A stretch of 64,000 nt of DNA from Gammaproteobacteria bacterium. GTDB lineage: Bacteria; Pseudomonadota; Gammaproteobacteria; Natronospirales; REEB76. The notes below the pieces were generated by a model. It was not told where the DNA came from, searched no databases, and worked only from the letters and a program-made list of their open reading frames with translations. This document shows, in pieces, positions 1 to 64,000 of the stretch. The stretch spans positions 24,286 through 88,285 of the forward strand of contig DAHUYB010000077.1 in NCBI GenBank assembly GCA_027315405.1, in the 5' to 3' direction. Positions within the stretch are counted from its first letter, which is position 1. Each line of letters opens with the position of its first letter. The translations under genes and the position numbers were made by a program.

Positions 1-118
1 CCGTGGCAACGGTCTGGGGCGCCTGAGTTTGGGGCCCGTAATCATGCATCCACGCCTGATAAATCAGGAATGCGACAAACACCAGTGCCGCGAACAAAAA
101 TAACCGGCGGTTATCCAT
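1..118 (-). CDS. yidC: membrane protein insertase YidC, 5' end only (the gene continues beyond the window edge)
   Basis: The reverse strand from ATG at 118..116 reads [35 protein letters not shown]. This parallels the E. coli YidC N-terminal anchor ([26 protein letters not shown]). It sits in the canonical position after rpmH-rnpA-yidD. Confidence 0.75.
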
Positions 119-368
119 GGGGGTGTTTCACACTCGGCACGGGATCATAGCCACCGGGATGCAGCGGATGACAACGCAGGATACGCAGGATCGCAAGCCA
201 GCTGCCGCGCAATGCGCCGAAGCGATGGATGGCTTGTTGGGCATACGCGGAGCAGGAGGGTTCAAAGCGGCAGTGCGGACCCAGGAATGGGCTTACAAAA
301 CGCCGGTAGCCGCGAATTAAGAGAATCAGGATGCTGCGCATTGTTTTATCAATTCCTGCCAATGCCAC
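111..368 (-). CDS. yidD: membrane protein insertion efficiency factor YidD
   Basis: 85-aa ORF with the YidD signature [13 protein letters not shown]...[13 protein letters not shown]. Same length as E. coli YidD. Overlaps the yidC start by 8 nt. Confidence 0.88.
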
Positions 369-850
369 TCGAGGCTGCTGCGTAAGCCGGCGTTATCCTG
401 AGAAGCTGCCAGCGATTTGACCTGAATTACGATGTCCACGGCCGGAAGTATGGTCCGGTGCCTGCGGAAGCTTTCCCGCACCTGGCGCTTGATGCGATTG
501 CGTGCAGTGGCGTTGGGTACCGCCTTGCGCGCTACGCTGATACCCAGCCGGGCAGCAAAATGACCGGGGCTGGCATAGACGCGGAAGTAAGAATCTGAAG
601 TCCGCGCCCCTATGCGAAAGGTACGGTTGAAATCCGCCGGCGTGCGCAGTCGCGCTTCAGGAGAGAAGCCGTTTGTGGGCGAACTTAAGGGCAGAGTCTC
701 GCCCGGCCCTTGGCGCGGCGGGCGCTGAGTACCTGGCGACCGCGTTTCGTTGCCATGCGCGCGCGAAACCCGTGGGTACGCTTCCGGTGAATAATGCTGG
801 GTTGATAGGTTCTTTTCATGCTGATGGCCGGTCTGATGCGCTGCGTTCAC
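326..850 (-). CDS. rnpA: ribonuclease P protein component RnpA (start codon unresolved; the conserved core begins near 670)
   Basis: The C-terminal ~115 aa ([18 protein letters not shown]...[14 protein letters not shown]...) match the RnpA family. The only ATG/GTG/TTG in this frame upstream of the core is GTG at 850. CTG at 694 is the only near-cognate start after the rpmH stop region. See finding. Confidence 0.8.
685..819 (-). CDS. rpmH: 50S ribosomal protein L34
   Basis: Not in the ORF track because it is only 44 aa. The reverse strand from ATG 819 reads [44 protein letters not shown] then a stop. This is an almost invariant L34 sequence. Confidence 0.96.
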
Positions 851-933
851 AGACGCGTGGGCAAAGGCGCGATATTAGACGTGTGCAACGGCCCACTGTC
901 AATATGTGGGCCTTGTTTTCCTGTATTTGGTCC

Positions 934-942
934 TGTGGATAA
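934..942 (-). promoter_or_regulatory. perfect DnaA box (TTATCCACA on the minus strand) in the rpmH-dnaA spacer
   Basis: The plus strand reads TGTGGATAA at 934..942, about 100 nt upstream of the dnaA ATG. This fits the usual dnaA autoregulatory arrangement. Confidence 0.6.
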
Positions 943-1039
943 CTCCATTGAACCGGTATAGACTCTTTCGCTCTTTCGCGCAGCATCGTCAATACGCTGC
1001 CGGGTTGAATTGAATCAATCGAACTGCCGGGGGTCTAGC

Positions 1040-2359
1040 ATGCCATCGCTGTGGACGCGGTGTGTGGATCATTTAGAGCATGAGCTTACGGAGCAAGAGC
1101 TCAACACCTGGATCCGGCCACTACACGCTCAGGAAGACAGCCATACGCTGCGGCTACTAGCGCCCAACCGCTTCGTCATGGATTGGGTACGAGACCGCTT
1201 CCTGCCAAGGATTTCCAAGCTCGCCAAGGAATTGGCTGAAGACCGGGAACGCCGGGTGCTGTTGGAGGTCGGAGCGGTCCAAGAAATACCCCCGCAGGGC
1301 CACGCCACCGTACCTATCGGTAATCTGGTCCCCACATCGGGTACCGGGCTTAACCTTCTGTATACCTTTGAAACATTTGTTGAAGGCAAATCGAATCAAT
1401 TTGCTCTGGCTGCCGCCCGCCAAGTGGCTGAGAACCCCGGCAGGGCATACAACCCCCTGTTTATCTATGGCGGGGTGGGGCTCGGCAAGACCCATCTTAT
1501 GCAGAGTGTCGGCCACCTGATCCAGTCACGTAACCCCCAAGCACGGGTCGCGTATGTGCACTCTGAGCGCTTTGTTAACGACATGGTGCGTGCCCTACAA
1601 CACAACACGATTAACGAATTCAAACGCCATTACCGCACCCTGGACGCATTACTCATCGATGACATACAGTTTTTCGTCGGCAAGGAACGTTCCCAAGAAG
1701 AATTTTTCCATACCTTTAATGCCCTGCTGGAGGGCCAGCAGCAGGTAATCCTTACCTGTGACCGCTATCCCAAAGAAGTCGAGGGCCTGGAGGAGCGGCT
1801 CAAATCACGCTTTGGGTGGGGGCTTACGGTCCCCATTGAGCCACCTGAGCTGGAAACCAGGGTGGCTATTCTTATGAAAAAAGCCAGCCTTGAAAATGTC
1901 GCGTTGCCGAATGATGTGGCATTTTTCATCGCTCAGCGAGTCAGTTCCAATATCCGGGAATTGGAAGGCGCGCTGCGCCGGGTGGCAGCTAATGCCCAGT
2001 TTACCGGCCAAGCCGTAAGCTTGGAAAATACCCGCGAATGGCTTAAAGATATCCTTGCGCGGCAGGACCGCTTAGTTACCTTGGACAATATTCAGAAAAC
2101 AGTAGCGGATTACTTTCATGTGCGGGTCAGTGACATGCTCTCCAAAAAACGCAGTCGCTCAATTGCTAGACCCCGGCAGGTCGCCATGAGTCTTGCCAAG
2201 GGCCTTACCACCCATAGCCTGCCGGAAATCGGTGATGCTTTTGGCGGTCGCGACCATACGACCGTACTGCATGCCTGCCGCAAGGTACAGGAATTACGTG
2301 GTATGGAACCGCGGTTTGAGGAAGACTATCAAACCCTCATAAGAACCCTTTCATGTTGA
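1040..2359 (+). CDS. dnaA: chromosomal replication initiator protein DnaA
   Basis: From ATG 1040 the product ([16 protein letters not shown]...NTWIRPL...[14 protein letters not shown]) aligns with the E. coli DnaA N-terminus. It has the AAA+ Walker [11 protein letters not shown] and a C-terminal DnaA-box-binding domain. The TTG at 1010 in the ORF track is probably an over-extension. Confidence 0.97.
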
Positions 2360-2581
2360 ACAATTGTGGGTAAGCTGTGGAAGACTCTTGGGGCTTAAAC
2401 CACACACAGTGTATGAACGGGTTAACACCACTCTTTCGGCCGAGAAACCAACAAGATAAAAACAATCTAACTATATGATTTATAAATAAAATTTAGTTTT
2501 ATAAACATAAATGCATGATTTAATTATGATAATTAATTATCTAAAATTATCTATCTCCAATATCTATAGACAGGTGGATAA
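2360..2581. other. candidate oriC / DNA-unwinding element in the dnaA-dnaN spacer
   Basis: About 115 bp of extreme AT-richness (approx 2455..2570) in an otherwise GC-rich window, with a repeated ATGATTTA. It is flanked by DnaA-box-like 9-mers: TGTGGGTAA at 2366..2374 (8/9), TGTGGAAGA at 2376..2384 (7/9) and GGTGGATAA at 2573..2581 (8/9). Confidence 0.5.
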
Positions 2582-3682
2582 ATGAAATTTGAGACCCTTC
2601 GGGACACCCTTCTTTCCCCTGTTCAGGCGGTCGTTGGCGTTGTGGAAAGAAGGCAAACCATGCCCATACTTGCCAACCTATTACTAGCTGTTTCGGATGA
2701 TGGGCTATCGGTAACCGGTACGGACATGGAAGTTGAGCTGGTCGCAAATACCCCAGTTGAGGTACAGGAAAAGGGCGAAGTGACGGTTCCAGCCCGCAAA
2801 CTGCTGGAAATCTGCCGGGCTCTACCAGAAGGGGCAAAACTTGCGATCAGTTTGGATAATGGCAAGCTTTCCCTACGTTCGGGGCATAGCCGCTTTAGTC
2901 TAGCCACTTTGCCTGCTACCGATTTTCCCTCCGTTGAGGATATCCAGGTGCAACGGGGTTTCGCGGTCAGCCAAAAACAGCTGCGTGATTTGATTGCCAG
3001 AACGGCATTTTCCATGGCTCAGCAGGATGTGCGTTATTACTTGAACGGTTTGTTGTTGGAAACCAGTGAAAATCGCTTACGCGCAGTGGCCACGGATGGA
3101 CACCGGCTAGCACTGTGTGATTTACAAACCACGGGCGCAAACAGCCCTGTGCAACAAGTAATCCTGCCGCGTAAAGGCGTGCTCGAGCTGCAGCGTCTTT
3201 TAGCGGATGTTGATACGGAAGCCCAAATCGAGTTGGGTATGAACCACCTGCGTGTAAGCTTGCCTAGCCTGAGGTTCACGTCCAAGTTGATTGATGGACG
3301 ATTCCCGGAGTATGAGCGGGTGGTACCTAAAGGTGGCGACAAGGTGTTCATCGCCGATCGCCAGCTTTTGCGCGAAACTCTGGGCCGGGCCGCTATTCTC
3401 TCCAACGAAAAATACAGGGGGGTAAGGTTGCAGCTGGCAACAAAACACCTGAAAGTCATGGCCCACAATCCAGAACAGGAAGAGGCAGAAGATGAGTTGG
3501 AAGTTCAATATCAAGGAAATGAACTGGAGATAGGGTTCAATGTGACTTATCTGTTGGATGCTTTGGCAGCACTTGAGAGTGAGCAGGTACATATCACTTT
3601 GACCGACGCCAATAGCAGTTGCTTAATCCGTGGGCCAGAAAATGAACACTGCCGCTATGTGGTTATGCCGATGCGGCTCTGA
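2582..3682 (+). CDS. dnaN: DNA polymerase III beta sliding clamp
   Basis: 366-aa ORF with the typical DnaN start (MKFETLRDTLLSPVQAVVGVVERRQTMPILANLLL) and three-domain length. Synteny dnaA-dnaN-recF. Confidence 0.97.
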   Translation: MKFETLRDTLLSPVQAVVGVVERRQTMPILANLLLAVSDDGLSVTGTDMEVELVANTPVEVQEKGEVTVPARKLLEICRALPEGAKLAISLDNGKLSLRSGHSRFSLATLPATDFPSVEDIQVQRGFAVSQKQLRDLIARTAFSMAQQDVRYYLNGLLLETSENRLRAVATDGHRLALCDLQTTGANSPVQQVILPRKGVLELQRLLADVDTEAQIELGMNHLRVSLPSLRFTSKLIDGRFPEYERVVPKGGDKVFIADRQLLRETLGRAAILSNEKYRGVRLQLATKHLKVMAHNPEQEEAEDELEVQYQGNELEIGFNVTYLLDALAALESEQVHITLTDANSSCLIRGPENEHCRYVVMPMRL

Positions 3683-3694
3683 CCAGTAATCCTT

Positions 3695-4765
3695 ATGGGG
3701 TTATTGAATCTCTCCTTGCGTAATTTCCGTTGTTTTACTGCCGCCGACCTCGAATTTGCCCCAACGTTTAATTTGATCACCGGGGAAAATGCTTCAGGAA
3801 AAACCAGCCTGATTGAAAGCATTTTCCTTATGGGTCGAGGGCGTTCTTTCAGGACGGCAAACTTGGAATCGGCGGTTCGTGCGGGCACCAACGGATTTCA
3901 GATTGTCGGGCGGGTATCCAGCCAATCCACCCCAATACCTATAGGACTTGCCCGTGAAAATGGTCATCTAGAGGCGAGAATTGCAGGGCAGACGCCGGCG
4001 ACATTGGCGCAGTTATCGGAAACCTTTCCAGTTCAGTTAGTAGATAATCAGGCACATGAAATTATACGAGGCAACCCACATCGGCGCCGGCAGTTTTTGG
4101 ATTGGGGTGTGTTTCACGTGGAACCGACCTTTTTCCCTGTCTGGCGCCGTTATCAGCGGGTTTTGCGCCAGCGCAATACGCTGCTGCGCAACGGCAATCC
4201 CCAACCAGAGATATCGAGTTGGGATAGGGAATTGGTTTCTCAGGGGGAAGCGTTGGGTGCCTTCAGGCAGGAATATCTAGCGAGCTTGCTCCCGACTGCC
4301 ACCGCCTGGGCGAGTCAAGCCTTAGGCGGACTCGAAATTAGTTTGGAGTATCGCCCGGGGTGGCCAAGAGAGCAGGGTTTTCCGGATGCCTTGAAGAATG
4401 CAATCGAACGGGATCGATATGCGGGTATGACGCAGGTCGGACCCCATAGGGCCGAGATGCTGATAAAAGTGGAGGGTAAGCCTGCTCAAGAAAGGGTCTC
4501 CCGGGGACAGGAAAAAGCGTTGGTTGGAGCCTTATTGCTGGCTCAAGCTGCTGTTTACCGGGCGCGTAGTGGGCGGCCCTGCACCTTGTTGCTGGATGAT
4601 TTAGCCGCTGAATTCGATAGCGGACACCTAACCCGATTTCTAGACCGCGTAGAAGAATGCGGCGCCCAGACCCATATTACTGCCATAGATCCCCCTTCTT
4701 CGATCACAAGCCGGGTAGCAAAGGCGTTCCACGTGAAACAAGACAAAATCACCGAAATGGTATAA
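3695..4765 (+). CDS. recF: DNA replication/repair protein RecF
   Basis: 356 aa. Walker A GENASGKTS, SMC-like signature region and C-terminal LLLDDLAAEFD (Walker B). Confidence 0.95.
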   Translation: MGLLNLSLRNFRCFTAADLEFAPTFNLITGENASGKTSLIESIFLMGRGRSFRTANLESAVRAGTNGFQIVGRVSSQSTPIPIGLARENGHLEARIAGQTPATLAQLSETFPVQLVDNQAHEIIRGNPHRRRQFLDWGVFHVEPTFFPVWRRYQRVLRQRNTLLRNGNPQPEISSWDRELVSQGEALGAFRQEYLASLLPTATAWASQALGGLEISLEYRPGWPREQGFPDALKNAIERDRYAGMTQVGPHRAEMLIKVEGKPAQERVSRGQEKALVGALLLAQAAVYRARSGRPCTLLLDDLAAEFDSGHLTRFLDRVEECGAQTHITAIDPPSSITSRVAKAFHVKQDKITEMV

Positions 4766-7958
<3,193 letters not shown>

Positions 7959-7962
<4 letters not shown>

Positions 7963-8504
7963 CGCTGTACCTCAAGGAGTAAATGCTCGACGGCCGTCGC
8001 CAGGTCAGCGAACACTTCCACGCGCCGGGGGGCAGATAATTGCCGCAAGGTTTCTTCTCCATAGCCCGTGCGTACCAGGATCGGACGAGCCTTGACTGCT
8101 TCCGCTGCTTGGATATCGCGCAAACTGTCACCGATAGCGGAGACGCCTTTGAGGCTCAGATTGAACCGTTTCTCGATCTGGTGCAGCAATCCGGGTTTTG
8201 GTTTTCGACAGTCGCAATCATCCCCCGGGCCATGAGGACAGTAAAAAATACCGGCCAGCCTACCCCCGGATGCTTCAACAGCTGCTTGCATCTTACGGTG
8301 AATAGCTTTCAGGGCCTCAAGGTCAAACAGTCCACGTCCAACACCCGCTTGGTTGGTTGCCACCACCACGCTGAAACCGCCCTGATTGAGACGGGCGACG
8401 GCTTCGAGGCTGCCGGGGATGGGAATCCATTCGTCAGGCGACTTGATGTAGGCTTCGGATTCATGATTGATGACGCCGTCGCGGTCGAGGATCACCAGCC
8501 GCAT
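7959..8504 (-). CDS. gmhB: D-glycero-beta-D-manno-heptose-1,7-bisphosphate 7-phosphatase (HAD family)
   Basis: LILDRDGVIN (HAD motif I), VATNQAGVGRG and the zinc-loop CxH...CxCRKPKPG typical of GmhB. Confidence 0.85.
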
Positions 8505-8505
8505 G

Positions 8506-10608
8506 TTATTCGGTCTGAATCAGCGCCAGGTCGGCGGTGTGCAGGAACAACTCGGACAGGTGGGCGAGAAGCGCCAGGCGGTTGGCGCGGATTCCCGCGT
8601 CCGTGTCCATGACCAGCACCCGGTTGAAGAACTCATCCACAGGCGCGCGTAGCGCCGCGAGCTTTTTGAGGGCCGCGGTGTAATCGCCAGCGGCGAGCAG
8701 CGGGTGGATATCCTGCTGTAACCGTTCCACCTGGGCATACAGCGATTTTTCAGCGGGTTCGCGCAACTTGGATATTTCCACTTCATGGGCCTCAAACCGG
8801 CCTGCCTGTTTGAGGATGTTGCCGATGCGTTTGTTGGCGGCCGCAAGGCTCGATGCTTCCGGCAGAGACAGAAAGGCATTTACCGCCTGTATGCGGCGCT
8901 GGAAGTCGAGCGGTCTTTCCGGGCGGCGCGCACGCACCGCCTCGAACACGTCGGCGCGGATGCCGGCTTCCAGGTAATAGGCCCATAGCCTTTCCAGCAG
9001 AAACTCATACAGCTCGTCGGCCAGTACCTCTTGGTTTTGGCCAAACGGCTGGTCGGCCAACGCGGCGCGAAGGAGTTTCATCAAGTCCAGATCAAGTTGC
9101 TGTTCCACCAGAATGCGCATGACTCCCAGGCCCGCGCGCCGCAGGCCGAAAGGATCCTTGTCGCCCGTGGGTTTCTGGCCAATTACAAAGATTCCGCAGA
9201 TGGTGTCCAGCTTGTCGGCGATGGCGAGCGCTTGGCCGGTTTTGGTCGCGGGCAGCGTATCGCCGGCATAACGCGGCCGATAGTGCTCAGCGATGGCGCG
9301 CGCCACCTCCTCCGGCTCGCCGTCGTGGTGCGCGTAATAGCCGCCCATGACACCCTGAAGCTCCGGGAATTCGCCTACCATGCCGGTCACCAGATCACAC
9401 TTGCAAAACAGTGCGGCGCGACTTGCGAGTCCCGGGTCGCCGTTGATCTGTCCGGCGATATACTCAGCCAGTTTTGCCACTCGCCGGGATTTGTCCCTAA
9501 GACTGCCGAGGCCTTTCTGGAAAGTAATGCGCTCCAGTTCCGGCAGGCGCGCTTCGAGCCGTGTTTTGCGGTCGTGTTCCCAGAAGAATGCGGCGTCGCT
9601 GAGCCGCGGCACGATCACGCGCTCGTTGCCGCGCCGCACCTCCGCGGGTTGTTTGCTCTGGATGTTGCTGATGGCGACAAACCGCGGCAACAGCCGGCCT
9701 TTAACATCGCGCAGCGGGAAGTAACGCTGCTGGCTTTCAAGAACTGCGACGATCACCTCGTCGGGCAGTACTAGGAATTTCTTGTCGAACCCGCCGGTCA
9801 CCGGCACCGGCCATTCCACCATTGCTGCCACCTCTTCAAGCAATGCCCCGTCCAGTTGTGCCTGCCCACCCGCCTTCTTTGCCGCCGCAGTCACTTGCAC
9901 AGCGATTCTCTTGGTCAACGTGCCGTGGCGGTCCTCCACCAGCACCTTGCCTGTGGAGGCGAGCACTTTGGGATAGTCCTTTGGGTGTTTGAGAGTAATC
10001 GTGGCTGGGTGATGGTAGCGGTGACCGTAAGTCTTGCTGCCGGCCTGGATGCCGAGGATTTCCGCCTTGAGCGGTTGTTCGCCGAGCAGCATCACGACCC
10101 AATGCACCGGCCGCACAAACTGCACCTCGCCTGATCCCCAGCGCATGCGTTTCGGAATCGGCAGCTTTGCCAATGCTTCGTTCACGATCCCGGGCAGAAG
10201 CTCGGCAGCGGTTTTGCCTTTGAGTTCCCTGATGTAAGCCAGCCGCTCACCTCCGTCGGTTTGACAGCGCTTCAACTGACCAACGGTCACTCCACAGGAT
10301 TTAGCGAAACCTTCGGCGGCTTTGGTTGGCTGACCTTGGCTATCAAATGCGGTACTGACTGCCGGCCCTAAACGTTCTTCGGTACGGTCTTTTTGTTTGA
10401 GAAGAATTCTGGGCAGATAGATCGCCAGCCGCCGTGGTGAAAAAAACGTGTCTCCCTCAGGGGGGTGTTCCGGAAGAAAATTGCGGGTTGCGAGTTGCAT
10501 AAACAGGTTCTGATGGAAGGCTATCGCCAAGCCTTTTAAACTTTTTGGCGGTAATTCCTCAGTGCCGATTTCCACCAGGAACGGTTGCGTGTCTTTCGCC
10601 TTAGCCAT
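8506..10608 (-). CDS. glyS: glycine--tRNA ligase beta subunit
   Basis: [22 protein letters not shown] is the GlyS-type N-terminus. About 700 aa. Immediately downstream of glyQ with an 8-nt overlap. The start was trimmed from the ORF-track start at 10692. Confidence 0.95.
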
Positions 10609-11530
10609 GGGCGTGTTTCTTTCGAGGATTTTCCCTGCGCAGTAATGGGAAATCCAGGGCTTCGCGGCTTTGCAGATAGGCTTCGGCGACACCGCGGGCC
10701 AGGGTGCGCACCCGCAGGATAAAGCGCTGGCGCTCGGTCACGGAGATCGCCCTGCGGGCATCCAGCAGATTGAAGGTATGCGAAGCTTGCAAGGCCTGTT
10801 CATAGGCCGGCAGCGGCAGGTGCTTGTCAAGCAACCGCTGGCATTCGCGCTCACAGGTGTCGAACCAGCCGAACAGGCTCTGGGTATCAGCTTCCTCGAA
10901 GTTGTATTTCGATTGCTCCACTTCGTTCTGGCGGAACACGTCGCCATAGGTGATGCAACCAAGCGGGCCGTCGGTCCACAGCAGATCAAACACGCTCTCC
11001 ACACTTTGCAGGTGCATGGCGATGCGTTCGAGGCCGTAGGTGATTTCCCCAGACACCGGCCGGCATTCAAGGCCGCCAACCTGCTGGAAATAGGTAAACT
11101 GGCTTACTTCCATGCCGTTCAGCCATACTTCCCAGCCAAGCCCCCAAGCGCCCAAAGTCGGCGATTCCCAGTTGTCTTCCACAAAACGGATGTCGTTGAT
11201 CAGCGGGTCCAAGCCCAGAGCCTTTAGAGAACCCAGATACAGTTCCTGAATATTATCCGGGGAGGGTTTGAGTATTACTTGGAACTGATAGTAGTGCTGC
11301 AGCCGGTTGGGGTTTTCGCCATAACGGCCGTCGGTGGGCCGGCGGCAGGGCTGCACGTAGGCGGCCCTCCAGGGCTCCGGGCCGATGGCTCGCAGAAAAG
11401 TAGCGGGGTGGAAGGTGCCCGCGCCCACAGGCATATCCAGGGGCTGCAGCAGTACACAACCCTGACGGAGCCAGTATTGCTGCAAGGCGAGGATAAGATT
11501 CTGGAAGGTCGCGGGGGTTCTGGCGCTCAT
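10601..11530 (-). CDS. glyQ: glycine--tRNA ligase alpha subunit
   Basis: 309 aa. [47 protein letters not shown] is a highly conserved GlyQ sequence. Confidence 0.97.
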
Positions 11531-11631
11531 TATCTTGTACGGTCGGCGTCCCGCCCGGCTTGAAGGCCGCCAAGTATAGCTTCTTCATTAAGTCACTGAC
11601 ACAAATCCGGAAGCAGGCCGTTTCAGAATTG

Positions 11632-11648
11632 TGCACCATTGTGGTGCG
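11632..11648 (+). promoter_or_regulatory. NtrC (enhancer) binding site upstream of glnA
   Basis: TGCACCATTGTGGTGCG matches the consensus TGCACCA-N3-TGGTGCA at 16/17 positions. It is centred about 70 nt upstream of the -24 element. Confidence 0.6.
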
Positions 11649-11708
11649 GTTGAGGCTAATTAAGACGATTTGGTTTTGAAGGAATGCCGGATTGATAGGG
11701 GTTTTGTT

Positions 11709-11724
11709 TGGCACGCGGATTGCT
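11709..11724 (+). promoter_or_regulatory. sigma54 (-24/-12) promoter of glnA (glnAp2 type)
   Basis: TGGCAC-GCGGA-TTGCT matches TGGCAC-N5-TTGCW, with GG and GC at the exact 12-nt register. It lies about 50 nt upstream of the glnA ATG at 11774. Confidence 0.65.
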
Positions 11725-11773
11725 CCTCAGTAGGATAAGGCAATTTCCGCAATTCTCACCTCCGGAGTTTCCC

Positions 11774-13183
11774 ATGCCCTCCAAAGATGTCTTGGATCTG
11801 ATTGCCAAAGAAAACGCGAAGTTTGTGGACTTCCGCTTCACCGACAGCCGCGGCAAGGAGCAGCACGTGAGTGTGCCGGCGCATACCGTGGACGAAGAAC
11901 TGTTCGAGGATGGCAAAATGTTTGACGGCTCTTCCATTGCCGGCTGGAAGGGAATCAATGAATCCGACATGATTCTGATGCCCGATCCCGGCAGCGCAAT
12001 TATGGATCCGTTCTTCGAGGAGCCTACCGTCAATCTGCGTTGTGACGTTATCGAACCCGCCACCATGCAAGGCTACGGGCGTGATCCACGCTCCCTCGCC
12101 AAGCGTGCCGAGGCCTATCTAAAATCCACCGGCATCGCCGATACCGCCTACTTCGGACCGGAGAACGAATTTTTCATTTTTGATGATATCCGCTGGGGTG
12201 CCGATATCAGCGGCTCCTTCTACAAGATTGACTCCAAGGAAGCTGGCTGGAATTCCGAGCGCGTTTACGAGGGCGGCAATATTGGCCATCGTCCTGGCAT
12301 CAAGGGCGGGTATTTCCCGGTGCCACCGGTGGATGCCTTGCAGGACATCCGTTCCGCCATGTGCATGGCGCTGGAAGACATGGGCTTGAAAACCGAAGTG
12401 CACCATCATGAGGTAGCAACCGCGGGTCAGTGCGAAATCGGTGTAGCTTTCGGCACGCTTGTCAAGAAAGCCGACGAAGTGCAGATCCTCAAGTATGTAG
12501 TCATGAACGTGGCGCATGCGTATGGCAAAACCGCCACCTTCATGCCCAAACCCCTGGTAGGCGACAACGGCAGTGGCATGCACGTACACCAGTCGCTGGC
12601 CAAGGAGGGTAAAAACCTGTTCAGCGGCAACCTCTATGGCGGGTTGTCGGAACTGGCGCTCTACTATATCGGCGGCATCATCAAGCATGCACGCGCACTG
12701 AATGCCCTAACCAACGCCAGTACCAACAGCTACAAACGCTTGGTGCCGCATTTCGAAGCACCGGTAATGCTGGCTTACTCCGCCCGCAACCGTTCTGCCT
12801 CCATCCGCATTCCCTACGTATCCAGCCCCCAAAAGCGCCGTATTGAGGTACGTTTCCCAGATTCCAGCGGCAACCCTTATTTTGCTTTTAGCGCCATGAT
12901 GATGGCAGGCTTGGACGGCATCCAAAACAAGATCCACCCGGGCGAAGCCATGGACAAGGATCTTTATGATCTGCCGCCGGAGGAGGAAAAAAATATTCCC
13001 CAGGTTTGCTATTCATTGGATATGGCGTTGGAATATCTGGACAAGGACCGCGGCTTTCTGAAAGTTGGCGGGGTGTTCACTGACGATGTGATTGATGCCT
13101 ACATCGGGCTCAAGATGCAAGAAGTCACGCGTCTGCGTATGACCACACATCCGGTGGAATTTGACATGTACTTCAGCTTGTAA
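11774..13183 (+). CDS. glnA: glutamine synthetase type I
   Basis: [35 protein letters not shown] is the classic GSI N-terminus. About 469 aa. The adenylylation-loop region (NLYDLPPEE-like [15 protein letters not shown]) is present. Confidence 0.97.
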
Positions 13184-13208
13184 CTCGGAACACAAGCATT
13201 CGTGATGT

Positions 13209-13766
13209 ATGTCGATTCGTTTTGCGATATCCGGGGACGCGCCCGGCATAAACGCTATCTATGGGCCGTTTGTCACTGATAACGCCGTGTCGTTTGAGTT
13301 GGAACCGCCTTCCGACGCGTGCCTGGGAGAGCGCATCACAAGCACGTTGCGACAATTTCCCTGGCTGGTGAATTATTCCGGCGATCGGGTGCTCGGTTAT
13401 GCTTACGCGAGCCAGTACCGGCAAAGAGCTGCGTATCAATGGGCCGTTGAGACGACGGTGTATGTGGACGCGCAAAGCCGGCGAACCGGGATTGCACGCG
13501 GACTATATCAACGGCTGTTTGCGATACTGCGGCATCAGGGTTATTACACAGCCTATGCCGGTATTGCCTTGCCAAATCAGGGCAGCATTGCCTTGCACCA
13601 GGCCTTGGGATTTGAGCCCATCGGAATTTTTCGGGCCGCAGGTTATAAGCTCGGCGCTTGGCATGATGTGGGTTGGTGGCAAAGACCTTTGGGCAATTAC
13701 GATAACCCGTCAAGCCCGCCAAAACCGCTCCCGCAGTTACGCGCCGCACTGGATGAGTTGACGTGA
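13209..13766 (+). CDS. GNAT N-acetyltransferase, phosphinothricin/methionine-sulfoximine acetyltransferase (PAT/MddA-like) family
   Basis: 185 aa. The pattern IYGPFVTDNAVSFELEPPS...ETTVYVD...RRTGIARGLYQRLF...ALHQALGFEPIG is typical of PAT-family GNATs. Confidence 0.78.
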   Translation: MSIRFAISGDAPGINAIYGPFVTDNAVSFELEPPSDACLGERITSTLRQFPWLVNYSGDRVLGYAYASQYRQRAAYQWAVETTVYVDAQSRRTGIARGLYQRLFAILRHQGYYTAYAGIALPNQGSIALHQALGFEPIGIFRAAGYKLGAWHDVGWWQRPLGNYDNPSSPPKPLPQLRAALDELT

Positions 13767-13780
13767 GCGGTCGGCAGGCA

Positions 13781-13824
13781 TAAAAAAGCCGGCGTATCGG
13801 GGGATGGGGTAACGGTACGCCGGC
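13781..13824 (-). terminator. intrinsic terminator-like hairpin (minus-strand orientation)
   Basis: Perfect 9-bp GC-rich stem (GCCGGCGTA 13788..13796 pairs with TACGCCGGC 13816..13824) followed on the minus strand by a U6 run (A run 13782..13787 on plus). The 19-nt loop is unusually long. No minus-strand CDS precedes it. Confidence 0.5.
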
Positions 13825-14000
13825 AAGCTTCCGGGTGTTGGGGAAGACACCCGGCTGGCCCCGAAAGGGAGAGATAGGGCCAGTTCAGCGCACCGGGGAG
13901 GTGTGCCGCGGGGACCCGTTGGCCGAGTATCCGGGTAGAAGAAAATCGGCATTACCGAGAACTTAAGCCTGGCGGGTCAGGACTGTTCAGAGCACGTATT
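13781..14000 (-). ncRNA. candidate structured small RNA (family unassigned; strand not certain)
   Basis: Four consecutive hairpins at 13788..13824, 13831..13854, 13855..13883 and 13888..13906. A terminator sits at the minus-strand 3' end. A minus-strand sigma70-like promoter has TTGCAA at 14030..14035, a 17-nt spacer and TAGTCT at 14007..14012. The only ORF here (71 aa, Pro/Arg-rich) is not credible. Confidence 0.35.
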
Positions 14001-14170
14001 GGGGTTAGACTAGACCGTCCAGTCTATTTTTGCAAGTGCTATTAAGGAAGCCAACGGCGCTTGTATTGTAATGACTTGAGGTCATCTAGATGCAGTGATG
14101 AGTTGGCAACCGCCTACTTTTTGAAAGACTGGTACTTGTCCGCCCCCCGCAAACTAGTTAGTCTGCCCCC

Positions 14171-14704
14171 ATGTACAAAGCCGTATTTCTGATCTTATTG
14201 GCCCTAGGTCTTGGTTCTGGTTTGGCCCAGGCCGACGCCGTTTACAAATGGGTGGATGCTCAGGGCAATGTGCATTACACGGATCACCCGCGCCCGGGTG
14301 CCGAAAAGGTGCAATTGCCAAAGACCCAGACTTACAGGCCACCCTCCATCACGGAGGCGCCAACACCCGTACCGGACACTTCCACCGCAACCCCCACAAC
14401 GGGCTACAAACAATTCACGATTGCCTCTCCGGCGAGCCAGGCGAATCTCTGGTACGTCCATGAGGTCCAGGTTGCAGTAAGCCTGTCTCCCGCATTGCGC
14501 TCCGGCGATACCCTTACCTATCAGCTGGATGGCCAGAGTATCGGCCCAACCACGCAGAGCAGCGTTACTTTCAAGGACATTGCGCGGGGTGCACACACGG
14601 CTTCAGTCACCCTGAACAGTGCTAATGGCGCTACCTTGTCAGCCGGCCCCGTCACCTTCTTCGTCCATCAAAAGACCATCTTAGGTCCGAAACCGCCCCG
14701 ATAA
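14171..14704 (+). CDS. DUF4124 domain-containing secreted protein
   Basis: Signal peptide (MYKAVFLILLALGLGSGLAQA) followed by VYKWVDAQGNVHYTDHP, the DUF4124 signature. Directly upstream of ntrB. Confidence 0.7.
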   Translation: MYKAVFLILLALGLGSGLAQADAVYKWVDAQGNVHYTDHPRPGAEKVQLPKTQTYRPPSITEAPTPVPDTSTATPTTGYKQFTIASPASQANLWYVHEVQVAVSLSPALRSGDTLTYQLDGQSIGPTTQSSVTFKDIARGAHTASVTLNSANGATLSAGPVTFFVHQKTILGPKPPR

Positions 14705-14721
14705 AGAGCAGTTGCACTATA

Positions 14722-15825
14722 ATGGTGCAAATGCCAGATTTAGAGCTTTCAAGTTTTTTTGCTTTTTTACTGGAAAGTCAGACCACGGGCCTACTCTGGC
14801 TAGATGCAGCGTTCCGTCTGCGCTATCTGAACCCAGCCGCAGAGACCCTCCTGGATCTGGAGGGTAAGCGCTGCATCGGCTCGGTCCTGACCAGCAATCT
14901 GCCTGAAGCCGCCGATCTCAAATCTATTCTGCAGCGGGTGCTGGATACCCGGGAAACCGTCACCCAGCGAGAGTTGGGCTTGGTCGTCGGCGTTGCCGAC
15001 GCACGCCATACCGTTACCGCAGACTGCACTGTCAGTCCCATGGTAGACAAGCAAGGTGATGTCAAACTGTTGGTAGAACTGATTCCCCAAGACCGGCATC
15101 TGCGTATCAGCCGCGAGGCGGCCCTCAGCGCCCAGAGCGCAGCCAATCGCTCCTTGGCTCTAAAGTTGGCTCATGAAATCAAAAATCCTCTGGGCGGCCT
15201 GCGGGGAGCAGCTCAGTTGTTGGCACGCCGGTTGGACGGCCCGGGGCTTCTGGAGTACACCCGGGTCATCGTCAGTGAAGCGGATCGTTTGACGGCGCTG
15301 GTGGATTCCCTGCTCGGACCGCCTCCAGCACTCAGGCGCGTGGAGACCAACATCCACGAATTACTTGAACATGTGGCGCAGCTTTTGCAAGCCGCTGCAC
15401 CCGGCAGGTTCAAAATCAATCGCGACTACGATCCCAGTCTGCCGACATTGCGGCTGGATCGAAACCAAATCATTCAGGCCCTGCTCAATCTCGCCAAAAA
15501 CGCCTGTGAAGCACTGGGCGAGCGCGGTGTCATTGTTTTCAGGAGTCGTGCTTTGCGGCAGTTTACCCTCCATGGCATCCGTCATCGGCTGGTAATTTGT
15601 GTGGAGATTGAAGATAACGGTCCCGGCATCCCGCCGGAATTAGCGTTGCAGCTGTTCAGTCCGCTGGTGAGTAGTAAACCCAATGGTGCTGGTCTTGGCC
15701 TCAGTATCGCTCAGGAACTGGTTAGTCGTCATGGCGGACTCATCGAATGTGCGAGCGTACCGGGGCGCACGGTCTTTTCCATCCTACTTGCCATTGAGGA
15801 CAACCATGAACATGAAAACGCATAA
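14722..15825 (+). CDS. ntrB: nitrogen regulation sensor histidine kinase NtrB
   Basis: N-terminal PAS domain, H-box LAHEIKNPLGG, and a C-terminal HATPase with DNGPGIP...GAGLGLSIA. Overlaps the ntrC start. Confidence 0.9.
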   Translation: MVQMPDLELSSFFAFLLESQTTGLLWLDAAFRLRYLNPAAETLLDLEGKRCIGSVLTSNLPEAADLKSILQRVLDTRETVTQRELGLVVGVADARHTVTADCTVSPMVDKQGDVKLLVELIPQDRHLRISREAALSAQSAANRSLALKLAHEIKNPLGGLRGAAQLLARRLDGPGLLEYTRVIVSEADRLTALVDSLLGPPPALRRVETNIHELLEHVAQLLQAAAPGRFKINRDYDPSLPTLRLDRNQIIQALLNLAKNACEALGERGVIVFRSRALRQFTLHGIRHRLVICVEIEDNGPGIPPELALQLFSPLVSSKPNGAGLGLSIAQELVSRHGGLIECASVPGRTVFSILLAIEDNHEHENA

Positions 15826-17218
15826 GGTCTGGTTGGTGGACGATGATCCCTCGCTGCGCTGGGTCATGGGCGAAGCATTACGGGAAGCCGGTCATGCACC
15901 ACGGGATTTCAGTAACACGGAAGAGGTACTGGATGCCTTGAAAGAAACCACGCCGGATGTTTTGATTACCGATATTCACCTGCCGGGCGAAGATGGCCTT
16001 CAATTATTGCGCGAATTGCGCGCTTCCTATCCGCGGTTGCCGGTAGTGGTGGTCACGGCCCATAGCGATTTGCAAACGGCGGTGGCTGCATACCAGGGTG
16101 GGGCTTTCGAGTACCTTCCAAAACCCTTCGATGTGGATGAACTTACCGCACTTGTTTATCGGGCTTTGCAAACTGCTTCATCGCCGGATATTGCCCGTTC
16201 ACTTGGGACGCAGCCGGTGGATACCCTCATTGGAGAAGCGCCGGCGATGCAGGCGGTATTTCGTACTATTGGCCGGTTGTCCAGTACGAATTTGACGGTG
16301 CTGATCACAGGCGAATCCGGTACCGGCAAGGAACTGGTTGCCCGTGCTTTGCATCGTCACAGTCCCCGGAGCCAGCGCCCTTTCATCGCTCTCAACACCG
16401 CCGCCATTCCCGCCGAATTGTTGGAGTCGGAACTCTTCGGTCATGAACGTGGGGCCTTCACCGGCGCAAACGCGCGCCGGATTGGCCGCTTCGAACAGGC
16501 TCACGGCGGCACCTTGTTCCTGGACGAAATCGGCGATATGCCATCGGCCTTGCAAACGCGGCTGTTACGGGTGCTGGCGGAAGGTGAGTTTTACCGGGTC
16601 GGTGGCCATGAGCCGGTGAAGGTCAGCGTGCGCATCATCGCCGCTACTCATCAGAGCCTGGAAACGCAGGTACAAGCAGGCCAGTTCCGTGAGGATCTGT
16701 TTTATCGCCTGAACGTCGTGCAAGTGCATATGCCGGCGCTGCGGGAACGCCGCGACGACATTCCGCAGCTGCTGGAGCATTTCATGCAGGCGGCGGCGCG
16801 GGAACTTAATCTCGAAGCCAAGCGGCTCACGGCAGATGCCATGACGGCACTGCGGGACCGCAGCTGGCCGGGGAATGTGCGTGAACTCCGAAATGTCTGT
16901 CGCCGGCTCACATTAATGGCGACCGGCCGCATCGTACACCGCAACGATTTGGCGGAATTGTTGAATGAGAATGAAGGAGAATCATTTGCCGACGCCAACC
17001 CTGGCGATTGGCGGAGTGCGCTGCGCGCCTGGACACGGCAACAGTTGGCGGACGGCAAAACCGGTATTTTCTCCGTGGCAGCTGGAGATATGGAAAAGGT
17101 TTTAATTGAGGCCGGTCTGGAAACCAGCGACGGTCACCGTCAGCAAGCGGCCAAACTGCTCGGTATTGGCCGCAACACCCTCACACGCAAGCTGAAAAGC
17201 GCGCATTCTGATCAGTAG
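15806..17218 (+). CDS. ntrC: nitrogen regulation response regulator NtrC (sigma54 activator)
   Basis: Receiver domain (VWLVDDDPSLRWV...DIHLPGEDG), AAA+ domain (GESGTGKE, GAFTGA, ESELFGHE) and a C-terminal Fis-type HTH (AAKLLGIGRNTLTRKLK). The start was trimmed from 15683. Confidence 0.93.
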   Translation: MNMKTHKVWLVDDDPSLRWVMGEALREAGHAPRDFSNTEEVLDALKETTPDVLITDIHLPGEDGLQLLRELRASYPRLPVVVVTAHSDLQTAVAAYQGGAFEYLPKPFDVDELTALVYRALQTASSPDIARSLGTQPVDTLIGEAPAMQAVFRTIGRLSSTNLTVLITGESGTGKELVARALHRHSPRSQRPFIALNTAAIPAELLESELFGHERGAFTGANARRIGRFEQAHGGTLFLDEIGDMPSALQTRLLRVLAEGEFYRVGGHEPVKVSVRIIAATHQSLETQVQAGQFREDLFYRLNVVQVHMPALRERRDDIPQLLEHFMQAAARELNLEAKRLTADAMTALRDRSWPGNVRELRNVCRRLTLMATGRIVHRNDLAELLNENEGESFADANPGDWRSALRAWTRQQLADGKTGIFSVAAGDMEKVLIEAGLETSDGHRQQAAKLLGIGRNTLTRKLKSAHSDQ

Positions 17219-17229
17219 TTGACGTATCG

Positions 17230-17694
17230 CTAAAAAGTCACGGTGGCCACGATACTATCGTCGTAGCTTCCTGGAGCAATATTCTCCAGTGCCGGAATCT
17301 GGCCATAGACGCTGATACGCACGCGATTGTTGTTGAAATTTTTGCTGACCGTCTGGGTACCGCCGGTGCCGTCACCAAAGATGATCACCCGCGCGGCAGT
17401 GGTATACAGGTTGTAATCCAATTGGTCGCTGGTGGTACCACTGATCATGTAACGGGGGTTGTAGGTGCCGCTTTGGCCGGAACTGAGTGCCGCCGTGAGC
17501 GTGCCCATACCATTGCAGACGATAGTAATGCGCCCCGCGCGGTTCAATGGATTAGTGGAAAACGGGTTATAGTTGCCGAATGCGATTGGCCGAGCCGTGA
17601 TGGTGCAGGTTGCGGCTCTTAGCGTATTTGACAGGAGAAAGGCCATGCCCGCACATAGCAACAACATGATTGTAGGACGATTAAGCCGCTGCAT
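17230..17694 (-). CDS. spore coat protein U (SCPU) domain pilin-like subunit
   Basis: Signal peptide. C-terminal VYGQIPALENIAPGSYDDSIVATVTF is shared with the two paralogues in the operon. Last gene of the chaperone-usher operon. Confidence 0.8.
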   Translation of the reverse strand: MQRLNRPTIMLLLCAGMAFLLSNTLRAATCTITARPIAFGNYNPFSTNPLNRAGRITIVCNGMGTLTAALSSGQSGTYNPRYMISGTTSDQLDYNLYTTAARVIIFGDGTGGTQTVSKNFNNNRVRISVYGQIPALENIAPGSYDDSIVATVTF

Positions 17695-17696
17695 GT

Positions 17697-18152
17697 TTAA
17701 AAACTCACTGTTACTGTGATCGAGTCGCTATAACTACCTGGCATTACATTTTGCTGAGCGGGAATTTGTCCGTAAACATTAAACATCGTGGTGCTCTTAT
17801 TTTTGAACGTCTGGACGATATCACCCGTACTACCGATTCCATTGCCCCATACGGTGGTCAGGCTGGCTGTGGTATAAAGATTATAAGTCAGGGTATTTAT
17901 GCCAGTATTCATGGCGCGCGGAAAATAACTACCGCTGTCACCGGTGCTGAGGTCCACAGTCATAGTACCTTTACCGCGAGCGCACACGACGCTGATGAGA
18001 TTAGTCACAGTCATAATCGTGGGCGCCGCATCCATCGGATCGTAATTGCCGAAATTAAAAGTATTGGTAGCTACGGCGCAGGTCGCCGCATGTGCAATGC
18101 AGGGCGTGAGCGATGCAATACTTACTATGCCCAGAATGCAAAGACCACACAT
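17697..18152 (-). CDS. spore coat protein U (SCPU) domain pilin-like subunit
   Basis: From ATG 18152 the product starts MCGLCILGIVSIASL, a signal peptide. The C-terminus is VYGQIPAQQNVMPGSYSDSITVTVSF. The start abuts the usher stop codon. Confidence 0.75.
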   Translation of the reverse strand: MCGLCILGIVSIASLTPCIAHAATCAVATNTFNFGNYDPMDAAPTIMTVTNLISVVCARGKGTMTVDLSTGDSGSYFPRAMNTGINTLTYNLYTTASLTTVWGNGIGSTGDIVQTFKNKSTTMFNVYGQIPAQQNVMPGSYSDSITVTVSF

Positions 18153-20752
18153 CACAAATTTACTCCTTTGCAGATATATGTACCCAAATCCGGTAGTGGA
18201 TCTTTGGATTCGGGCATGTTCACGCTCAATTCGCAACCCTGATGATCCCAGCTTGCGCGCAGTGAGTTATGCGCCGCAAGCCCGGTGATATATACCTCGC
18301 CATCGAACCCAACGGGGAAGGTCTGCTGCTGTCCTTCAATCCGGACTATGGCGCCGGCCGGCAGCGGCTTGCCGTCTTGCAGGTTGATGGTCAGCGTCGC
18401 GCCGCGGGTGGAGGTGATCGGGAATTTCACAATCACACCGCTGTTAAAACGCGGCACAGCGTTCAGTTGGAGAGTGTTCACTTGGGCGCTGAGCGGCAGA
18501 CTGCCTGCGCCAAGACTGACGGGATTATTCTGGTAAGGCCGCATGATAGGCACCAACGCGTTGCCGTTCCTGTCGGTGGTGCCGATTGGCTGATTGTCCG
18601 CATACACCGTGACATCAGGGATCCCCGGTACCTCGACTAGGCCGAAGGCACCCTGAATCTGGCGGATCGGAAATACACCGCCACCGATGAACGCCAAGCT
18701 GCCCGCAGCTTCACCCTGGTAGGTGGTTTGGCCGTCGGCGCTGAGCGCGCCCACGCGATAGGTGCCGGCATTATTCTGGTAATCATATTCCGCCTGATTC
18801 ATGGCATCCGGACCCGCTTGGATGCCGACGTGGTAGCCACTGCCAGTACCGGCGGGCAGATTCTCCTGTACTGTGGCGAAGGCCTGATCAGTATTGTTTT
18901 GCCGCTGCACACCAACGCTTATATTGCTACGTTCCCCGAAGGGCAGCGTGAACATCAGGATCACGCCGTTATTGCTACCGCCAGTTAGGTTATGGAAGGC
19001 ATTGGCTATGAAAAAACCATTTCTCCCCACGTTCACACTGTAGCTTGCAGTTATCAAACGTGCTTGGCCGAACAGCGGGCTATCCTGATCCAGATAGGCA
19101 AGGGAAACCGAACCGCCCCCGCCCAGGAAGGCGCCGACACTCGCGGTGATCTGTTTATGGGGGGCCGGCTGGCCGTTGTATCCCAGCTCGGTGAAGTCCG
19201 GGCTTGCCAACTCGATATTGGCGCCGGCGTTGAAGACCTGCCATTGCCGCTGGTACCCGATGAGACCCAGCGCGCCGTGCCCTAGATTGCTGTGGCTCAA
19301 GGCTAGGGCGGCATTGAAGACGCCGGTATCAGGCGTGGCGTAGGTGCTGCCGACGCTCACATCCTTAAGATTGGCGGAAGTCTCAGCGCGCAGCTCACCT
19401 GTGAAATCATCTGTAAAGCCATGACGGAAAGTGCCAGTTGCGGCGGATGGGCCGTAGTCGTTGCTGTCTAGGCCATAGTTATCCCGCAACTTGCCGACGG
19501 AAAAAGAATAATCATTCAGTCCCGATTTCAATAAATCTGCGGTGGCGTAGAAGGATGACGAGATGACCTGCTCGCGGCCCAGCATATCTTGCACGACCAC
19601 TGTCGCCGTGCCCGGACCGGTGACCACGGGAACCGCGGGAATCGAGAACGGACCTGGGGGTATTTGCTGTGATTGCTTGAGTACTCCATTCACATACAAC
19701 TGCACCGTCGAGGGCAGTGCCGCCTGGCCGCTGATCACCGGCAGAGGAAAAGTGATGAAGTACGGGCGGGTGGCGAAATTGGTGCCGTACTGGAGGCCGC
19801 CCATGCGCACCGCCAGTCCGGTCATGCCGCCGTCGGTGATGCTGTCGCCGAGCTGCAGCGTGGTCATGCTGTCGGGATCGTCATGCGTCCAGGTAGTATC
19901 CAGGCGCGTCCACTGACTGTGGGCATGGTTGATGTTCTGGCCGATGAAACTGCTGGTGCCCACACCCCAGTCGTTGAATAGACCGGCTTCGAGTAAGCCA
20001 TTAATCGCCGTGAGTCCGGGGCTATGGCTGCCCAGGAAATCGTAGTTCAGAAAACCACCCCAGGGGGTATGTTGCGCCCGCGGATTTTGCCGGAAAAGTC
20101 CATCCACGATGGTGCCACTGAATTCCGCGGCCAGTGCCGTAATCCACAAGGTTTCGGTGGACGAGTCCACACGATAACTGAGGCCCGGAATTGCATCCAA
20201 GGAATAATATTTCTCACCCTGATACAGGTAGGGTTTGACTGCAGGAGGGTGCAAGCGCCAGCGCTCCAGATCGGAACCTTTGGCGTACAAGTGCTCGTCA
20301 GGGGTTGTGCCAAAACCCAGAAACATATTGGTTTCATGCCAAGGCTGCTGGTTGATGTGCACTTCCAGCAGCAGCTCGACGGGTGCGAGCGCAGTTGTCG
20401 GTAATTGTTTGGTGGACGGTGGTGTTGCGGTCCTGTGCCCAGCACTGGACACAGTTGTGGTAGTGGCTGAGGCTGTCTGCAGTGGCGCTATGCTGACAGT
20501 CGCTTGATCGCCACCCGCCTCGAATCTTTGATGCGGTGCGGAAATTGCCTTGTGCTCAAGCCGGGATCTTGAAGACGCCTTAGAACTGACGACCGCTGCC
20601 AGGGTTTTAGCCGCAGTAGTAAATGTCGGTTTCACCGTGGTTGTTATCAGAGCACGCGAGTGGCACCGGCTGAGTAGCAACAGAATAAGCAGTGCGAGTG
20701 CTGCCGATCCGGTCGCCAGCCAGCGCCCCCGGATTTTGAACGGGCTGTTCAC
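18152..20752 (-). CDS. fimbrial outer-membrane usher (PapC/CsuD-like)
   Basis: 866 aa, beta-barrel-type composition, positioned after a PapD-like chaperone. About 120 aa of Thr/Ser/Ala-rich N-terminal sequence precedes the LLLEVHINQQ usher N-domain. Confidence 0.85.
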   Translation of the reverse strand: MNSPFKIRGRWLATGSAALALLILLLLSRCHSRALITTTVKPTFTTAAKTLAAVVSSKASSRSRLEHKAISAPHQRFEAGGDQATVSIAPLQTASATTTTVSSAGHRTATPPSTKQLPTTALAPVELLLEVHINQQPWHETNMFLGFGTTPDEHLYAKGSDLERWRLHPPAVKPYLYQGEKYYSLDAIPGLSYRVDSSTETLWITALAAEFSGTIVDGLFRQNPRAQHTPWGGFLNYDFLGSHSPGLTAINGLLEAGLFNDWGVGTSSFIGQNINHAHSQWTRLDTTWTHDDPDSMTTLQLGDSITDGGMTGLAVRMGGLQYGTNFATRPYFITFPLPVISGQAALPSTVQLYVNGVLKQSQQIPPGPFSIPAVPVVTGPGTATVVVQDMLGREQVISSSFYATADLLKSGLNDYSFSVGKLRDNYGLDSNDYGPSAATGTFRHGFTDDFTGELRAETSANLKDVSVGSTYATPDTGVFNAALALSHSNLGHGALGLIGYQRQWQVFNAGANIELASPDFTELGYNGQPAPHKQITASVGAFLGGGGSVSLAYLDQDSPLFGQARLITASYSVNVGRNGFFIANAFHNLTGGSNNGVILMFTLPFGERSNISVGVQRQNNTDQAFATVQENLPAGTGSGYHVGIQAGPDAMNQAEYDYQNNAGTYRVGALSADGQTTYQGEAAGSLAFIGGGVFPIRQIQGAFGLVEVPGIPDVTVYADNQPIGTTDRNGNALVPIMRPYQNNPVSLGAGSLPLSAQVNTLQLNAVPRFNSGVIVKFPITSTRGATLTINLQDGKPLPAGAIVRIEGQQQTFPVGFDGEVYITGLAAHNSLRASWDHQGCELSVNMPESKDPLPDLGTYICKGVNL

Positions 20753-20843
20753 GGCTTAGCCCGTAGCGGCCAGAAAGCGGCCTTTGGATTGTGTGTGTTG
20801 ACAGCTTGCCGTGAATATCAAGCCCGCTATCGGCACCGCAGTG

Positions 20844-21569
20844 TTATTTTCCCGTGACCAGTTGCGCATGGAGCCTGCCCCGGTCGGTATCGGCGGTGAT
20901 TTCAAGCGGTGCGTTGACTGTCAGTGGTGATGCTAATTTCACGACCCAGGTGTGGCCTGAACCGGGCAATACATAGTTACTGGATTTCTGCGCTAATGGC
21001 CGTTTCTCATCAGAGGCTGTGAGTGTCCACTTCAGGATTTGTGCGTGTGCTGTGCCTGTATTGACTGCGCTGACTTGCAGTTCAGTGGAGCTGAGCCGTT
21101 TGGCTGACCATTTCAGTACGGGCTTGGTATGCGTCGCCGGCTCTACGAATATCGGAATCCCCACGCGCAATGCAATCTGTACGCCGCGGAACGTCGGTGT
21201 AGGTGCCGGCGGCACCTCGCTAAGAAACAGACGATAGCAGGTTTCCATTTTGGCATCCGGTTGGGTGCGCAATCCGACCCGCACTATCTGCTGACTGCCG
21301 GCAGTCACGGTGAAAATCGGCGGCGTGGCCAGGAGCTTGCGGCTAGGCGTATAGATGTCCTGGCCGTGGTCCTGGGACCACGCCACGATCTGCAGCTGCA
21401 CCACTGTCGGTGTCTCACTGCTGTTAGTCACTCTCAATACATCGGTGGAATGATCGGCGGAGAGCGTCAGACGTACGGGATTTACCTGGAAGGAAGCTGC
21501 TTCCGCCCACAGGGGCGGAAGCAGCATTAAGACCAGTATTAGAATCCGACGCATGACAACACTCTGCAC
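20844..21569 (-). CDS. periplasmic pilus chaperone (PapD/CsuC-like)
   Basis: 241 aa. Signal peptide (LMLLPPLWAEA) followed by FQVNPVRLTLSADHSTDVLRVTNSSETP, a PapD-like fold pattern. Confidence 0.85.
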   Translation of the reverse strand: MQSVVMRRILILVLMLLPPLWAEAASFQVNPVRLTLSADHSTDVLRVTNSSETPTVVQLQIVAWSQDHGQDIYTPSRKLLATPPIFTVTAGSQQIVRVGLRTQPDAKMETCYRLFLSEVPPAPTPTFRGVQIALRVGIPIFVEPATHTKPVLKWSAKRLSSTELQVSAVNTGTAHAQILKWTLTASDEKRPLAQKSSNYVLPGSGHTWVVKLASPLTVNAPLEITADTDRGRLHAQLVTGK

Positions 21570-21587
21570 GTGACACGATGCCTGTTA

Positions 21588-22112
21588 TCAGAAGTTTACT
21601 GTAACCGTGATGGTGTCAGCATAGCTGCCGGTCGGGACATTCTGTCCAGCAGGAAGCTGGCCGTAAACCGTATAGGTTTGCTGGTTGCCTACACCTGGGC
21701 CCGCGCCTGTGCCGCTGTCGCAGTTGTTACCGGCGCCACAACTGCTGTTCCAGACCAGCGTGTAACCGCTGTCGGTGTACAGGTTGTAGTTGAGGGTATC
21801 AGTACCGGCATCCTGCATGATCCGGTTGGCTGCGGTACCGCCATGAATGCCGTAATTAAGGGCGATAGTGTACGGCGTGTTCTTGGTGCAATTGACGTTG
21901 ATAGTGCTGGTACCGGTGATAGCGGCTCCGGCATTGACGTCGTAGTTGCCAAACCCCAGGGTACCTGCGGAATTGATCACGCAAGACGTTACCACTGTGG
22001 CGGTAACCTGGAAGGTGCTGGTCGTGGTGCCCGCCTGGGCCGGCACGCTGGCGATGGCTAGGGGCAGGATGGCGGCGCCGGTGATGGCGAGGGTGCGTAT
22101 AAGCTTCAACAT
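21588..22112 (-). CDS. spore coat protein U (SCPU) domain major pilin candidate (CsuA/B-like)
   Basis: First gene of the operon. Signal peptide with AQA cleavage site. The C-terminus is VYGQLPAGQNVPTGSYADTITVTVNF. Confidence 0.8.
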   Translation of the reverse strand: MLKLIRTLAITGAAILPLAIASVPAQAGTTTSTFQVTATVVTSCVINSAGTLGFGNYDVNAGAAITGTSTINVNCTKNTPYTIALNYGIHGGTAANRIMQDAGTDTLNYNLYTDSGYTLVWNSSCGAGNNCDSGTGAGPGVGNQQTYTVYGQLPAGQNVPTGSYADTITVTVNF

Positions 22113-22496
22113 GACATTTCTCCAAATGTTATTTCACAAAAACAACATGGTTACAGCGGGGCCACCCACATCCGTGTCGGGCGGCCTTGGTCCCTGCACC
22201 CTTTCGGGTATTTCCTAGACCCCTTGGGGGTTTCCCTATGAAGGTGTCTAAGAATTTCTCCTACATTCATACCCAAGCAATCCGTATGCCAATTCGCTTG
22301 ACCCAAGCATTCCAGGTTTGTTAAGCGTTTCGATACGCCCTTTCGATAGCGGAACCAACAAAAATCGTCAGTTCTTCATCAAAAATCTAGCCACAAGTGA
22401 CACATTTCGCGCACTTGATACACTCCTTTTGGAGGAACGTCAAGGAAAGTTTTGTGTGAGAGATTTTCTTAATTTACATAAAGTTAAGAATGAAAA

Positions 22497-23477
22497 CTAA
22501 CCTGCTGCACAAAGTTCAAGCCGCCCGCCACCAGTGTCCAATGTACCGACCAATTCGGCAACCGTCTGGAGGCGATGCCGCGCGAGATAATCGGCGATGC
22601 CGGCATTAAGTTTCTTGCAGACCAGCGGGTCGTAGAACAAGGCTGTTCCCAGCCCGACCGCCGCGGCACCGGCCACCAGGAATTCCAGGGCATCATTGAC
22701 AGTGGTGACCCCCCCCTGGCCGATGATGGGGACCTGATGGGGCCGCGCGACCTGATACACCTGGTGCACCTTGAGGAGGGCTATGGGTTTGATAGCCGGA
22801 CCCGAAAGCCCTCCCTGGACGTTGCCGATGACCGGTTTGCGGGTTTCCGGATCAATGGCCATACCCATGAGCGTGTTGATGACCGCCAAACCGTCGGTGC
22901 CGGCCTCGATGCAGCGCCGGGCGTTATTCGCAATGTCCGTCTGGTTGGGGGAGAGCTTGGTGATCAGCGGCTTTTTGGTAACCCCGCGACAGGCGGCCAC
23001 CACCCGCGCCGACATCTCCGGATCGTTACCGAAGGCCACGCCGCCTTGCTTCACGTTCGGGCAGGAGATGTTGATCTCCATGGCATCAATAGGCGAATCA
23101 TCGAAGCGCCGCGTGACCTCCGCGTATTCTTCGACCGTTGAACCCGAAACATTAGCGATGAAACGGGTCTCGGAAAAATCCAGTGTCGGCAGGATCTTTT
23201 TCACCACGTGATCTACCCCAGGGTTCTGCAGGCCGATGGCGTTTAACATGCCCGCCGGAGTTTCGTAAATGCGGTGGGCTGGATTGCCGAGGCGCGGTTT
23301 CAAGGTAGTGCCTTTAAGGCACACGGCGCCCGCATCGCGGTTGGAAAATCCGGCCACGCGCGTATATTCTTCGCCGAACCCCACGCAGCCCGACAATAGC
23401 ACTAGTGGCGAATTGAATTTGAGACCACAGAAGTCGGTTTTTAGCGAATCAGGAAGAGTCTGTTCTCCATCGTCCAT
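22497..23477 (-). CDS. pyrD: dihydroorotate dehydrogenase, class 1B-type catalytic subunit
   Basis: Collinear with Bacillus PyrD as I recall it: SGCVGFGEEY, AGMLNAIGLQNPG, EINISCPNVKQGG (Cys active-site loop), GGLSGPAIKP and IIGQGGV. Confidence 0.85.
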   Translation of the reverse strand: MDDGEQTLPDSLKTDFCGLKFNSPLVLLSGCVGFGEEYTRVAGFSNRDAGAVCLKGTTLKPRLGNPAHRIYETPAGMLNAIGLQNPGVDHVVKKILPTLDFSETRFIANVSGSTVEEYAEVTRRFDDSPIDAMEINISCPNVKQGGVAFGNDPEMSARVVAACRGVTKKPLITKLSPNQTDIANNARRCIEAGTDGLAVINTLMGMAIDPETRKPVIGNVQGGLSGPAIKPIALLKVHQVYQVARPHQVPIIGQGGVTTVNDALEFLVAGAAAVGLGTALFYDPLVCKKLNAGIADYLARHRLQTVAELVGTLDTGGGRLELCAAG

Positions 23478-23492
23478 ACGCGCCCCTGATTA

Positions 23493-23957
23493 ATGTTGCA
23501 CGTTGTCCTTTACCAGCCGGAAATCCCGCCCAACACCGGCAATATCATACGCTTGTGCGCCAATTCGGGCGCCACTTTGCACCTCATTCATCCACTGGGC
23601 TTCGAGCTCACCGAGGCGCGGCTGAAACGCGCCGGCCTCGATTATCGGGACATGGCCTGTATACACGAGCATGCCGATCTGGATGCCTTTAAAAAAGAGG
23701 TGATGCCTGCGCGGCTGTTTGCGGTCTCCACCCGTGGCCGCTATCGCTACGCAGATGCAAAATTTCAAGCGGGCGATGCTTTCTTGTTCGGACCGGAGAC
23801 CCGAGGTCTACCGCAGGCGATGTTGGACTGCCTGCCGCCGGAACAACGGCTGCGGATTCCCATGCGACCCAATAACCGCAGCCTGAATCTCTCCAACGCC
23901 GTGGCGGTGATGGTGTATGAAGCCTGGCGGCAGTTGAGGTTTGAAGGCGGAAGCTGA
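23493..23957 (+). CDS. trmL: tRNA (cytidine/uridine-2'-O-)-methyltransferase TrmL (SpoU family)
   Basis: [37 protein letters not shown]...RAGLDY is nearly collinear with E. coli TrmL/YibK. Confidence 0.9.
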
Positions 23958-23975
23958 GTCGGGATACCGGCATGC

Positions 23976-25013
23976 TTACGATTCCGATCTGAGCGCACGC
24001 GTCATCAAGGTCTCGACCGCGGCGCGCGGCGCCAAACCTTGATGCAGGATGCCGTAGATCTGATCGGTAATGGGCATGTCCACGCCGAGCCGGCGGGCCA
24101 GATGGTGCACCGCGACGGCGGCGTACACGCCTTCCACCACTTGGCCGATGTCATGCTCGATGCTTTTCACGGCTTTACCGGCGGCCAGCGCCAGGCCCAT
24201 GCGGCGGTTTCGTGATTGATCGTCGGTGCAGGTGAGCACCAAGTCCCCCAAACCGGCCAAGCCCTGAAAGGTCTCGGCGCGCGCGCCGAGTTTCAAACCC
24301 AGGCGCGTAATTTCCACCAAGCCGCGGGTGATGAGCGCGGCGCGCGCGTTGGCGCCGAACTTCAAGCCATCACTGATGCCGCAGCCGATGGCGATTATAT
24401 TTTTGACCGCGCCGCCCACCTCCACGCCGGTCAGGTCGTCGGAGGTGTAGGCGCGAAAACTGCTGCTATGAAGGTTTTCCGCCAAGTCCTTGGCAAACTC
24501 CGCATCATTCGAGGCCACAGTCACCGCCGTGGGCATACCGGCGGCCACTTCGCGCGCGAAAGTGGGGCCCGAGAGCACCGCCAGCGGCAGTTGTTCACCC
24601 AGGATTTCACCAGCCACCTGGTGCAACAGTTTGCCGGTGCCGTGTTCGAAACCTTTGGTGGCCCAAGCGAGACGCAGATCTTTCGGCTTTAGGGCAGCCA
24701 GCTGGTTCAAGGTGGCGCGGAAACCATGACTGGGTACCACCACCAGCACATCGCGAACCACGGCCGAGAGTTTTTCCAGTTGCGGTTCGATCACCAGCGT
24801 GTCGGGGAAACGGATACCCGGCAGATATTGGCGGTTTTCGCGCTCCGCCAGCAGCGGGACCAACTCATGCGTATCCACCGACCATAAACGCACGCTCTGG
24901 CCATTGTGTGCCAGCAGGATCGCAAGCGCCGTGCCCCAGGAACCGGCGCCGAGAATACCGATGGGAGCCGCAGCGCTCACGGCCGGGGTGGGCCTAAGCC
25001 GGGATAGCCGCAT
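23976..25013 (-). CDS. gpsA: NAD(P)H-dependent glycerol-3-phosphate dehydrogenase
   Basis: GILGAGSWGTALA Rossmann motif and GAVKNIIAIGCGISDGL. Canonical position after secB. Confidence 0.93.
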   Translation of the reverse strand: MRLSRLRPTPAVSAAAPIGILGAGSWGTALAILLAHNGQSVRLWSVDTHELVPLLAERENRQYLPGIRFPDTLVIEPQLEKLSAVVRDVLVVVPSHGFRATLNQLAALKPKDLRLAWATKGFEHGTGKLLHQVAGEILGEQLPLAVLSGPTFAREVAAGMPTAVTVASNDAEFAKDLAENLHSSSFRAYTSDDLTGVEVGGAVKNIIAIGCGISDGLKFGANARAALITRGLVEITRLGLKLGARAETFQGLAGLGDLVLTCTDDQSRNRRMGLALAAGKAVKSIEHDIGQVVEGVYAAVAVHHLARRLGVDMPITDQIYGILHQGLAPRAAVETLMTRALRSES

Positions 25014-25485
25014 TAGCCCGTGGGGCGGCGGCCTGTTCGATGCTTTGCATATAGACGGCGTCGAAGTTCACTGGCTGCAGTAATAACGTCGGCATGCCGC
25101 CTTTCTGCACCAGGTCCGAAACCGCCTCACGCGCGTAAGGGAACAGGATGTTGGGGCAATAGCTGCCGAGCACCGCCGCCGTTTCCTGATCGTTGAAACC
25201 GCGAATGTTGAACAAACCGGCCTGGTGCACTTCCACCAGAAAAATGCTGCGGCTTTCAGCCTGGGCTTCAATGGTGATCGTCAACACGACTTCGTAGTTG
25301 TCATCCCCGAGCTTGTTGGTGTCGGAGCGCATATTCACTTTCACTTCCGGGTTGATCGGCGTGGCGAATACCGCGGGTGCGCGCGGCGATTCGAAGGAAC
25401 AGTCTCTTACATAGATGCGTTGCAGCACCACCTGTTTGCCGGCGGCCTCTTCATTATTGTTGGGAGTGACGGGAGTGTCAGCCAT
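24994..25485 (-). CDS. secB: protein-export chaperone SecB
   Basis: 163 aa. VLQRIYVRDCSFESPRAP...FLVEVHQAGLFNIRGF...LGSYCPNILFPYAREAVSDLV are SecB hallmarks. Confidence 0.93.
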   Translation of the reverse strand: MADTPVTPNNNEEAAGKQVVLQRIYVRDCSFESPRAPAVFATPINPEVKVNMRSDTNKLGDDNYEVVLTITIEAQAESRSIFLVEVHQAGLFNIRGFNDQETAAVLGSYCPNILFPYAREAVSDLVQKGGMPTLLLQPVNFDAVYMQSIEQAAAPRANAAIPA

Positions 25486-25518
25486 GAGGATTCCTTGAAT
25501 ATTGAAAGTTGCGATAAC

Positions 25519-25773
25519 TCAATCAGCGAGCAACGTATCCAGCCCACCCTTGCGGTCGAGGGCGTAGAGCTCGTCGTAACCGCCGACATGCTGCTGGCCA
25601 ATAAAAATCTGCGGCACGCTGCGGCGGCGGCTTTTGTTTTCCATTTCCTTGCGCCTGGAAGGATCCATATCCACCAGAAACTCTGTATACGCGACATGTT
25701 TGGATTGCAGCAAGGCCTTGGCACGCATGCAATAAGGACAGACGCGGGTGCTGTAAATAACGACGGGTTTCAT
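25519..25773 (-). CDS. grxC: glutaredoxin 3
   Basis: 84 aa. CPYC active site, SVPQIFIGQQHVGGYDEL. Confidence 0.92.
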   Translation of the reverse strand: MKPVVIYSTRVCPYCMRAKALLQSKHVAYTEFLVDMDPSRRKEMENKSRRRSVPQIFIGQQHVGGYDELYALDRKGGLDTLLAD

Positions 25774-25788
25774 AACTTACTGTTTGCC

Positions 25789-26211
25789 TCAACTGCGTTC
25801 CAACGGGAAATGCTCGTTCTGCCAAGCCCGGATGCCGCCCTTGAGGATATGTACAGCCTTGAAGCCATGCTTTATGAGAATGCCTGCGGCTTTCGGGCTG
25901 GTAGGTCCGGTATCACAGTAGATGATCAGCGGCTGTTCCTTGAATTTATCCAGTTCCGTCACCCGGCCGTCCAGTTCGGCCGCGGGAATGTTACGAGCGC
26001 CGATCACATGACCGTCTCCGAAATCTTTGGCTGGGCGAATGTCCAGTACCGCAGCGCCTTTATTAATGAGGAGTACGCTTTCCGCCGGCGCCAGCTCCCG
26101 GTACTTGCGCAGGCGACGTAGGACTTCATCACCGATGAACAGCAAGATGACAAAGAGGGCGGCGGCAATGAGGTAGGGGTGGTGACCCGCGAATTCAAGC
26201 ACACGTGACAT
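25789..26211 (-). CDS. rhodanese-like domain protein with N-terminal membrane anchor (YibN-like)
   Basis: From ATG 26211: TM helix, then a rhodanese domain with active-site loop YCDTGPTS. E. coli-like order yibN-grxC-secB-gpsA. The upstream part of the track ORF was discarded. Confidence 0.8.
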   Translation of the reverse strand: MSRVLEFAGHHPYLIAAALFVILLFIGDEVLRRLRKYRELAPAESVLLINKGAAVLDIRPAKDFGDGHVIGARNIPAAELDGRVTELDKFKEQPLIIYCDTGPTSPKAAGILIKHGFKAVHILKGGIRAWQNEHFPLERS

Positions 26212-26395
26212 GGATGCAGTGAAGGTCGCACAAAGGGGGCGTAGTATAACAGTTGAAGCACAAGCCTTTGAGGGGCTGGATAAAGCGCCTAGAATCACCG
26301 CGAAATCCGCGCCTGGAACCATCCATGTCAGCCCGCCTGCAGCAGCTCATCTGCATTGCCTGCCGCACAGCCTGCCGCCGGCCTGGCTTTTGACC

Positions 26396-27562
26396 ATGAC
26401 ACGCGCACTGCCGCTGGCCGCGTTCGGCACCTTACTGCTCGTCAGTATTGTGGTACCAGCTGCCGGCGGCAGCGACACCGCCAAGCAGGCGCAACTCAAG
26501 GAGCTGCGCGCGCGCATCATTCAGGTGCAGTCCAACCTGGACCGTGATATCCAGCGGCGCAGCAAGATGCAGTTGGAGTTGCGCACCAGCGAGCGGCAGA
26601 TCGCGCAACTGAGCGGGCGCCTGCATGACTTAAAGCTCTCCGTCAGCCGGGCACAATCGCACCTCGACGCTCTGCAGCGCGAACAGGCACAGAAACAGGT
26701 GGCGCTTGCAGCCCAGAAAGACGCGCTTGCAAGGCAAATCCGGGCCGCGTATATGGAAGGCCGGGATTCGCAGTTGCAGCTGCTGCTGAACGCCCAGGAT
26801 CCCGCCACTATCAGCCGGTTGCTGGCCTATTACGATTATTTCAACAAGGCACGGGCGGCGCGCATCCAAGCGGTGCGCGAGGAGCTGGATGCCCTTGAAA
26901 AAATCAACGCCCAGGTCCAGCAACAGGTGACGCGTCTTTCGAATTTGCGCGCTCAACGGGCACAGGCGCTGGCCAAGCTGGAACAGAACCGCACGGCACG
27001 TAAACAAGCGCTTGCACAGCTTAATGCCAGCATCCACACCCACAGCCAGAAACTTGCACGCATGCAGCGCGACGCCCGCGTCATCGTGGATTTGCTGGCG
27101 AATCTGCAACAGACCCTGGCGGACATACCCGCAGATCTGGAAGGACACCATCGCTTTGCCAGCCTGCGCGGCCGACTGCCCTGGCCGGTCTTCGGCCGGG
27201 TTATCCAGCACTTCGGCGAGCCGCTGGCCGATGGCCGGTTGCGTGCCACCGGTGACTTGATCGCCGCACCGCTGGGCACACCGGTACGCGCCGTATCTTA
27301 TGGGCGTGTGGTGTTTGCCGATTGGCTGCCGCATTTTGGCCTGTTGGTGATCATTGATCACGGCGACGGCTACATGAGCATCTATGCCCATAATCAGAGT
27401 GTCTATGCGCGCGTGGGCGACTGGGTGCAGATGGGTGAGATCATCGCCACTCTCGGCGACAGCGGCGGTCAGAATCAACCGGCACTGTATTTTGAAATCC
27501 GCCATCGCAATGTGGCGCTCAGCCCCCGGGAATGGTGCCGTGGACATCTGCCGCGGGGATAA
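26396..27562 (+). CDS. envC: murein hydrolase activator EnvC-like (coiled coil plus LytM/M23 domain)
   Basis: Signal/anchor MTRALPLAAFGTLLLV, a long Gln/Ala/Leu-rich coiled coil, and C-terminal LVIIDHGDGYMSIYAHNQS...LGDSGGQNQPALYFEIRH, which matches the EnvC LytM domain. Confidence 0.82.
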   Translation: MTRALPLAAFGTLLLVSIVVPAAGGSDTAKQAQLKELRARIIQVQSNLDRDIQRRSKMQLELRTSERQIAQLSGRLHDLKLSVSRAQSHLDALQREQAQKQVALAAQKDALARQIRAAYMEGRDSQLQLLLNAQDPATISRLLAYYDYFNKARAARIQAVREELDALEKINAQVQQQVTRLSNLRAQRAQALAKLEQNRTARKQALAQLNASIHTHSQKLARMQRDARVIVDLLANLQQTLADIPADLEGHHRFASLRGRLPWPVFGRVIQHFGEPLADGRLRATGDLIAAPLGTPVRAVSYGRVVFADWLPHFGLLVIIDHGDGYMSIYAHNQSVYARVGDWVQMGEIIATLGDSGGQNQPALYFEIRHRNVALSPREWCRGHLPRG

Positions 27563-27628
27563 TCGGGGCGCCGCGTGCTATCTTGACCGCATAGTTCAGC
27601 AGGCTGTGCACAGCCGGAGAATATCTGC

Positions 27629-28954
27629 ATGTCCGCCACTTCCCCCAAGTCTGTCGCGTTTATATTTGGTTCCCTCCTGGGTATCGTGCTCGGCGTCATG
27701 GTACCCGCAATCGCTGCGCCGCCGCCGGCACCCGCCGCACCAACACAGACGCAAACCCCGCTGCCCTGGCAACAGGTGCGGCTGCTCGCCGATGTGATGC
27801 AACTGGTGAAGGAAGATTACGTGCAGCCGGTGGACGACAACACGCTTATCAACAACGCCATCAGCGGCATGCTGGCGGGATTGGATCCGCATTCCGCATT
27901 TTTGGATAAGAGCAATTACCAGCAGATGCAGATCATCACCAGCGGACAATTCGGCGGCCTGGGACTGGAAGTCACCCAGCAGGACGGGGCGGTGGTGGTG
28001 ATCTCGCCGATTGACGACACGCCCGCCGCCCAGGCCGGTATCCAGACCGGCGACATCATCCTACGGGTGAACGGCACCAGCCTGGACGGCATGAATCTCG
28101 AAAATGCCGTCGCACTCATGCGCGGCAAGCCCGGCACCGCCATCACCCTCACCATCCTGCGTCATGGTGTGGCCAAGCCCCTGGATTTCAAACTCACACG
28201 CGCCGAAGTGCACATGGCGAGCGTGCGCAGCCGCCTGCTGCAACCGGGCTATGGTTACCTGCGCATCAGTCAGTACAGCGAGGACACCGGTACTGGCGTG
28301 ACGCGGGCAGTGCAAGCTCTCATCAAACAAAACCATGCACCCCTCAAGGGCTTGATTCTGGATCTGCGCAATAATCCCGGCGGCCTGGTGGATGCGGCGG
28401 TGGACGTGTCCAATGCGTTCCTCAACAGCGGTATCATTGTTACCGCCAAAGGTCGCGCGCCGGATTCCAACTTCGTGCGCCGTGCCACGCCCGGCGATAT
28501 ACTTTCAGGCGCGCCGCTGGTGGTGCTGGTGAATGGCGGCACCGCCTCGGCGGCGGAGATCAACGCCGGTGCGCTCCAAGACAATCACCGTGCGCTGATT
28601 CTCGGCACCCAGACCTTCGGCAAGGGTTCGGTGCAGACCGTGATTCCGTTGCCGGAAGGCGCCGCCATCAAACTCACGACCTCCCTGTATTACACGCCAT
28701 CGGGCCATTCCATCCAGGCGGAAGGCATCAAGCCGGATATCGTGGTGCCGGAGTTCAATGTGGCGGTGTCCAATGCCGCCAATGAAAACCTTGCGGAATC
28801 CAATCTGCAGGGGCATCTTGCCAACAATGCGCCGACACCGGAAGCTGCCTCCGGCACGCCCGCCGCCGAGCGGCTGGCGCAACAGGATTTTCAGCTGTAT
28901 GAAGCCCTCAATATCCTCAAGGGACTGAGCCTGGCCGCCGCCGGTCCCGGATGA
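27629..28954 (+). CDS. ctpA: S41 family carboxyl-terminal processing protease
   Basis: PDZ domain region (GGLGLEV...SPIDDTPAAQAGIQTGDIIL) and catalytic GLILDLRNNPGG...GTASAAEI...FGKGSVQ. Confidence 0.9.
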   Translation: MSATSPKSVAFIFGSLLGIVLGVMVPAIAAPPPAPAAPTQTQTPLPWQQVRLLADVMQLVKEDYVQPVDDNTLINNAISGMLAGLDPHSAFLDKSNYQQMQIITSGQFGGLGLEVTQQDGAVVVISPIDDTPAAQAGIQTGDIILRVNGTSLDGMNLENAVALMRGKPGTAITLTILRHGVAKPLDFKLTRAEVHMASVRSRLLQPGYGYLRISQYSEDTGTGVTRAVQALIKQNHAPLKGLILDLRNNPGGLVDAAVDVSNAFLNSGIIVTAKGRAPDSNFVRRATPGDILSGAPLVVLVNGGTASAAEINAGALQDNHRALILGTQTFGKGSVQTVIPLPEGAAIKLTTSLYYTPSGHSIQAEGIKPDIVVPEFNVAVSNAANENLAESNLQGHLANNAPTPEAASGTPAAERLAQQDFQLYEALNILKGLSLAAAGPG

Positions 28955-29796
28955 CAAGCAGCACAACCCGACCGTCCTGCGTAGCCGTATTCGCATTACT
29001 GTTGTTGGCGTTGCTGATGCAAATTACCGGCGCACCACGGTGCGCCGCCGCGTCCCTTGCTCATCCGGTGGTGGCCATCGTCATCGATGATCTTGGCAAT
29101 ACCCTTGAGGAAGGCCGGCGCGCCGTTGACCTACCGGGGCCGGTGGCTTGTGCGGTTCTGCCGCAGACGCTGTATTCCGTGACCCTCGCCGATCTCGCTT
29201 ACGCACACGGCAAAGAGGTGTTGCTGCATTTGCCGATGCAGGCGATTGATGACGCACCGCTGGGTCCCGGCGGCATCACGCTGGAGATGACCCGGCAGGA
29301 AATCCAGAATACGGTGCACGCAGACGTGGCGGCCATTCCTCACCTGGTGGGCGTCAACAACCACGAAGGCAGTCTCATTAGCATGCACCCCGGGGATCTT
29401 GCCTGGATCATGCAGACGCTGCACGCCATCGGGAATCTGTTCTTCGTGGATAGCTATACCACCGTGGACAGCATCGCCTATCAGATTGCACGGGAGAACG
29501 GTGTGCCCGCCGCACGCCGCGACGTGTTTCTGGATGATGTGAACACGCCGCAAGCGGTGCAGGTCCAGTTCAACCGTTTGCTGGAGATTGCGCGCAAGAA
29601 AGGCTTTGCATTGGCCATCGGCCATCCGCGGCCGGCGACACTGGCGGTGCTCGCCGCGCAGCTGCCGAAGCTTGCAAGCCAAGGTATTGAACTGGTACCG
29701 GTGGCCGAGATCGTGAAACTGCAGCAGGCGCACCCGATTCCCTGGCCCGAATCCCTGTATCCTTTACCGGAGTTATCGAAATCCAAGCATTACTAA
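28951..29796 (+). CDS. divergent polysaccharide deacetylase family protein (YibQ-like)
   Basis: Signal peptide, VAIVIDDLGN...GVNNHEGS...ALAIGHPRP pattern. envC-ctpA-yibQ synteny. Confidence 0.8.
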   Translation: MTSSTTRPSCVAVFALLLLALLMQITGAPRCAAASLAHPVVAIVIDDLGNTLEEGRRAVDLPGPVACAVLPQTLYSVTLADLAYAHGKEVLLHLPMQAIDDAPLGPGGITLEMTRQEIQNTVHADVAAIPHLVGVNNHEGSLISMHPGDLAWIMQTLHAIGNLFFVDSYTTVDSIAYQIARENGVPAARRDVFLDDVNTPQAVQVQFNRLLEIARKKGFALAIGHPRPATLAVLAAQLPKLASQGIELVPVAEIVKLQQAHPIPWPESLYPLPELSKSKHY

Positions 29797-30062
29797 ATTG
29801 AGAAAATGAATAGCTACCGGTGCGTTGTTCCGCATTACTCAACGTATTCGAATGGGTATTGTGAGTACCTTGAGCCAGTGGGGACTGTTGCGACTGCAGG
29901 AAGAATCTGAGACCAAATAGAACCTGGGCTGAGATTTTGCACATAGCACTTGTGTGCAGCCCTTGGGTGCAAAGTATGTCGGTGTACGCTTATCTCCGAC
30001 ACACATACCGGTTGGTTGTCCCCCTGGCTAAGCCCCTGAATCGGCTCTGTTAAAATAACTGG

Positions 30063-32210
30063 ATGGATGTCACCGCAATTCTCGATCCCTTGAATCCCGC
30101 CCAGCGCGAGGCGGTGACCGCCGAGGCCAAACCCATGCTGGTGCTGGCGGGCGCCGGCAGCGGTAAAACCCGCGTATTAGTGCATCGTATCGCCTGGCTG
30201 ATCCAGGTGCAGCAGGTCTCGCCGTTCGGCATTCTGGCGGTGACCTTCACCAACAAGGCCGCCGCCGAGATGCGCGTGCGCATCGAACAACTCATCGGCG
30301 GTTCTGCGCGCAGCATGTGGATGGGCACGTTTCACGGACTCGCCCACCGGCTGTTGCGCCAGCATTGGCGCGAGGCGAAACTGCCCCAGAGCTTCCAGAT
30401 ACTGGATTCCGAGGATCAATACCGTCTTATCCGCCGCGTGCTCAAGAATCTTGAACTTGACGAGGCCCGCTATCCGCCGCGTCAGTTGCAATGGTTCATG
30501 AATGCGCGCAAAGACGAGGGACTGCGCGCCAAACATATTCCTGAAAGCGACGACTCTACGCAACGGCAAATGTTGCGCGCTTATGCGGCTTATGAAAGCG
30601 CCTGTGAACGTGGCGGGCTGGTGGATTTCGCGGAACTGCTGCTGCGGGCACTGGAGTTGTGGCGCAACGATACGGCGCTGCTGGCCCATTATCAACGGCG
30701 CTTCCATCACATTTTGGTGGATGAATTCCAGGACACCAACGCTATCCAGTACGCCTGGATCCGTTTGCTTGCGGGCAAACAGGGCATGCCGTTCATGGTG
30801 GGTGACGACGATCAGTCCATTTATGCCTGGCGTGGCGCCAAGATCGAGAATATTCTGAAATTTGAAAAGGATTTCCCCGATACCCGCATGCTGCGCCTGG
30901 AACAGAACTACCGTTCTACCGGCAATATCCTCAAGGCCGCCAATGCCCTGATCGCCAATAACAGCACGCGGCTGGGCAAGAACCTGTGGACCAGCAGCGC
31001 TGACGGCCCGCCCATCCGTGTGTATGCCGCCTACAACGAGCAGGACGAGGCGCAGTTCGTCATGGATCAGATCAGGCACTGGCAGGAGCAGGGCGGTGCA
31101 CGCCACGATGTCGCCGTGCTGTATCGTTCCAATGCTCAGTCGCGGGTGTTCGAGGAACGCTTGCTTGCGGAAGCGATTCCTTATCGGGTGTATGGAGGTC
31201 CGCGCTTTTTCGAGCGCCAGGAAATCAAGGATGCGCTCGCCTATTTGCGCCTGCTGGAAAACCGCGACGACGATGCCTCTTTCGAGCGCATCATCAACCT
31301 GCCGGCACGCGGTATCGGCACACGCACGCTGGATTCGCTGCGCGAAGCCAGTCGTCGGCAAAATCTGCCGCTGTGGCGTCAGCTGCTGGACAGCAAGGAT
31401 GTACCGGCGCGGGTATCGGGCGCGCTCGGTGGCTTCACAAAGCTCGTGGATGATATGGATAAAGCCGTACGCGGACTGGATTTATTTGAGCAGGTGGATC
31501 ATGTGATCCACAGCAGCGGGTTGGTTGCACACTATAAGGCGGAAAAAGGCGAGCGCGGCGAAGCGCGCGTCGAGAATCTGCAGGAACTGGTAAGCGCGGC
31601 GCGCGGTTTTCAACCACAAGATCTGCAAGGCATGACACCGCTGTCGGCCTTTCTTTCTCACGCCGCATTGGAGGCCGGTGAAGGCCAGGCACAGGAATGG
31701 GAAGATTGTGTGCAGCTCATGACGCTGCATTCGGCCAAGGGCTTGGAATTTCCGCTGGTGTTTATCTGTGGACTGGAAGACGGGCTGTTCCCGCACGAGC
31801 GCTCCAGCGAGGATCTGGAAGGACTCGAAGAGGAACGGCGCCTGTGTTATGTGGGCATGACCCGCGCCAAACAGGAACTATATCTCAGCTATGCCGAGAG
31901 CCGGCGGCTGCACGGCATGGACAATTATGGCGTGCCGTCGCGGTTTCTGCGGGAGATTCCGCCGGAGCTGGTGCAGGAAATCCGTCCGCGGGTGCAAGTG
32001 TCGCGGCCGTTCACGGCGGCCGCTGCCGGCCGGCTGCACGCCGCACCGCTGGGCTTGAGTCTCGGCCAGCGGGTGCGCCATCCGAACTTTGGCGAAGGCA
32101 CGGTGCTGGATTACGAAGGCAGCGGCGAGCATGCACGCGTGCAGGTGAATTTCAGCAGCGCAGGCGCCAAATGGCTAGTGGTGGCTTACGCTAACCTTAT
32201 GCCCATCTGA
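30063..32210 (+). CDS. uvrD: DNA helicase II (UvrD)
   Basis: 715 aa. LNPAQREAV, Walker A AGAGSGKTRV, DEFQDTN, and the YRVYGG/LEQNYRS SF1 helicase motifs. Confidence 0.92.
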   Translation: MDVTAILDPLNPAQREAVTAEAKPMLVLAGAGSGKTRVLVHRIAWLIQVQQVSPFGILAVTFTNKAAAEMRVRIEQLIGGSARSMWMGTFHGLAHRLLRQHWREAKLPQSFQILDSEDQYRLIRRVLKNLELDEARYPPRQLQWFMNARKDEGLRAKHIPESDDSTQRQMLRAYAAYESACERGGLVDFAELLLRALELWRNDTALLAHYQRRFHHILVDEFQDTNAIQYAWIRLLAGKQGMPFMVGDDDQSIYAWRGAKIENILKFEKDFPDTRMLRLEQNYRSTGNILKAANALIANNSTRLGKNLWTSSADGPPIRVYAAYNEQDEAQFVMDQIRHWQEQGGARHDVAVLYRSNAQSRVFEERLLAEAIPYRVYGGPRFFERQEIKDALAYLRLLENRDDDASFERIINLPARGIGTRTLDSLREASRRQNLPLWRQLLDSKDVPARVSGALGGFTKLVDDMDKAVRGLDLFEQVDHVIHSSGLVAHYKAEKGERGEARVENLQELVSAARGFQPQDLQGMTPLSAFLSHAALEAGEGQAQEWEDCVQLMTLHSAKGLEFPLVFICGLEDGLFPHERSSEDLEGLEEERRLCYVGMTRAKQELYLSYAESRRLHGMDNYGVPSRFLREIPPELVQEIRPRVQVSRPFTAAAAGRLHAAPLGLSLGQRVRHPNFGEGTVLDYEGSGEHARVQVNFSSAGAKWLVVAYANLMPI

Positions 32211-32442
32211 TGGGTGCCCGCGTTGCCCGGCAACCCCGGCGATATCACCGTCCGCCGTGATAGGCAGTGGTGTTGGTCCTGTTTTCGAATCCCGAGGGCA
32301 GCACCTGCACGGGATCTAGAATCTTGGACGGAGATTGGTACCAGCGTCCATGCTGGTCAGCAGTCGTTGATGGAAAGGCAGATGCTTTTGGCATTTGCGT
32401 CAATCAGGTTTTTGGTCAAGAGTTTATCCACGGAGCAACATC

Positions 32443-33168
32443 ATGCAAGCTGACGATAAACGCCATTTACATCCGCAACGTGAAAACTTGGATGCCATGC
32501 ATGCCCGCGAGTCCTGGAAAATTTTCCGGATGATGGCGGAGTTCGTGGAAGGCTTCGAACAACTGGCGTCCATCCGGCCTTCCGTAAGCATCTTCGGTTC
32601 GGCGCGCACGACGCCGGATCATCCGTACTATGCACTCGCGGAACAAATCAGCCGGGCATTATCCGACGCCGGGTTTTCGGTGGTGACCGGCGGCGGACCG
32701 GGGCTCATGGAGGCCGCCAACAAGGGCGCCTACGCAGGAAAATCGCCGAGCATCGGTCTCAATATCCAGTTGCCCCATGAACAGGCTGCCAACCACTACC
32801 AGGATATTTCCCTTAAGTTCCGGCATTTCTTCACGCGCAAAGTGATGTTCGTGAAGTACGCTTCGGCGTATGTGGTGCTGCCGGGCGGTTTCGGCACGTT
32901 GGATGAACTCGGTGAAATCCTCACGCTCATCCAAACCGGCAAGATTATGCCGATTCCCATCCTGCTGGTGGGTAGCGGATTCTGGCAAGGATTAGTGGAT
33001 TGGTTGAAGGCACACCTGGTTGCGGAACATATGATAGATGCACAGGATCTCGAACTGTTCAAGGTCGTGAACGAAGCCCAGGAGGTGGTGAACGCCATCC
33101 TCGAGTACTACGGAACGCGCGGTTTCGAACCGTCGGCCCAGGAAAGGGAGACTCTACTGGAACTCTAG
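32443..33168 (+). CDS. TIGR00730/LOG family protein (cytokinin riboside 5'-monophosphate phosphoribohydrolase-like)
   Basis: VTGGGPGLMEAANKGA and PGGFGTLDEL motifs. The start was set at ATG 32443. Confidence 0.85.
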   Translation: MQADDKRHLHPQRENLDAMHARESWKIFRMMAEFVEGFEQLASIRPSVSIFGSARTTPDHPYYALAEQISRALSDAGFSVVTGGGPGLMEAANKGAYAGKSPSIGLNIQLPHEQAANHYQDISLKFRHFFTRKVMFVKYASAYVVLPGGFGTLDELGEILTLIQTGKIMPIPILLVGSGFWQGLVDWLKAHLVAEHMIDAQDLELFKVVNEAQEVVNAILEYYGTRGFEPSAQERETLLEL

Positions 33169-33189
33169 CGGCCTTTAGCACGCCGGTAT

Positions 33190-33591
33190 TCAGATTTCCG
33201 GCTTGCCCACATCCACGTCATCCAGATCGTGGGAATAATCGGTGGCCAGGACGGCGCGTGCCAAGGTCTCGTCCGCACGCATGACGCGAAGTTTGATGCC
33301 GCCGAGGGCGATGGCATACAACCAGTCCATTTGCACCATGTTGTCATCGAACAGTAACGCGCGAATTCCCTCCGCCGCCAGCCGCCCCATGGCGATATGT
33401 GCATCGATAGTCTTGTCGAAGGTGGCGATGGTGACGTATTCGTCCATGTCGGCAACCAAGTCGGCATTGCAATCCCCGTCGCCTGCCGCCCTCGGCGGCG
33501 AGCGCCACGCCCGGTCGCTGTCCTCGGTGAGTGCACTATAAAAGCGGGTTAACCAGACCGAAAACTGCCGGAATGCGGGGAATACCAGCAA
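33190..33591 (-). CDS. DUF2007 (putative signal-transducing) domain protein
   Basis: The C-terminal ~85 aa (YVTIATFDKTIDAHIAMGRLAAEGIRALLFDDNMV...IKLRVMRADETLARAVL) fit DUF2007. The true start may be ATG 33447. Confidence 0.6.
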   Translation of the reverse strand: MLVFPAFRQFSVWLTRFYSALTEDSDRAWRSPPRAAGDGDCNADLVADMDEYVTIATFDKTIDAHIAMGRLAAEGIRALLFDDNMVQMDWLYAIALGGIKLRVMRADETLARAVLATDYSHDLDDVDVGKPEI

Positions 33592-33665
33592 GGTTGTGTC
33601 CCGGAACTTGCGTCGCGTAGCGACTAACCTTTGGGATTAAAACACAAAACCGTGACGACGGCGGC

Positions 33666-33695
33666 ATAAAAAACCCGGCGGACGGGACCGCCGGG
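33666..33695 (-). terminator. Rho-independent terminator of the candidate Csr/Rsm sRNA
   Basis: Perfect 8-bp GC stem (CCCGGCGG 33674..33681 pairs with CCGCCGGG 33688..33695), 6-nt loop, followed on the minus strand by U6 (A run 33668..33673 on plus). Confidence 0.7.
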
Positions 33696-33816
33696 TTAAG
33701 GCCTTCATGGCCAGAGGTGATTGAGTGTACCTAAAAGGGCGTAAGCATCCTTGCTGGTCCATACCCCGCCCCGGGTCCTTGATCCTATCCTTGTCCCGCC
33801 ATTCCTTGGCAGTGCA
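33666..33816 (-). ncRNA. candidate Csr/Rsm-family CsrA(RsmA)-sequestering sRNA
   Basis: The intergenic minus-strand transcript carries 7 GGA motifs within about 60 nt (plus-strand TCC at 33748, 33758, 33776, 33783, 33788, 33794, 33803). Five are AAGGA/UAGGA, including GCAAGGAUGC and CUGCC-AAGGAAU-GGCGG hairpin loops. A strong terminator follows. The 5' end is estimated from a TAACAC -10-like element at 33822..33827. Confidence 0.55.
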
Positions 33817-33876
33817 GGCAAGTGTTACTCTGCCACGGGCAGATTGCCGGCACAGTCGGAGGACCCCGGCAGCCAG

Positions 33877-33894
33877 CGTAGGAAAAGGCTTACA
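33877..33894 (-). promoter_or_regulatory. GacA/UvrY-type upstream activating box-like inverted repeat
   Basis: The minus strand reads TGTAAG-CCTTTT-CCTACG, against the consensus TGTAAG-N6-CTTACA. The left half is perfect and the right half matches 4/6. It is centred about 70 nt upstream of the estimated sRNA 5' end. Confidence 0.4.
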
Positions 33895-33959
33895 TCGAAA
33901 GTTGTCCTCCCATTTTGATTTTGCGGTAAAACCCAGCAACAAACCCCAAAACCAGCCCC

Positions 33960-34916
33960 ATGCGCGAACTCTTCCCTCCCCTGGAACCCCTTGCCACCCG
34001 CAGCCTACGCGTACAGGCGCCCCATGAGATTTATGTGGAGGAATGCGGCAATCCCGGCGGGCTGCCGGTGGTGTTCGTTCACGGTGGTCCGGGCGGTGGC
34101 TGTACCACCGACAACCGCAGGTTTTTCGATCCGGCGCGTTATCGCATCGTGCTCTTCGATCAACGCGGTTGCGGCCGTTCACGGCCGCACGCGGAACTCA
34201 CGCACAACACTACCCAGGCGCTGGTGGAGGACATGGAGCGTATCCGGGAAACCCTCGGCATTGAGCGCTGGCTGGTTTTCGGCGGTTCCTGGGGTTCGAC
34301 CTTGGCCTTGGTATACGCCGAAACGCATCCACAGCGGGTCCTGGCGCTGATCCTGCGCGGCATTTTCCTGGTCACAGCGGCGGAACTCAACTGGTTTTAC
34401 CAAGACGGCATCCAGCATCTGTTTCCGGACCATTTCGAGGAGTTCGTGGCGCCGATCCCGGCGGCCGAGCGCAACGACCTGATACACGCCTATTACCGGC
34501 GTCTCACCAGCGATGATCCCGCCACACGCCAACGCGCGGCGGAAGTCTGGTCGTTGTTCGAGGCGCGCTGCTCAACGTTGTTGCCCAGTGAATCCGTCGT
34601 AGATCATTTTTCCGAGCCGGATGTGGCCATGGCCATCGCCCGCATTGAATGTCATTACTTTGTACATGATTGTTTCCTGACCCCTGGCCAGATCATCCGC
34701 GATGCGCCGCGTATCCGGAATATCCCCGGCGTGATCGTGCAAGGGCGCTACGATGTGGTATGTCCGGCGTCCGCCGCTTGGCAGCTGCACAAGGCGTGGC
34801 CGGAAGCGCGGTTCCGGTTAATTCCCGATGCCGGCCACGCCTCCAGCGAACCGGGCATCTGCTCCGCCCTGGTGGAAGCGACCGATGAGTTTGCTGGCCG
34901 TTTCAAAACCCCATGA
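33960..34916 (+). CDS. pip: prolyl aminopeptidase (proline iminopeptidase)
   Basis: 318 aa. [10 protein letters not shown] and the nucleophile elbow [10 protein letters not shown]. Alpha/beta-hydrolase S33 family pattern. Confidence 0.9.
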
Positions 34917-35389
34917 TCGGACTGCTGCAGCGCGTCGGCCGCGCTTCGGTGGAGGTGGAAGGCAAGCCGGTGGCCGCCATCGGTCGAGGGCTACTGGTGT
35001 TCATTGCTGTCGAGCGTGGTGACCGCGAAGCACAGGCCGAACGTCTGTTGCAACGCCTGCTAGCCTACCGCGTGTTTCCGGATGCGGCTGGCCGCATGCA
35101 CCGGGATGTGCGCGAGATTGGCGGTGGCTTGCTGCTGGTACCGCAATTCACGCTAGCGGCGGATACCCGCAGCGGCAACCGCCCGAGTTTCACGCCGGCG
35201 GCGCCGCCTGAACAGGGTAAATATCTGTTCACGTATCTGTACAAACAGAGTGTGCGGGTCCATGCCGCTACCCAGTGCGGCCTATTCGGGGCTGACATGC
35301 AGGTGTCGTCGGTGAATGACGGCCCCGTCACCTTCTGGTTAAAAGTCCCGCCCGATTCGGAGAGCCGAGAGGATGTGGATTGTTCCTGA
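34913..35389 (+). CDS. dtd: D-aminoacyl-tRNA deacylase
   Basis: [18 protein letters not shown]...[18 protein letters not shown]...NDGPVTF are conserved Dtd motifs. Overlaps the pip stop by 4 nt. Confidence 0.93.
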
Positions 35390-35633
35390 CCTGCGTCTGG
35401 ATTAGGATTGAGCAGCCGGTAGTTTATGAACCATGAGTAAAATATGCTGGCTTGCTTGAAAATGGGCGGCGCACTTAAATCCAGCTTTGTCATCAACGAC
35501 CGATCCGGATCCAATCCCATGTTTTCCAAAACCATCAAATATCATAGGCCGGTGCTCCGTAGCCCCCGCTTTATAGTTTGGCGGTGCGCACTGTCGGACG
35601 GGAAATAACGCAGATCAAAATCAGGCGACAACC

Positions 35634-36368
35634 ATGTTGCTGATACCCGCGATCGATATAACGAATGGGAAATGCACGCCTGCGACGGCTGTTCCGGGCG
35701 ATGGCAAGTCCATGCCGACGGATAACCCGGTGACGGTTGCCCAACGCTGGGCGGCAGCAGGGGCACGCCGCCTGCACGTAGCGGACATGGACAGTGCACA
35801 ACCCGGCAAACCGGCGAATGCCGCCGTAATCCGCGACATTGTGGACGCCTGCCCCGGCGTGCCGGTGCAGGTCAGCGGCGGAATGCGCAGCGATGCAAAC
35901 GTGGAAAGTTATTTTGAAGCAGGCGCAGACTACCTGATCTTGGAGACCAAAGCCGCGAGCACGCCGCATTACATCAACAATCTGTGCCTCGAATATCCCG
36001 GACACATCCTGGTGGAGTTGGATACCAAGGATGGCAAGGTGAACACCGAGGGCTGGTCGAAATTGGCCAACCACGACGCACTGGAGGTGGCGGAGCATTT
36101 CCAGCGCGAGGGTGTGGCGGGAATTCTTTACAGCGACAAACACCATGGTGGGATGCGCAATTTTAATCTCGCGGCGGCTTTGTCACTGGCCCAGTCCCTG
36201 ACCATCCCGATATTTCTGGCCAACGGCCTGAGCTCTCTTGAGGATATCCGTCAGTTGTGTAAGGCAGGCGGCGGTAGCCTGGCGGGCGCCGTGCTGACTG
36301 TCCAAACCCTGGATTTTGCCAAGGCACAAAAACTTGCCGACGTGTTTGCCGGCGAGCCTTCGGAATAG
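35634..36368 (+). CDS. HisA/HisF-family (beta/alpha)8-barrel protein, divergent HisA-like paralogue
   Basis: MLLIPAIDITNGKC...RRLHVADMD...VQVSGGMRS...VELDTKDGKVNTEGW is collinear with HisA. The C-terminal phosphate-binding SGG(I/V) is replaced by ANGLSS, and RDGT by HHGG. Confidence 0.7.
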   Translation: MLLIPAIDITNGKCTPATAVPGDGKSMPTDNPVTVAQRWAAAGARRLHVADMDSAQPGKPANAAVIRDIVDACPGVPVQVSGGMRSDANVESYFEAGADYLILETKAASTPHYINNLCLEYPGHILVELDTKDGKVNTEGWSKLANHDALEVAEHFQREGVAGILYSDKHHGGMRNFNLAAALSLAQSLTIPIFLANGLSSLEDIRQLCKAGGGSLAGAVLTVQTLDFAKAQKLADVFAGEPSE

Positions 36369-36484
36369 GAGATCAAAAGCGCGGCAATAGGGGTAAAATA
36401 TGCTTTCATCGGTCTTAACGACTCAGGTTTCTTTTGAGCGAGCTCTGATCCCCACCCATTACCCCGGAGCCGCAGGAGCAATTA

Positions 36485-36694
36485 ATGGAACTCAGTGTTG
36501 GCAAGATCCTGTTGATTCTTATCATTGTAGTACTGGTATTCGGCACCGCTAAACTGCCCAAGCTCGGCGAAGACCTCGGCAAGGCCGTGCGCAGCTTCAA
36601 GAAAGGTATGCACGATAGCGACAACGAACCCGCGGCCGAAGCGAAAGCCGCAGACGAAAAGTCCAAGTCCGGCTCCGATAACACGTCCAACTGA
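36485..36694 (+). CDS. tatA: twin-arginine translocase subunit TatA
   Basis: 69 aa. [33 protein letters not shown] is the TatA/E signature. Confidence 0.9.
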
Positions 36695-36700
36695 CGTTCC

Positions 36701-37006
36701 ATGTTCGAAGGCAGTTTTTGGGAGCTGGCACTGATCTTCGTGCTGGCGTTGGTGGTGTTTGGTCCGGAACGTTTGCCGGGACTGGCGCGCACCGTTGGCC
36801 TGTGGGTGGGCCGGGCGCGGGCCGTGGTAAGAAATCTCACGGAGCAGATCGAACGCGAACTGGCGGCCGAGGAAATGCGCAAGGCGGCGAACAGCGTGCG
36901 CCGGACCATGCAGGAGCCGATCAACCTCACCGGCACCAAGACCGCCGGTACGGATACGGCGGACAGGGTGCAGGAAACAACCAAGCATGACCCTTCCAAC
37001 GGATGA
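36701..37006 (+). CDS. tatB: twin-arginine translocase subunit TatB
   Basis: MFEGSFWELALIFVLALVVFGPERLPGLARTVGLWVGRAR is the TatB signature. Located between tatA and tatC. Confidence 0.88.
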   Translation: MFEGSFWELALIFVLALVVFGPERLPGLARTVGLWVGRARAVVRNLTEQIERELAAEEMRKAANSVRRTMQEPINLTGTKTAGTDTADRVQETTKHDPSNG

Positions 37007-37778
37007 TCCTGGCGGCGCAACACTGATCAGCAAATCCCTCATCGGGCACCTGCTGGAGTTGCGCCGCCGTCTGCTGCTGTGGGTGGGGACACTGTTGGTG
37101 CTGTTCTTGTGCCTGTTCCCGTTCCAGAACCGGGTGTTTGATTTCATCGCCTTGCCCATGATCCGGCGGCTGCCGTCGGGTTCCAGCATGATTGCCACCG
37201 GTGTCACCTCGCCTTTCATGACGCCCATGAAGCTTACGCTCATGCTGGCGCTGTTCCTGAGCGTACCGGTGCTACTCTGGCATCTGTGGCGGTTTGTGTC
37301 GCCGGCACTCTACAAGAGTGAACGCCGCATGTTTTTCCCGTTGCTGGTGTCCAGCGTGGTGCTGTTTTATTGCGGCGTGGCCTTCGCCTACTTTGTGCTG
37401 TTTCCAGTGGCCTTCGCGTTCCTTACCTCGGTGGCGCCGGCCGGGGTCAAGGTGATGACCGACATCAATGCCTATCTGGATTTCGTGCTCACGATATTCT
37501 TTGCCTTTGGCCTGGCCTTCGAGGTGCCGGTGGCCATCGTACTGGCAGTGTGGGTGGGGTTCACGACGCCGGGCAAGCTCAAGAAACTGCGCGCCTATGC
37601 ATTGGTAGCTTCCTTCATTGTCGGCATGATTCTGTCGCCGCCGGATGTGGTTTCCATGACCTTGTTGTCCGTGCCCATTTATCTGCTGTATGAAATCGGC
37701 ATGCTCATGGCGCGTGTCCTGGTGCCGGGCTCGAAGCAGGTGGATGCGCAGCGTGAACAAGGGCAAGCTGAACCATGA
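36987..37778 (+). CDS. tatC: twin-arginine translocase subunit TatC
   Basis: 263 aa, six TM segments, LIGHLLELRRRLL N-terminal motif. Confidence 0.93.
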   Translation: MTLPTDDPGGATLISKSLIGHLLELRRRLLLWVGTLLVLFLCLFPFQNRVFDFIALPMIRRLPSGSSMIATGVTSPFMTPMKLTLMLALFLSVPVLLWHLWRFVSPALYKSERRMFFPLLVSSVVLFYCGVAFAYFVLFPVAFAFLTSVAPAGVKVMTDINAYLDFVLTIFFAFGLAFEVPVAIVLAVWVGFTTPGKLKKLRAYALVASFIVGMILSPPDVVSMTLLSVPIYLLYEIGMLMARVLVPGSKQVDAQREQGQAEP

Positions 37779-37966
37779 GCGCTAGAGAGACACACGCCGC
37801 ACGCGATTATGCCTGCGAAACAGGGTTCGTTTGTATTATTTGTGTCGCGGCATATTAAAGGGCGCGAACTGAAGAATGATGGGCGAGGGCTGAAGTTACG
37901 TCAGCAACAGCAGGCACTTCTCTTGCCTATGTAGAATAGCGGCCTTTTCACTGCACAGGGAACCAC

Positions 37967-38893
37967 ATGACTAGCGACGCCCGTCACCGGCTGCGGCTTA
38001 TGGCAGCCTTTGCGGTAGTGTATATCGTGTGGGGATCAACGTATCTCGGCATCCGCATCGGTGTAGTGGATATCCCTCCGGCGTTGTTGTCCGGCATACG
38101 CAACACCGCCGCAGGTCTGGTATTGATGGCGATCGCAGTCGCCCGCGGCCAGCCGCTGCCGAGACGGCCGCGCGAGTGGCTGCACGCGCTGATCATGGGC
38201 GTGTTACTGGTGACACTCGGTAACGGTTTGGTGACCTGGGGGGAAGTTTATGTGCAGTCCAATCAGGCGGCGCTCATCGCCATCACCTCGGCCTTGTGGG
38301 TGGCGTGGTTTGGCACTTTCGGACCCAAGGGCCATCCGCTATCCGCGCGTGCCAAGAGCGGGCTCGTCATCGGCTTAGTGGGCGCGGTTCTCATGTTGTT
38401 GCCGGGGAAACAATTTACCTTTGAACACTTCGGCGCGCAGCTTGCAATTCTGCTGTCCACTGTATGTTGGGGCACCGGGGTGATCTACGGCCGTAGCTAT
38501 AGCGTGAGTGTGACGCCGCTGATGTTGTCGGGGATGTTGCTGTTCCTGGGAGGCGGGGTGTTGGTGATTATTGGCCTGGCTGCCGGCGAATCCTCCCACT
38601 GGCATTGGAGCCTGCTGAGTATGGGAGCGCTTATCTATCTCACGGTATTTGGATCCTGCATCGCCTACAGCACCTACATATGGCTCATTCACCACACTAC
38701 TCCGGACAAGCTCAGTACCACGGCCTACGTCAATCCCGCCATCGCGCTGGTACTCGGCTGGGTGGTGCTGGGCGAAAAAGTCGAGGCTGTCCGGCTTCTG
38801 GGCATGCTGGTGATTCTGGCTGGCGTGATCCTGGTAACCACGCGTTTCGGCTATCGCCGCAAACAGCCGGCAATCCAGGAAAATCGGTTATAA
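37967..38893 (+). CDS. EamA/DMT family transporter
   Basis: 308 aa, about 10 TM helices, duplicated EamA-type halves (VVYIVWGSTYLGI...). Confidence 0.85.
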   Translation: MTSDARHRLRLMAAFAVVYIVWGSTYLGIRIGVVDIPPALLSGIRNTAAGLVLMAIAVARGQPLPRRPREWLHALIMGVLLVTLGNGLVTWGEVYVQSNQAALIAITSALWVAWFGTFGPKGHPLSARAKSGLVIGLVGAVLMLLPGKQFTFEHFGAQLAILLSTVCWGTGVIYGRSYSVSVTPLMLSGMLLFLGGGVLVIIGLAAGESSHWHWSLLSMGALIYLTVFGSCIAYSTYIWLIHHTTPDKLSTTAYVNPAIALVLGWVVLGEKVEAVRLLGMLVILAGVILVTTRFGYRRKQPAIQENRL

Positions 38894-38936
38894 AGGCTGA
38901 CTGGATATTCCATAGAAGGGGGCGTGGAGATTACCA

Positions 38937-39617
38937 GTGGCCATGGTGGTGTCGCAATCCGAATTGGTTTGGCAACCGAACAGGGCTGCGTGTGTTGCGG
39001 CCAGCATACTTGCCGCGGCCAGTGTTTTGGCCGCTCTGATCTTTATGTTCGACAGACCCCTCGAATCCGCAATCCGGGTCACGTCGATTGAGATACGTTT
39101 GACTTCGGCCACGCCGTCTAAACAAGCGGCTTCGAAGCCGAAACAGCTGCGATCCAAACCTCCGGATGAAAGCGGGGCGATCCTGAAACAATCGCATCTT
39201 GTGAGGCCGGAAAAGATTCCGTTGAAAATTATTGAGTCGTTGCCCAAGCCTGTTGATTGGCAGCAGCAGGTAGAGATGAGCGTTAAAAGCCAGGACCAAA
39301 GTGACTCGAACCCGACCGAATTCACGTTGCACAAGATCCCGGTCACTACCCCTTTGCAGCAAGCCTTGAATGCACCCCGCAAGCCGGCGAGTATTCAGGA
39401 CGGAGAAAGCTACCGTTCCCTCTACGGTGGAGTGATGCTGAAATCCGACGGTCTGTGCAGCGAGCTGCAAACGATCCAGATGGGTCCTTCCCCCTCCAAC
39501 CGGGTGACCTTGGCCTTCCCGGGCCATCATTGTGCCGGCGATTACCAACCGAGCATGGCCGAGGAGTTATCAAAGTGGTCGGATCAAGAGGCGCTGAAAC
39601 ATCCACCTCCACGTTGA
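38937..39617 (+). CDS. hypothetical membrane-anchored protein
   Basis: 226-aa ORF with one N-terminal TM helix (CVAASILAAASVLAALIFMF), then a Pro/Lys/Ser-rich linker. I recognise no family. Confidence 0.45.
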   Translation: MAMVVSQSELVWQPNRAACVAASILAAASVLAALIFMFDRPLESAIRVTSIEIRLTSATPSKQAASKPKQLRSKPPDESGAILKQSHLVRPEKIPLKIIESLPKPVDWQQQVEMSVKSQDQSDSNPTEFTLHKIPVTTPLQQALNAPRKPASIQDGESYRSLYGGVMLKSDGLCSELQTIQMGPSPSNRVTLAFPGHHCAGDYQPSMAEELSKWSDQEALKHPPPR

Positions 39618-39626
39618 GGTCGTTCC

Positions 39627-40409
39627 TCAGGTACGCAAACCCACGCCTTTGTTCAGCAGCAACAGGCTGAAGCTGAAGAGCCCCAGAATGAATAGCAGAA
39701 TGATGGCATAAGCGGTGCCGATGCGGATGTCGGAGACGCCGAGGATGCCGTAGCGGAAGGCGTTTACCATGTAGAGAATGGGATTGGCCCTGGATATGTG
39801 TTGCCACACTTCAGGCAGCAGGTGAATGGAATAGAACACGCCGCCCAGATAGGTGAGTGGCGTAAGGATGAAGGTCGGGATGATGGTAACGTCGTCGAAT
39901 TTCTTGGCGAACACCGCGTTGATGAAACCACCCAGCGAGAACACCACCGCCGCCAGGATCACAACCGAGACGGTGATGAGCGGATGTACCACACGCAGGT
40001 GGGTGAAGAACAGCGAGATGATGGTGACGATGATGCCTACCAGAAGGCCGCGCACCACGCCGCCCGCCACGTAACCCAGCACGATGTAGGCATTCGGCAG
40101 CGGCGACACCAGCAGCTCTTCCACATGACGGCCGAACTTGGCGCCGAAGAACGACGACACCACATTGGCGTAGGAGTTGTTGATCACCGCCAACATAATG
40201 AGACCGGGAGCCAGGAACGCCATATAACTGTATCCGCCCATCTGTCCCACGCGACTGCCGATGAGTCCGCCAAAGATGATGAAATACAGCGTCATGCTGA
40301 TGGCCGGCGGCACCAGTGTTTGAACCCAGATACGCAGCACCCGTACCAGTTCACGCATGACGATGGTCTGGAAGCCGATGAAGTTTTCACGCAATCTGCT
40401 GACTCGCAT
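39627..40409 (-). CDS. ABC-2 type transporter permease (YadH-like)
   Basis: Six-TM ABC-2 permease pattern. ATG 40409 lies 6 nt after the ATPase stop codon. Confidence 0.85.
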   Translation of the reverse strand: MRVSRLRENFIGFQTIVMRELVRVLRIWVQTLVPPAISMTLYFIIFGGLIGSRVGQMGGYSYMAFLAPGLIMLAVINNSYANVVSSFFGAKFGRHVEELLVSPLPNAYIVLGYVAGGVVRGLLVGIIVTIISLFFTHLRVVHPLITVSVVILAAVVFSLGGFINAVFAKKFDDVTIIPTFILTPLTYLGGVFYSIHLLPEVWQHISRANPILYMVNAFRYGILGVSDIRIGTAYAIILLFILGLFSFSLLLLNKGVGLRT

Positions 40410-40414
40410 GGCGA

Positions 40415-41329
40415 TCAACCCTTGCCTTCGACCAGGCGCACGAATAGCTCTTCCAGACGATTCACCTTGTTGCGCATGCTGGTCACCTGGATGTGCTGCT
40501 GCGAGAGCAGGCCGAACAACCTATTGACGTCCTGGGACTTATTCACCTCGACTTCCAGGGTGGTGTCGTCCACCTGGGTCACGGCGTAGCCGTCGAGCGG
40601 CGGCATCTGTTGCAGCGGCTCGCGCAAGTTGAGCACGAAGGTTTCGGTATGCAATTTCGCCAGCAGGTCGCGGGTGCGTCCCTGTTCGATGATACGCCCC
40701 TTGTCGATGATGGCGACGCGTCGGCACAGATCCTCGGCTTCCTCCAGATAATGGGTGGTGAGGATGATGGTGATGCCTTCCTTGTTGATTTTCTTCAGGA
40801 ACGTCCACATAGAGCGGCGGACCTCGATATCCACGCCGGCGGTGGGTTCGTCCAGGATCAATAATTTTGGTTCGTGCACCAGCGCCCGCGCGATCATAAG
40901 CCGGCGCTTCATGCCGCCGGACAAGGTCCGGGAGATGTGGTCGCGCTTATCCCAGAGGCTCAACTGCTTCAGATATTTCTCCGTGCGCTGCTTCGCCAGC
41001 CGTTGCGGGATGCCGTAGAACCCCGCCTGGTTTATTACAATATCGGAAATCTTCTCGAACTGGTTGAAGTTGATCTCCTGCGGCACCAGGCCGATACAGG
41101 ATTTCGCCCTTTCTATTTCGGTGTCGATATCGTGATCGAAGACCTTGACGCTGCCAGAAGTCTTGTTCACCAATGAAGTGATGATGCCGATGGCGGTGGT
41201 TTTGCCGGCGCCGTTGGGACCGAGAAGTGCGCTGAACTCGCCTTCCTGCACCTCGAAATCAATGCCCTTGAGGGCTTGGGTGCCGTTCTTGTAGGTCTTG
41301 ACGAGGTTGTGGATGCTGAGTGCGTTCAT
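40415..41329 (-). CDS. ABC transporter ATP-binding protein (YadG-like)
   Basis: Walker A GPNGAGKTT, signature LSGGMKRR, Walker B LLILDEPT. Confidence 0.9.
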   Translation of the reverse strand: MNALSIHNLVKTYKNGTQALKGIDFEVQEGEFSALLGPNGAGKTTAIGIITSLVNKTSGSVKVFDHDIDTEIERAKSCIGLVPQEINFNQFEKISDIVINQAGFYGIPQRLAKQRTEKYLKQLSLWDKRDHISRTLSGGMKRRLMIARALVHEPKLLILDEPTAGVDIEVRRSMWTFLKKINKEGITIILTTHYLEEAEDLCRRVAIIDKGRIIEQGRTRDLLAKLHTETFVLNLREPLQQMPPLDGYAVTQVDDTTLEVEVNKSQDVNRLFGLLSQQHIQVTSMRNKVNRLEELFVRLVEGKG

Positions 41330-41646
41330 GGACGGATGAAAACATTCCGGCAGGGGTTATTTTGGGCGCTAATGATACCGCAAAAGAAAAGCTCAGCGGT
41401 TTGCACCGCGTCCAATTTAGTAGGCTGGGAGCAGCATTGGGCTGTGCGCCATCGTGCTGGCATGGGTCTATCAGTCGCAGTTGCCGCCATCATGAACGGT
41501 GATCGGGACTTTCCATCCGAACTGAAGAAATCCGGTAAGAATTCCCCTAGACTGCCTCCTTGACAGGTTGGAACAATCCATGCGCCGCATTCAAGACTGA
41601 AATCTGGGATGCGAATCAATCAATATATGGTTGCAACGGTTGATCG

Positions 41647-42129
41647 ATGAAACTACGTGATCACAAGCTGGCACGGCTGATTCTCGAGCTTCTGAGTCAG
41701 GGCATCACGCCCCACAAGATTGCGCTCACCGTCGCCTTGGGTGTGGTACTGGGTGTGGCCCCGGTGCTCGGCAGCACCACGCTACTGTGCACCGCCGCCG
41801 CCCTGGTGTTCGGCATCAACCTGCCGCTGATTCAGGTGGTGAACTACCTGGTTTACCCCCTGCAACTGCTATTGTTGATTCCCTTCATCCAGGGTGGGCA
41901 ATGGCTGTTTCGCCAGCCGCCTTTGCCGTTCTCGTTTGCGCAACTCACCGCGCTGCTGCGATTGAGATTCTGGCAGACACTGGCGATGCTCTGGGAATAC
42001 ACCCTGCACGGGTTGATTGCATGGCTGATCCTGGGCGGGATGTCTGCATTCATCATCTATACGGTGTTGCGCCCAATCCTCGGGTATCTGATCGTGAGAA
42101 AAACCGCCAGCGAGAAGCATCTTGATTAA
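41647..42129 (+). CDS. DUF2062 domain membrane protein
   Basis: 160 aa. GITPHKIALTVALGVVLGVAPVLGSTTLLCTAAALVFGINLPLIQVVNYLVYP fits DUF2062. Confidence 0.72.
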   Translation: MKLRDHKLARLILELLSQGITPHKIALTVALGVVLGVAPVLGSTTLLCTAAALVFGINLPLIQVVNYLVYPLQLLLLIPFIQGGQWLFRQPPLPFSFAQLTALLRLRFWQTLAMLWEYTLHGLIAWLILGGMSAFIIYTVLRPILGYLIVRKTASEKHLD

Positions 42130-42240
42130 TTAGCGGGTAGTAAATGTGTTTCCAGGTTGTATTCCGAAGCTGCCTGCCACACCGGCCTTGAGTTCCAGAA
42201 CGTATTTTGCCGGGGCGGCGCTGGCACAGGTGGCTACTCT
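42130..42240 (-). pseudogene. orphan 3'-terminal remnant of a DUF192 gene
   Basis: The minus-strand translation ...CASAAPAKYVLELKAGVAGSFGIQPGNTFTTR(stop) parallels the C-terminus of the intact DUF192 gene at 46740..47192 (...YSSAAPAKYVLELHPGVAEKLGIRPGVILTIEP). No N-terminal part is present. Confidence 0.65.
42190..42224. repeat. left copy of the 35-nt direct repeat flanking the microcin islet
   Basis: GAGTTCCAGAACGTATTTTGCCGGGGCGGCGCTGG. Identical at 34/35 positions to 46803..46837. Confidence 0.9.
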
Positions 42241-42261
42241 GGGATGAGCGCAGAGATATAC

Positions 42262-42292
42262 TTGACAAAATCGCGCGGGGGGGGGGTAGGGT
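42262..42292 (+). promoter_or_regulatory. sigma70-like promoter candidate with a G10 homopolymer in the spacer
   Basis: Perfect -35 TTGACA (42262..42267), a 19-nt spacer containing G10 (42277..42286), and a weak -10 TAGGGT (42287..42292). Confidence 0.3.
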
Positions 42293-42306
42293 TGTCGCCG
42301 ATGAGC

Positions 42307-42336
42307 AGGACATACATTTTTACTGCTCACCATAAT
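42307..42336 (+). promoter_or_regulatory. sigma70-like promoter candidate proximal to the microcin gene
   Basis: AGGACA (42307..42312), 18-nt spacer, CATAAT (42331..42336). Lies about 28 nt upstream of ATG 42364. Confidence 0.35.
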
Positions 42337-42363
42337 TGCAAAATTACTCGAAAGGAGACAAAC

Positions 42364-42564
42364 ATGCGAAACCTTACCGCGAACGAATTCTCATTTGTAA
42401 GTGGTGGAGCACCAGCAGGTGAGTCCGAATTGGACACTGTCGCACAAGGTCTGGCCATTGGCGCTTTGGCAAACGCACTTGTTGGAGATGAACCAGGAGC
42501 GTTAACCTTAGCCGCGGCGGCGGGCGGAATAAAAATTGGCGAGTATATTTACTCGCTCTTTTAA
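42364..42564 (+). CDS. double-glycine-leader bacteriocin (class II microcin-like) precursor, 66 aa
   Basis: SD AAGGAG lies 8 nt upstream. The product is MRNLTANEFSFVSGG / APAGESELDTVAQGLAIGALANALVGDEPGALTLAAAAGGIKIGEYIYSLF. The leader is nearly superimposable on the colicin V leader MRTLTLNELDSVSGG. It is encoded next to a C39-ABC exporter. It is nested in the 135-aa track ORF 42157..42564. Confidence 0.75.
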   Translation: MRNLTANEFSFVSGGAPAGESELDTVAQGLAIGALANALVGDEPGALTLAAAAGGIKIGEYIYSLF

Positions 42565-42581
42565 AAACGAGATGATCTTTT

Positions 42582-42615
42582 GGTCCTTGTCAATTTGACA
42601 GGGACCTTTCGTTTT
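42582..42615 (+). terminator. intrinsic terminator/attenuator after the microcin gene
   Basis: 10-bp stem (GGTCCTTGTC 42582..42591 pairs with GACAGGGACC 42597..42606, one G-U pair), 5-nt loop, then UUUCGUUUU. Confidence 0.6.
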
Positions 42616-42651
42616 CACGTGAATTTCGATCTAAAAATTTCTGTACCAGCT

Positions 42652-43188
42652 ATGGTAAAAATCCACAAAATACGGCCTCTTGCAATCACCATTTGGCTAA
42701 TTGGGGTTGTAACACTCGGTTTAGGTCTTTATGTTTGGGGTATTAAATCAAATCCACTATTTTTCATGGAGATGTTGATATTTGGCTTAATTTGTATATG
42801 GATGACATTGTACAGCTACCTATGGGGGCATCAGAGAGGTCACCCGACACGATTTATTGCCATCGTGGTGTTTTCAAGTTTTTGTGTCTGCTTTTATCTG
42901 CGCTCGATCGGCATACTTGGCGGTCACTTATATTTTGTTATCCCGCTGTTATTTGTTGTGATTCTTATCTTGGTGCAATCTAAAACGAAACGACAATTTG
43001 CAGAAGACTATAAATCAGGCATTAAGCGAAATCATTTTAATGATACTAAAGAACGATTCGAGGTAACCAAAAAGACTACAGCCAGTTATCCCCACTATTT
43101 GCAAATAATTTTGCCCAAGCGATATTTGGACAACTATGATTCATTAAAAGCTTGGCTTAGATCGATTAAGGAACATATGCAAAAATAG
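42652..43188 (+). CDS. putative immunity protein (4-TM membrane protein, no recognised family)
   Basis: 179 aa from ATG 42652. Four hydrophobic helices then a Lys-rich cytoplasmic tail. AT-rich codon usage unlike the rest of the window. Sits in the immunity-gene position between the precursor and exporter genes. There is no clear SD. Confidence 0.5.
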   Translation: MVKIHKIRPLAITIWLIGVVTLGLGLYVWGIKSNPLFFMEMLIFGLICIWMTLYSYLWGHQRGHPTRFIAIVVFSSFCVCFYLRSIGILGGHLYFVIPLLFVVILILVQSKTKRQFAEDYKSGIKRNHFNDTKERFEVTKKTTASYPHYLQIILPKRYLDNYDSLKAWLRSIKEHMQK

Positions 43189-43354
43189 ATATAAAGCAGG
43201 AATTCCTATCATGGGAGACTGTAAATTGAACTGTGTAGCTGCTTCATGAGAGCTTACCACTGGCAGTCATGAGGAGTGAAGCGGATGATCCTCAAGTCGG
43301 AGACCTTGGACGAAGTGCTGAAAGATAGGCGTGCACCGCCCTGCGGGTATTTCC

Positions 43355-44598
43355 ATGCCTTCACTGTTCAGACCTGAAGTTTTCAAGCACAAAACAACCT
43401 TACGCTTCGGCGCCGTTATGGTGCCAACCCCTCTTCCTCTATGGTTTATGAGCACCTTTACGCTGATCTTGCTCGCCTCAATTGCCGCTTACTTCTGGGG
43501 GGGCATTACACGCGCAAGGTAACGGTGGAAGGCTATCTGCTACCTACGAAGGGACTGGTGCGCTTGTATGCGCCCGAGCTAGGCATTGTGAGCGAACGCA
43601 AGGTCGCGCAGGGTGGGCGCGTCCACAAAGATGACACGCTTCTGGTCATCGCGATTCCGCGCAGCTCAACTAGTGCGGCGAACGTAAATCAGGCGCTGGC
43701 GCAGGCCGTCGAGCAGACTGAGGCGGCGATCCACGCGCAGATGACCGAGGCCGTTGAGCTTGAGCAAAGCCAGGAAGCGTCGTTCCAGGCCAACCTCGTC
43801 AATTTGCGCACGAATTTGAGTGAAGAGCGTGCCCAGCTCAACACGCAGAAGAAATTGCTGGCGATCCTTGCGACGCGACAGAAGAAGTACGCCACATTTG
43901 AAGGCTCGGGATTGATCTCGGAATTGGACATCAGGAATGCGGAACAAGCGTGGCTGGAGCAGGTCGCGAAAGTCCAAGCACTGGAGCAATCCATTACACA
44001 GGCCACGGGTCAAATTCAGAGCACTCAGTTCCAGTTGGCGCAAGCCAATATCAACCTGCAAAACCAACTTGCCCAGTATCAACAATCGTTGAGCACGGCC
44101 GAACAGCAACTCACTCAATATCAGGCTGGGGACAACTTCGTACTCAAGGCGCCGGTGGACGGTACGGTGTCCGCCATGCTAGTGCAGCCGGGGCAGACGG
44201 TGTCTCCGCAAACCCCGCTGGTCATCTTGATGCCCACGGGGTCACAACTCGAAGCGCGTTTGTTGATCCCCGCGGGCGCCATGGGTTTCGTAAAAGTTGG
44301 CCAGAAAGTCAGGCTGCGTTACGACGCGTTTCCCTACCAGAACTTTGGCACTTATCAGGGACGCGTCACGCAGGTTTCCAATGCCGTTTTCACACCATCT
44401 GAACTACCGGGGCCGCTCGCCATCAACGCAGCCGTGTATCCCGTAGAAGTGGCGCTCGATTCACAGGATGTCATGGCCTACGGGCATCCGGTGGCGCTCC
44501 AGCCGGGCCTGTCACTGAGCGCGGATGTGCTCTTGGCTCGCGAACGCATTATTCAATGGCTATTTGAGCCACTTTACAGTTTGAAGGGCAAACTCTAG
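43355..44598 (+). pseudogene. cvaA: CvaA/HlyD-family membrane fusion protein, reading frame split at a G7 tract
   Basis: The N-terminal part (43355..43522, MPSLFRPEVFKHKTTLRFG...TM helix...AAYFWGG) and the main part (track ORF 43441..44598, ...GGHYTRKVTVEGYLLP...) are in different frames. One extra G in the run 43497..43503 joins them into a ~414-aa CvaA-like protein. Confidence 0.85.
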
Positions 44599-44619
44599 AA
44601 GTTCCCGGAGGACGTAGGA

Positions 44620-46731
44620 GTGACGCTGCGGTTCTCGCGCCGGCAGTTAACGGTAATGCTGCAAACCGAAGCCGCGGAATGCGGCCTTGCCTGCTTGGCC
44701 ATGGTTTTCAGTTTTCATGGCCACCGCATGGATGTGGGTGAGCTGCGGCGCCGATACAGTTTTTCTCTCAAGGGCGCGACACTCGCGCATCTCATTACCA
44801 TTGCCAACGGCTTGGGGTTCATCACGCGCCCCTTGCGGCTGGAACTTGAGGATTTACCAAAGCTTACCTGCCCCGCGATTCTGCACTGGGACTTGAATCA
44901 TTTCGTGGTGCTGAAGGCCGCACGCGGGCGCCACGTGGTGATTCACGATCCGGCTCGCGGGAGCCGCAGCCTCAATCTTGACGAGGTTTCCAAGCATTTT
45001 ACAGGCGTGGCGCTGGAGCTTGCTCCCGGCCACGGTTTTCAAACTAAAGCCGCTCCCGAAATACCAGCCATCTGGTCACTCCTTGGCGGTTGGCGGGGTA
45101 TGCTGGGCGCTCTTACCCAGATTCTGGTGTTTTCGCTGGCGCTGGAAGCCTTCGCGATTCTCAGCCCGTTCTTTACGCAGCTTGTCGTGGACCAGGTGCT
45201 GGTGAACCGCGACATGAACCTGTTGACGGTGCTCGGCATCGGTTTTGGTCTGCTGGCCATCATCAACGTGGTGGTCACGGCTTTGCGGGGTTGGATGGTG
45301 GCCTATCTCGGCAGTCACCTGCAATTTCACTCCGCGGCCGCGCTCATGCGGCATTTGGTGGGGTTGCCGTTGGACTTCTTCGCCAAAAGGCATATCGGCG
45401 ACGTGGTCTCGCGCTTTAATTCCATGAGCACCATTCAGCAGACCATGACTTCTGGGCTCATCGAGGCGCTGGTGGACGGCGTCATGGTGATATTCACCGT
45501 TGCCGTCATGTTGTTCTATAGCGTGCCGCTCACGCTGTTGATAGTCGCATTGATCGTGGGCTACGCAATCATCCGGTTTCTCGCCTACCGTCCGCTGCAC
45601 ACTGCCACCGAAGAGCAGATCATCCAGCTCGCCAAGCAGCAGTCCAATTTCCTGGAAACCGTGCGCGGCATGCAGAGTGTGAAAGTAGCCGGTTCCGAAG
45701 GAGAACGCCACACTCAGTATCAGAACCGGCTGGCGGACAACGTGAATGCTTCATTTATCGTCAGCAAGCTCGGTATCTGGTTCAAGGCCACAAACGGACT
45801 GTTGTTCGGTCTTGGGACCATCGCGGTGATCTGGTGGGGCGCAAGCGAAGTCATGGCCGGTATGTTGTCCATCGGCATGTTGATCGCATTCATTTCCTAC
45901 GCCAGCCAGAGCACCGGCAAGGCCGGGGCACTGATAGACAAAGCCATTGCCTTCCGCATGCTGCGGCTGCATGCGGAGCGGGTGGGCGATATTGTGTTTG
46001 CCGAGCCGGAGGCAGTTTCGTCTTTACCGCGGCTGGGACAGGTGCCCATCCGCGGCAGGATCGAAGTGGAGAATTTGTGCTACCGCTACGGTGATCTGGA
46101 AGCGCCGGTTCTGAGAAACGTGAGCTTTTACATCGAGCCAGGCGAGTCGGTAGGCATCGTTGGTCCGTCGGGCTGCGGCAAAACCACGTTGGTCAAGCTC
46201 CTGCTTGGCCTCATGCGGCCTACGGAAGGGACGATTAAGGTGGATGGTCTCGATATCCAGACCCTGGGCCTTTCTGAGTACCGTCGGCACGTGGGCGCGG
46301 TGATGCAAGAGGATCAGCTCTTTGCCGGTACTTTGTCGGACAATATCGCGTTTTTCGATCCGCAGGCGGATCAGTCATGGATTGAAACCTGTGCGAAACT
46401 CGCGGCTATCCACGGCGATATTCTGACCATGCCCATGGCCTACAACACGTTGATTGGCGACATGGGCACGGTTCTCTCCGGCGGCCAGAAGCAGAGAGTA
46501 CTGCTGGCGCGGGCACTTTATCGCCGACCGCGAATATTGCTGCTGGACGAGGCTACCAGCCACCTGGATGTACCCACGGAAAAACTGGTGAGCGACGCCG
46601 TGCGGCGACTGAAAATTACCCGCATTATTGTTGCTCATCGCTCCGAGACCATACGCTTAGTTGATCGGGTGCTTGGAATAATGCCGAATAAACCAGGTGT
46701 TACCGAACTGCGCAGAGTGAAAAATGTTTGA
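44620..46731 (+). CDS. cvaB: bacteriocin/microcin ABC exporter with N-terminal C39 peptidase domain (CvaB-like)
   Basis: 703 aa. QTEAAECGLACLAMV (catalytic Cys), HWDLNHFVVL, six TM segments, Walker A GPSGCGKTT, LSGGQKQR, LLLDEATSHLD. Collinear with CvaB as I recall it. Confidence 0.93.
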   Translation: MTLRFSRRQLTVMLQTEAAECGLACLAMVFSFHGHRMDVGELRRRYSFSLKGATLAHLITIANGLGFITRPLRLELEDLPKLTCPAILHWDLNHFVVLKAARGRHVVIHDPARGSRSLNLDEVSKHFTGVALELAPGHGFQTKAAPEIPAIWSLLGGWRGMLGALTQILVFSLALEAFAILSPFFTQLVVDQVLVNRDMNLLTVLGIGFGLLAIINVVVTALRGWMVAYLGSHLQFHSAAALMRHLVGLPLDFFAKRHIGDVVSRFNSMSTIQQTMTSGLIEALVDGVMVIFTVAVMLFYSVPLTLLIVALIVGYAIIRFLAYRPLHTATEEQIIQLAKQQSNFLETVRGMQSVKVAGSEGERHTQYQNRLADNVNASFIVSKLGIWFKATNGLLFGLGTIAVIWWGASEVMAGMLSIGMLIAFISYASQSTGKAGALIDKAIAFRMLRLHAERVGDIVFAEPEAVSSLPRLGQVPIRGRIEVENLCYRYGDLEAPVLRNVSFYIEPGESVGIVGPSGCGKTTLVKLLLGLMRPTEGTIKVDGLDIQTLGLSEYRRHVGAVMQEDQLFAGTLSDNIAFFDPQADQSWIETCAKLAAIHGDILTMPMAYNTLIGDMGTVLSGGQKQRVLLARALYRRPRILLLDEATSHLDVPTEKLVSDAVRRLKITRIIVAHRSETIRLVDRVLGIMPNKPGVTELRRVKNV

Positions 46732-46739
46732 CTGCTGCG

Positions 46740-47192
46740 TCATGGTTCAATGGTCAAAATAACGCCGGGACGGATTCCAAGCTTTTCCGCTACGCCCGGA
46801 TGGAGTTCCAGCACGTATTTTGCCGGGGCGGCGCTGGAATAAGAAGGGCAGGGATTCATCTTGCAAGGTGGCGTATCCGCCGACACGTTGATGAGCCGGC
46901 GCTGTGCATCGAAGAACAGAATATCCAATGGAATGAGTGTATGCTTCATCCAGAAATAACGCAGCTGCGCGTTGGAGTAGACAAACAGCATGCCGTGGCC
47001 GGCTGCCAAGTGCGTACGGTACATCAGACCGCGTTCACGGGCGGCGTCGGTGGCCGCAATTTCCACGCTGAAACTGTGACCTGCGAGTACCACGTGGGAT
47101 CCCGTAGGGGGCGCCGCAAACACGGCCGAGGTGACAATGAACAAGGCAAACAGAAGATTTCGACTTAAAATAAGAGGACGGCGCATCAGCAT
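46740..47192 (-). CDS. DUF192 domain-containing secreted protein
   Basis: 150 aa. Signal peptide, ...GLMYRTHLAAGHGMLFVY...WMKHTLIPLDILFFD...AAPAKYVLEL pattern of DUF192/COG1430. Confidence 0.8.
   Translation of the reverse strand: MLMRRPLILSRNLLFALFIVTSAVFAAPPTGSHVVLAGHSFSVEIAATDAARERGLMYRTHLAAGHGMLFVYSNAQLRYFWMKHTLIPLDILFFDAQRRLINVSADTPPCKMNPCPSYSSAAPAKYVLELHPGVAEKLGIRPGVILTIEP
46803..46837. repeat. right copy of the 35-nt direct repeat flanking the microcin islet
   Basis: GAGTTCCAGCACGTATTTTGCCGGGGCGGCGCTGG, inside the 3' end of the intact DUF192 gene. Confidence 0.9.
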
Positions 47193-47206
47193 TTTCTCCC
47201 GATGAT

Positions 47207-48712
47207 TTAGTTGATTGGCATTCCCGGCGGCTGCTTGGTGAAGTCTTGCGGTGAAGGATTCTGGGTCAGGCGGTACACGCCCTCTCGTAGGATGCGGCGC
47301 ATGACGATATCCACGATGGTGGTCTGGTTGGGCTTGATGAAATTCCTGAGATTAACCGCCGTCGCCTTAAGGGTCGCCGGCTGATAGAGCACGAAGCCAT
47401 CCTGGGGGTAGGGCACCACGCGCAGGCCGAGGCCGTCGCAGGGCGGCAGCGCTGGCCGCAATTGCCGGCCTTTGTACATCACCGCCGGGCCGCCCAGCAT
47501 GCGGGTGTAATTGAGGTAGTAGGTGATGGTGCCGGGATCCAGGTGATTGCGCTGGCGGTCGATGAAAAATCCCGGCGGCAGGTGGTTGGGGCTATTGTCT
47601 TTGCCGGCGGTGAGAACGATATCGAAATCCTTGATGGCATTGCCTTGGTCGTCGCGCACCCGAAAAATGAGCATGCAGCAGGGATCCACGATTACCTGAT
47701 GATCGAAGGGACCAAGGCTGCCGCGGTCCTCCACTTGTTCTTGTTGTTGGACCTCCGCCGTTTGCGCGCGGAAGCTGTCGAAGAGTTCAGCGTAATCCTT
47801 GAGGGTGGTGACCCGCAGGCATTGTAGAATGCCCGTTACAGTGGCGTTGGGGGTGGCATCGGCGGGAATGCTGCGCATGATGCCCATGCGCAGGTCCGAA
47901 TGACAGACGCCGGGGATTACCGCCAACGGCACCGCCGCTGAAATTTCCGGTGCCCCGGCCTGCAGCAACGGGGCGCTGAAACCCAGCTTCGACTTTTTGT
48001 CCGCCGTTGGTGGTTGCTGTTTCAGGCGCACATAGGTGTAATTCAAGTTGGCAGCCGCCACCCGGACCACGCCATCGGAGCCGTTTTCCGCGGTGTAGCT
48101 GTTCACAAAATCGTAAAGTTGAGGATCGTGGGATTCGCCGCTGAGCACGAAGGGAAACAAGCCCTGCGAGCCGATATAGTCCGCGCCCTGTTGCAGCCAT
48201 TCGAGATTGAGTTTGAGACTCTGGGGACTGCCCAGTTCCAGCCATTCCAGTACGCCGGTACCCACGTCCACGCCCTCGAACCAGGCCTTGAGGCGCGAGA
48301 GCTTGGACAGCCCCAGTTGTACCAAAGCCGAACCGAAGTTCGCGGGCGCCAGCATGATGAGATGGCTCAGGGGCGAATGCTTGCGGCCAGCGTTGATATA
48401 GAAATGCTGCAGCCAGGCACGGATCACCGGGCAGCCGGTGGAATGGGCGATGCAGGCGATACGTTGCCCATTTTTGATGGCCTCGCCCAGCTCCCGTTCC
48501 AAGGCCGTCTGGAAGGCGCGGGCAATATCCGGAATGGTGACTTCGTTGTGGAAACTGATGTATTCCGACAGCCAGAGATTGCGTACCTCGATGTCCAAAT
48601 CGGGCGAACGCTTGGCTTCCAGTTTGAGGCGCTGCGGCAGACCGCCGTAAGTATCGGTATTGCGCACGCTCCAGCCGTGTACCAGCACCACCAGGCGCTT
48701 TTGCTTAGCCAT
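47207..48712 (-). CDS. alpha/beta-hydrolase lipase, PlaB-like phospholipase A candidate
   Basis: 501 aa. VVLVHGWSV, the uncommon nucleophile motif AHSTG (PlaB has THSTG), LIMLAPANFGSAL, GSDGVVRVAAANLNY. A ~250-aa C-terminal domain of unknown fold follows. Confidence 0.6.
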   Translation of the reverse strand: MAKQKRLVVLVHGWSVRNTDTYGGLPQRLKLEAKRSPDLDIEVRNLWLSEYISFHNEVTIPDIARAFQTALERELGEAIKNGQRIACIAHSTGCPVIRAWLQHFYINAGRKHSPLSHLIMLAPANFGSALVQLGLSKLSRLKAWFEGVDVGTGVLEWLELGSPQSLKLNLEWLQQGADYIGSQGLFPFVLSGESHDPQLYDFVNSYTAENGSDGVVRVAAANLNYTYVRLKQQPPTADKKSKLGFSAPLLQAGAPEISAAVPLAVIPGVCHSDLRMGIMRSIPADATPNATVTGILQCLRVTTLKDYAELFDSFRAQTAEVQQQEQVEDRGSLGPFDHQVIVDPCCMLIFRVRDDQGNAIKDFDIVLTAGKDNSPNHLPPGFFIDRQRNHLDPGTITYYLNYTRMLGGPAVMYKGRQLRPALPPCDGLGLRVVPYPQDGFVLYQPATLKATAVNLRNFIKPNQTTIVDIVMRRILREGVYRLTQNPSPQDFTKQPPGMPIN

Positions 48713-48857
48713 TCAAGCTCCTTGTATTATTGCGGTCCTGCCATTGAAAACGGCTGCTGTCATCCATAATCCATATTAGTCCAGACGCCGGCAGCGTGCC
48801 CTGCGGGTGTATCATGAAGCATCGTTAATGTGTAGATATCTTCAGAGGATTAGCGCT

Positions 48858-49463
48858 ATGTCCGAATTGCATACCATGAAGAAAGTCGTGGGGTTCGCCG
48901 CCGTGCTGGGCATGGTGCTGACACTGGCCGGCTGCGGTATCAACAACATTCCCACCTACAAGCAGCGGGTAACCGCCGCCTGGAGCCAGGTGTTGAACGA
49001 ATACCAGCGGCGTACCGACCTGATCCCCAACCTGGTGGCCACGGTTAAAGGCTATGCCACTCACGAGGCGGATGTACTGGAGGCCGTAACCAATGCCCGC
49101 GCCAAGGTCACCCAGACCCAGATACCCAACGATATCCTTACCAACCCTAAGGCGTTCCACCAGTTCGAACAGAACCAGGCGACCCTGGGCGGTGCGCTCT
49201 CGCGCCTTATGATGGTGACGGAGAATTATCCGAACCTGAAAGCCAATCAGAATTTCCTGGCGCTGCAATCGCAGCTGGAAGGCACCGAGAACCGTATCGC
49301 CGTGGCGCGCCGCGACTACATCCTGGCAGTGCAGCAGTACGATACGGAACTCACCACCATCCCGGGACGTTGGTATCACGCCATGTTCTACTCGAGTTAC
49401 CCGATGATCCAGAATTTCACGATCTCGGAACAGGCGCAGCAGGCGCCCAAGGTCAGTTTCTAA
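48858..49463 (+). CDS. lemA: LemA family lipoprotein
   Basis: Lipobox LTLAGCG. The pattern WSQVLNEYQRRTDLIPNLVATVKGYATHE...NYPNLKANQNFLALQSQLEGTENRIAVARRDY is the LemA signature. Confidence 0.88.
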   Translation: MSELHTMKKVVGFAAVLGMVLTLAGCGINNIPTYKQRVTAAWSQVLNEYQRRTDLIPNLVATVKGYATHEADVLEAVTNARAKVTQTQIPNDILTNPKAFHQFEQNQATLGGALSRLMMVTENYPNLKANQNFLALQSQLEGTENRIAVARRDYILAVQQYDTELTTIPGRWYHAMFYSSYPMIQNFTISEQAQQAPKVSF

Positions 49464-49472
49464 TTCCCTGTT

Positions 49473-49512
49473 CCTTCTCCCCCTGCGAGGGGGAGAAGGA
49501 AGGATGAGGGGG
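49473..49512 (+). repeat. intercistronic GC-rich hairpin repeat, copy 1
   Basis: Perfect 11-bp stem CCTTCTCCCCC / GGGGGAGAAGG (49473..49499), followed by AAGGATGAGGGGG. Confidence 0.7.
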
Positions 49513-50340
49513 TTCAATAGCATGTACACGCTTTGTATCCGTCGTTTGTTTACGTTGGCAGTTGTCGCCAGCACGTTGCTGGCCACGCCCGCTTTCGCAG
49601 CCAGCAATGGCTTGGACGCCGGCATGCCGGCGTTTCCGGCACTCACCGGGCCGGTGGTGGACCAGGCGCACTTGCTGCCGGCGGACGTCCTCAACAGTCT
49701 TTCGCAAAAACTCGCGGCCTACGCCAATAACACCGGCACACAACTGGTAGTGGTGACCGTACCCACGCTCAACGGCTACCCCATCGAATACTACGGTTAT
49801 CAGTTGGGCCGCCACTGGGGTATCGGCCAGAAGGGCAAGAACAACGGTGCGCTGCTGATCGTGGACGCGGGCGAGAAACAGGTGCGCATCGAAGTGGGTT
49901 ATGGTCTGGAAGGCACGCTCACGGATGCCCAGAGTTTCAACATTATCAACAATATCATCCTGCCGCGCTTCAAGCAGGGCGATTACGCCGGCGGCATCGC
50001 CGCGGGCACCGATGCGATTCTCACGGTGCTCGGCAACCGGCAGCAGGCCGTCGCGCAGCAGCAAGTGCGCAACCGCTCCGGCGCCGGGTTTCTCATGCTG
50101 ATCATCATTCTGTTTGCACTCTTGCCATTGATGATGGCAATTTTTAGCCGCGGCGGCCGTGGCGCTCCCGGTAAAAGTAGCGGCGGGATGGGATGGTTAG
50201 GTTGGCTGGCCCTGGGGATGTTGAGTGGTGGGCTTGGGGGCGGTGGATTCGGCGGCGGGGGCCTTGGAGGCGGTGGCTTTGGCGGATTTTCGGGTGGCGG
50301 CGGATCGTTTGGTGGCGGTGGCGCCTCCGGAGGCTGGTGA
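49504..50340 (+). CDS. TPM domain-containing protein (YgcG-like) with Gly-rich C-terminal tail
   Basis: Signal peptide, TPM/phosphatase-like domain (VVDQAHLL...VVVTVPTLNGYPIEYY...GALLIVDAGEKQVRIEVGYGLEG), TM helix, then GGLGGGGFGGGGLGGGGFGG... An alternative start at ATG 49522 has a better SD. Confidence 0.8.
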   Translation: MRGFNSMYTLCIRRLFTLAVVASTLLATPAFAASNGLDAGMPAFPALTGPVVDQAHLLPADVLNSLSQKLAAYANNTGTQLVVVTVPTLNGYPIEYYGYQLGRHWGIGQKGKNNGALLIVDAGEKQVRIEVGYGLEGTLTDAQSFNIINNIILPRFKQGDYAGGIAAGTDAILTVLGNRQQAVAQQQVRNRSGAGFLMLIIILFALLPLMMAIFSRGGRGAPGKSSGGMGWLGWLALGMLSGGLGGGGFGGGGLGGGGFGGFSGGGGSFGGGGASGGW

Positions 50341-50359
50341 ACCGAAATGATTCAGAAAC

Positions 50360-50398
50360 TTTCTCCCCTCGCCCTCCGGGAGAGGCAAGGGTGAGGGT
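50360..50398 (+). repeat. intercistronic GC-rich hairpin repeat, copy 2
   Basis: TCTCCC (50362..50367) pairs with GGGAGA (50378..50383), followed by GGCAAGGGTGAGGGTG. Same arm and tail motifs as copy 1. Confidence 0.6.
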
Positions 50399-50416
50399 GC
50401 TTTTTGGGGGAACGAC

Positions 50417-51037
50417 ATGATCAAATTCTCCGACGCCGACAAAGCCCGCATCACCGCCGCTATCCACGCGGCGGAAAAAAACACTAGCGGTGAATTCGTG
50501 GCGGTGGTGGCGCGCAGCAGCGACCACTATATTTTTGTACCGCTGTTATGGGCAGCTATTCTGGCGTTGCTGGTGCCGGGTGTTTTCCTGCTGTCCGGCA
50601 ATTCTCTGGTCGCCATCCATGTTTATCAAATCCAGCTGGCGGTGTTTATCGTGCTCGCGTTTTTATTCTTGTTCGTGCCGGAGCTACATCTGCGGCTGGT
50701 TCCACGGCAGGTGAAACATTCACGCGCCAGCCGCCTAGCCAAGGCGCAGTTCTACCAGCAGGGTGTGCAGCTGACGCCGCATCATTCCGGGGTGCTATTG
50801 TTTGTCTCCCTGGCGGAACATTATGTGGAGATCGTAGCCGACCAAGGCATCCATGAAAAACTCGGCGAGGCTCACTGGCAGGGCATCATTCAGGATTTCG
50901 TGGCGCAGGTCCGCAAAGGCCAGGTGGTGGATGGTTTTGTAACGGCTATCGGCGCTTGCGGTGCCGCTATGGCGAAGCACTATCCCCCCACGCCGGGTAA
51001 TAACAACGAATTATCAGACGGGCTTATCGAAATCTGA
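50417..51037 (+). CDS. TPM domain-containing membrane protein
   Basis: 206 aa. AAIHAAEKNTSGEFVAVVA, two TM helices, then a ...GVLLFVSLAEHYVEIVADQGI... TPM core. Third gene of the lemA-TPM-TPM module. Confidence 0.72.
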   Translation: MIKFSDADKARITAAIHAAEKNTSGEFVAVVARSSDHYIFVPLLWAAILALLVPGVFLLSGNSLVAIHVYQIQLAVFIVLAFLFLFVPELHLRLVPRQVKHSRASRLAKAQFYQQGVQLTPHHSGVLLFVSLAEHYVEIVADQGIHEKLGEAHWQGIIQDFVAQVRKGQVVDGFVTAIGACGAAMAKHYPPTPGNNNELSDGLIEI

Positions 51038-51038
51038 G

Positions 51039-51548
51039 TTAAACCTGGTTCGAGTCCATCTGCTCGCTGCTGGTTTTGGCGTAGCCTCGTGGGCGAATCG
51101 CAACGGTGTTGGTGATGCGCGTGCACAAGCTGCCGTCGGTCAGGTAAAAACCGTATTCAAAGGTAGGCGTGGCGCGGCCGTTGGCATTTAATTCCGCGTT
51201 AATCGCGGCTTCCTGATCCGGTGGCATCTCGAAGCGCAGTTCCAGGTCGGTGCTGCCGGGCATCTCGAACGCGATGTGCATGGCGCGGGTCCATACCGAG
51301 TAGCCCGGGAATACCCGCGCACAGGATAACGCAGCGATCGGATCCGCCAAGGCCGCCTGCCAGCCGCCGAACATGTCGCCGGAGAGATTGCTGGAAAACG
51401 CTGTCAGGGGCAGCTGGATGCGCAGCCGGCGCCAGCCATCCTGTGCTTCCAGCACCCTGGCACGCATCTTGAAGAACGGCGGATACAGTTCCAGCCGCCG
51501 GGTTTCCGGCATGAATTTCATTTTGGCGATTAAGCGCAGCAAGCTCAT
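51039..51548 (-). CDS. hotdog-fold thioesterase-like protein (PaaI/YiiD_C/DUF4442-like)
   Basis: 169 aa. ...NLSGDMFGGWQAALADP... resembles the hotdog-fold active-site region. The assignment is tentative. Confidence 0.45.
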   Translation of the reverse strand: MSLLRLIAKMKFMPETRRLELYPPFFKMRARVLEAQDGWRRLRIQLPLTAFSSNLSGDMFGGWQAALADPIAALSCARVFPGYSVWTRAMHIAFEMPGSTDLELRFEMPPDQEAAINAELNANGRATPTFEYGFYLTDGSLCTRITNTVAIRPRGYAKTSSEQMDSNQV

Positions 51549-51600
51549 GTCCGCTCCCGGTCGGTCCGAGGTATTCTATGTCACACTATGGAGAACCGTC

Positions 51601-52068
51601 ATGCGCCCGGTACAAAACTGGCTGGATGAATACGGCGAGAGTCACCGAAACCCGGTGAACAAATCCCTCCACTGGATTTGTGTGCCCCTCATCCTGCTGT
51701 CCCTCGTCGGCCTGCTGTGGTCAATTCCCGTGCCGCAGGTTTTCGCGCGGCTCTCGCCGCTGCTGAACTGGGGTGTGTTGTTTATGATCGCTGCGCTGCT
51801 GTATTACTACGCGCTCGCCTGGCGGCTGGCACTCGGCATGACTGTGGTGGTGCTGGTGATAATCGCCATTGTCGGCGGCGTGGAGCAGTTGCCGGCACCG
51901 CTGTGGCTGGTGTCGCTGGGTGTATTCGTGATCGCCTGGACAGGCCAGTTCCTCGGCCATAAAATCGAGGGCCGCAAGCCCTCGTTCTTGAAGGACATCC
52001 AGTTCCTGCTCATCGGCCCCCTATGGTTGCTGGCGTTCCTGTACCGGCGCGCGCATATCGCCTACTGA
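51601..52068 (+). CDS. DUF962 / Mpo1-like membrane protein
   Basis: From ATG 51601: MRPVQNWLDEYGESHRNPVNKSLHWICVPL...GQFLGHKIEGRKPSFLKD matches the DUF962 pattern. Confidence 0.75.
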   Translation: MRPVQNWLDEYGESHRNPVNKSLHWICVPLILLSLVGLLWSIPVPQVFARLSPLLNWGVLFMIAALLYYYALAWRLALGMTVVVLVIIAIVGGVEQLPAPLWLVSLGVFVIAWTGQFLGHKIEGRKPSFLKDIQFLLIGPLWLLAFLYRRAHIAY

Positions 52069-53360
52069 TTTTTCAGCGCTACTTGCTTCACGGCTTCGGC
52101 CACCGCCACATGCACGGTTTTATCCAGCACATGGGGTAGCAGTTCATCCGGTGGCGCCAGTTCCGCAAGTTTATCGGCGGCCGCCAGATACATCTCCTGG
52201 GTGAAGCGTTTGGCACGCGCGTCCAGGGCACCGCGGAACAGCGCCGGGAATCCCAGGGCATTGTTGACGCTGCGGCCGTCCGTGGCAAAGGCCGCGCCGT
52301 GTTCCAGGGCGCTACGCGGTTCGATCTCCGCTTCCGGATTCGAGAGCGCGAAAATCAGCTGGCCGGTGCGCACCATGTCCGGTTTTATGAGTCCTTTGAC
52401 GCCGGTAGTGGCGATAACGATTTGCGCCTGCTGCATCAATTCTTCGAGACTCGCGCGCTTGCCGCCCAGGCGTTCCAAGCGCGCCAAGGCTTCCTCACGC
52501 AGATCCGCGCCCAGTACCTGTTTGACCCCGTAACGCAACAGCAAACTGGCAATGCCAATGCCAGCGGCTCCCAAACCCACCTGGCCGACGACGGAATTCT
52601 TGAGATCCTGGTGTACGCGCCGGCTGGCGGTGAGCAAGGCCCCCAAAGTCACCACCGCGGTGCCGTGCTGGTCATCCTGCATCACCGGCTTGTTGAGTTT
52701 CTTTATCAGGGCCTCTTCAATCTCGAAACAAGCGGGCGCGGCAATGTCCTCGAGGTGAATGGCGCCGAAAGACGATTCAATAGCGAGCACCGCATCAATG
52801 ACCTTCTTGGGTTCGGTGTCCGTGAGCAGGATCGGCACGCCGGAAATACCCGCGAACTTGGCATAGATCATGGCCTTGCCTTCCATCACCGGTAGTCCGG
52901 GGAGGGCGCCGATGTGTCCGAGGCCGAGAATGGCGGTGCCGTTGGTAATGATGCCCACGGTGTTGCCGAGGTTGGTGTAGTCCCAAACTTTTTCCGGATG
53001 CTTCTGGATGGCGAGACAGACACGCGCCACACCCGGCGTGTAGAGGTCGCGAAGCTGCTGGATGGAATCCAGCGGTACTTTGGAGATGGTTTCGATTTTG
53101 CCGCCGCGGTGCCGGTCGAACACCCGATCGGAGCGCCCCAATAATCGGCCATAGGGCAACTCGGCGAGGCGTTCATATAGCTGTTTGCCCGCGGCCTCGT
53201 CCATCTCCACGGTGATTTCCCACACACTCTTGTCCTGAGCGCGGCGCACCAGGCTAATGTGATCCACGATGATGCCGCATTCGCCGATGGCGGTGAGAAT
53301 GCGGCCCAGGTTGCCGGGCCGGTGCTGGGATTCAATGACTAGAACTTCAGGGACTTGCAT
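52062..53360 (-). CDS. NAD(P)-dependent malic enzyme with N-terminal ACT-like domain
   Basis: 432 aa. The malic-enzyme core has FDRHRGGKIE...LYTPGVA...GNTVGIITNGTAILGLGHIG...PVMEGKA...GAAGIGIA. It is preceded by about 70 aa of ACT-type sequence (VIESQHRPGNLGRILTAIGE...). Confidence 0.88.
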   Translation of the reverse strand: MQVPEVLVIESQHRPGNLGRILTAIGECGIIVDHISLVRRAQDKSVWEITVEMDEAAGKQLYERLAELPYGRLLGRSDRVFDRHRGGKIETISKVPLDSIQQLRDLYTPGVARVCLAIQKHPEKVWDYTNLGNTVGIITNGTAILGLGHIGALPGLPVMEGKAMIYAKFAGISGVPILLTDTEPKKVIDAVLAIESSFGAIHLEDIAAPACFEIEEALIKKLNKPVMQDDQHGTAVVTLGALLTASRRVHQDLKNSVVGQVGLGAAGIGIASLLLRYGVKQVLGADLREEALARLERLGGKRASLEELMQQAQIVIATTGVKGLIKPDMVRTGQLIFALSNPEAEIEPRSALEHGAAFATDGRSVNNALGFPALFRGALDARAKRFTQEMYLAAADKLAELAPPDELLPHVLDKTVHVAVAEAVKQVALKNQ

Positions 53361-53541
53361 GTTGAATGCTTATGTTATGGAGAATCGTGAGGCGGCTATG
53401 TTAGCGCTTCGCCTCAAACTGGTAAAAACCCGGTTCCGGCGTATATGAAGAAACGTTAATCCAGATTTAGTCCTGGTTATCGAACCACAACCTGCCGATA
53501 TGCTAGCTTGCGGCCTTACTATCACAAAAAGGTATCCGGTC

Positions 53542-53847
53542 ATGAAGCCATTTCGGACAATTATTACTGCTGCCCTGATACTGTTGGCACCACTGGTTGC
53601 CGCTCAGGCCTACAGCGGGCACCAATACGCCAAACAGGCCCGCATCAGCCTGGCGCAAGCCCGTGCCACTGCGCTCAAAGCATTCCCGGGGAAAATACTG
53701 AAACAGGAACTCGAGCAGGAGGCCGGCGGCAGCGGGCTCAGATATTCCTTCGATATCCGCAACCAACAGACTGTACATGAAGTCGGGGTGGACGCCAAAA
53801 CCGGCAAGCTGCTGGAGAATTCCGACGATTCAAACGACAAGGATTAA
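53542..53847 (+). CDS. PepSY domain-containing secreted protein
   Basis: Signal peptide MKPFRTIITAALILLAPLVAAQA. ISLAQARATALKAFPGKILKQELEQE...YSFDIRN...EVGVDAKTGKLL fits PepSY. Confidence 0.7.
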   Translation: MKPFRTIITAALILLAPLVAAQAYSGHQYAKQARISLAQARATALKAFPGKILKQELEQEAGGSGLRYSFDIRNQQTVHEVGVDAKTGKLLENSDDSNDKD

Positions 53848-53864
53848 GGTTGAGACTTGCGCAT

Positions 53865-53894
53865 GAAAAGCCCGGTGTCATCATAGGCGCCGGG
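53865..53894 (-). terminator. possible terminator after hemY
   Basis: 7-bp GC stem with one mismatch (53871..53877 pairs with 53888..53894), followed on the minus strand by CUUUUC. Weak. Confidence 0.3.
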
Positions 53895-53907
53895 GTTCCG
53901 TGTCGTG

Positions 53908-55137
53908 CTAACCACGCACGCGCCGCAGCTTGCCGGGCCTGAACGACTTGATCTTGCCGCCCAGCGACAGCGCCAAACCGTCGCTGAACGCCTGCATGGC
54001 ATGTTCCGGTTCGCCCAGGGACTTGAGCAGTTTGCCCAGCTCTTCATAGGCTTCCGGCCGCCCGCCCAGCACAATACTGGATTCCAGATAACTGCGGGCT
54101 TTGCCCCAGAGCTTCGCCACCACGCACAGGCGGCCGGCAGTTAGCAGCAGCGCCGCGCTCTCACCCTTCTGCGCCAGCCAATCCTCCACCCGCGCCAGTT
54201 GCCGCACCGAATCATCGGCGCGTGTCTGGCCATAAAGCACCACCAACTCTTCGTCCCAATCGGACTTGAGCGCATCACGCGCGATGCTTTCCGCGGGTTT
54301 GTATTCGCCGAACTTTATCAATGCCTGAACGTAAGCACGCACTACATTGATGTCGCTGCGCAAACGCCGCGGCATGTCGTTCCACAGAACCGTTGCCTGG
54401 GCACTTGCGGATTGGGCATCCATGCGCTCCAGTAATGCGCACACCGCATGCGACTCCAGACGATCGATTTCCGCGCGTGGCATGACGCGAAGTTCCCGCA
54501 GTTTCGGAATCAGCGCCCGCAGCGGCATCCAGTCGCCAAGTTTCCTATAAAGACGCGCCAGCAGCTTCAGACCGTAAGCATGCTTGGGATCCAATTCCTG
54601 CAGATGTCGCAGCGTGGCCAGGGCATGTTCGTATTGACGATGGTCGATCTGTAGTTCTGCCTGGGTTAGCAGCACCGCCAGATGCGCCGCTGGCACCTGT
54701 TCGTAGGCGCGCCGCAGGTAGGCGTCGCGGCGTTCGTGGGCGCCTTGCATCTGCGCGGCACGGGCGGCGGCGATGTAGGTGATCAGCGGCACCTTGCTGT
54801 CGGCGGCATGTCGCATGAGGTGGCGTTCGCTGTCGCTCCAGCGGCCTTCGGCCAGGTCGATGAGGCCGCGGATGGAAGAACGTCGCGAGCGTAGTTCGCG
54901 GCGCCGCTCCATGGCCGCACGTATCCGCCGCGGGAAAGTCCAGAGCTTCACCACCAGTGTGGTAAGCAAGTACAGCGCGAAAAACACGAACAAGATCAAT
55001 ACCATCAACGTACCCAGTGACATCTCCACGCTGGTGTGGTGCCAGGAGAGCAACACATAACCATTGTCCACGTGCAGTGCACTGGCGACGATGACGGCAG
55101 CCAGCAACGCCAGCAGCAGGAAGAAGGCGTATTTCAT
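53908..55137 (-). CDS. hemY: heme biosynthesis-associated TPR protein HemY
   Basis: From ATG 55137: two N-terminal TM helices then TPR repeats. Follows hemX with an ATGA overlap. Confidence 0.85.
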   Translation of the reverse strand: MKYAFFLLLALLAAVIVASALHVDNGYVLLSWHHTSVEMSLGTLMVLILFVFFALYLLTTLVVKLWTFPRRIRAAMERRRELRSRRSSIRGLIDLAEGRWSDSERHLMRHAADSKVPLITYIAAARAAQMQGAHERRDAYLRRAYEQVPAAHLAVLLTQAELQIDHRQYEHALATLRHLQELDPKHAYGLKLLARLYRKLGDWMPLRALIPKLRELRVMPRAEIDRLESHAVCALLERMDAQSASAQATVLWNDMPRRLRSDINVVRAYVQALIKFGEYKPAESIARDALKSDWDEELVVLYGQTRADDSVRQLARVEDWLAQKGESAALLLTAGRLCVVAKLWGKARSYLESSIVLGGRPEAYEELGKLLKSLGEPEHAMQAFSDGLALSLGGKIKSFRPGKLRRVRG

Positions 55138-56213
55138 GGCGCCTTGTCCCGCGCGGGTTCCAGGTGCCGCAGCCGGGTGAGTGATGCGGAGATGTCCGGC
55201 AGCGGCGGATTGATTTGTTGCTGTTGCATTTCCGTAAGTGCCTCGATGGCGGCTTTCACGGCGTTGTCCTGGGTGTTGAAGTAGGTCTTGAGCCAACTGC
55301 CGGCCAAATGCGCACTGCTTTGAAAAGCGGCATTGTCGCGTTCCAGCAAGGCCGCGCGCGCCGCCGCCAGCCGCAGTTGCAGGTTCTGGCGCAGAAAGTA
55401 TTCTTGCTGTGGTTCCAGCAGCGGTTCGATGTTTGTCAGGCGGTGGTGCACGCTAAAGATATCCTTGAGGAGCCGTTCCACGCCGGCCTTGAACCGGTTC
55501 CACAAAGTCGGGGAAGCGGGCGCGCCATTATCGGCGTGCCGGATGGGAACATAGCGCTTCGGCGCCACGCGCTTGAGTGGCCAGTGATCCGCCGCTTCGC
55601 TGAGGCTCGTGAGGGTAGCGGCCATACCGGTCACGTCCACTTGCGGCACGCTATGCAAGGCGGTTTCCTCCCGCGCGATCAGCTGGCGCACCGGGATGAG
55701 CCCCGGGTCGGCCAGCAGTTTCAGTCGCTCATCGGCGGCCTCGAGTGCCTTGAGTGCCAGCCTCGGATCGGCGTTGAGTTGCACCTGGTCGTTGGCGGCC
55801 ATCAGTAAGCTAGCCGCTTCCGCCTTGATCCAGGCGTCGCGGCCTTGTTCGGAACGCCGCCGCAGGTCGGTAAGCGCCGCGTCCATGCTGTCGAGCCGGT
55901 CGCCGAAACTCTTGAGCGTCTGCTGGGTGGTGCTGATGTCGTTATTCAATTCGCTGCGTGGCGCCGCCGATTGCGCCAACGCCTCCAGCCGCTGATTTAC
56001 AGTTTGCAGACCGGCGCTGAGTTGCGCTGCTTGGGTGCGTTGCGTGCGGGTGAAGTTCACCCAACCGGCGACCATCAAGATCAAGCTCACGATAGCCAGC
56101 ACCAGTGCCAGCCAGCCGAGCCAATGCCGATGCCGGATCAAAATCGGGGGCGTGATTTTAACCAGATTTTTCCCCGGCGTATCGGATTCGCGAGGTTCAT
56201 GCGCGGCGCTCAT
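55134..56213 (-). CDS. hemX: uroporphyrinogen-III C-methyltransferase-like membrane protein HemX
   Basis: TM anchor then a long coiled coil (HemX family). Position hemD-hemX-hemY. Confidence 0.8.
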   Translation of the reverse strand: MSAAHEPRESDTPGKNLVKITPPILIRHRHWLGWLALVLAIVSLILMVAGWVNFTRTQRTQAAQLSAGLQTVNQRLEALAQSAAPRSELNNDISTTQQTLKSFGDRLDSMDAALTDLRRRSEQGRDAWIKAEAASLLMAANDQVQLNADPRLALKALEAADERLKLLADPGLIPVRQLIAREETALHSVPQVDVTGMAATLTSLSEAADHWPLKRVAPKRYVPIRHADNGAPASPTLWNRFKAGVERLLKDIFSVHHRLTNIEPLLEPQQEYFLRQNLQLRLAAARAALLERDNAAFQSSAHLAGSWLKTYFNTQDNAVKAAIEALTEMQQQQINPPLPDISASLTRLRHLEPARDKAP

Positions 56214-57021
56214 GCTCTCTCCTGTGTTTGCGTTGTTCACGTCCCTGGCGTGTCCACCATTGCACCAGGGCGTGCACCAGTGCGCGATCACCGGCATCGG
56301 CGGCGATCACCGGTCGACGGCGGATGCCCAGGGCGCCCGCCAGTTTGATTATCCGCGCGCTGGATACCAACAGCTGCGCCGAACGCAGATACGGCGTGAG
56401 CGCCGGACTCAGCATGCGGTCCAGATTGAGCAACGCCTCACGGCTGGTGACCGCGATGACATCGATTCTGCCCTGACGGAACCAGCTGCCGAGTTCGCTG
56501 TGGTCCAGACGCGGTACGGCACGGCGATAAACCTCGGCGTAATTCACCTGCGCGCCGCGTTCCTCCAGGGTCTCCGCCAGCAATTCACGCCCGCCCTGGC
56601 CGCGCACAATAAGGATGCGTTTGTTGCTCACCGCATTCAGCGCTTTGAGTTTGAGCAGCGCCTCGCTGTTGGTGCCGTCGCGCGGCAGCATGTCCGGTTT
56701 GCGGCCATGGGCGCCGAGTGCACGCGCCGTGCCCGGACCGATGGCGGCCAGTTTGAGTTTCGGCGGCAAGGTGCTGAAATCCAGATAATCGGCGGCGTAG
56801 TCCACCGCATTGGGGCTGATGAAAATCGCATAGTCATAGCGGTCAAGCCGCTTGAGGCAGGTATCCAATTCTGCGGAACGCCTCGCTGACAGGATTTCGA
56901 TGGTGGGAAAATGCAGCACTTCAGCGCCCTTGGTTTCCAAGCGCGCCCTGAGGGCTTCACCCTGGTGCATGGGACGGGTGATGACGATGCCAGCGTCCTT
57001 GAGCGGTCGGGGAGCTGCCAC
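56197..57021 (-). CDS. hemD: uroporphyrinogen-III synthase
   Basis: 274 aa, HemD family pattern (VITRPMHQGEAL...FISPNAV...). Follows hemC. Confidence 0.88.
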   Translation of the reverse strand: MAAPRPLKDAGIVITRPMHQGEALRARLETKGAEVLHFPTIEILSARRSAELDTCLKRLDRYDYAIFISPNAVDYAADYLDFSTLPPKLKLAAIGPGTARALGAHGRKPDMLPRDGTNSEALLKLKALNAVSNKRILIVRGQGGRELLAETLEERGAQVNYAEVYRRAVPRLDHSELGSWFRQGRIDVIAVTSREALLNLDRMLSPALTPYLRSAQLLVSSARIIKLAGALGIRRRPVIAADAGDRALVHALVQWWTRQGREQRKHRREHERRA

Positions 57022-57023
57022 GG

Positions 57024-57956
57024 CTATGAATCCATTACCTGGCGCAGTACTTCGGCAGCGCCCCGGCCCAGCATGTCGGCAGCCAGCCGCCGGCCCAGGT
57101 CTTCGGCGTGGTCTGCGGGGCCGTGTATTTCACCGTCCACCATCCGGCTGCCGTCCGGCAGTCCCACACGGCCGCGTAAGGTCAGCGAATGACCGTCGAG
57201 TTCCGCATAGCCCGCCACCGGTAAATTGCAGCTACCGGACAAGCCCTGATTCAAGGCCCGTTCCGCCAGTGTGCGCTGCCAGGTGGGCGCATGATTGAGT
57301 GGTGCGAGCAAGTTGCGGGTCTCCTTATCGCCGATGCGGCACTCGATCCCGATGGTGCCCTGGGCGATGGCCGGCAGACTTATCTGCACGTCGAGCACGG
57401 CGGTGATTTTGTGCGCAAGTTGCAGCCGCTTCAATCCCGCCACTGCCAGAATCAGGGCATCGTAATCCCCCTGCTCCAGTTTCTTGAGGCGGGTATCTAC
57501 ATTGCCGCGCGACAGCAGGATTTGCAAATCCGGGCGGCGGCGCAGCAACTGGCATTGGCGTCGCAGACTGGAGCTGCCCACACGCGCTCCCCGAGGCAGC
57601 GCCGCCAACGCCGGCCAGCCGGCCGACACGAAGGCATCCCGGGGGTCTTCCCGCTCCAGTACCGCGGCGATAACAAAACCCGCGGGCAACGCCACCGGCA
57701 CGTCCTTCATGGAATGCACCGCAAGATCGGCGCGCTTATCGGTGAGCGCATTTTCCAGTTCTTTCACAAACAGACCCTTGCCGCCCACCAACGCCAGAGA
57801 GTCCTGCAGACTGCGGTCACCCTGGGTGGTGAGCGGCAACAGTTCGACCGCACGCGGCGCTGCCAGCGGGCGCAAGCGTGCCGCCACATGTTCGGCCTGC
57901 CAGAGAGCCAGCGCGCTCTTGCGCGTGGCGATGCGAAGCGGTTTGAGATTCATCAA
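57024..57956 (-). CDS. hemC: hydroxymethylbilane synthase (porphobilinogen deaminase)
   Basis: LRIATRKSALALWQAEHV...TQGD...GGKGLFVKELE...AVHSMKDVP are HemC hallmarks. Confidence 0.95.
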   Translation of the reverse strand: MMNLKPLRIATRKSALALWQAEHVAARLRPLAAPRAVELLPLTTQGDRSLQDSLALVGGKGLFVKELENALTDKRADLAVHSMKDVPVALPAGFVIAAVLEREDPRDAFVSAGWPALAALPRGARVGSSSLRRQCQLLRRRPDLQILLSRGNVDTRLKKLEQGDYDALILAVAGLKRLQLAHKITAVLDVQISLPAIAQGTIGIECRIGDKETRNLLAPLNHAPTWQRTLAERALNQGLSGSCNLPVAGYAELDGHSLTLRGRVGLPDGSRMVDGEIHGPADHAEDLGRRLAADMLGRGAAEVLRQVMDS

Positions 57957-58004
57957 TGGACGGCGGTCAAAAGGGCGCTAATCGTAGCAGGAATAGGCCA
58001 CGCT

Positions 58005-58739
58005 TTAACGGGCATTGCGCAGCTGGGCACGCACCTCCGCCACCATCCGCCGGCTTACTTCCACCGGCTCGGCGCGGCTATGCAGGCGTATCAGGAAACG
58101 ACCGTCATCGCTCTTGTCCAGGCTCTGGATATGCGCTAGCGCCACCAGTGCGTTACGGTGGACGCGGATGAAAAGCTCGGAAAATTCCTTTTCCAGGTCC
58201 TTGATTGCTTCGTCAATCAACAACTCACCCTGGCTGTGACATACGGTCACGTATTTCTGATCGGCGATGAAACACTGGATGGTGTTTACCGGCACCACAT
58301 GCAGTTTGTCGCGCAAGCGCGCGCAGATATGGTGGCGCGCCGCATGCGCGGTTTGCTGGGCCAGCTGGTTGAGCTGCACGCGATTGAGCCGGCCGGCGTT
58401 GGCAAGCGCCGTACTGAGTTGTGCTTGGCGCACCGGTTTGAGCAGATAAGCGATGGCGCGGGTGTTAAAGGCTTCCACCGCAAATTCATCGTAGGCGGTG
58501 GTAAAGATCACCGCCGGCGGATTGTCGAGACCCGCAAGGTGGCGCGCCGTTTCCAGACCGTCCATCACCGGCATGCGGATATCCAGCAACAGCACATCGG
58601 GCTGTGTTACTTCCCAAAGCCGCAGCGCGTCACGGCCGTTGGCGGCCTCACCGACGATTTCGCAACCGGGAACTTCGGCCAGCAAGCTCTTGAGGCGCGT
58701 GCGCGCCGGCAATTCGTCGTCAACCACCAGGACTTTCAT
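58005..58739 (-). CDS. algR: LytTR-family response regulator (AlgR-like)
   Basis: Receiver domain (MKVLVVDDELPAR...DVLLLDIRMP) plus a C-terminal LytTR DNA-binding domain. Pseudomonas-like algZ-algR-hemC synteny. Confidence 0.85.
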   Translation of the reverse strand: MKVLVVDDELPARTRLKSLLAEVPGCEIVGEAANGRDALRLWEVTQPDVLLLDIRMPVMDGLETARHLAGLDNPPAVIFTTAYDEFAVEAFNTRAIAYLLKPVRQAQLSTALANAGRLNRVQLNQLAQQTAHAARHHICARLRDKLHVVPVNTIQCFIADQKYVTVCHSQGELLIDEAIKDLEKEFSELFIRVHRNALVALAHIQSLDKSDDGRFLIRLHSRAEPVEVSRRMVAEVRAQLRNAR

Positions 58740-59812
58740 GGCGCTTGCCTCTCGTAAGGGAAACACAGGCACACCCGATAAAACCCGTCAGCGGTATTGA
58801 CGCTCAGACTGGCGCGCTCGGGCCACGCGAGCATCAGGCGCTGGCGCACGTTTTCCATTGCCATCTGATTGCCGTGCCGCCGTGGCGCGTTCTCCGGCGG
58901 CAGCGGGTTGCTGATTTCTATATTGAGGATATCGGCGTCGCGTGTGCCAAGGACCTCGACGGTGCCGCCGTGAGGCTGGGTCTCGATGCCGTGGTAAATG
59001 GCGTTTTCGAGCAGCGGTTGCAGCAACAGCTGCGGCACGTGCGCATCCACCGGCAACGCATCGGTCTGCCAGTTCACCTTGAGGCGCTCACCGAGGCGCA
59101 ATTCCTCGATGCGCTGGTACTGTTGTGCCATTGCCATCTCCTCGGCGAGCGTCACCGTAGGACTGGTTTTTTTGAGGCTGGCCCGGAACAGGTCGGCCAA
59201 ATCCTCGATGGTGCGTTCCGCCAGATCCGGATTGCTGCGGATGAGCGCGGCGATGGTATTTATGCTGTTGAACAGGAAATGCGGATGAATACGCGCCTGT
59301 AGTGCTTCGATACGGGCGCGCGCCTCGCGCTGCACGTTGCGTTTCCACTGATGTTGCACGTAGAAATAGCGTAGCACCAGGATACTGACGATGACGCATA
59401 TCAAGAGATTGCGCAGCACGAAACCGGTATGACTCAGGGGTAGAAAGGTTTGGCCGATACCGGTGTAGTTGGATAGCCGGAAGGCGATCTCGCTTAACAC
59501 CCCGGTGGTGATGAGCAGCAGTATGAAACTCACGGCCGCGGCGCGGCGCAAGGGCATGCGCATCAGGAACTTGCGCGTGGCGCACAGCACGCCGGCGCTG
59601 GTCAGCCCGATCCATTGGAGGAACAGCGAAATGCGCGCCAGATCCAGCCACAGCACCGTGCCCTCGCCCGGCAGGTGGCGCGCGATCACCAGCACGAAGG
59701 CGGTGAGCTCTGCAATCAGTATCACCACCAGCACCACTGGCGCCGAACAGAAGTCCGGCAGGAAAAACTCCTCGGGCGCGGTTTTGGCGGAGTCGCTTTT
59801 GGCCATGTGCAT
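58736..59812 (-). CDS. algZ: LytS/YehU-type sensor histidine kinase (AlgZ/FimS-like)
   Basis: Four N-terminal TM helices, His_kinase motif IHPHFLFNSINTI, and a C-terminal HATPase. The start is taken at ATG 59812 (the track uses TTG 59842). Confidence 0.82.
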   Translation of the reverse strand: MHMAKSDSAKTAPEEFFLPDFCSAPVVLVVILIAELTAFVLVIARHLPGEGTVLWLDLARISLFLQWIGLTSAGVLCATRKFLMRMPLRRAAAVSFILLLITTGVLSEIAFRLSNYTGIGQTFLPLSHTGFVLRNLLICVIVSILVLRYFYVQHQWKRNVQREARARIEALQARIHPHFLFNSINTIAALIRSNPDLAERTIEDLADLFRASLKKTSPTVTLAEEMAMAQQYQRIEELRLGERLKVNWQTDALPVDAHVPQLLLQPLLENAIYHGIETQPHGGTVEVLGTRDADILNIEISNPLPPENAPRRHGNQMAMENVRQRLMLAWPERASLSVNTADGFYRVCLCFPYERQAP

Positions 59813-59846
59813 CAGTGTCGGAGGTTCCGGCGCGGCGGGCAAGAGT
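59746..59846. repeat. copy A of the diverged ~100-nt repeat (5' end of algZ plus about 35 nt upstream)
   Basis: Hand alignment to 61184..61283 gives about 77 identical positions of 101 with one 1-nt gap. Confidence 0.75.
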
Positions 59847-60118
59847 GTTGGTCATCAAGCGTTGCGATCACAAGGGGGATACCTGTATTTGGTTATCGGT
59901 GGTGCCCCGTTTCTCCCCCCGCGGATTGCCGGACTCCAGGTTCACCTCGCTTCGCCCGGTTCCTCAGGTGCGGCCTTCTCCGGCCCGATGAGACGGGCCG
60001 GAGTTGGCTTGCATGTATGGATCGGTGTCTTGAAAACCGCTGGCAGACGGCCTCGGCAGCCTACGCCCACGCCACGTTTGTCATGGCACTTGTTTTATGG
60101 GGCAGGCCATGTGCGCAT

Positions 60119-61075
60119 TCATGGCGTGTCTTGCGCAGGCGCTTCGTTGGCAATGTCGGCCACGCACAGCCACAGTCCGCCCGGAGCCCGGCGCCAGACA
60201 CTGATCCCGCGGGTGTGCAGCTTCACCAGCTTACCGTTCGAGTCCGGAAACGTCATCACATCGACGCCGCGCATGAATGCCATGCTGCCGTCACTGGAGA
60301 ACATCGGTTTTTCGGAGACCCAGTGGATGCTGAAGCCGGGTGTATGCAGGCTGTCCGCGACGTAGGCGCGGATGGCCGTCTTGCCTTCATAAATCTGTTG
60401 CCCCGGTTCGACGACGATGGCGTCGTCGCTCCAATAGGAAACGATTTTCTCAATATCCTTCCCGGCGGTTGCGGCAGCGGCCCACTCCGCATCGCGTTGC
60501 AACAACACCTTGCTTTCGGCTTCAGCGTCGAAAGCAGTGCGCACGTGGTCACAGACTTCCTCGTCGGTTTTGACCCATCGGCCGTTTTCGTCTTGTACCT
60601 TGCCGGTGTGCGCGGGTGCGTTGCTGCCTGCCCTGCCGTAGATATCACGCCCGTGGACCAGTTTGCCGTGCTCCATGTTGCTGTATTCGAAGGTCAAGGT
60701 GTCGCCGACCGGGCCATTGCTGGTCGAGGTGTTGTGGCCGAACAGATCGACGATGCTCTGGACGTACTGTTTGGTGGCTGCGTCATAGCCGATGTAGCCA
60801 CCGATGTGATACGGATGCGGACTCGCGGCGGTGTGCGTTGCGTCGTAAGTGAAATGAATCCAGGCCCCGCCGACCGCCAGCTCGCCTTGCGCGATGCCGG
60901 TCGTAATGGTCTGCGGGCGGTACCTGGTTGCGAACAGCGTGCTGGTGCAATCCCGCGTGCCGGGAAAGATATAAGGTGCAATACGAGCCAGTTCCGGCGG
61001 CGGCACGTTCTGCGCCAGCAGCGACGCGCTCACACAGGTCAGGGTGAAAGCGATACCAAGCTGGAATGTTTTCAT
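60119..61075 (-). CDS. secreted two-domain protein with C-terminal DUF4440/SnoaL-like (NTF2 fold) domain
   Basis: Signal peptide MKTFQLGIAFTLTCVSASLLA. The C-terminal ~130 aa (LLQRDAEWAAAATAGKDIEKIVSYWSDDAIVVEPGQ...GISVWRRAPGGLWLCVADI) fit DUF4440. Confidence 0.7.
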   Translation of the reverse strand: MKTFQLGIAFTLTCVSASLLAQNVPPPELARIAPYIFPGTRDCTSTLFATRYRPQTITTGIAQGELAVGGAWIHFTYDATHTAASPHPYHIGGYIGYDAATKQYVQSIVDLFGHNTSTSNGPVGDTLTFEYSNMEHGKLVHGRDIYGRAGSNAPAHTGKVQDENGRWVKTDEEVCDHVRTAFDAEAESKVLLQRDAEWAAAATAGKDIEKIVSYWSDDAIVVEPGQQIYEGKTAIRAYVADSLHTPGFSIHWVSEKPMFSSDGSMAFMRGVDVMTFPDSNGKLVKLHTRGISVWRRAPGGLWLCVADIANEAPAQDTP

Positions 61076-61159
61076 GATGTCCTTCTCTCCCGTGGCTGCG
61101 GCAGTTCACCCGCCGCGTTGCGCAATGCGTCCATATCGGCGTCAGCGCCATCCTATGGG

Positions 61160-61283
61160 CCGCGTACATCACCGCCGGCGCGCAACAGAAATCCGGCAGG
61201 AACAATTCCCCAAAGGCGGTCTGCCGGATTCGTTTTCGGCCGTGCCCATGAGTGTCGGAGGTTTTGCTGCGGTCGGCAAGAGT
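61160..61283 (-). pseudogene. frameshifted 5' fragment of an algZ-like kinase gene (copy B of the repeat)
   Basis: The minus strand keeps the ATG (61249..61247) and, after a 1-nt deletion, the ELFLPDFCCAPAV segment, which is homologous to EEFFLPDFCSAPVV of AlgZ. Homology stops after about 25 codons. Confidence 0.55.
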
Positions 61284-61321
61284 ACCCGGCAGCCTGCGCT
61301 GCCAGGCCTGTTGCATCTGGT

Positions 61322-62200
61322 TCAGCGCCCAAACAGGCGGCGCTTGAGACGGTGCAGGGAGGAGATGTCCTCCTCGCCGTGGCTGGTTTCCAGCAGATGC
61401 CGGTAATGCAGCAGCGTCATCTCCACCAGCGGCAATTGCACGCCGCGGGCGGCGGCCATCCGCTGGACGATCTTCAGATCCTTTTCATGCAGCGCCACTT
61501 TGAAACCCAAAGGGTAGCGGCCTGCGACCATGCTGGGACCGCGGTGGCTCATGAACCAGGAGCCGGCAGCGCCGCTGCCCACCACCTCGATGACCTTGTC
61601 CAGTGGCAGACCCTCGGCTTCGGCGAACGCCAACGCCTCGCTAACCGCCTGGGCGATGCCGGCCACGGCGATTTGATTCACGGCTTTGGTAGCTTGCCCC
61701 GCGCCCACCGGCCCCATCAGTACGATGCGCTGGCCGAGGGCGCTGAGTATCGGCTGCGCACGCGCGAAAACTTTTTCATCGCCGCCGCACATGATGGCGA
61801 GCGTACCCTGCTTTGCACCTTCTGTACCGCCGGATACCGGGCAGTCGAGAAAATCAATTTTGTTTTTGGCCAAGCGTTGCGCTGCAGTACGTGCGGTCGC
61901 GGTGCTCACCGTGGAGCAGTCGACTACCAGCGCATCCGGTTTGAGATTCGTCGCCAGCTGATCCACCACATCCAAGACGTCCTGATCAGCGGATACACAC
62001 GTCGCTACCGCGTCGCAGTGTTTTGCCAGTTCGGCAATATCCTTGACAGCCAGACAACCGATTTCCTTCGCCAGCGCTTCGGCCTTGGAATGCGTGCGGT
62101 TGTATGCCGCGGCGAGCAGCCCGGCCTTGTGCAGATTGAGCGCCATGGGATAACCCATGGCGCCGAGCCCGATGAAACCCAGCTTGGAATATGTGGTCAT
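61322..62200 (-). CDS. NAD(P)-dependent beta-hydroxyacid dehydrogenase (3-hydroxyisobutyrate dehydrogenase family)
   Basis: From ATG 62200: KLGFIGLGAMGYPMALNL Rossmann motif, DCPVSGG, and the GAGQATKAVNQ family signature. Confidence 0.88.
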   Translation of the reverse strand: MTTYSKLGFIGLGAMGYPMALNLHKAGLLAAAYNRTHSKAEALAKEIGCLAVKDIAELAKHCDAVATCVSADQDVLDVVDQLATNLKPDALVVDCSTVSTATARTAAQRLAKNKIDFLDCPVSGGTEGAKQGTLAIMCGGDEKVFARAQPILSALGQRIVLMGPVGAGQATKAVNQIAVAGIAQAVSEALAFAEAEGLPLDKVIEVVGSGAAGSWFMSHRGPSMVAGRYPLGFKVALHEKDLKIVQRMAAARGVQLPLVEMTLLHYRHLLETSHGEEDISSLHRLKRRLFGR

Positions 62201-62273
62201 TTGTATTTCCGGATAAAGTCCAGGGGAAAACCGTTTTCTTAATGAATGCATACGCTACGCTGTGCCGTGTGTT

Positions 62274-63560
62274 TCAAATCCCTGCCGCTTGTGGCTTGCT
62301 AACGCCGACATTGCGCAACTGCCGGCTGTTGAGACAGACGAGCGCAATCGCCGTCAAGGTCAAACCGGCGCCGGCGAATAACGCGGTCAATGAAATCACC
62401 TTGAGCAAACCACCGGCCACCGCCGCGGATACGGGACCCAAGCCCATGAAGGTGAACAGCAGCACACTCATGGTGCGCCCCATCATTTCTTGGGATACCC
62501 GCTGTTGTATCCAGGTAAAGATGGCGATCTGTGCGATACCGGCGAGTACGCCGACACAGGCGAGCAGCGCGGCACCGGTGAATGTCGAATGGATGAGCGT
62601 CAGCCCTGCCAGCGCCAGGCCGGCAAGGCTGTCAATGCACAGCACCATGAGACCGAGCCGCCCGCGCATCAAGCGTGCCCCGATCCCGGAGAGAAAGCTG
62701 CCCACGAGGATGCCGCCGCCATTGGCGGTCATTAGAATACCCAGGGACGCGGCCCCCAGATCAAGGCGTGTGTCCGCGAGCACCGGTAGGCCCACCTGGA
62801 TGGGTCCGCCCACAAACACCGAGACCACCGCAGCGTAGAGGATGAAGGCACGCAGCGGCAGGTCCGCCCAGATGGTGCGTATCCCAGTCGCTACATTCGC
62901 CAGCACGCTGCCGACCGGTTGCGGCGGATGCCGGTCGCTGTGGATGCGGATCATGGCCAGCGAAGCGAGTGAGAACAGGAAACTTATCGCGTCGATGCTG
63001 AAGGCCAGTCCCATGCCGCGGGCATCGGCGAGCGCATGCTGATGGCTGTTGGCGCCCATGCTGATGATAACGCCGGCCAATACCGGGCCCACGAACATCG
63101 AGAGTTGACGCATTCCCATGAACAAGGCATTCGCGCCGCGCAGCTGCTGTGGTTCCACCAACTGCGGCAGGATCGCCGAGCCCGCCGGATAGGCAAAGGC
63201 GGTAGCCAGGCCGATCCCCAGGGCCAGCAGGTACACCATCCACATCTGGATGGCGCTGGTGAGCACCAAGACCGCGAGGATGGCGACGCAGGCGGTATTG
63301 ATGGCGCGCGCGCCCAGCAGCACGCGCCGCGGTGACATCCGGTCCACCACCGCCCCGCCAATGAGCATGAAAGCCGCGCGTGGCAGCGCCATGACCGCCA
63401 ATACGATGCCGAGGGCCGCGGGATCACCGGTCAACTTCAGTACCAGCCACGGCAATGCCACCAGCGTGAACTGATCGCCCAGGGCCGAAACCGAGCTGCC
63501 ACCGAAGAGCAGATTGAAATTGCGATTGGAAAATACCGATTTAGACCGCTGCTCTTGCAT
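62274..63560 (-). CDS. MFS transporter
   Basis: About 12 TM helices. RNFNLLFGGSSVSALGDQF...VDRMSPRRVLL is typical of the MFS_3/EntS-like subgroup. The start is set at ATG 63560. Confidence 0.85.
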   Translation of the reverse strand: MQEQRSKSVFSNRNFNLLFGGSSVSALGDQFTLVALPWLVLKLTGDPAALGIVLAVMALPRAAFMLIGGAVVDRMSPRRVLLGARAINTACVAILAVLVLTSAIQMWMVYLLALGIGLATAFAYPAGSAILPQLVEPQQLRGANALFMGMRQLSMFVGPVLAGVIISMGANSHQHALADARGMGLAFSIDAISFLFSLASLAMIRIHSDRHPPQPVGSVLANVATGIRTIWADLPLRAFILYAAVVSVFVGGPIQVGLPVLADTRLDLGAASLGILMTANGGGILVGSFLSGIGARLMRGRLGLMVLCIDSLAGLALAGLTLIHSTFTGAALLACVGVLAGIAQIAIFTWIQQRVSQEMMGRTMSVLLFTFMGLGPVSAAVAGGLLKVISLTALFAGAGLTLTAIALVCLNSRQLRNVGVSKPQAAGI

Positions 63561-63607
63561 CTTAACTATTGTTCCATGACTGTCTGGCGCCAATTCCCCG
63601 CACGTTC

Positions 63608-64000
63608 CTACTTCTCAAGATAGGTGTAACCCTTCAAGCCTTCTTCCAGTTCTTTTAAATATTGTGCGCGTTGGTAGGGGTCGAGGGTGGTGGCCGCGTC
63701 AATTTTGTTGTGATAACGGGCCACGAGCTCGATGGGTTCGAAGTGCACGTAGCGCAGCACCACTTCGGCGGTGTCACCCTGTTCCGGTTTCAGCAGCTTG
63801 TAACCATTATCCTTGTCCAGTTCCACATTCACCGAGTCGGTGTCGCCGAACAGATTGTGCATGTCGCCGAGGATTTCCTGGTAGGCGCCTACCATGAAGA
63901 ATCCCAGATAATAGGGCTCACCGTTGCGCATGGCATGCACCGGCATAGTGGCTTCCAGTTCTTCCTCGTCTACGTACTGTTCGATGCGGCCGTCGGAATC
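63608..64000 (-). CDS. speA: biosynthetic arginine decarboxylase, 3' end (the gene continues beyond the window edge)
   Basis: YYLGFFMVGAYQEILGDMHNLFGDTDSV...LRYVHFEPIEL...LKELEEGLKGYTYLE is the conserved SpeA C-terminus. The frame stays open to position 64000. Confidence 0.9.
   Translation of the reverse strand, partial: DSDGRIEQYVDEEELEATMPVHAMRNGEPYYLGFFMVGAYQEILGDMHNLFGDTDSVNVELDKDNGYKLLKPEQGDTAEVVLRYVHFEPIELVARYHNKIDAATTLDPYQRAQYLKELEEGLKGYTYLEK

Follow-up and report, generated by a model that had tools for sequence, protein, structure and literature searches.

A candidate lineage-specific Rsm/Csr-type small RNA divergent from pip-dtd in uncultured Gammaproteobacteria

Does the intergenic gap between a DUF2007 gene and pip encode a small RNA that regulates CsrA? 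A preliminary description of this DNA proposed a lineage-specific Csr/Rsm-type sponge sRNA at this site that standard annotation would overlook. To answer the question, we analysed the window, the whole 64-kb stretch of DNA containing the locus, together with homologous loci from related genomes and metagenomes.

A conserved non-coding gene between DUF2007 and pip

The candidate lies on the minus strand, in the order DUF2007, sRNA, pip, dtd, with the DUF2007 gene and the sRNA read in one direction and pip and dtd in the other. The predicted small RNA of about 153 nt spans 33668..33820 (-), with an estimated 5′ end and a 3′ end given by the terminator U-tract. Searching the window with covariance model R1 returned a single copy at 33664-33826 (-), scoring 172.6 bits. 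The gap had been given as a 370-bp spacer, a figure that presupposes a long 133-aa ORF with a TTG start. Because DUF2007 homology begins near 33456, the gap is about 500 bp, and the DUF2007 gene follows the sRNA on the same strand about 210 nt downstream. Public assemblies call no gene between the DUF2007 gene and pip and no Rfam model detects the sRNA, in line with the proposal that standard annotation misses it. Two mechanical ORFs do overlap the region, one of 181 aa at 33637-34182 (-) and one of 38 aa at 33705-33821 (-), and to this extent the earlier statement that no credible ORF covers it needs amending. Its substance stands, as no conserved reading frame was found across the sRNA homologues. 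The 38-aa frame is broken or interrupted by stops in 22 of 40 homologues and the 181-aa ORF runs antisense to pip, and a coding reading was rejected.

Homologues occupy this position, one copy each, in 18 assemblies of related genomes (L001-L018) and on about 30 metagenome contigs. The family numbers about 45 members from uncultured soil and sediment gammaproteobacteria. Public assemblies carrying the locus include GCA_027441035.1 and GCA_027315565.1, and two relatives are labelled Natronospirales. Model R1 gave 33 matches in the metagenome loci, about 30 of them strong, and a single copy per locus in L001-L018. These 18 assemblies were found via the pip gene and are free of selection bias regarding a 3′ block discussed below, while the metagenome members were selected with the motif of that block. 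BLAST and MAFFT showed that the stretch from an upstream palindrome to the terminator is conserved in 18 species-level relatives, and that the rest of the spacer towards pip is unalignable. Synteny with LOG, DUF2007, pip and dtd is retained. The sequence shows a conserved gene without coding function that has escaped annotation and ends in a terminator of its own.

Unannotated GGA-rich RNAs that belong to no published family were also found at the same position in Thiohalocapsa (L025-L027) and in a Competibacteraceae assembly (L037). Of the pip loci compared, only L001-L018, L025-L027 and L037 combine a palindrome with a GGA-rich, terminated RNA behind it, and L046 is a weak case. Other GGA-dense spots at pip loci were rejected: that of L079 is a (GGACAGA)n repeat, that of L022 is a purine-rich stretch, and that of L028 resembles a coding region.

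GGA motifs and predicted RNA structure

Seven GGA triplets start at 33805, 33796, 33790, 33785, 33778, 33760 and 33750 on the minus strand. They fall within 58 nt, as the preliminary description had indicated with seven motifs in about 60 nt, and four of the seven in this cluster (33805-33748, (-)) read CAAGGA. When 70-nt windows were slid along both strands of the whole 64-kb window, the locus was the unique maximum for CAAGGA, with 4 copies against a mean of 0.03. It was also the unique maximum for AGGA (5) and ANGGA (5) over both strands, 128 kb in total. Dinucleotide shuffles of the RNA contained 0.77 ANGGA on average compared with the 5 observed, and 0 of 2000 reached 5. The count of plain GGA is weaker evidence, with 7 observed against 3.8 expected and 24 of 2000 shuffles reaching 7. 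A second GGA cluster at 12946-12979 (+) lies inside a glutamine synthetase gene and is irrelevant here.

The proposal had been staked on conservation of the GGA motifs in orthologous spacers, and six sites are kept there. Sites 1 to 6 are conserved in 40, 35, 41, 41, 36 and 41 of 41 sequences, respectively, the count for site 1, in a hairpin loop, including variants displaced by one base. GGA is retained even in homologues with shifted local sequence. One extra GGA in the linker is confined to the window and its closest relatives. The SELEX-type consensus for CsrA binding is ACARGGAUGU. A motif close to it, GCAAGGAUGC, was found at 33754-33745 (-) as previously noted, and the family consensus at site 3, ACAAGGAUGU, matches the CsrA consensus exactly.

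In the RNAalifold prediction, hairpin H1 (CUGCC-AAGGAAU-GGCGG, 33796..33812 (-)) carries GGA site 1 in its loop, which bears out the earlier example of a GGA motif in a short hairpin loop. Changes on both sides occur in four of its five pairs, and 98% of cells are paired. The adjoining linker GGGACAAGGAUAGGAUCAAGGA (33776..33796 (-)), unpaired in the consensus structure, holds the conserved GGA sites 2, 3 and 4. Hairpin P3 (GGGGCG...CGCCCU, 33736..33772 (-)) encloses sites 5 and 6 and is the outer helix in most individually folded distinct sequences. At the top of P3, site 5 reads AUGGAC and site 6 lies in the small hairpin GCA-AGGA-UGC. Compensatory variants of P3 are GGGGC/GCCCC in L098, GGGCC/GGCCC in L086 and L095, GGAACCGG/CCGGUUCC in L093, and GGGACCGG/CCGGUCCC in L089. 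RNAalifold also predicts a 5′-end helix, P1, between the 5′ end and GGGGCGG. P1 and P3 compete, which leaves the structure provisional; compensatory changes are clearer in P3 than in P1.

Towards the 3′ end, the consensus structure contains hairpin H4 (GGCC-AUGAA-GGCC, AGCC...GGCU in relatives; 33700..33712 (-)), in which an A-U/G-C exchange affects the closing pair in 8 of 41 sequences while the remaining three pairs are invariant. A terminator scan placed a rho-independent terminator with a 10-bp stem, a 6-nt loop and T6 at 33668..33697 (-). Its sequence is AACCCGGCGG-TCCCGT-CCGCCGGGTT followed by T6 (33697-33672), and 8 of the 10 pairs are G-C. The GC-rich stem and T6 had been correctly located before, and the stem is 10 bp long, not 8 bp. 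The terminator is present in all homologues, with a C-G/A-U exchange at one pair in 18 of 41 sequences. Since no T run follows the hairpin on the plus strand, it is functional on the minus strand only.

Aligning the spacers of related genomes for covariation, as had been recommended, revealed compensatory changes in the hairpins. The proportion of paired cells over H1, H4 and the terminator is 98.8%, compared with 91.8% in shuffles, and double changes occur in six pairs, which 0 of 500 shuffles reach. The fold stability of the whole RNA is not unusual (z = -1.5). Single-sequence folds gave a mean unpaired probability of 0.57 for the GGA sites versus 0.44 for the whole RNA, with several sites partly paired. 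Site 1 is unpaired with a probability of 0.94-1.0 in seven of the eight sequences reported, the exception being the distant L089, and the exposure of sites 3-5 varies among folds. These models suggest a structure, showing compensatory changes, whose loops and linkers hold most of the GGA sites.

The 3′ block, the upstream palindrome and other explanations

The best conserved part of the RNA in L001-L018 contains no GGA site. It is a single-stranded 3′ block, CAAUCACCUC in the window (33714..33723 (-)) and CAAUCACCUCC in most relatives, which is invariant in L001-L018 and unpaired in the consensus structure. The metagenome members add nothing on this invariance because they were chosen with the same motif. 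The block contains AUCACCUC(C), which matches the anti-Shine-Dalgarno tail of 16S rRNA, and nine of its bases, AUCACCUCC, equal the anti-Shine-Dalgarno sequence. CsrA titration gives CAAUCACCUCC no role, and the block may add a second function.

We also weighed a larger scheme, rather unlikely in our estimate, in which a two-module RNA joins a 5′ CsrA sponge to an independent 3′ AUCACCUCC, and the pip-dtd locus is an old Rsm locus that Chromatiaceae and Competibacteraceae also carry. In such an RNA, AUCACCUCC could pair with ribosome-binding sites or be recognised by a turnover or partner factor, and the old pip-dtd-linked locus would be covered by no curated RNA family.

The same block invites a different explanation of the whole RNA, namely a trans-acting base-pairing sRNA whose seed CAAUCACCUCC would recognise purine-rich ribosome-binding sites (GGAGGUGAUUG) by pairing, with a structural or incidental role for the GGA-rich 5′ half. 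Seeds of sRNAs often lie between hairpins and next to the terminator, and this block lies between two hairpins, beside the terminator. Its top rank in conservation in the unbiased L001-L018, the identity of its nine bases with the anti-Shine-Dalgarno sequence, and the related CUCAAYCA at the equivalent site of the RNAs from Thiohalocapsa and Competibacteraceae fit such a role. However, base pairing leaves unexplained the six conserved GGA sites, the optimal GCA-AGGA-UGC, the retention of GGA despite local shifts, and a GacA-type box of the kind reported upstream of CsrA-titrating sRNA genes. A complement search of the window for targets of the block, allowing up to 3 mismatches, gave 25 matches versus 15.6 expected, none of them convincing. 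We regard this explanation as quite improbable; in a milder form, pairing would be a second function on top of CsrA titration.

The GacA/UvrY-type box is an 18-bp palindrome, TGTAAGCCTTTTCCTACG, at 33877..33894 (-). The window copy reads TGTAAG-N6-CCTACG, as first described, and the consensus over the family reads TGTA(A/G)G-N6-CCTACA. A search of the window for TGTARG-N6-CYTACA, allowing at most one mismatch, matched this site alone. On its own the box is weak evidence, because about 0.12 chance matches are expected and 12 of 100 shuffles contain one. Counted from the model start, it occupies -68..-51 in 37 of the 38 distinct promoters, with L004 off by one base. Across these promoters, half-site identity is 0.93 compared with 0.56 for the other upstream columns, making the palindrome the most conserved part of the promoter. 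The published GacA box, TGTAAGN6CTTACA, shares its length, half-site and N6 spacing with this palindrome (PMC3171408), and the consensus TGTAAG-N6-CTTACA is also given in PMC11611043. Boxes of this type have been reported upstream of CsrA-titrating sRNA genes in described systems (PMC1488887, PMC3171408, PMC11611043). In the relatives, 10-11 of the 12 positions agree with the published box. The canonical right half CTTACA is seen in the distant members L093, L089 and L101, and the family forms a graded series from CTTACA to CCTACA. Many members have the half-site TGTAGG instead of the canonical TGTAAG. The palindrome is a presumed activator binding site, with GacA as the probable activator.

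A -10-like hexamer, CAGAGT, preceded by TGG, lies at 33827..33832 (-) with a column identity of 0.84 over the 38 distinct promoters. Family members follow the pattern (C/G)A(G/A)A(G/T)T, with A2, A4 and T6 retained. From this we infer a promoter element with a transcription start near 33820. A generic scan for sigma-70 promoters called none at the sRNA, and no clear -35 was seen.

Alternatively, the palindrome could be the operator of another regulator, for example for the divergent pip-dtd operon, with the RNA binding or sensing a partner other than CsrA. Symmetric and placed 66 nt before the pip start codon, the palindrome could serve either direction. The noncanonical TGTAGG of many members and the absence of GacA from the window and the loci searched would also suit another regulator. 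Against this, most pip loci without the GGA-rich RNA also lack the palindrome. The few stray palindromes are far from the pip start, and those of L047 and L048 precede short GGA hairpins. L093 and L101 keep a related box beside the RNA, with no pip detected there. Consensus sequences are TGTGA-N6-TCACA for CRP and CTGTA-N6-TACAG for the lux box; the half-site spacing here, TGTA-N10-TACA, is that of the GacA box, and both identities were rejected. The family's graded series from CTTACA to CCTACA also speaks against the operator of another regulator, a reading we regard as very improbable.

Directly past the terminator, a block TTTGTG(U/C)TTTAATC (33635..33648 (-)) is kept in L001-L016 and its flanks are not. 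A role in the promoter of the DUF2007 gene is possible for this block, which may or may not belong to the sRNA unit. The proximity of the DUF2007 gene on the same strand, and its pairing with the sRNA in nearly all family members with enough sequence, would allow the RNA to be a cis-acting 5′ leader of DUF2007 with the terminator as a regulated attenuator, perhaps under a GGA-binding protein, and no independent sRNA gene, but this is extremely improbable given a strong terminator (invariant 10-bp G+C stem and U-tract) with no conserved antiterminator pairing seen, the separately conserved block after it with onward alignment over only about 60 nt, and the failure to detect a DUF2007 homologue in 1.2 kb of sequence following the L089 RNA or at the loci of Thiohalocapsa and Competibacteraceae.

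Class assignment and comparison with known systems

Kulkarni et al. 2006 (PMC1488887) set out five sequence criteria for CsrA-regulating sRNAs, and the sequence data for this element agree with all five. It is intergenic. It has five AGGA/ANGGA motifs within 60 nt, a window-wide unique maximum. In its consensus structure the H1 loop holds site 1, the linker holds sites 2-4 and the upper part of P3 holds sites 5 and 6. Its rho-independent terminator, with a 10-bp stem and T6, is kept in homologues, and the conserved 18-bp upstream site keeps one position in 37 of 38 distinct promoters. Rfam at gathering thresholds found no match to CsrB, CsrC, RsmX, RsmY or PrrB_RsmZ in the whole window, as had been foreseen for a lineage-specific member. 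A permissive scan of 33500-34050 (E<=10) also found no Csr/Rsm match, giving only terminator-driven chance matches. Agreement with the criteria combined with the lack of an Rfam family match points to a new family of a known kind.

The element is thus most likely a stand-alone sRNA of about 150 nt of the Rsm/Csr class, a mimic that would titrate CsrA/RsmA. In sequence, it is a separate family specific to an uncultured gammaproteobacterial group and no homologue of curated CsrB, CsrC, RsmX, RsmY or RsmZ. Each of the sequence checks (conservation, GGA sites, exposure, box and Rfam) agrees with the sponge sRNA originally proposed.

In the mechanism we envisage, a phosphorylated GacA/UvrY-family response regulator would bind the palindrome, whose centre lies some 65 nt ahead of the start, and activate an otherwise weak promoter that has a -10-like element only and no clear -35. 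The whole scheme is modelled on the known Gac/Rsm and BarA/UvrY-Csr cascades. The RNA would then build up and bind perhaps three CsrA dimers per molecule through pairs of exposed GGA sites, laid out as one in a loop, three in the linker and two atop P3, one of them in the optimal form GCA-AGGA-UGC. Titration of CsrA would release CsrA-repressed mRNAs. Genes for csrA, gacA/uvrY and gacS are absent from the 64-kb window and the loci compared (tblastn, with Pfam for the window). For uvrY/gacA and gacS, tblastn returned unrelated receiver domains only, and the regulators present are of the LytTR and sigma-54 activator types. The distribution of CsrA is patchy even inside Proteobacteria (PMC7366521). 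A literature search on pip linked to a Gac-controlled sRNA found no paper.

If correct, this assignment would extend the Gac/Rsm (BarA/UvrY-Csr) cascade to a group of uncultured Gammaproteobacteria of soil and sediment, in which, to our knowledge, nothing is known of post-transcriptional control. The seed alignment of about 45 members and its covariance model, for an RNA family missing from Rfam, make genome annotation possible. The variant box TGTAGG-N6-CCTACA is a starting point for predicting which genes GacA controls directly in these organisms. The invariant anti-Shine-Dalgarno-like block is a specific, testable oddity inside a familiar class.

Among known systems, Pseudomonas RsmX, RsmY and RsmZ, at about 110-130 nt, are of a similar size class to the sRNA of about 150 nt described here. 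Its 6-7 GGA motifs are in the range of RsmX (6) and RsmY (7), with RsmZ having 10 (PMC7911923). As in these RNAs, the motifs are split between hairpin loops and linkers, and the gene is intergenic and stand-alone, with a rho-independent terminator and an 18-bp palindromic upstream activating sequence. Unlike them, the RNA shows no detectable sequence or structure homology to RsmX, RsmY or RsmZ, and the Rfam models are silent at E<=10. The right half of its TGTA(A/G)G-N6-CCTACA box differs from the CTTACA of those systems, and the invariant single-stranded 3′ CAAUCACCUCC is outside the described Rsm architecture. The context also differs, divergent from pip-dtd and upstream of a DUF2007 gene, and the host is an uncultured lineage rather than Pseudomonas. 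CsrB and CsrC of Enterobacteriaceae, Vibrio and Shewanella, controlled by BarA/UvrY, follow the same five criteria (PMC1488887), share the mechanism presumed here and likewise have a conserved 18-bp site of this type upstream. CsrB-type RNAs are about 360-420 nt with 16-21 motifs (PMC1488887), far longer than the sRNA here with its 6-7 motifs, which has no Rfam CsrB/CsrC match.

The Thiohalocapsa and Competibacteraceae RNAs, for which an Rfam scan gave no Csr/Rsm match, are longer (about 200-270 nt) and richer in GCAxGGAUGC-type GGA repeats. They have a canonical -10 (TATAAG or TATAGA) and no DUF2007 gene downstream. Model R1 misses those of Thiohalocapsa, and L037 is marginal at 16.1 bits (E 0.048). 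These RNAs are likewise divergent from pip-dtd, with 8-12 GGA motifs, a terminator, an upstream palindrome, TGTAGTCCGATTCCTACA or GGTAAGAAATTTCTTACA, and the CUCAAYCA motif ahead of the last hairpins.

The GGA cluster and its conservation

The GGA cluster, terminator and upstream box that the preliminary description had claimed for the minus strand at 33900-33666, between the DUF2007 gene and pip, are present there. On the minus strand, GGA triplets begin at seven positions (33805, 33796, 33790, 33785, 33778, 33760 and 33750), and four of the seven are part of CAAGGA. Scanning both strands of the 64-kb window in 70-nt windows gave a mean of 0.03 CAAGGA, with a unique peak of four at this locus, which alone also reached the top counts of AGGA and ANGGA (five each). 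Dinucleotide shuffles of the RNA held 0.77 ANGGA on average versus the five observed, a count reached by 0 of 2000 shuffles. Plain GGA was in modest excess, seven being reached in 24/2000. Another GGA-dense spot, with nine GGA in 100 nt (12946-12979, plus strand), falls within the coding sequence of glutamine synthetase and was rejected as an RNA element. Likewise, the GGA-dense score of pip locus L079 at about 4056-3900 (minus strand) came from a (GGACAGA)n microsatellite, a simple tandem repeat and not an sRNA.

The pip protein (33960-34916, plus strand) was used as a query to collect 80 loci from one-genome-per-species assemblies. The 18 closest (L001-L018; pip identity 69-97%) are all from uncultured Gammaproteobacteria, two labelled Natronospirales. 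In all 18, the BLAST alignment ran from at or just downstream of the palindromic box to at or just after the terminator, and the rest of the spacer on the pip side did not align. A covariance model, R1, built from 19 sequences (the window and L001-L018; alignment A1), found exactly one copy in the window (172.6 bits) and one match in each of L001-L018, with no convincing match in the remaining 62 pip loci. Scanning metagenome contigs with a pattern from the 3' part of the RNA yielded 36 loci, most with JGI-style contig names; R1 matched 33, about 30 of them strongly. Gene order was kept as LOG(+), DUF2007(-), sRNA(-), then divergent pip(+) and dtd(+). The window's own pip sequence also occurs in GCA_027441035.1 and GCA_027315565.1, where the gap carries no annotation. 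Of 40 homologues, 22 have a frame break or an interruption in the 38-aa ORF that spans the region, which argues that the element is non-coding. Judged by its sequence, the element is a conserved non-coding gene.

Several neighboring features were also recorded. A block, TTTGTG(T/C)TTTAATC (33635-33648, minus strand), lies 20-35 nt past the terminator and is conserved in L001-L016 between variable flanks; it possibly belongs to the DUF2007 promoter. In public assemblies the DUF2007 ORF is called at 133 aa (33190-33591, minus strand), probably with too long an N-terminus: the Pfam match and the homology start near 33456, and the ATG at 33447 is the likely start. At 962-7210 (plus strand), dnaA was confirmed by Pfam, and the three ORFs after it have the size and order that we would expect of dnaN, recF and gyrB; if these identities are correct, the window start adjoins the chromosomal replication origin region. 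Long stop-to-stop frames at 59498-62242 (plus strand, 914 aa) and 47207-48712 (minus strand, 501 aa) had no Pfam match. Third-position G+C is low (0.38-0.51) in the ORFs at 42130-43188, which adjoin a C39-peptidase ABC exporter (44599-46731); this hints at acquired DNA.

RNA structure

Six GGA sites, all within the 5' 90 nt, are retained in 40, 35, 41, 41, 36 and 41 of 41 sequences (alignment A2), so the motifs proved conserved in orthologous spacers. Even where the local sequence diverges, GGA is kept, displaced by one base (e.g., CCAGUGGAUGG). Site 1 sits in the loop of hairpin H1 (33812-33796, minus strand), sites 2-4 in the linker after it, and sites 5 and 6 at the top of the longer hairpin P3 (33772-33736, minus strand). 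The family consensus of site 3, ACAAGGAUGU, exactly matches the ACARGGAUGU consensus quoted in the preliminary description, and site 6 takes the form GCA-AGGA-UGC. The terminator (33697-33668), which would act on the minus strand only, has ten pairs, eight of them G-C, and a T6 run. Across H1, hairpin H4 and the terminator base, 98.8% of positions were paired versus 91.8% in column shuffles, and six pairs showed changes on both sides; 0 of 500 shuffles reached these values, and slid controls dropped the paired share to 32-54%. Compensatory changes in P3 appear in divergent members (GGGGC/GCCCC, GGGCC/GGCCC, GGAACCGG/CCGGUUCC and GGGACCGG/CCGGUCCC). As a whole, the RNA does not fold with unusual stability (z = -1.5). 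P3 faces competition from a 5' helix (P1), and the exposure of sites 3-5 varies in single-sequence folds.

Upstream palindrome and related loci

The window holds no other match of this type than the box TGTAAGCCTTTTCCTACG (33894-33877, minus strand). Since 12 of 100 shuffles also contained one by chance, the window box alone proves little. We stacked 38 distinct upstream regions in the same register. In 37 of them the palindrome lies at -68 to -51 relative to the model start, with L004 off by one base, and half-site identity is 0.93 versus 0.56 in other upstream columns. Frequent variants are TGTAAG-N6-CCTACA and the perfectly palindromic TGTAGG-N6-CCTACA; the final G of the window's box is the exception. 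The divergent members L093, L089 and L101 carry the canonical right half CTTACA, by which the family box grades into the published UvrY/GacA box, TGTAAGN6CTTACA (PMC3171408; PMC11611043). With a start near 33820, the box centre is about 65 nt upstream. Immediately before the model start stands a -10-like hexamer, (C/G)A(G/A)A(G/T)T (identity 0.84); a clear -35 is lacking, and a generic sigma-70 scan gave no promoter call. This arrangement would fit an activator-dependent promoter.

Of the pip loci, only L001-L018, Thiohalocapsa (L025-L027) and a Competibacteraceae assembly (L037) combine a palindrome with a GGA-rich, terminated RNA after it; L046 is a weak case. Most other pip loci lack the palindrome, and stray copies are few and sit at a distance from the pip start. 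L093 and L101 have a related box beside the RNA, with pip detected in neither locus. The box, on this distribution, is associated with the RNA rather than with pip.

The Thiohalocapsa and Competibacteraceae elements (minus strand; L025 about 3888-3560, L026 about 3883-3560, L027 about 688-360, L037 about 3972-3640) occupy the same position, divergent from pip-dtd. They combine a GacA-box-like palindrome, a canonical -10 element, 8-12 GGA in GCAxGGAUGC-type repeats and a terminator. Rfam gave no match to them at E<=1; R1 found none in L025-L027 and a marginal match in L037. In two marine assemblies (L047 about 3040-2700, L048 about 3130-2790, minus strand), TGTCAG-N6-CCTACA precedes TATAAT-like elements and short hairpins (e.g., GGUUCAAGGAUGAACC); the arrangement is present as two tandem copies about 0.9 kb upstream of pip and may represent small Rsm-like RNAs. 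In the Thiohalomonadaceae-like L019-L021, tandem ACACGGGGA units replace the GGA-rich RNA in the first ~200 nt upstream of pip (minus strand), with an inverted copy about 100 nt further on.

The 3' block and assignment of the RNA

Conservation peaks outside the GGA sites, in the single-stranded CAAUCACCUCC (33723-33714, minus strand), invariant in L001-L018, a set unbiased for conservation of this block. It contains AUCACCUCC, identical to the 16S anti-Shine-Dalgarno tail. The Thiohalocapsa and Competibacteraceae RNAs have CUCAAYCA at this position, and L037 also has AUCACCUUC. An sRNA that acts by base-pairing through this block is an unlikely reading: no convincing target emerged when the window was searched for complementary sites, and it would leave unexplained why the GGA sites and the GacA-type box are conserved together. 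Base-pairing may still be an added function. That joint conservation would equally go unexplained if the palindrome were an operator for another regulator and the RNA had a non-CsrA ligand, which we regard as improbable. The idea that the RNA is a leader or attenuator of DUF2007 fails on the same point and deserves the least credence.

The Rfam scan proposed in the preliminary description was run. At gathering thresholds, no Csr/Rsm or other family matched the RNA in the whole window, and at E<=10 the spacer gave only terminator-driven chance matches. This rules out membership in the curated CsrB, CsrC, RsmX, RsmY and RsmZ families; by its sequence features, the RNA forms a family of its own, with the same kind of function. 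Searches for csrA, gacA and gacS found none in the 64-kb window or any collected locus. CsrA distribution is patchy, and the BarA/UvrY pair has been described as a hallmark of Gammaproteobacteria (PMC7366521).

Kulkarni et al. (2006) listed five sequence features common to all known CsrA-regulating sRNAs: intergenic location, high AGGA/ARGGA density, a rho-independent terminator, GGA in loops or free regions, and a conserved upstream UvrY/GacA-type site (PMC1488887). All five are found here, which supports the originally proposed Csr/Rsm-type reading at the level of sequence. Together with RsmX/RsmY-like size and GGA count, they make a GacA-activated, CsrA-titrating sRNA the best explanation, and a probable one. 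Beyond these features, we infer the mechanism from the established Gac/Rsm cascade: a GacA-type activator would switch on the sRNA, which would titrate CsrA. Such an assignment would serve annotation and extend Gac/Rsm biology to uncultured soil Gammaproteobacteria; apart from its 3' block, the sRNA should hold little surprise for specialists. In size and GGA count (6-7 here), the RNA resembles RsmX and RsmY (PMC7911923; PMC1488887) and is unlike CsrB (PMC1488887).

Follow-up and report, generated by a model that had tools for sequence, protein, structure and literature searches.

A microcin islet without a recombinase in the 3' end of a gammaproteobacterial DUF192 gene: a probable case of insertion by host recombination

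Background

How has a small microcin (bacteriocin) cluster come to lie in the 3' end of a housekeeping-type DUF192 gene, between two copies of that gene end, without bringing an integrase of its own? The question is raised by the window, a stretch of 64,000 nucleotides from a gammaproteobacterium. According to the original prediction, the islet is flanked by a 34/35-nt direct repeat, its right copy completing an intact DUF192 gene and its left copy being the displaced original gene end. Such footprints are known from integrase-driven islands, ICEs and prophages, which target and restore the 3' ends of tRNA, tmRNA and protein genes, for example ICESt1/ICESt3 in fda. These elements encode a tyrosine or serine recombinase beside one att site, but the prediction found none between the repeats.

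Results

Every feature of the prediction was found at its given coordinates. The two core copies, the attL-like 42190-42224 (GAGTTCCAGAACGTATTTTGCCGGGGCGGCGCTGG) and the attR-like 46803-46837, match at 34 of 35 positions and differ only in 42199/46812, where the left copy has A and the right copy C. With up to three mismatches allowed, the core was found at these two places in the window and nowhere else, and in 0 of 100 shuffles (0 expected by chance). A repeat search extended the pair to 73 nt with 75% identity (42152-42224 and 46765-46837). Both copies encode SAAPAKYVLEL on the minus strand, in the predicted ...AAPAKYVLEL... context, followed by a tail of 19 codons and a stop in the left copy and of 20 codons and a stop in the right copy. 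On the gene-upstream side of the left copy the DUF192 similarity ends sharply at 42224/42225, and the next 38 nt (42225-42262) have no significant similarity to DUF192 (228 of 1000 shuffles score as high). Counting one core copy, the islet comprises 4613 bp (42225-46837). No well-conserved nucleotide block of DUF192 follows the core: mean pairwise nucleotide identity falls from 0.82-0.83 in the core to 0.50-0.59 in the variable tail. A short inverted symmetry, CCAGC...GCTGG, can also be read within the core.

The right copy belongs to a chimeric but intact DUF192 gene on the minus strand (46740-47192), which matches Pfam PF02643 over residues 41-147 and has a native body to 46803 and a foreign tail from 46802. 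This surrogate tail brought by the islet (HPGVAEKLGIRPGVILTIEP and a stop; 46740-46802, minus strand) is absent from the empty sites described below, and its 20 codons lie inside the Pfam domain and the region aligned to the solved DUF192 structures 3m7a and 3pjy. Tail and body have different histories: the body is 100% identical to the protein P0001 and the tail only 42%, while the best match of the tail is P0024 (80%), the body of which is 77% identical to that in the window. Judged by these comparisons, the right-hand tail is foreign and has its nearest relative in the P0024 lineage.

The left copy is part of an orphan remnant of 31 codons and a stop (ASAAPAKYVLELKAGVAGSFGIQPGNTFTTR; 42130-42224, minus strand). 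As predicted, the remnant stop (42130-42132) directly abuts the stop (42127-42129) of the convergent DUF2062 gene in the left chromosomal flank (41647-42129, plus strand; Pfam PF09835, E=1.9e-14). The remnant matches the functional DUF192 3' end of a contig from the same species (L001) at 94 of 95 nt, and P0001 ends in the same residues (...KAGVAGSFGIQPGNTFTTR). This F..R tail type, found in proteins of 147 aa, is the usual one in the closest relatives. The duplication covers the last 31 codons of DUF192 and not the whole gene; the native end has been displaced by 4.6 kb and survives as a stub abutting DUF2062. That the remnant is the displaced original end is supported both by the incongruence of tail and body and by the gene end in the empty sites.

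The predicted empty site, with DUF2062 convergent with an uninterrupted DUF192 gene, was found in five contigs of the same species (L001-L005), whose sequence on either flank has 99.4-99.9% identity with the window. Their DUF192 gene ends in ...FGIQPGNTFTTR and abuts DUF2062, which is 99-100% identical to that in the window. The five contigs carry one core copy in which both flanks meet, and the alignments halt at 42224 and resume at 46803, overlapping by one 35-bp core. The right core copy of the window is identical to the single core of L001, and all five contigs have C at the position equivalent to 42199, so that the A is unique to the left copy. SNPs between the window and these contigs are evenly spread, with no divergent patch beside the islet. 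Further empty sites were found in L098, L100, L101, L102 and L160. The islet-free relatives were without the GIRPGV..TIEP tail, and no tandem DUF192 duplication was found. Window and L001 alone represent two states, in which a gain and a precise loss are not told apart.

The presence or absence of the islet varies within the species, which is the only hint of mobility seen here. Since islet-free strains of the same species have the original gene intact, the cassette appears to be a real, recent and movable insertion. It is extremely improbable that the remnant arose independently of the islet, from a tandem DUF192 duplication or as an assembly chimera. Metagenome assemblies can misjoin strains, and the MAG GCA_027441035.1 holds two related populations, but the insertion begins and ends precisely at the two repeat copies, the duplication is confined to a gene end, and the architecture was found again in L089-L092, L095-L097 and L099, which come from independent samples and lineages. 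Both junctions are also reproduced in the Logan contig L088, with 100% identity over 8174 bp, although this contig may derive from the same reads.

The islet has the double-glycine leader precursor and the C39-ABC exporter of class II microcin systems, but not an intact HlyD. In its left end (42225-42363, plus strand) we read a promoter-like TTGACA (42262-42267) separated by 19 nt, the last ten of them a G run (42277-42286), from TAGGGT, which an RBS follows; the islets of L089, L095 and L099 share a conserved TTGACA...G10/11...TAnnGT block. The putative microcin precursor (42364-42564, plus strand) has 66 aa, with a leader recognised by its motif (MRNLTANEFSFVSGG) and a Gly/Ala-rich core of 51 aa. 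Its match to Pfam MccV is below the threshold (E=9.4e-4, 20.1 bits against a cut-off of 27) and lies mainly over the leader. A terminator-like hairpin (42582-42606) follows the gene. The next ORF (178/202 aa; 178 aa from ATG, 42652-43188, plus strand) encodes a membrane protein with a hydrophobic N-terminal half, which matched no Pfam family and has a weak homologue in L093 (32% over 94 aa); its position beside the precursor is what points to an immunity role.

The gene for a membrane-fusion protein of the HlyD family (43355-44598, plus strand; Pfam HlyD_3, E=1.4e-19) has a -1 frameshift in a G7 run (43497-43503) when compared with L089 and L099, in which the homologues are intact. The window reads TGGGGGGGCAT where these homologues read TGGTGGGGGCAT, and the gene is split into ORFs 43331-43522 and 43441-44598. 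The gene may be a pseudogene or contain a slippage-prone tract, or the shift may be a sequencing error. The exporter gene (44620-46731, plus strand) encodes an ABC protein of the CvaB/MchF type with 703 aa and a C39 peptidase domain, in which Pfam recognised Peptidase_C39 (E=1e-33), ABC_membrane (E=9e-37) and ABC_tran (E=3e-35). Homologues of at least 77% identity form a clade with it, and several of them adjoin DUF192.

A Pfam scan of the islet ORFs (42225-46739) gave no recombinase family, and thus no integrase of its own beside an att site, in agreement with the prediction. The peptide and immunity part was also AT-rich as described, with 40.7% GC compared with 57.1% in the exporter genes and 57-58% in the flanks. 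The mosaic origin that had been suggested from base composition is borne out more strongly by the nearest relatives of the parts, which differ. The islet is a mosaic of three parts: a unique cargo, an exporter bulk that is closest to loci without DUF192 linkage, and a right end resembling the P0024 lineage. The right-end patch (46641-46781), which takes in the last ~30 ABC codons, 8 bp of spacer and the final 14 codons of the surrogate tail, is identical to an islet of the P0024 lineage (L007) at 134 of 141 positions (95%), compared with 72-83% on either side.

Related islets occur at the same DUF192 site in at least four other lineages, and no recombinase was found among the genes called in them (including the L099 ORF list). 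The remnant is in each case of the tail type native to the host. Remnant lengths and peptide/immunity cargoes differ between islets; the cargoes are AT-rich. The L095 remnant (..HAGTAQKLGIRPGNRLRIRR and a stop) matches the native tail of a 96%-identical relative with an empty site (L160/P0035). In L095 the whole DUF192 gene is foreign, with 88% identity versus 96% in the flanks, and thus not every occurrence is a simple core crossover. L099 has a 45-codon remnant of the F..R type that has accumulated mostly non-synonymous changes, and L089 a decayed, frameshifted remnant.

The junctions differ between lineages. In the window the junction block is 35 bp and ends in ...GGAACTC. That of L099 (33/34) is displaced ~14-15 nt toward the 3' end of the gene, with a tail that starts with a native-like KAGV, and that of L095 (53/60) begins 24 nt further upstream. 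L089 joins L095-like and L099-like parts as a left/right chimera, and the breakpoint lies inside DUF2062. Compared with the window, it has a 501-aa host protein with 97% identity, while islet HlyD has 67% and the ABC exporter 81%. Together with the three-part mosaic in the window, these patterns show that recombination is active in these loci.

Discussion

We consider it rather probable that host recombination functions inserted the islet through one reciprocal crossover at the last conserved block of DUF192. This would have joined the chromosomal block to its counterpart in the islet, present as a circle (or as an ends-in linear molecule) and, if the A at 42199 is derived from the islet, the exchange would have occurred within GAGTTCCAG (42190-42198). 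Because the islet is without a recombinase the exchange would fall to the host, either RecA-dependent or by RecA-independent short-repeat recombination as for the microcin H47 island of Escherichia coli. That several lineages show this design, with the junctions in different places, suggests homology-driven rather than classical integrase-driven insertion. The same repeats would permit precise loss of the islet. The block of DUF192 end, islet and remnant would then also spread among related genomes by ordinary homologous recombination in the flanking and exporter genes, and peptide/immunity cassettes would be swapped during this reshuffling.

Some observations weigh against a host crossover. 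A homology of 35 bp is near the lower limit for RecA, so the event would be rare. About four mismatches to the native sequence are expected in 42199-42224 if the islet core came from another lineage, but one is seen; the L007 core differs at 3 of 35 positions. To account for the single mismatch, the donor core must have been very similar, or heteroduplex repair or conversion must have acted. Neither a circular islet nor an attP-like junction was observed.

CIMEs are integrase-less satellites of ICEs, and use the integrase of a cognate ICE that has the same att sites. The islet is similar in that cargo without recombination or transfer genes lies between att-like repeats at a gene 3' end. The core might accordingly be an att site and the islet be moved in trans by a tyrosine or serine recombinase whose gene lies elsewhere, either chromosomal or part of an ICE or prophage using the same DUF192 3' end, but we find this unlikely. 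The sharp boundary at 42224/42225, the near-perfect core and the replacement 3' end do match integrase-driven islands, the inverted symmetry of the core is in line with such a site, and only 64 kb of the genome is visible. On the other hand, no cognate integrase-bearing partner was found at the site in ~15 related loci, empty or occupied, the core was not found in viral contigs, and the ORFs scanned matched no recombinase family. The blocks of near-identity and the remnant lengths vary by lineage, unlike a fixed crossover site, and in the H47 island, the analogue studied best, mobility is independent of all 16 site-specific recombinases of its K-12 host (PMC5426353).

It is more doubtful still that an old structure with duplicated ends was imported ready-made by a double crossover in the flanks, the "empty" sites being precise deletions. 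The direct repeats would allow such deletion, L089 exemplifies wholesale import of remnant and cargo with its breakpoint inside DUF2062, L095 carries an entirely foreign DUF192, and for distant hosts the divergence of the islets is similar to that of the hosts. Against this, the remnant tail in the window is identical to the functional tail of the same species and close to tails of sister lineages (P0003: KAGVAASFGIQPGNTFIIR). That it is unchanged, compared with the mostly non-synonymous changes in the older L099 remnant, suggests that it was in use until recently. The flanks are without a patch of imported divergence. The remnant type follows the host in three cases (window, L099 and L095), which requires at least three separate events creating remnants, and the F..R tail is a widespread and presumably ancestral functional form.

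The related islets might form a family of recombinase-free mobile cassettes in which a 3' fragment captured from a conserved host gene is the sole "integration module"; we offer this as a tentative possibility. If true, the fragment would serve both as a portable homology landing pad and as a functional gene end, the DUF192/DUF2062 junction would have been colonised repeatedly across genera by host recombination alone, and toxin/immunity cassettes would have been exchanged along the way. Each cycle of excision and integration would refresh the core from the host copy, which would explain a near-perfect core beside decayed upstream sequence and a conserved foreign tail.

The islet resembles integrase-driven islands in that direct repeats lie at both ends, the empty site has a single copy, and the element restores the 3' end of the target gene. 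It differs from them in having no recombinase beside an att site and in junction positions that vary between lineages, and from its sequence it appears to be an insertion of a rare integrase-less kind. The gene content is similar to that of colicin V-type clusters (cvaC-cvi-cvaA-cvaB), with a double-glycine peptide, a putative immunity protein, HlyD and a C39-ABC exporter. In contrast to these clusters, neither the peptide nor the putative immunity protein is matched at family level, HlyD is frameshifted, and the islet is chromosomal and embedded in a gene end.

The closest precedent is the integrase-less H47 island, by an analogy of design, with no established common descent. Both are small chromosomal systems for microcin production, immunity and export, bounded by extended imperfect direct repeats with stretches of identity; both lack integrase and excisionase genes, and other strains have hybrid empty sites (PMC3191183). 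The H47 island is larger (13 kb) and found in Enterobacteriaceae inside larger pathogenicity islands, and its repeats are not described as the 3' end of a conserved protein gene or as a replacement gene end (PMC3191183, PMC5426353). Here the repeats are the DUF192 3' end, in an uncultured gammaproteobacterial clade. Recombination of the H47 island works in recA- cells, with exchanges in four different segments of identity (PMC3191183), and such exchange at several positions of a repeat fits the variable junctions of the DUF192 islets.

Results

The window carries a 4613-bp insertion polymorphism (42225-46837) that is bounded by a duplicated core, brings a surrogate gene end and contains no recombinase gene. 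The two copies of the 35-bp core, at 42190-42224 and 46803-46837, match at 34 positions as originally noted and differ at 42199/46812 alone (A versus C). A third match was not found in the 64-kb window even when three mismatches were allowed, and chance alone would give none. Both copies encode SAAPAKYVLEL in minus-strand frames. The right copy lies in the intact DUF192 gene (46740-47192, minus strand, 150 amino acids, with the Pfam domain at residues 41-147) and the left copy in a minus-strand DUF192 stub of 31 codons (42130-42224), whose stop codon touches that of the convergent DUF2062 gene. Toward the stop codons an ungapped likeness persists at lower identity (73 nt, 75%), whereas on the gene-upstream side it breaks off sharply at 42224/42225. 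By eye, the sequence upstream of the core seemed to prolong the remnant with decayed 'SADTPPC' codons; this reading was abandoned because a shuffle test gave no significant DUF192 similarity for the 38 nt beyond 42224. Such an extension does hold in L099 and L095, two islet-bearing contigs of other lineages.

The closest DUF192 homologue, P0001, has a C-terminus that consists exactly of the remnant residues, ...KAGVAGSFGIQPGNTFTTR. It is encoded on five contigs of the same species (L001-L005, from four ENA samples and one NCBI MAG) with the order 501-aa gene, DUF192, convergent DUF2062 and ABC genes. The gap between DUF192 and DUF2062 is empty in these contigs, and the predicted empty site, with DUF2062 convergent with an uninterrupted DUF192 gene, thus exists. 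Nucleotide identity to the window is 99.4-99.9%. The alignments end at 42224 and restart from 46803, overlapping in a single core, and the window therefore has exactly 4613 extra bases. All five contigs have C at the position where the remnant copy has A. SNPs are evenly distributed without a divergent patch beside the islet, which gives no support to import via the flanks from a diverged donor in the window strain. The filled structure is repeated in the Logan contig L088 (100% over 8.2 kb), possibly from the same reads as the window, and further empty sites are found in L098, L100-L102 and L160. A tandem duplication or an assembly artefact is effectively excluded.

The MAG GCA_027441035.1 holds both L003, with the empty site of the window's species, and L006, a P0024-type locus with an islet and the same synteny. 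This bin therefore mixes two related populations of a shared habitat, which are plausible exchange partners.

The left remnant had been proposed to be the displaced original gene end, and comparisons with P0001 and P0024 bear this out: the stub is native and the tail in use is foreign. Over the 90 residues preceding the tail, identity of the window to P0001 is 100%, but over the tail itself only 42%. The closest tail is that of P0024 (80%), a protein whose body is 77% identical to that of the window. In close relatives with an empty site, DUF192 is typically 147 amino acids with an F..R-type tail. The surrogate tail (46740-46802) falls within the Pfam domain and within the region aligned to the solved DUF192 structures 3m7a and 3pjy, so that insertion without a replacement end would truncate the fold. 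An exact sequence look-up of the chimeric 150-aa protein returned no record. The 141 nt at 46641-46781, comprising the ABC gene end and the last 14 tail codons with an 8-bp spacer between them, are 95% identical to the P0024-lineage islet (L007/L006; L007 ~1647-1790), compared with 72-83% on either side, and are either a tract of recent recombination or an islet end under constraint.

Between the repeats are found a microcin-like peptide of 66 amino acids with a double-glycine leader and a sub-threshold match to MccV, a hydrophobic ORF of 178 amino acids without family match (putative immunity), an HlyD-family gene (43355-44598) interrupted at a G7 run (43497-43503) by a -1 frameshift, and an ABC exporter bearing a C39 peptidase domain. 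A family scan revealed no recombinase among these genes, in agreement with the original observation, and the peptide and immunity part is AT-rich as claimed, with a GC content of 40.7% versus 57% elsewhere.

The HlyD frameshift site reads TGGTGGGGGCAT in intact homologues and TGGGGGGGCAT in the window, and L088 agrees with the window; the split may mark a pseudogene, a tract prone to slippage or a sequencing error in the homopolymer. The region 5' of the microcin gene (42262-42292) has a promoter-like TTGACA followed, after a 19-nt spacer whose end is a G10/G11 homopolymer, by TAnnGT. This block is kept in four islets of differing cargo: the window, L089 (~948-978), L095 (~497-527) and L099 (~4620-4650). 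A poly-G tract within a promoter spacer is a classic arrangement for phase-variable expression. Immediately 3' of the microcin gene is a strong terminator-like hairpin (42582-42606) with an 11-bp stem followed by a T run. This hairpin overlaps the next ORF in its long, TTG-start form, which makes the ATG at 42652 the probable start of the immunity gene.

The suspected mosaic origin is also apparent, since the islet combines unique cargo, an exporter bulk like that of L156 and L157, and a right end like that of L007. Identity of the exporter bulk to L156 and L157 is ~65-90% at the nucleotide level in 100-nt windows, mostly 75-88%. The contigs with the closest exporters (L156-L159, 86-88%) were rejected as a donor site because none of these exporters adjoins DUF192. 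In L156 (4073-5305) and L157 (3482-4744), one exporter is located beside an ATP-grasp MvdD-like gene and the other beside an Nramp gene, so that other peptide systems share the export chassis. In a genome collection, the best matches to the ABC protein were 47-56% identical and none adjoined DUF192, DUF2062 or cargo genes.

ABC homologues of at least 77% identity form a distinct clade, with members located between DUF2062 and DUF192 in L089-L092, L095-L097, L099, L007/L006 and L093. The stub in L095 ends in HAGTAQKLGIRPGNRLRIRR followed by the stop codon, which is the native tail of P0035 in its empty-site relative L160 (flanks 96% identical). The L099 stub has 45 codons and is of the F..R type, with mostly non-synonymous changes. 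In L089, the stub is of the L095 type, decayed and frameshifted, and the DUF2062 3' end is L160-like, but the exporter genes are 92% identical to those of L099, with a breakpoint inside DUF2062; this mixed ancestry identifies L089 as a recombinant. The cargo comprises 66 and 178 amino acids in the window, 58-60 and 96 amino acids plus an Rce1-like protein in L089 and L095, 59 and 130 in L099, and 69 and 138 in L093, and is more AT-rich than the exporter genes in every islet compared. Between the window and L089 the 501-aa protein is 97% identical, whereas HlyD and ABC are 67% and 81% identical, and the two islets were therefore not co-inherited with their hosts.

When L095 (6165-7636) is compared with L160, the entire DUF192 gene is 88% identical between relatives at 96%, and L095 has an additional 338-aa gene between DUF192 and the 501-aa gene; the imported segment there thus exceeds the islet. 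At 5379-5651, L093 encodes a protein weakly homologous to the putative immunity protein of the window (32% over 94 amino acids). Its gene is placed between those of the ABC exporter and DUF192, whereas the usual cargo flanks the exporter on the opposite side, and it may be an orphan immunity gene.

Discussion

The islet would have entered by one reciprocal exchange between the chromosomal core and that of the islet in circular or ends-in form. Four diagnostic bases (T at 42189, native; A at 42199, non-native; G at 46802, foreign; C at 46812, native) place this exchange within GAGTTCCAG, if the A is not a later mutation. We infer that the exchange was made by homology-guided recombination of the host rather than by a dedicated integrase. 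This is favoured because the core is merely the last conserved nucleotide block of DUF192 (pairwise identity 0.82-0.83 versus 0.50-0.59 in the tail), because the near-identity blocks and remnant lengths vary among lineages, and because breakpoints are visible in flanking and exporter genes. Furthermore, no integrase-bearing element was found at the DUF192 site in ~15 loci, and the core pattern had no match in viral contigs, giving no sign of a phage link. An integrase supplied in trans, as in CIME-like elements, is a possible but rather unlikely alternative, left room by a view that takes in only 64 kb of the genome. Host recombination has weak points of its own: 35 bp is short as a substrate, the remnant core is closer to native than expected of a foreign core, and a circular junction was not seen.

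As to gain or precise loss between the window and L001, the pristine stub of the window, set against the decayed ones in L099 and L089, speaks indirectly for recent gain. Import of a ready-made arrangement with later deletion in the empty strains is improbable, given that the remnants match their hosts and the flanks are clean.

Other routes were discarded. A transposon target-site duplication does not fit 35 bp plus a ~60-nt diverged homologous tail, and terminal inverted repeats are lacking. There is no tRNA or tmRNA anywhere in the 64-kb window for a tRNA-linked island. XerCD/dif-type (IMEX) integration was rejected since the site is in a gene ~40 kb from dnaA and the core is presumably not dif-like.

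By eye from translations, the window starts with apparent rnpA, dnaA, dnaN, recF and gyrB genes (326-7210), which puts the islet ~40 kb from the region of the chromosomal replication origin. Also read by eye from translations, and unrelated to the islet, is a chaperone-usher cluster at 17230-22112 whose subunits are of the SCPU (spore coat protein U) type.

Models of island mobility mostly presume an integrase encoded by the island itself. In the present case, natural presence/absence polymorphism within one species shows the precise entry of a bacteriocin cassette without its own recombinase into a protein-coding gene, whose function the surrogate end putatively preserves. The same design is seen in several uncultured lineages with host-matched remnants, and the islets illustrate the shuffling of toxin/immunity cassettes on a conserved export chassis. 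They offer natural before/after pairs for studying short-homology, possibly RecA-independent, gene movement by integrase-less islands. For annotation, they warn that C-terminal variation in genes of the DUF192 kind can be an island scar.

Islands that restore a gene end, repeat-flanked islets that lack an integrase, and class II microcin clusters are known separately. The searched literature did not contain their combination in one recombinase-free cassette making use of a functional 3' fragment captured from a conserved protein gene, with host-matched scars recurring across lineages and swappable cargo. To our knowledge, well-documented integrase-less cases are scarce besides the E. coli microcin H47 island. 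That island, which lacks a recombinase and has imperfect repeats, exchanges in four identity segments and is active in recA- cells (PMC3191183). Its excision is unchanged in mutants of all 16 K-12 site-specific recombinases, RecET and multiple RecA-pathway proteins (PMC5426353), and it is the nearest experimental precedent for the integrase-less, repeat-bounded design of the window islet.

Follow-up and report, generated by a model that had tools for sequence, protein, structure and literature searches.

What kind of system is encoded by the four co-oriented genes that lie together in a 64,000-nucleotide stretch of DNA from an uncultured gammaproteobacterium (the window, i.e., all of the DNA analyzed here), and can the genome that carries them still make use of it? 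The initial annotation had read them as a locus for making and exporting a class II microcin of the colicin V type, and the leader, the exporter, the adaptor, and the position of the membrane protein all agree with this reading. The comparisons described below make it quite probable that the genes form a bacteriocin module of the class IIa microcin type, borne on a chromosomal insert of 4.6 kb that varies among strains. An ORF and Pfam profile survey of the insert recovered four genes only, all on the plus strand at the positions previously assigned:

42364..42564, + strand: precursor peptide gene (66 aa; 15-aa double-glycine leader and 51-aa core)
42652..43188, + strand: candidate immunity gene (178 aa; four predicted membrane helices and a polar C-terminal tail)
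43355..44598, + strand: CvaA/HlyD-type membrane fusion (adaptor) gene, frameshifted (repaired product, 414 aa)
44620..46731, + strand: peptidase-containing ABC exporter (PCAT) gene (703 aa)

The locus combines the parts by which class II microcins are recognized, namely, a small gene-encoded precursor (mature form of less than about 10 kDa; N-terminal double-glycine leader of 15 to 19 aa), a PCAT with a C39 domain, and an adjacent CvaA/HlyD-type gene. As had been claimed, the insert holds no TolC-like gene, regulator, or modification enzyme; mobility genes were likewise not found in the insert, and none of the larger ORFs tested in the 64-kb window is a TolC-type gene.

Alignment to contigs with an empty site defined the inserted DNA as 4,613 bp placed in the 3' end of a DUF192 gene, with 35-bp direct repeats on either side, so that the previously annotated interval (42262-46731) covers the genes and misses the full element (42225-46837). 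The neighbors directly beside the insert are DUF2062 and DUF192 genes, and the boundaries are as follows:

42225-46837, equivalently 42190-46802: inserted DNA
42190..42224, no strand: left 35-bp direct repeat, island boundary
46803..46837, no strand: right 35-bp direct repeat, island boundary
42130..42224, - strand: original DUF192 3' end, displaced and now beside the DUF2062 gene; encodes ...APAKYVLELKAGVAGSFGIQPGNTFTTR and a stop
46740..46802, - strand: replacement DUF192 3' end brought by the island; encodes ...HPGVAEKLGIRPGVILTIEP and a stop

The two window copies of the repeat differ by one base, and the single 35-bp segment of the empty-site contigs aligns with both. The displaced 3' end is that of the DUF192 gene in three empty-site contigs (L088, L089, and L090), save one base in the repeat. 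The island-borne 3' end leaves the DUF192 gene open despite the insertion, and the C-terminus that it encodes is unlike the empty-site version and similar to the island-linked DUF192 C-terminus of another locus, L085. The flanks of the empty-site contigs, which are conspecific, are 99.7 to 99.9% identical to those of the window, and the insert is a presence/absence polymorphism.

The precursor gene has AGGAG 6 nt 5' of its ATG, and its product begins with the leader MRNLTANEFSFVSGG, which is hydrophobic at -4, -7, -12, and -15 and has Glu at -8; the strong Shine-Dalgarno sequence and double-glycine leader of the initial annotation are thus borne out. When all 2,441 small candidate ORFs of the 64-kb window were scanned, this peptide was the sole match to a strict leader regex and again the sole match to microcin signal Motif 1 (Rx[IL]x9G[GAS], our own rendering of the published motif). 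Including the residue after the cut, 11 of 16 leader positions are identical to those of ColV. The core (51 aa; computed mass, 4931.5 Da; computed pI, 4.05) is Ala/Gly-rich, Cys-free, and acidic, and we found no similarity to any characterized microcin, as had been noted. The Pfam MccV profile (PF17508) scored 20.1 bits (E 9.4e-4; profile positions 1-51 of 104), below the 27-bit gathering threshold, and membership in that family was rejected; the score comes from the leader and a Gly/Ala-rich stretch, and sister peptides score 17 to 22 bits. Class IIb, siderophore-linked microcins are generally recognized by a Ser-rich C-terminus and genes of the mchA and mceIJ type. This assignment was also rejected, the core ending in ...GEYIYSLF and the insert having no glycosyltransferase or esterase genes; the introduction of PMC12219008 gives the same C-terminus and modification genes as marks of the class. 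A single homologue of the peptide was found among 1.84 billion representative proteins, and the dN/dS of the peptide gene against its counterpart in locus L002 is 0.185, which indicates purifying selection.

Three candidate signals surround the precursor gene:

42262..42292, + strand: TTGACA, 9 nt, G10 tract (42277-42286), TAGGGT, upstream of the peptide gene
42307..42336, + strand: sigma-70-like promoter candidate, AGGACA-18-CATAAT (consensus scan, 9 of 12 matches)
42582..42606, + strand: terminator or attenuator candidate between the peptide and immunity genes, an 11-bp stem-loop with a T-rich tail downstream

In L002 the first of these reads TTGACA, 6 nt, G8, TAGTGT, and the homopolymer is thus length polymorphic. 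The 64-kb window has three G/C runs of at least 7, and the island contains two of them. Sites like the promoter candidate are no more numerous than shuffled sequence would give, and its CATAAT element is kept in L002. The hairpin has a folding energy of -23.3 kcal/mol (z -4.8), and its L002 counterpart (z -3.2) differs by one compensatory change, T:A to A:T. Neither a regulator nor a Fur box was found at the locus.

The second gene had been described as an AT-rich 179-aa protein with four transmembrane segments in the immunity position, and all of this holds except the length, which is 178 aa. The GC content is 37 to 40% in the gene and 37 to 45% in the immunity region versus about 57%, and the polar tail comprises about 68 aa. 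A longer ORF from a TTG at 42580, which falls within the terminator hairpin, was disfavored because the L002 homologue differs by an indel immediately 5' of the ATG. The protein matches no family in Pfam or NCBIfam, and no homology to known immunity proteins was detected. It has one homologue among billions of proteins (79% identical), every time beside the same peptide; the two were found together in L002 and L095, and the pair recurs in another locus, where more genes for membrane proteins and one for an adaptor follow it. Its dN/dS of 0.18 indicates purifying selection. Published working criteria for immunity candidates are adjacency, a length of at most 216 aa, and transmembrane helices, all of which are seen here, and the protein is a putative immunity protein.

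The exporter was correctly annotated as carrying the C39 active-site Cys and as collinear with CvaB, to which it is 38% identical over its full length (BLASTP, 502 bits, E 7e-174). Its C39 domain has Gln15, Cys21 (within QTEAAECGLACL), His94, and Asp110, the last three of which align with CvaB Cys32, His105, and Asp121. It is followed by a transmembrane domain of six helices and a nucleotide-binding domain whose Walker A, signature, and Walker B motifs lie at 515, 619, and 640, respectively; Peptidase_C39, ABC_membrane, and ABC_tran all exceed their Pfam cutoffs. All 10 of the CvaB residues whose importance is known from mutagenesis (Gln26, Cys32, Leu76, Gly77, Trp101, Asp102, His105, Val108, Asp121, and Pro122; PMC3335142) are kept. 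Both the exporter and the adaptor fall under every NCBIfam equivalog cutoff. Export of the NHLP/Nif11 type (TIGR03796/TIGR03794) was rejected on scores of 502 bits versus a cutoff of 853 for the exporter and 59.8 versus 156 for the adaptor, and on the leader, which is 15 aa here where a long one is expected. HlyB-type RTX type I secretion, in which the C39-like domain lacks the catalytic Cys and the signal of the substrate is C-terminal, was rejected on the presence of Cys21, a TIGR01846 score of 444 bits versus a cutoff of 725, and an N-terminal, cleaved leader.

The initial annotation had named, as part of what would refute it, a small ORF that is not conserved beside related exporters; the opposite was seen. 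In two independent samplings of homologous exporter loci (80 each, 160 in total), co-oriented double-glycine small ORFs beside the exporter were enriched 18-fold (p 1e-24) and 16-fold (p 2e-25). Exporters with 79 to 81% identity (L083, L084, and L085) stand behind differing cassettes of leader peptide and membrane protein, two of them (L083 and L085) at the DUF192 site that the window insert also occupies, which indicates that cassettes have been swapped among relatives. One sister cassette encodes a CPBP/Rce1-like protein, a family that includes bacteriocin immunity proteins. Variable peptide-immunity cassettes and presence or absence by strain are typical of bacteriocin loci (cf. blp-type loci), and both are seen here; together with the small membrane protein that accompanies the peptide every time and the sister coupling of such peptides with the CPBP/Rce1-like protein, they argue against an exported peptide that is non-toxic, with a signaling, biofilm-matrix, or other extracellular role like that of RaxX, ComC/BlpC-type pheromones, or self-assembling microcins. 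A ComC/BlpC pheromone or RaxX/RaxST system was rejected, as no histidine kinase, response regulator, or tyrosine sulfotransferase lies in or directly beside the insert, and the insert has no other modification gene. Such a role is nevertheless compatible with the "RaxB" label among the source annotations of homologous exporters, with the many leader peptides near these exporters that are non-hydrophobic and without known function, with the non-toxic peptides that PCATs also carry, with the functional diversity of PCAT-exported peptides (PMC7018657 and PMC10986499), and with the promotion of biofilm reported for Acinetobacter microcins (PMC13188072). We consider a non-toxic peptide improbable and a bacteriocin the better reading.

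The adaptor gene matches Pfam HlyD_3 (E 1.4e-19) and TIGR01843 (E 8e-37, under that model's cutoff) and is collinear with CvaA (22% identity; E 1e-23), in agreement with its naming as a CvaA/HlyD-type fusion protein gene. Its frame is broken by a 1-nt deletion in a G7 run (43497-43503) where G8 is needed; the first frame ends at the stop at 43522, parting the membrane anchor from the periplasmic domains. Adding one G yields 414 aa collinear with the intact relatives (413 to 414 aa in L084, L085, and L100). The module earlier called complete is therefore so in gene content; the frameshift in its cvaA-like gene, which the same annotation had implied, leaves no production-competent set of intact export genes. 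Because the frame is lost after the membrane anchor, the genome is most likely unable to export the peptide, and it is probably an immune non-producer.

The single-base nature of the break, in a homopolymer with 364 codons open downstream, would also suit a fully functional producer in which G7 is a homopolymer miscall, a minority allele in the MAG consensus, or a phase-variable slipped-strand state, as would the length-polymorphic G tract 5' of the peptide gene and the flank identity to the empty-site contigs, because of which the insert looks recent. However, the G run is not kept in relatives, which have TGGTGGGG there and read TGG TGG GGN CAT where the window has TGG GGG GG CAT; the run was therefore created by a T-to-G change and is not an evolved contingency tract. 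G7 also stands in an otherwise identical independent assembly of SRR13766252 (the assemblies may share the same reads), a C8 run elsewhere in the window sits in an intact pyrD and is read in frame, and a pattern search of JGI metagenomes matched no other run lengths at this site. A functional producer thus seems unlikely. The same frameshift, the lack of mobility and regulatory genes, and the near-orphan status of the peptide and the membrane protein could alternatively mark the entire insert, these two genes included, as a decaying, functionless remnant. Against this stand the intact peptide, membrane-protein, and exporter ORFs with all catalytic motifs present, the low dN/dS (about 0.18) of both small genes, and the retained ribosome-binding site, promoter-like site, and conserved hairpin, and we give the remnant little credence relative to an immune non-producer.

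On the model of the homologous colicin V system, the exporter would bind the 66-aa precursor with its C39 domain, through the double-glycine leader, and the precursor would be cleaved after Gly15; the 51-aa core (4.93 kDa) would then leave the cell through the exporter together with the CvaA-like adaptor and a TolC-type outer-membrane channel that is unlinked, with the four-helix inner-membrane protein shielding the producer. The core probably adopts a two-helix form with GxxxG/AxxxA motifs and acts on the envelope of related bacteria; structure models were of low confidence (pLDDT 55 to 57). In the window genome, export would most likely be blocked and immunity kept, as in blpA-mutant "cheater" pneumococci. 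A bolder combination, for which we see only a slim chance, is that the core uses, in environmental gammaproteobacteria, a receptor and a target new for microcins (it is acidic, Cys-free, and Ala/Gly-rich and has no detectable relatives), that strand slippage at the G10 and G7/G8 tracts toggles the genome between producing the peptide and being immune only, and that such modules move between strains as a circle recombining at the 35-bp DUF192 segment with no recombinase of their own.

The locus leaves the known microcin mechanism unchanged. From an uncultured environmental gammaproteobacterium, it brings to the class II microcins a core and an immunity candidate that are both unrelated to those already in the repertoire, and it offers a clean natural example of how such a module behaves in wild populations, with occupied and empty sites at >99.7% flank identity, interchangeable peptide-immunity cassettes ahead of a conserved exporter, and an exporter-defective allele that is probably immune only. 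These features are useful both to pipelines that mine for microcins and to ecological work on producer versus cheater strains.

PCAT1 is of Gram-positive origin and functions without an adaptor or an outer-membrane channel. This protein, from Clostridium thermocellum (PDB 4RY2), is the closest full-length solved PCAT (residues 4-685 align; phmmer, 331.6 bits, E 1e-97, with HlyB at 293 bits and ComA at 273 bits) and is more distant than CvaB, although the 502 bits for CvaB come from BLASTP, another scoring method. Pneumococcal blp resembles the locus in setting a conserved PCAT beside strain-variable bacteriocin/immunity cassettes, and its transporter gene is naturally frameshifted in some strains, yielding immune non-producers (PMC3171984). 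It is nevertheless Gram-positive, lacks an adaptor and TolC, and is under the control of a pheromone and a two-component system, both absent from the locus, with homology confined to the PCAT and the leader type.

The assumption that characterized microcins are almost all enterobacterial is dated, as class II microcins, now reported to be abundant and diverse (PMC12219008), are documented well outside Enterobacteriaceae, with validated members from Acinetobacter (PMC10333792) and predicted ones from Xanthomonas (bioRxiv 2026.01.19.700402). Mcc17978 of Acinetobacter likewise comes from a non-enterobacterial gammaproteobacterium and has a Fur box, unlike the locus as searched here. With the class II microcins recovered by signal screens (cinful; Parker et al. 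2025, PMC12219008; Cole et al. 2022, PMC9746304), the locus shares Motif 1, a precursor of <150 aa beside a PCAT and a membrane fusion protein, and a small transmembrane immunity candidate adjoining the peptide; it differs in its uncultured environmental host lineage, and database searches did not find it among described sequences. Compared with colicin V of E. coli (cvaC-cvi and cvaA-cvaB plus TolC), the core is shorter (51 versus 88 aa, the 103-aa ColV precursor less its leader), acidic, Cys-free, and without detectable similarity, and the immunity candidate has 178 aa and four helices versus the 78-aa Cvi, with no family match connecting them. The ColV core bears a C-terminal disulfide. All four genes here point the same way and the peptide gene leads, in contrast to the two divergent operons of ColV; the locus sits on a chromosomal insert, and ColV lies on an IncF plasmid; and the adaptor gene is frameshifted only here. 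The outer-membrane partner is unlinked in both systems, TolC being unlinked in E. coli. The type of system is thus already well known, what is new being the sequences of the peptide and the immunity candidate: the locus has the same four functional parts as colicin V, and its exporter has in common with CvaB the Cys/His/Asp triad and seven neighboring functional residues.

The insert at 42225-46837 carries four co-oriented genes between a DUF2062 gene and a DUF192 gene, and the features discussed here are as follows.

41647-42129, + strand: DUF2062 gene, left neighbour of the four-gene set
42130-42224: stranded old 3' end of DUF192, beside the DUF2062 gene
42364-42564, + strand: precursor peptide gene; product MRNLTANEFSFVSGG (predicted leader) followed, after the predicted cut, by APAGESELDTVAQGLAIGALANALVGDEPGALTLAAAAGGIKIGEYIYSLF (predicted core)
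42652-43188, + strand: immunity candidate (178 aa; preferred start ATG)
ATG at 43355, + strand: third gene, HlyD/CvaA-type adaptor (Pfam HlyD_3, E 1.4e-19)
Fourth of the four co-oriented genes: ABC exporter (703 aa; Peptidase_C39, ABC_membrane, and ABC_tran all above Pfam cutoffs)
46740-47192, - strand: DUF192 gene, right neighbour of the four-gene set
46740-46802: insert-supplied new DUF192 end (63 bp), which keeps the DUF192 gene open

Three contigs (L088, L089, and L090) code for an esterase with the same amino-acid sequence as the window's, are 99.7 to 99.9% identical to it on both flanks, and have DUF192 directly abutting DUF2062 (i.e., an empty site). A single 35-bp segment of these contigs matches the window twice, at 42190-42224 and 46803-46837; the two window copies differ by one mismatch and bracket 4,613 bp, and the insertion point lies within the 3' coding end of DUF192. 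The new DUF192 C terminus resembles that of the more distantly related contig L085 (83-87% nucleotide identity), whose locus occupies the same DUF192 site and has no stranded remnant. Contig L092 (99.9% identity to the window) has DUF192 next to the exporter end of the insert. We infer a recent import into a formerly empty site: a circular intermediate would have recombined by a single crossover inside the conserved 35 bp, and deletion between the two repeats would undo the event. The insert contains no integrase or transposase. A dif/Xer-type site at the repeat was considered and rejected, as the repeat bears no resemblance by eye to the E. coli dif sequence.

Next to DUF192, a conserved 501-aa protein (47207-48712, - strand) has no match in Pfam or NCBIfam; one source names a member of its 90% cluster "esterase/lipase family protein." In contig L097 (3482-4744), an Nramp gene rather than DUF192 adjoins an exporter with 88% identity to the window's, and the exporter pair therefore occupies different chromosomal sites in close relatives. 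The window opens with dnaA, dnaN, recF, and gyrB, after which glyS and glyQ lie on the opposite strand (1010-11530), a gene order that places it near the chromosomal replication origin. On the - strand, 17230-22112 encodes a chaperone-usher pilus: three subunits with SCPU (spore coat protein U) domains, an usher, and a PapD-like chaperone.

The 66-aa peptide, credited in the initial annotation with a strong Shine-Dalgarno sequence and a double-glycine leader, has both: AGGAG precedes its ATG at a distance of 6 nt, and residues 1 to 15 fit such a leader, with Gly-Gly at -2/-1, Glu at -8, and hydrophobic side chains at -4, -7, -12, and -15. Among 2,441 candidate small ORFs in the 64-kb window (30-150 aa, any start codon, both strands), it is the sole match to a strict leader regular expression, and it is also the only window match to our rendering of the class II microcin signal motif, Rx[IL]x9G[GAS] (PMC12219008). 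The predicted mature core has 51 residues (4931.5 Da; pI 4.05), is 39% Ala+Gly, and lacks Cys.

The membrane protein behind the peptide gene has four hydrophobic helices and then a polar tail of about 68 aa, and no family in Pfam or NCBIfam matched it with a meaningful score. Its earlier description as an AT-rich four-helix protein in the immunity position stood, except for the length: 178 aa is preferred over 179. A longer, TTG-started ORF was rejected, as its start falls within a hairpin and an indel relative to the homologous cassette lies just 5' of the ATG. This hairpin, located between the peptide and membrane-protein genes, has a T-rich tail (-23.3 kcal/mol; z -4.8) and is conserved in the related cassette with one compensatory pair change, which points to partial termination behind the structural gene. 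AlphaFold modelled both the peptide and the 178-aa protein with low confidence (pLDDT 55-57), and immunity remains a candidate role for the latter.

The peptide and membrane-protein pair recurs in metagenome contigs L002 and L095 at 85% nucleotide identity, and homology between the window and the related cassette is limited to this pair (42279-43194). The pair is AT-rich (GC 37-45%), versus about 57% for the export genes, which match the host. Comparison with the related cassette gave dN/dS values of 0.185 and 0.18 for the two small genes (i.e., purifying selection). Between window 42364-43188 and L002 185-1008, dS was fourfold lower in the peptide gene than in the membrane-protein gene (0.15 versus 0.61, from small counts), which could reflect a recombination mosaic or mRNA constraint. 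Exporters 79-81% identical to the window's occur in L083, L084, and L085 behind different small genes: peptides whose leaders are of the MRELxxxExxxVSG[GAS] type and whose cores are hydrophobic and Ala/Gly-rich, and then unrelated small membrane proteins (138, 161, or 96 aa). L083 encodes, besides its upstream peptide, a second leader peptide downstream of the exporter (MRELNANEIEQVSGS..., 61 aa; 4962-5147). In L085 (1883-2938) and L095 (1078-2525), further membrane-protein genes separate the adaptor gene from the peptide cassette: both contigs have genes for a 96-aa protein and a 252-aa CPBP/Rce1-like protein, and L095 alone has one for a 131-aa protein, giving three between its pair and the adaptor gene. 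These are probably additional or orphan immunity genes.

A conserved exporter, exchangeable peptide and membrane-protein cassettes, and presence or absence among close strains are typical of bacteriocin loci. As initially described, the islet lacks a TolC-like gene, a regulator, and a modification enzyme; it also lacks a kinase, and no outer-membrane (TolC-type) partner was found among the larger window ORFs tested. Cassette exchange and presence or absence among strains, together with the lack of a kinase, regulator, or modifying enzyme in the insert, argue against a signalling role. In contig L100 (4073-5305), an ATP-grasp gene (MvdD-like; weak Pfam match) comes after an exporter that shares 86% identity with the window's, a hint that the same exporter lineage serves a graspetide-type modified peptide.

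Upstream of the peptide gene (42262-42292) are TTGACA, a G10 tract, and TAGGGT; the corresponding L002 segment (86-111) reads TTGACA, 6 nt, G8, and TAGTGT, making the homopolymer length polymorphic. A phase switch through a G tract in a promoter spacer was rejected, as the spacings (19 nt in the window and 14 nt in L002) do not fit a sigma-70 promoter. The best Fur box match (11/19) was within shuffle expectation, and neither Rfam nor tRNA scanning of the full window gave a hit. The 64-kb window has three G/C runs of at least 7 nt, two of which fall within the 4.6-kb insert.

One such run breaks the adaptor gene. The frame from ATG 43355 ends at 43522, the remainder of the protein lies in another frame, and the break sits in a G7 run (43497-43503). 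Adding one G yields a 414-aa adaptor collinear with the intact 413- to 414-aa adaptors of relatives. The gene keeps its initial identification as a CvaA/HlyD-type fusion protein (HlyD_3 and alignment to CvaA) but not an intact frame. Relatives read TGG TGG GGN CAT (Trp-Trp-Gly-His) at the break site; the G7 run is therefore a recent mutational product rather than a conserved contingency tract, with a T-to-G change in the window producing TGGGGGGGG and one G subsequently lost. A pattern search of JGI metagenomes gave no adaptor gene with a G run of another length. Programmed -1 frameshifting on G GGG GGC was rejected, as this is not known to be an efficient slippery site and relatives lack the run. 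The frameshift is probably real, because an independent assembly of run SRR13766252 is 100% identical to the window over 8.2 kb (both assemblies may stem from the same reads) and a C8 run elsewhere in the window sits inside an intact dihydroorotate dehydrogenase gene. As it cuts the periplasmic domains off from the N-terminal membrane anchor, the system has probably lost its ability to export. Transporter frameshifts yielding immune nonproducers are documented at the pneumococcal blp locus (PMC3171984).

The exporter family is very common, with at least 595 matches in species-representative genomes and at least 584 among metagenome contigs; most share 47-57% identity, and their source annotations are CvaB/MchF/RaxB. 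The initial annotation had asked whether the small ORF is conserved beside homologous exporters. In two independent sets of 80 exporter loci each, co-oriented strict double-glycine small ORFs were enriched beside the exporter pair 18-fold (41/4551 versus 16/31303; p 1e-24; 25/80 loci) and 16-fold (47/3276 versus 17/18339; p 2e-25; 23/80 loci), which favours the microcin interpretation; the second metagenome scan contained only relatives at 47-57% identity and served solely as an enrichment replicate. Two recurrent families of non-hydrophobic double-glycine peptides also occur beside exporter homologues, their contigs being L003, L013, and L023 for one and L010, L018, L040, L054, L068, L119, L121, L122, L151, and L155 for the other. 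One family reads YLDWET.WCGTRVPGWPRP...ALNPQPLPP, and the second reads MKELsLEEVLRIAGG and, after the cut, VP..AALDE.TYRAP; their sources include Burkholderiales and Usitatibacter MAGs as well as unclassified metagenome contigs.

For comparison with colicin V (ColV), cvi-cvaC and cvaB-cvaA were retrieved from an E. coli IncF plasmid. The exporter proved collinear with CvaB, as initially proposed (38% identity over 691 aligned residues; E 7e-174), its C39 active-site Cys21 corresponding to CvaB Cys32. Mutagenesis (PMC3335142) showed CvaB Gln26, Cys32, Leu76, Gly77, Trp101, Asp102, His105, Val108, Asp121, and Pro122 to be important in the processing or secretion of colicin V. The exporter keeps all ten (Gln15, Cys21, Leu65, Gly66, Trp90, Asp91, His94, Val97, Asp110, and Pro111) and has the Walker A, Walker B, and ABC signature motifs. 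Among solved structures, the C39-peptidase-containing exporter PCAT1 was the best full-length match (331.6 bits), ahead of HlyB and ComA. The adaptor aligns along its length with CvaA (22% identity; E 1e-23), and the peptide leader is identical to the ColV leader at 11/16 positions, whereas the cores share no similarity. Pfam MccV scored 20.1 bits against the peptide, under its 27-bit cutoff, with an alignment confined to the leader and the Gly/Ala-rich N-terminal half of the profile; of four sister-locus peptides tested, three behaved likewise (17-22 bits), and NCBIfam gave no match to the peptide even at E up to 10. The core is unlike known microcins, as first noted. Together, these likenesses suggest a system that works like colicin V in predicted export, cleavage, and activity, with a peptide that lies outside the MccV sequence family.

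A word-index search of 5.8 billion proteins returned one relative each for the peptide (94-95% identical) and the 178-aa protein (79%), and a full HMMER search of the peptide against 1.84 billion representatives returned P0002, its sole relative, plus three long Ala/Gly-repeat proteins, regarded as compositional matches. The core peptide and immunity candidate are thus near-orphans, and orphan cores are the rule among class II microcins. These microcins are reported to be abundant and highly sequence diverse (PMC12219008; PMC9746304), with one validated in Acinetobacter (PMC10333792) and candidates put forward in Xanthomonas (bioRxiv 10.64898/2026.01.19.700402); Moraxella (PMC2761928) and Bacteroidales (bacteroidetocins, cited in PMC12219008) also have related peptides. 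The proposal of an undescribed system is therefore set aside: class II microcins, including those outside enterobacteria, are a well-described kind, and what is new here is the sequences of the core peptide and the immunity candidate.

Follow-up and report, generated by a model that had tools for sequence, protein, structure and literature searches.

Organization of the island and its genes

The DNA analyzed here, hereafter the window, is a stretch of 64,000 nucleotides from an uncultured gammaproteobacterium. We found in it a cluster of four co-directional genes that encode a small peptide, a membrane protein, an MFP and a C39-peptidase ABC exporter (PCAT), and that lie on a 4613-bp insertion in the 3' end of a DUF192 gene, with 35-bp direct repeats at both edges (Table 1). 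Apart from these four genes and a DUF192 end the island holds nothing else that we could recognize; no modification enzyme, sensor kinase, response regulator, integrase or TolC gene was found in it.

Table 1. Coordinates of the features of the island and its edges, counted from the first nucleotide of the window.
Feature	Position	Strand	Basis or remark
Remnant of the native DUF192 3' end, displaced when the island entered, ending in LKAGVAGSFGIQPGNTFTTR and stop	42130..42189	-	Identical to the intact DUF192 3' end in L083, L084 and L085
Left 35-bp direct repeat, GAGTTCCAG(A/C)ACGTATTTTGCCGGGGCGGCGCTGG; left junction	42190..42224		Empty-site alignment; repeat family D1, spacing 4613 nt
Possible promoter element: TTGACA (42262-42267), G10 (42277-42286), TAGGGT	42262..42292	+	L001 alignment; homopolymer census
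Candidate sigma-70-like match, AGGACA-18 nt-CATAAT	42307..42336	+	Consensus scan; not above regional shuffle expectation
Shine-Dalgarno AGGAG	42353-42357	+	Sequence; ATG 6 nt further on
Peptide ORF, start ATG, stop TAA	42364..42564	+	Translation
Double-glycine leader, 15 aa	42364..42408	+	Cleavage predicted after G15
Core peptide, 51 aa and stop	42409..42564	+	Rich in Ala and Gly, without Cys, net charge -5; a helix-GDEPG-helix hairpin is predicted
Intrinsic-terminator-like hairpin, 11-bp stem (42582-42606), then T-rich tail	42582..42616	+	Directly after the peptide stop
Membrane protein, 178 aa, candidate immunity	42652..43188	+	Four predicted TM helices (hydropathy); basic tail of ~65 aa
HlyD/CvaA-type MFP, frameshifted as assembled	43355..44598	+	Pfam HlyD_3; NCBIfam type_I_hlyD, below that model's cut-off
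PCAT, 703 aa: C39 peptidase, ABC membrane and ABC ATPase domains	44620..46731	+	Pfam
Island-borne diverged DUF192 3' end, ending in HPGVAEKLGIRPGVILTIEP and stop, now completing the resident DUF192	46740..46802	-	Absent from empty-site alleles
Right 35-bp direct repeat; right junction	46803..46837		Repeat D1; empty-site alignment

The empty site was found in three contigs picked by their identical DUF2062 protein (L083, L084 [GCA_027441035.1] and L085). In these contigs DUF2062 abuts DUF192, the flanks are 99.6 to 99.8% identical to those in the window, and the alignment runs up to position 42224 and resumes at 46803, with 35 bp common to both junctions. A lineage that is 95% identical (L087) is likewise empty, with DUF2062 abutting DUF192, and the short contigs L086 and L088 have the same adjacency. 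The island-borne and native DUF192 3' ends are 75% identical over repeat D1. In L001, a contig that carries the peptide gene of a second lineage, a DUF192 3' fragment lies to the left of the peptide promoter, and the crossover point differs from that in the window, which points to homology-driven, Campbell-type integration and not to a fixed att site. The anatomy of the island and the empty site are clean, yet typical of bacteriocin loci, and the absence of the cluster from sibling strains is as expected of a bacteriocin accessory locus. Adjoining DUF192 on the minus strand is a 501-aa ORF (47207-48712) with a GHSTG lipase-like motif and no Pfam or NCBIfam match; it has the same place and length in the island-negative L083, L084 and L087.

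The peptide ORF encodes a 66-aa precursor, in which the leader MRNLTANEFSFVSGG is followed by the core APAGESELDTVAQGLAIGALANALVGDEPGALTLAAAAGGIKIGEYIYSLF. The leader has L at position -12, E at -8, F at -7, V at -4 and GG at -2/-1, and a five-point double-glycine leader test, applied to the six reading frames over the full 64 kb, gave the top score to this ORF alone. The leader also has the makeup of a class II microcin signal, namely a length of 15 to 18 aa, an end in GG, GA or GS, and hydrophobic residues at -4, -7 and -12. As references we used a CvaC sequence, which matches the cvaC annotated in plasmids of E. coli at 100% identity, together with the neighbors of that gene; by blastp, the CvaC leader and first core residue are identical to those of the peptide at 11 of the 16 aligned positions (residues 1 to 16). 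A first-pass annotation of this DNA had described a 15-residue, ColV-like leader with hydrophobic residues at -4, -7 and -12, Glu at -8 and GG, and this description proved exact by translation. The exporter gene lies ~2 kb downstream of the peptide ORF.

Upstream of the ORF, the Shine-Dalgarno block CTCGAAAGGAGACAAACATG is unchanged in L001, and the alignment 5' of the ATG has indels of 5, 2 and 1 nt between the window and L001. These indels break the frame, so a longer in-frame extension from a TTG codon is not conserved as coding. The TTGACA hexamer further upstream is conserved in L001, where the G10 tract is a G8 (at about L001 104-111). We considered and rejected this hexamer and G tract as a fixed-spacer sigma-70 promoter: the nearest -10-like hexamer lies at 19 nt in the window and at 14 nt in L001, and an element in which the spacer length differs in this way does not behave like such a promoter. 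The -10 hexamer CATAAT of the other candidate is kept in L001. The hairpin that follows the stop codon has a minimum free energy of -23.3 kcal/mol (z = -4.8), and its stem is kept in L001 through a compensatory change of T-A to A-T, a change of T.G to C-G and one of A-T to G.T. When the island was searched with Rfam, only a PyrG-leader match to this hairpin was obtained, which was below threshold (30.7 versus 65 bits) and was rejected.

The 178-aa ORF starts 87 nt past the peptide gene. Its product had no match above cut-off in Pfam, NCBIfam or PHROGs, and AlphaFold2 predicted four long helices for it, at low confidence (pLDDT 56.5). Microcin immunity proteins are adjacent to the peptide gene, membrane spanning and up to 216 aa long (PMC12219008); at 178 aa, the candidate exceeds the size of classical immunity proteins.

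In the PCAT, Pfam detected Peptidase_C39 (1e-33), ABC_membrane (9e-37) and ABC_tran (3e-35) domains. Over 690 residues the protein shares 38% identity with CvaB, and the catalytic C32 and H105 of CvaB are conserved as C21 and H94. The peptide gene is therefore accompanied by an adjoining C39 PCAT with its catalytic Cys and His and by an MFP, the latter frameshifted as assembled. The best match to the PCAT in the GTDB representative set is 56% identical.

Conservation of the peptide and membrane protein genes

A word-seeded search of 5.8 billion proteins returned, besides the queries themselves, a single homologue of the peptide (P0002, 94% aa identity) and a single homologue of the 178-aa protein (P0032, 79% identical). 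In an exhaustive phmmer search of 1.84 billion representatives, P0002 was again the sole genuine relative of the peptide; three giant Ig-repeat proteins in the output had matched through repeated low-complexity stretches and were set aside as spurious. The peptide had no match in plasmids by tblastn or in a scan of JGI metagenome contigs, and a sequence search of the PDB gave nothing meaningful.

This second lineage is known from three short contigs of other samples, L001, L089 and L090. The peptide gene is complete on L001, and the other two contigs begin within it. In all three, the P0032 gene is directly 3' of the peptide gene, and the two adjacent genes have the order and spacing seen in the window. 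The first-pass annotation had proposed a homologue search of the core and a check of whether the ORF is kept in related loci. The ORF is indeed kept, in one other lineage and at 94% aa identity, while the search for relatives of the core led to the P0002 lineage and to no characterized relative.

Between the window and L001, the peptide gene has seven synonymous and four nonsynonymous codon changes, which give a dN/dS of 0.18 (Nei-Gojobori); the value is 0.17 for the core alone and 0.18 for the 178-aa protein by the same method. Judged from the sequences, this dN/dS, the invariant Shine-Dalgarno block, the compensation in the hairpin and the upstream indels that do not preserve the frame argue that the peptide ORF is a genuine small gene under selection and that it has a terminator of its own. 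Within the 178-aa protein, the changes between the lineages gather in the TM helices, and the cytoplasmic C-terminal tail (~109-178) is far better kept.

The genes of the island differ in base composition and in divergence. The GC content is 51% in the peptide gene and 37% in the 178-aa gene, compared to 56 to 60% in the transport genes and host DNA (host, 58%). Nucleotide identity between the window and L001/L089 falls from 94.5% in the peptide gene to 82.5% in the 178-aa gene and 72% in the MFP gene, and dS differs fourfold between the two neighbors, with 0.15 for the peptide and 0.61 for the membrane protein (window 42364-43188 versus L001 185-1008). That the peptide-immunity module is far better kept than the MFP between the lineages suggests, at the level of sequence comparison, that this low-GC pair moves as a cassette and has a mosaic history.

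L089 has three extra genes between the immunity candidate and the MFP (L089 1078-2525) that are absent from the window. They encode membrane proteins of 131 and 96 aa and a 254-aa CPBP/Rce1-like protein (PF02517), a family associated with bacteriocin immunity. Positions 43195-43320 of the window are not homologous to L089 790-2533.

The mature core and its relation to known microcins

Cleavage after the double glycine would leave a core with 12 Ala, 8 Gly, 4 Glu, 2 Asp, 2 Ser, 2 Thr, 1 Lys and no Cys, an average mass of 4931.5 Da (monoisotopic, 4928.57), a pI of 4.05 and a net charge of -5. It is 58.8% hydrophobic and 15.7% Gly, and thus has the size and composition of a class II microcin (below 10 kDa, at ~5 to 10, Gly-rich and hydrophobic), with its 4.93 kDa placing it at the small end. 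The N terminus is acidic (APAGESELD), the Ala/Gly runs include AAAAGG and two copies of GAL, and the peptide ends in GGIKIGEYIYSLF (EYIYSLF), without a Ser-rich tail. The length of 51 aa and all of the residue counts given in the first-pass annotation agree with ours, its six acidic residues being the 4 Glu and 2 Asp, and two deductions made there also hold, namely that a disulfide is impossible since the core has no Cys and that the Ser-rich C terminus of class IIb microcins is missing. Helix prediction, which had been suggested as a follow-up, gave two helices (20-40 and 44-65) with AlphaFold2, at low confidence (pLDDT 54.7). The hydrophobic moments of the two core helices are low (0.08 and 0.18), and in this model the core has the look of a hairpin that inserts into membranes, and not that of a pore former of the cationic, amphipathic sort.

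One of the known systems closest to the one described here is that of microcin V, with which it shares a 15-residue double-glycine leader, a gene set for a peptide, a small membrane protein, an HlyD-type MFP and a C39 PCAT, and a Gly/Ala-rich hydrophobic region in the peptide. In contrast to CvaC, which has 88 aa, a C-terminal Cys pair and a charge of about 0, the core has 51 aa, no Cys and a charge of -5, and the two cores do not align, the blastp match reaching over residues 1 to 16 only. The loci also differ in gene order and orientation, and the cluster is on a chromosomal island without a plasmid match, unlike that on the ColV plasmid. The Pfam MccV model (PF17508) gave an E value of 9e-4 and 20.1 bits, under the gathering cut-off of 27 for membership in the family.

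The first-pass annotation had taken the net charge of -5 and the lack of Cys to be unusual, and this argument fell away on comparison with other microcins. MccE492 is Cys-free with a charge of -3.99, MccL has a charge of -3.36, and MccN (Mcc24), a class IIa microcin of 74 aa, also has no Cys and is cationic at +2 (PMC10233263). Microcins are for the most part neutral or anionic, since they rely on receptors, and not on charge, for passage across the outer membrane (PMC10233263). With MccN, as judged from its published properties, the peptide shares the unmodified class IIa type and the absence of Cys from the mature peptide, and differs in length (51 versus 74 aa) and charge (-5 versus +2). 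With the class IIb microcins E492, H47 and M it shares a Cys-free, Gly/Ala-rich and neutral to anionic core, and MccH47 is of similar size (60 aa, 4.86 kDa); the Gly content of microcins ranges from 12.9 to 26.7% (PMC10233263). Unlike the class IIb microcins, however, the peptide does not have a Ser/Gly-rich C terminus ending in Ser and its island has no siderophore-attachment genes, and on both grounds it is not class IIb. At the gene level, the island, with its peptide, membrane protein, MFP and PCAT genes, has none of the modification genes that would set it apart from class IIa, and this, together with the missing Ser-rich tail, assigns the peptide to the class IIa type. A Smith-Waterman comparison of the core with the sequence that we take to be that of MccM gave a z of 3.7, slightly above shuffles.

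We also examined 80 related loci with PCATs that are 47 to 56% identical, from Rhodanobacter, Stenotrophomonas, Methylomonas, Kangiella, Aquimarina and others. These loci contain dozens of double-glycine peptides, many of which have the same leader type as the one described here (MRNLT..E...SGG or MRNL...SGG), and 11 of the 80 carry Cys-free, net-negative, Ala/Gly-rich double-glycine peptides, a further point against the oddity of the one described here. The uncharacterized peptides that go with such PCATs (in Rhodanobacter, Stenotrophomonas, Methylococcaceae, Aquimarina and others) resemble it in leader type, length (40 to 65 aa), composition and charge (net -2 to -6) and share its exporter family, but homology between the cores is not demonstrable. 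In 21 Smith-Waterman comparisons of the core with Ala/Gly-rich peptides of related loci and known microcins, z was at most 4.6 against composition-preserving shuffles, and hhalign gave probabilities of 2 to 4%, marginally over column shuffles; we rejected these values as evidence for a family. The 178-aa protein has no clear counterpart in the 80 loci either, the one tblastn match being weak and partial (L036, E value of 0.075, 24% identity). The Aquimarina PCAT loci (L011 950-4650 and 13231-13425; L004, L009, L019 and L020) have arrays of at least 10 double-glycine peptide genes. Two or more leader types occur in these arrays: leaders of the form MKxKKKLSLKK...GG precede Cys-rich cores, and those of the form MRNLKxxE...GG precede cores rich in Ala and Gly.

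Outside the Enterobacteriaceae, MccAB1 (Mcc17978) of Acinetobacter baumannii is a class II microcin that is exported by a PCAT and MFP and permeabilizes the inner membrane (PMC13188072). The peptide is like MccAB1 in its class II type, its PCAT and MFP and its small-residue motifs, and differs in that the immunity context of MccAB1 consists of a cupin protein and a hidden small ORF. No sequence relation to MccAB1 was found in the exhaustive search of 1.84 billion representatives.

Proposed function of the peptide and alternative explanations

That the product is a PCAT-processed, exported peptide is in our view very probable. With less assurance, we favor the more specific reading in which the ORF encodes the precursor of an unmodified microcin of the class IIa type and belongs to a 4.6-kb accessory island of an uncultured gammaproteobacterium. 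The proposal of a new class II microcin in the first-pass annotation thus survives by way of the leader, the PCAT and MFP, the membrane protein, purifying selection and the island, and without the part of its argument that drew on charge and missing Cys.

As a microcin, the peptide would act as follows. A 66-aa precursor would be translated from the strong ribosome-binding site, and the terminator hairpin would probably raise the level of the peptide transcript above that of transcripts that read through into the genes that follow. Recognition of the leader through L-12, E-8, F-7, V-4 and GG, and cleavage after Gly15, would fall to the C39 domain of the PCAT, and the 51-aa, 4.93-kDa core would leave by way of the PCAT and HlyD-type adaptor, with a TolC-like protein encoded elsewhere as the outer membrane channel. 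The mature peptide is predicted to have an acidic N terminus followed by two apolar, small-residue helices of low amphipathicity that contain small-xxx-small motifs and have a GDEPG turn between them. It would most likely enter related cells by a specific receptor and then insert into the inner membrane or bind a protein there, so that membrane function would collapse, and the 178-aa four-helix membrane protein would shield the producer. By analogy with MccV, MccE492 and MccAB1 (PMC10233263; PMC13188072), we lean toward a peptide that enters by a receptor and acts on close relatives at their inner membrane, while the 178-aa protein protects the cell that makes it.

A PCAT-exported double-glycine peptide could also have a main role other than killing, in signaling or as a self-assembling matrix or amyloid, as for MccAB1 and MccE492. 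Non-bacteriocin double-glycine peptides also leave through PCATs (PMC7018657), A. baumannii microcins form amyloid fibers via GAV-type small-residue motifs and promote biofilm (PMC13188072), and the core is rich in Ala/Gly runs. In addition, only 31 of 106 leader-selected candidates, or about 30%, were antibacterial in the largest published screen, in which few strains were tested (PMC12219008). Against a signaling role, the co-conserved and tightly linked four-helix membrane protein fits immunity better, and the island has neither a sensor kinase nor a response regulator. L089 adds to its version of the cluster the CPBP/Rce1-like protein, whose family is linked to immunity, and the strain-variable presence of the cluster is typical of toxin loci and speaks against a non-killing role in general. 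We therefore regard this alternative as unlikely, although it is not exclusive of the microcin reading, since killing and amyloid functions coexist in MccAB1.

About equally unlikely is a locus that is decaying or switched off, with an intact peptide gene and an exporter lost to the MFP frameshift, as either a pseudogenized island or one in a phase-variable OFF state. The N-terminal part of the MFP (ATG 43355, MPSLFRPEVFKHKTT to AAYFWGG) and the remainder (from HYTRKVTVEGY on) are in different frames, and three-frame translation places the switch at a 1-nt frameshift in the G7 run at 43497-43503, where one more G restores AAYFWGGHYTRKVTVEGY. The L089 homologue is intact and reads through this point. 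The first-pass annotation had missed this frameshift. A third-sample contig, L092, is 99.6% identical and covers only 43874-44814, without the G7 run; its positions 1-94 are an inverted copy of its own sequence (versus 89-1029), probably an assembly artifact. Only three G or C runs of at least 7 nt occur in the 64-kb window, and two of the three fall in the 4.6-kb island (the G10 tract at 42277-42286 and the G7 run), the third being a C8 at 22709-22716; the promoter-proximal tract also varies between the lineages, G10 versus G8. The frameshift could reflect phase variation, a pseudogene or an error of assembly, and, except in the last case, export may be off in this strain. Assemblies of metagenomes often get homopolymer lengths wrong, however, and the two identical assemblies may stem from the same reads. 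Every other gene of the island is intact, and purifying selection acts on both the peptide and the membrane protein.

It is far less plausible that the ORF encodes the precursor of a posttranslationally modified peptide (RiPP). The best NCBIfam model for the PCAT, NHLM_micro_ABC1, does belong to the NHLP-bacteriocin exporter family, but the match is far under the cut-off (502 versus 853 bits). The peptide itself has no NCBIfam match to the NHLP or Nif11 leader models, the island has no modification enzyme, and the core offers no Cys and only two Ser and two Thr. Finally, a chance ORF that is not expressed, for which the lack of any curated family at threshold might be cited, is effectively refuted by conservation and context: the strong Shine-Dalgarno sequence, the unique leader match, the exporter, 94% conservation, a dN/dS of 0.18 and the covarying terminator.

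A bolder form of the microcin reading can be put together from the same observations, and we consider it decidedly doubtful. In it, the peptide and its 178-aa partner would be a new toxin-immunity family, with a class IIa-type microcin shorter and more acidic than any before it and a new receptor or target; the low-GC cassette would move between diverged PCAT islands that enter by integrase-less single crossover in the DUF192 3' end; and production would be toggled by slippage at the G10 tract near the promoter and at G7/G8 in the MFP.

The peptide sequence is new, and unusually short and acidic, and the kind of system to which it belongs is already well known. Among Gram-negative bacteria, class II microcins are plentiful and their sequences vary extremely (PMC12219008), so the peptide would be one more sequence-novel example and not a new principle. 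If it is active, an uncultured gammaproteobacterium from the environment would have yielded an unmodified microcin that is free of Cys and very short (51 aa, chemically synthesizable), and because its core is unrelated to any characterized microcin, it might lead to a membrane target or uptake receptor that is new. The natural occurrence of siblings with and without the island identifies the likely ecological targets of such a peptide.
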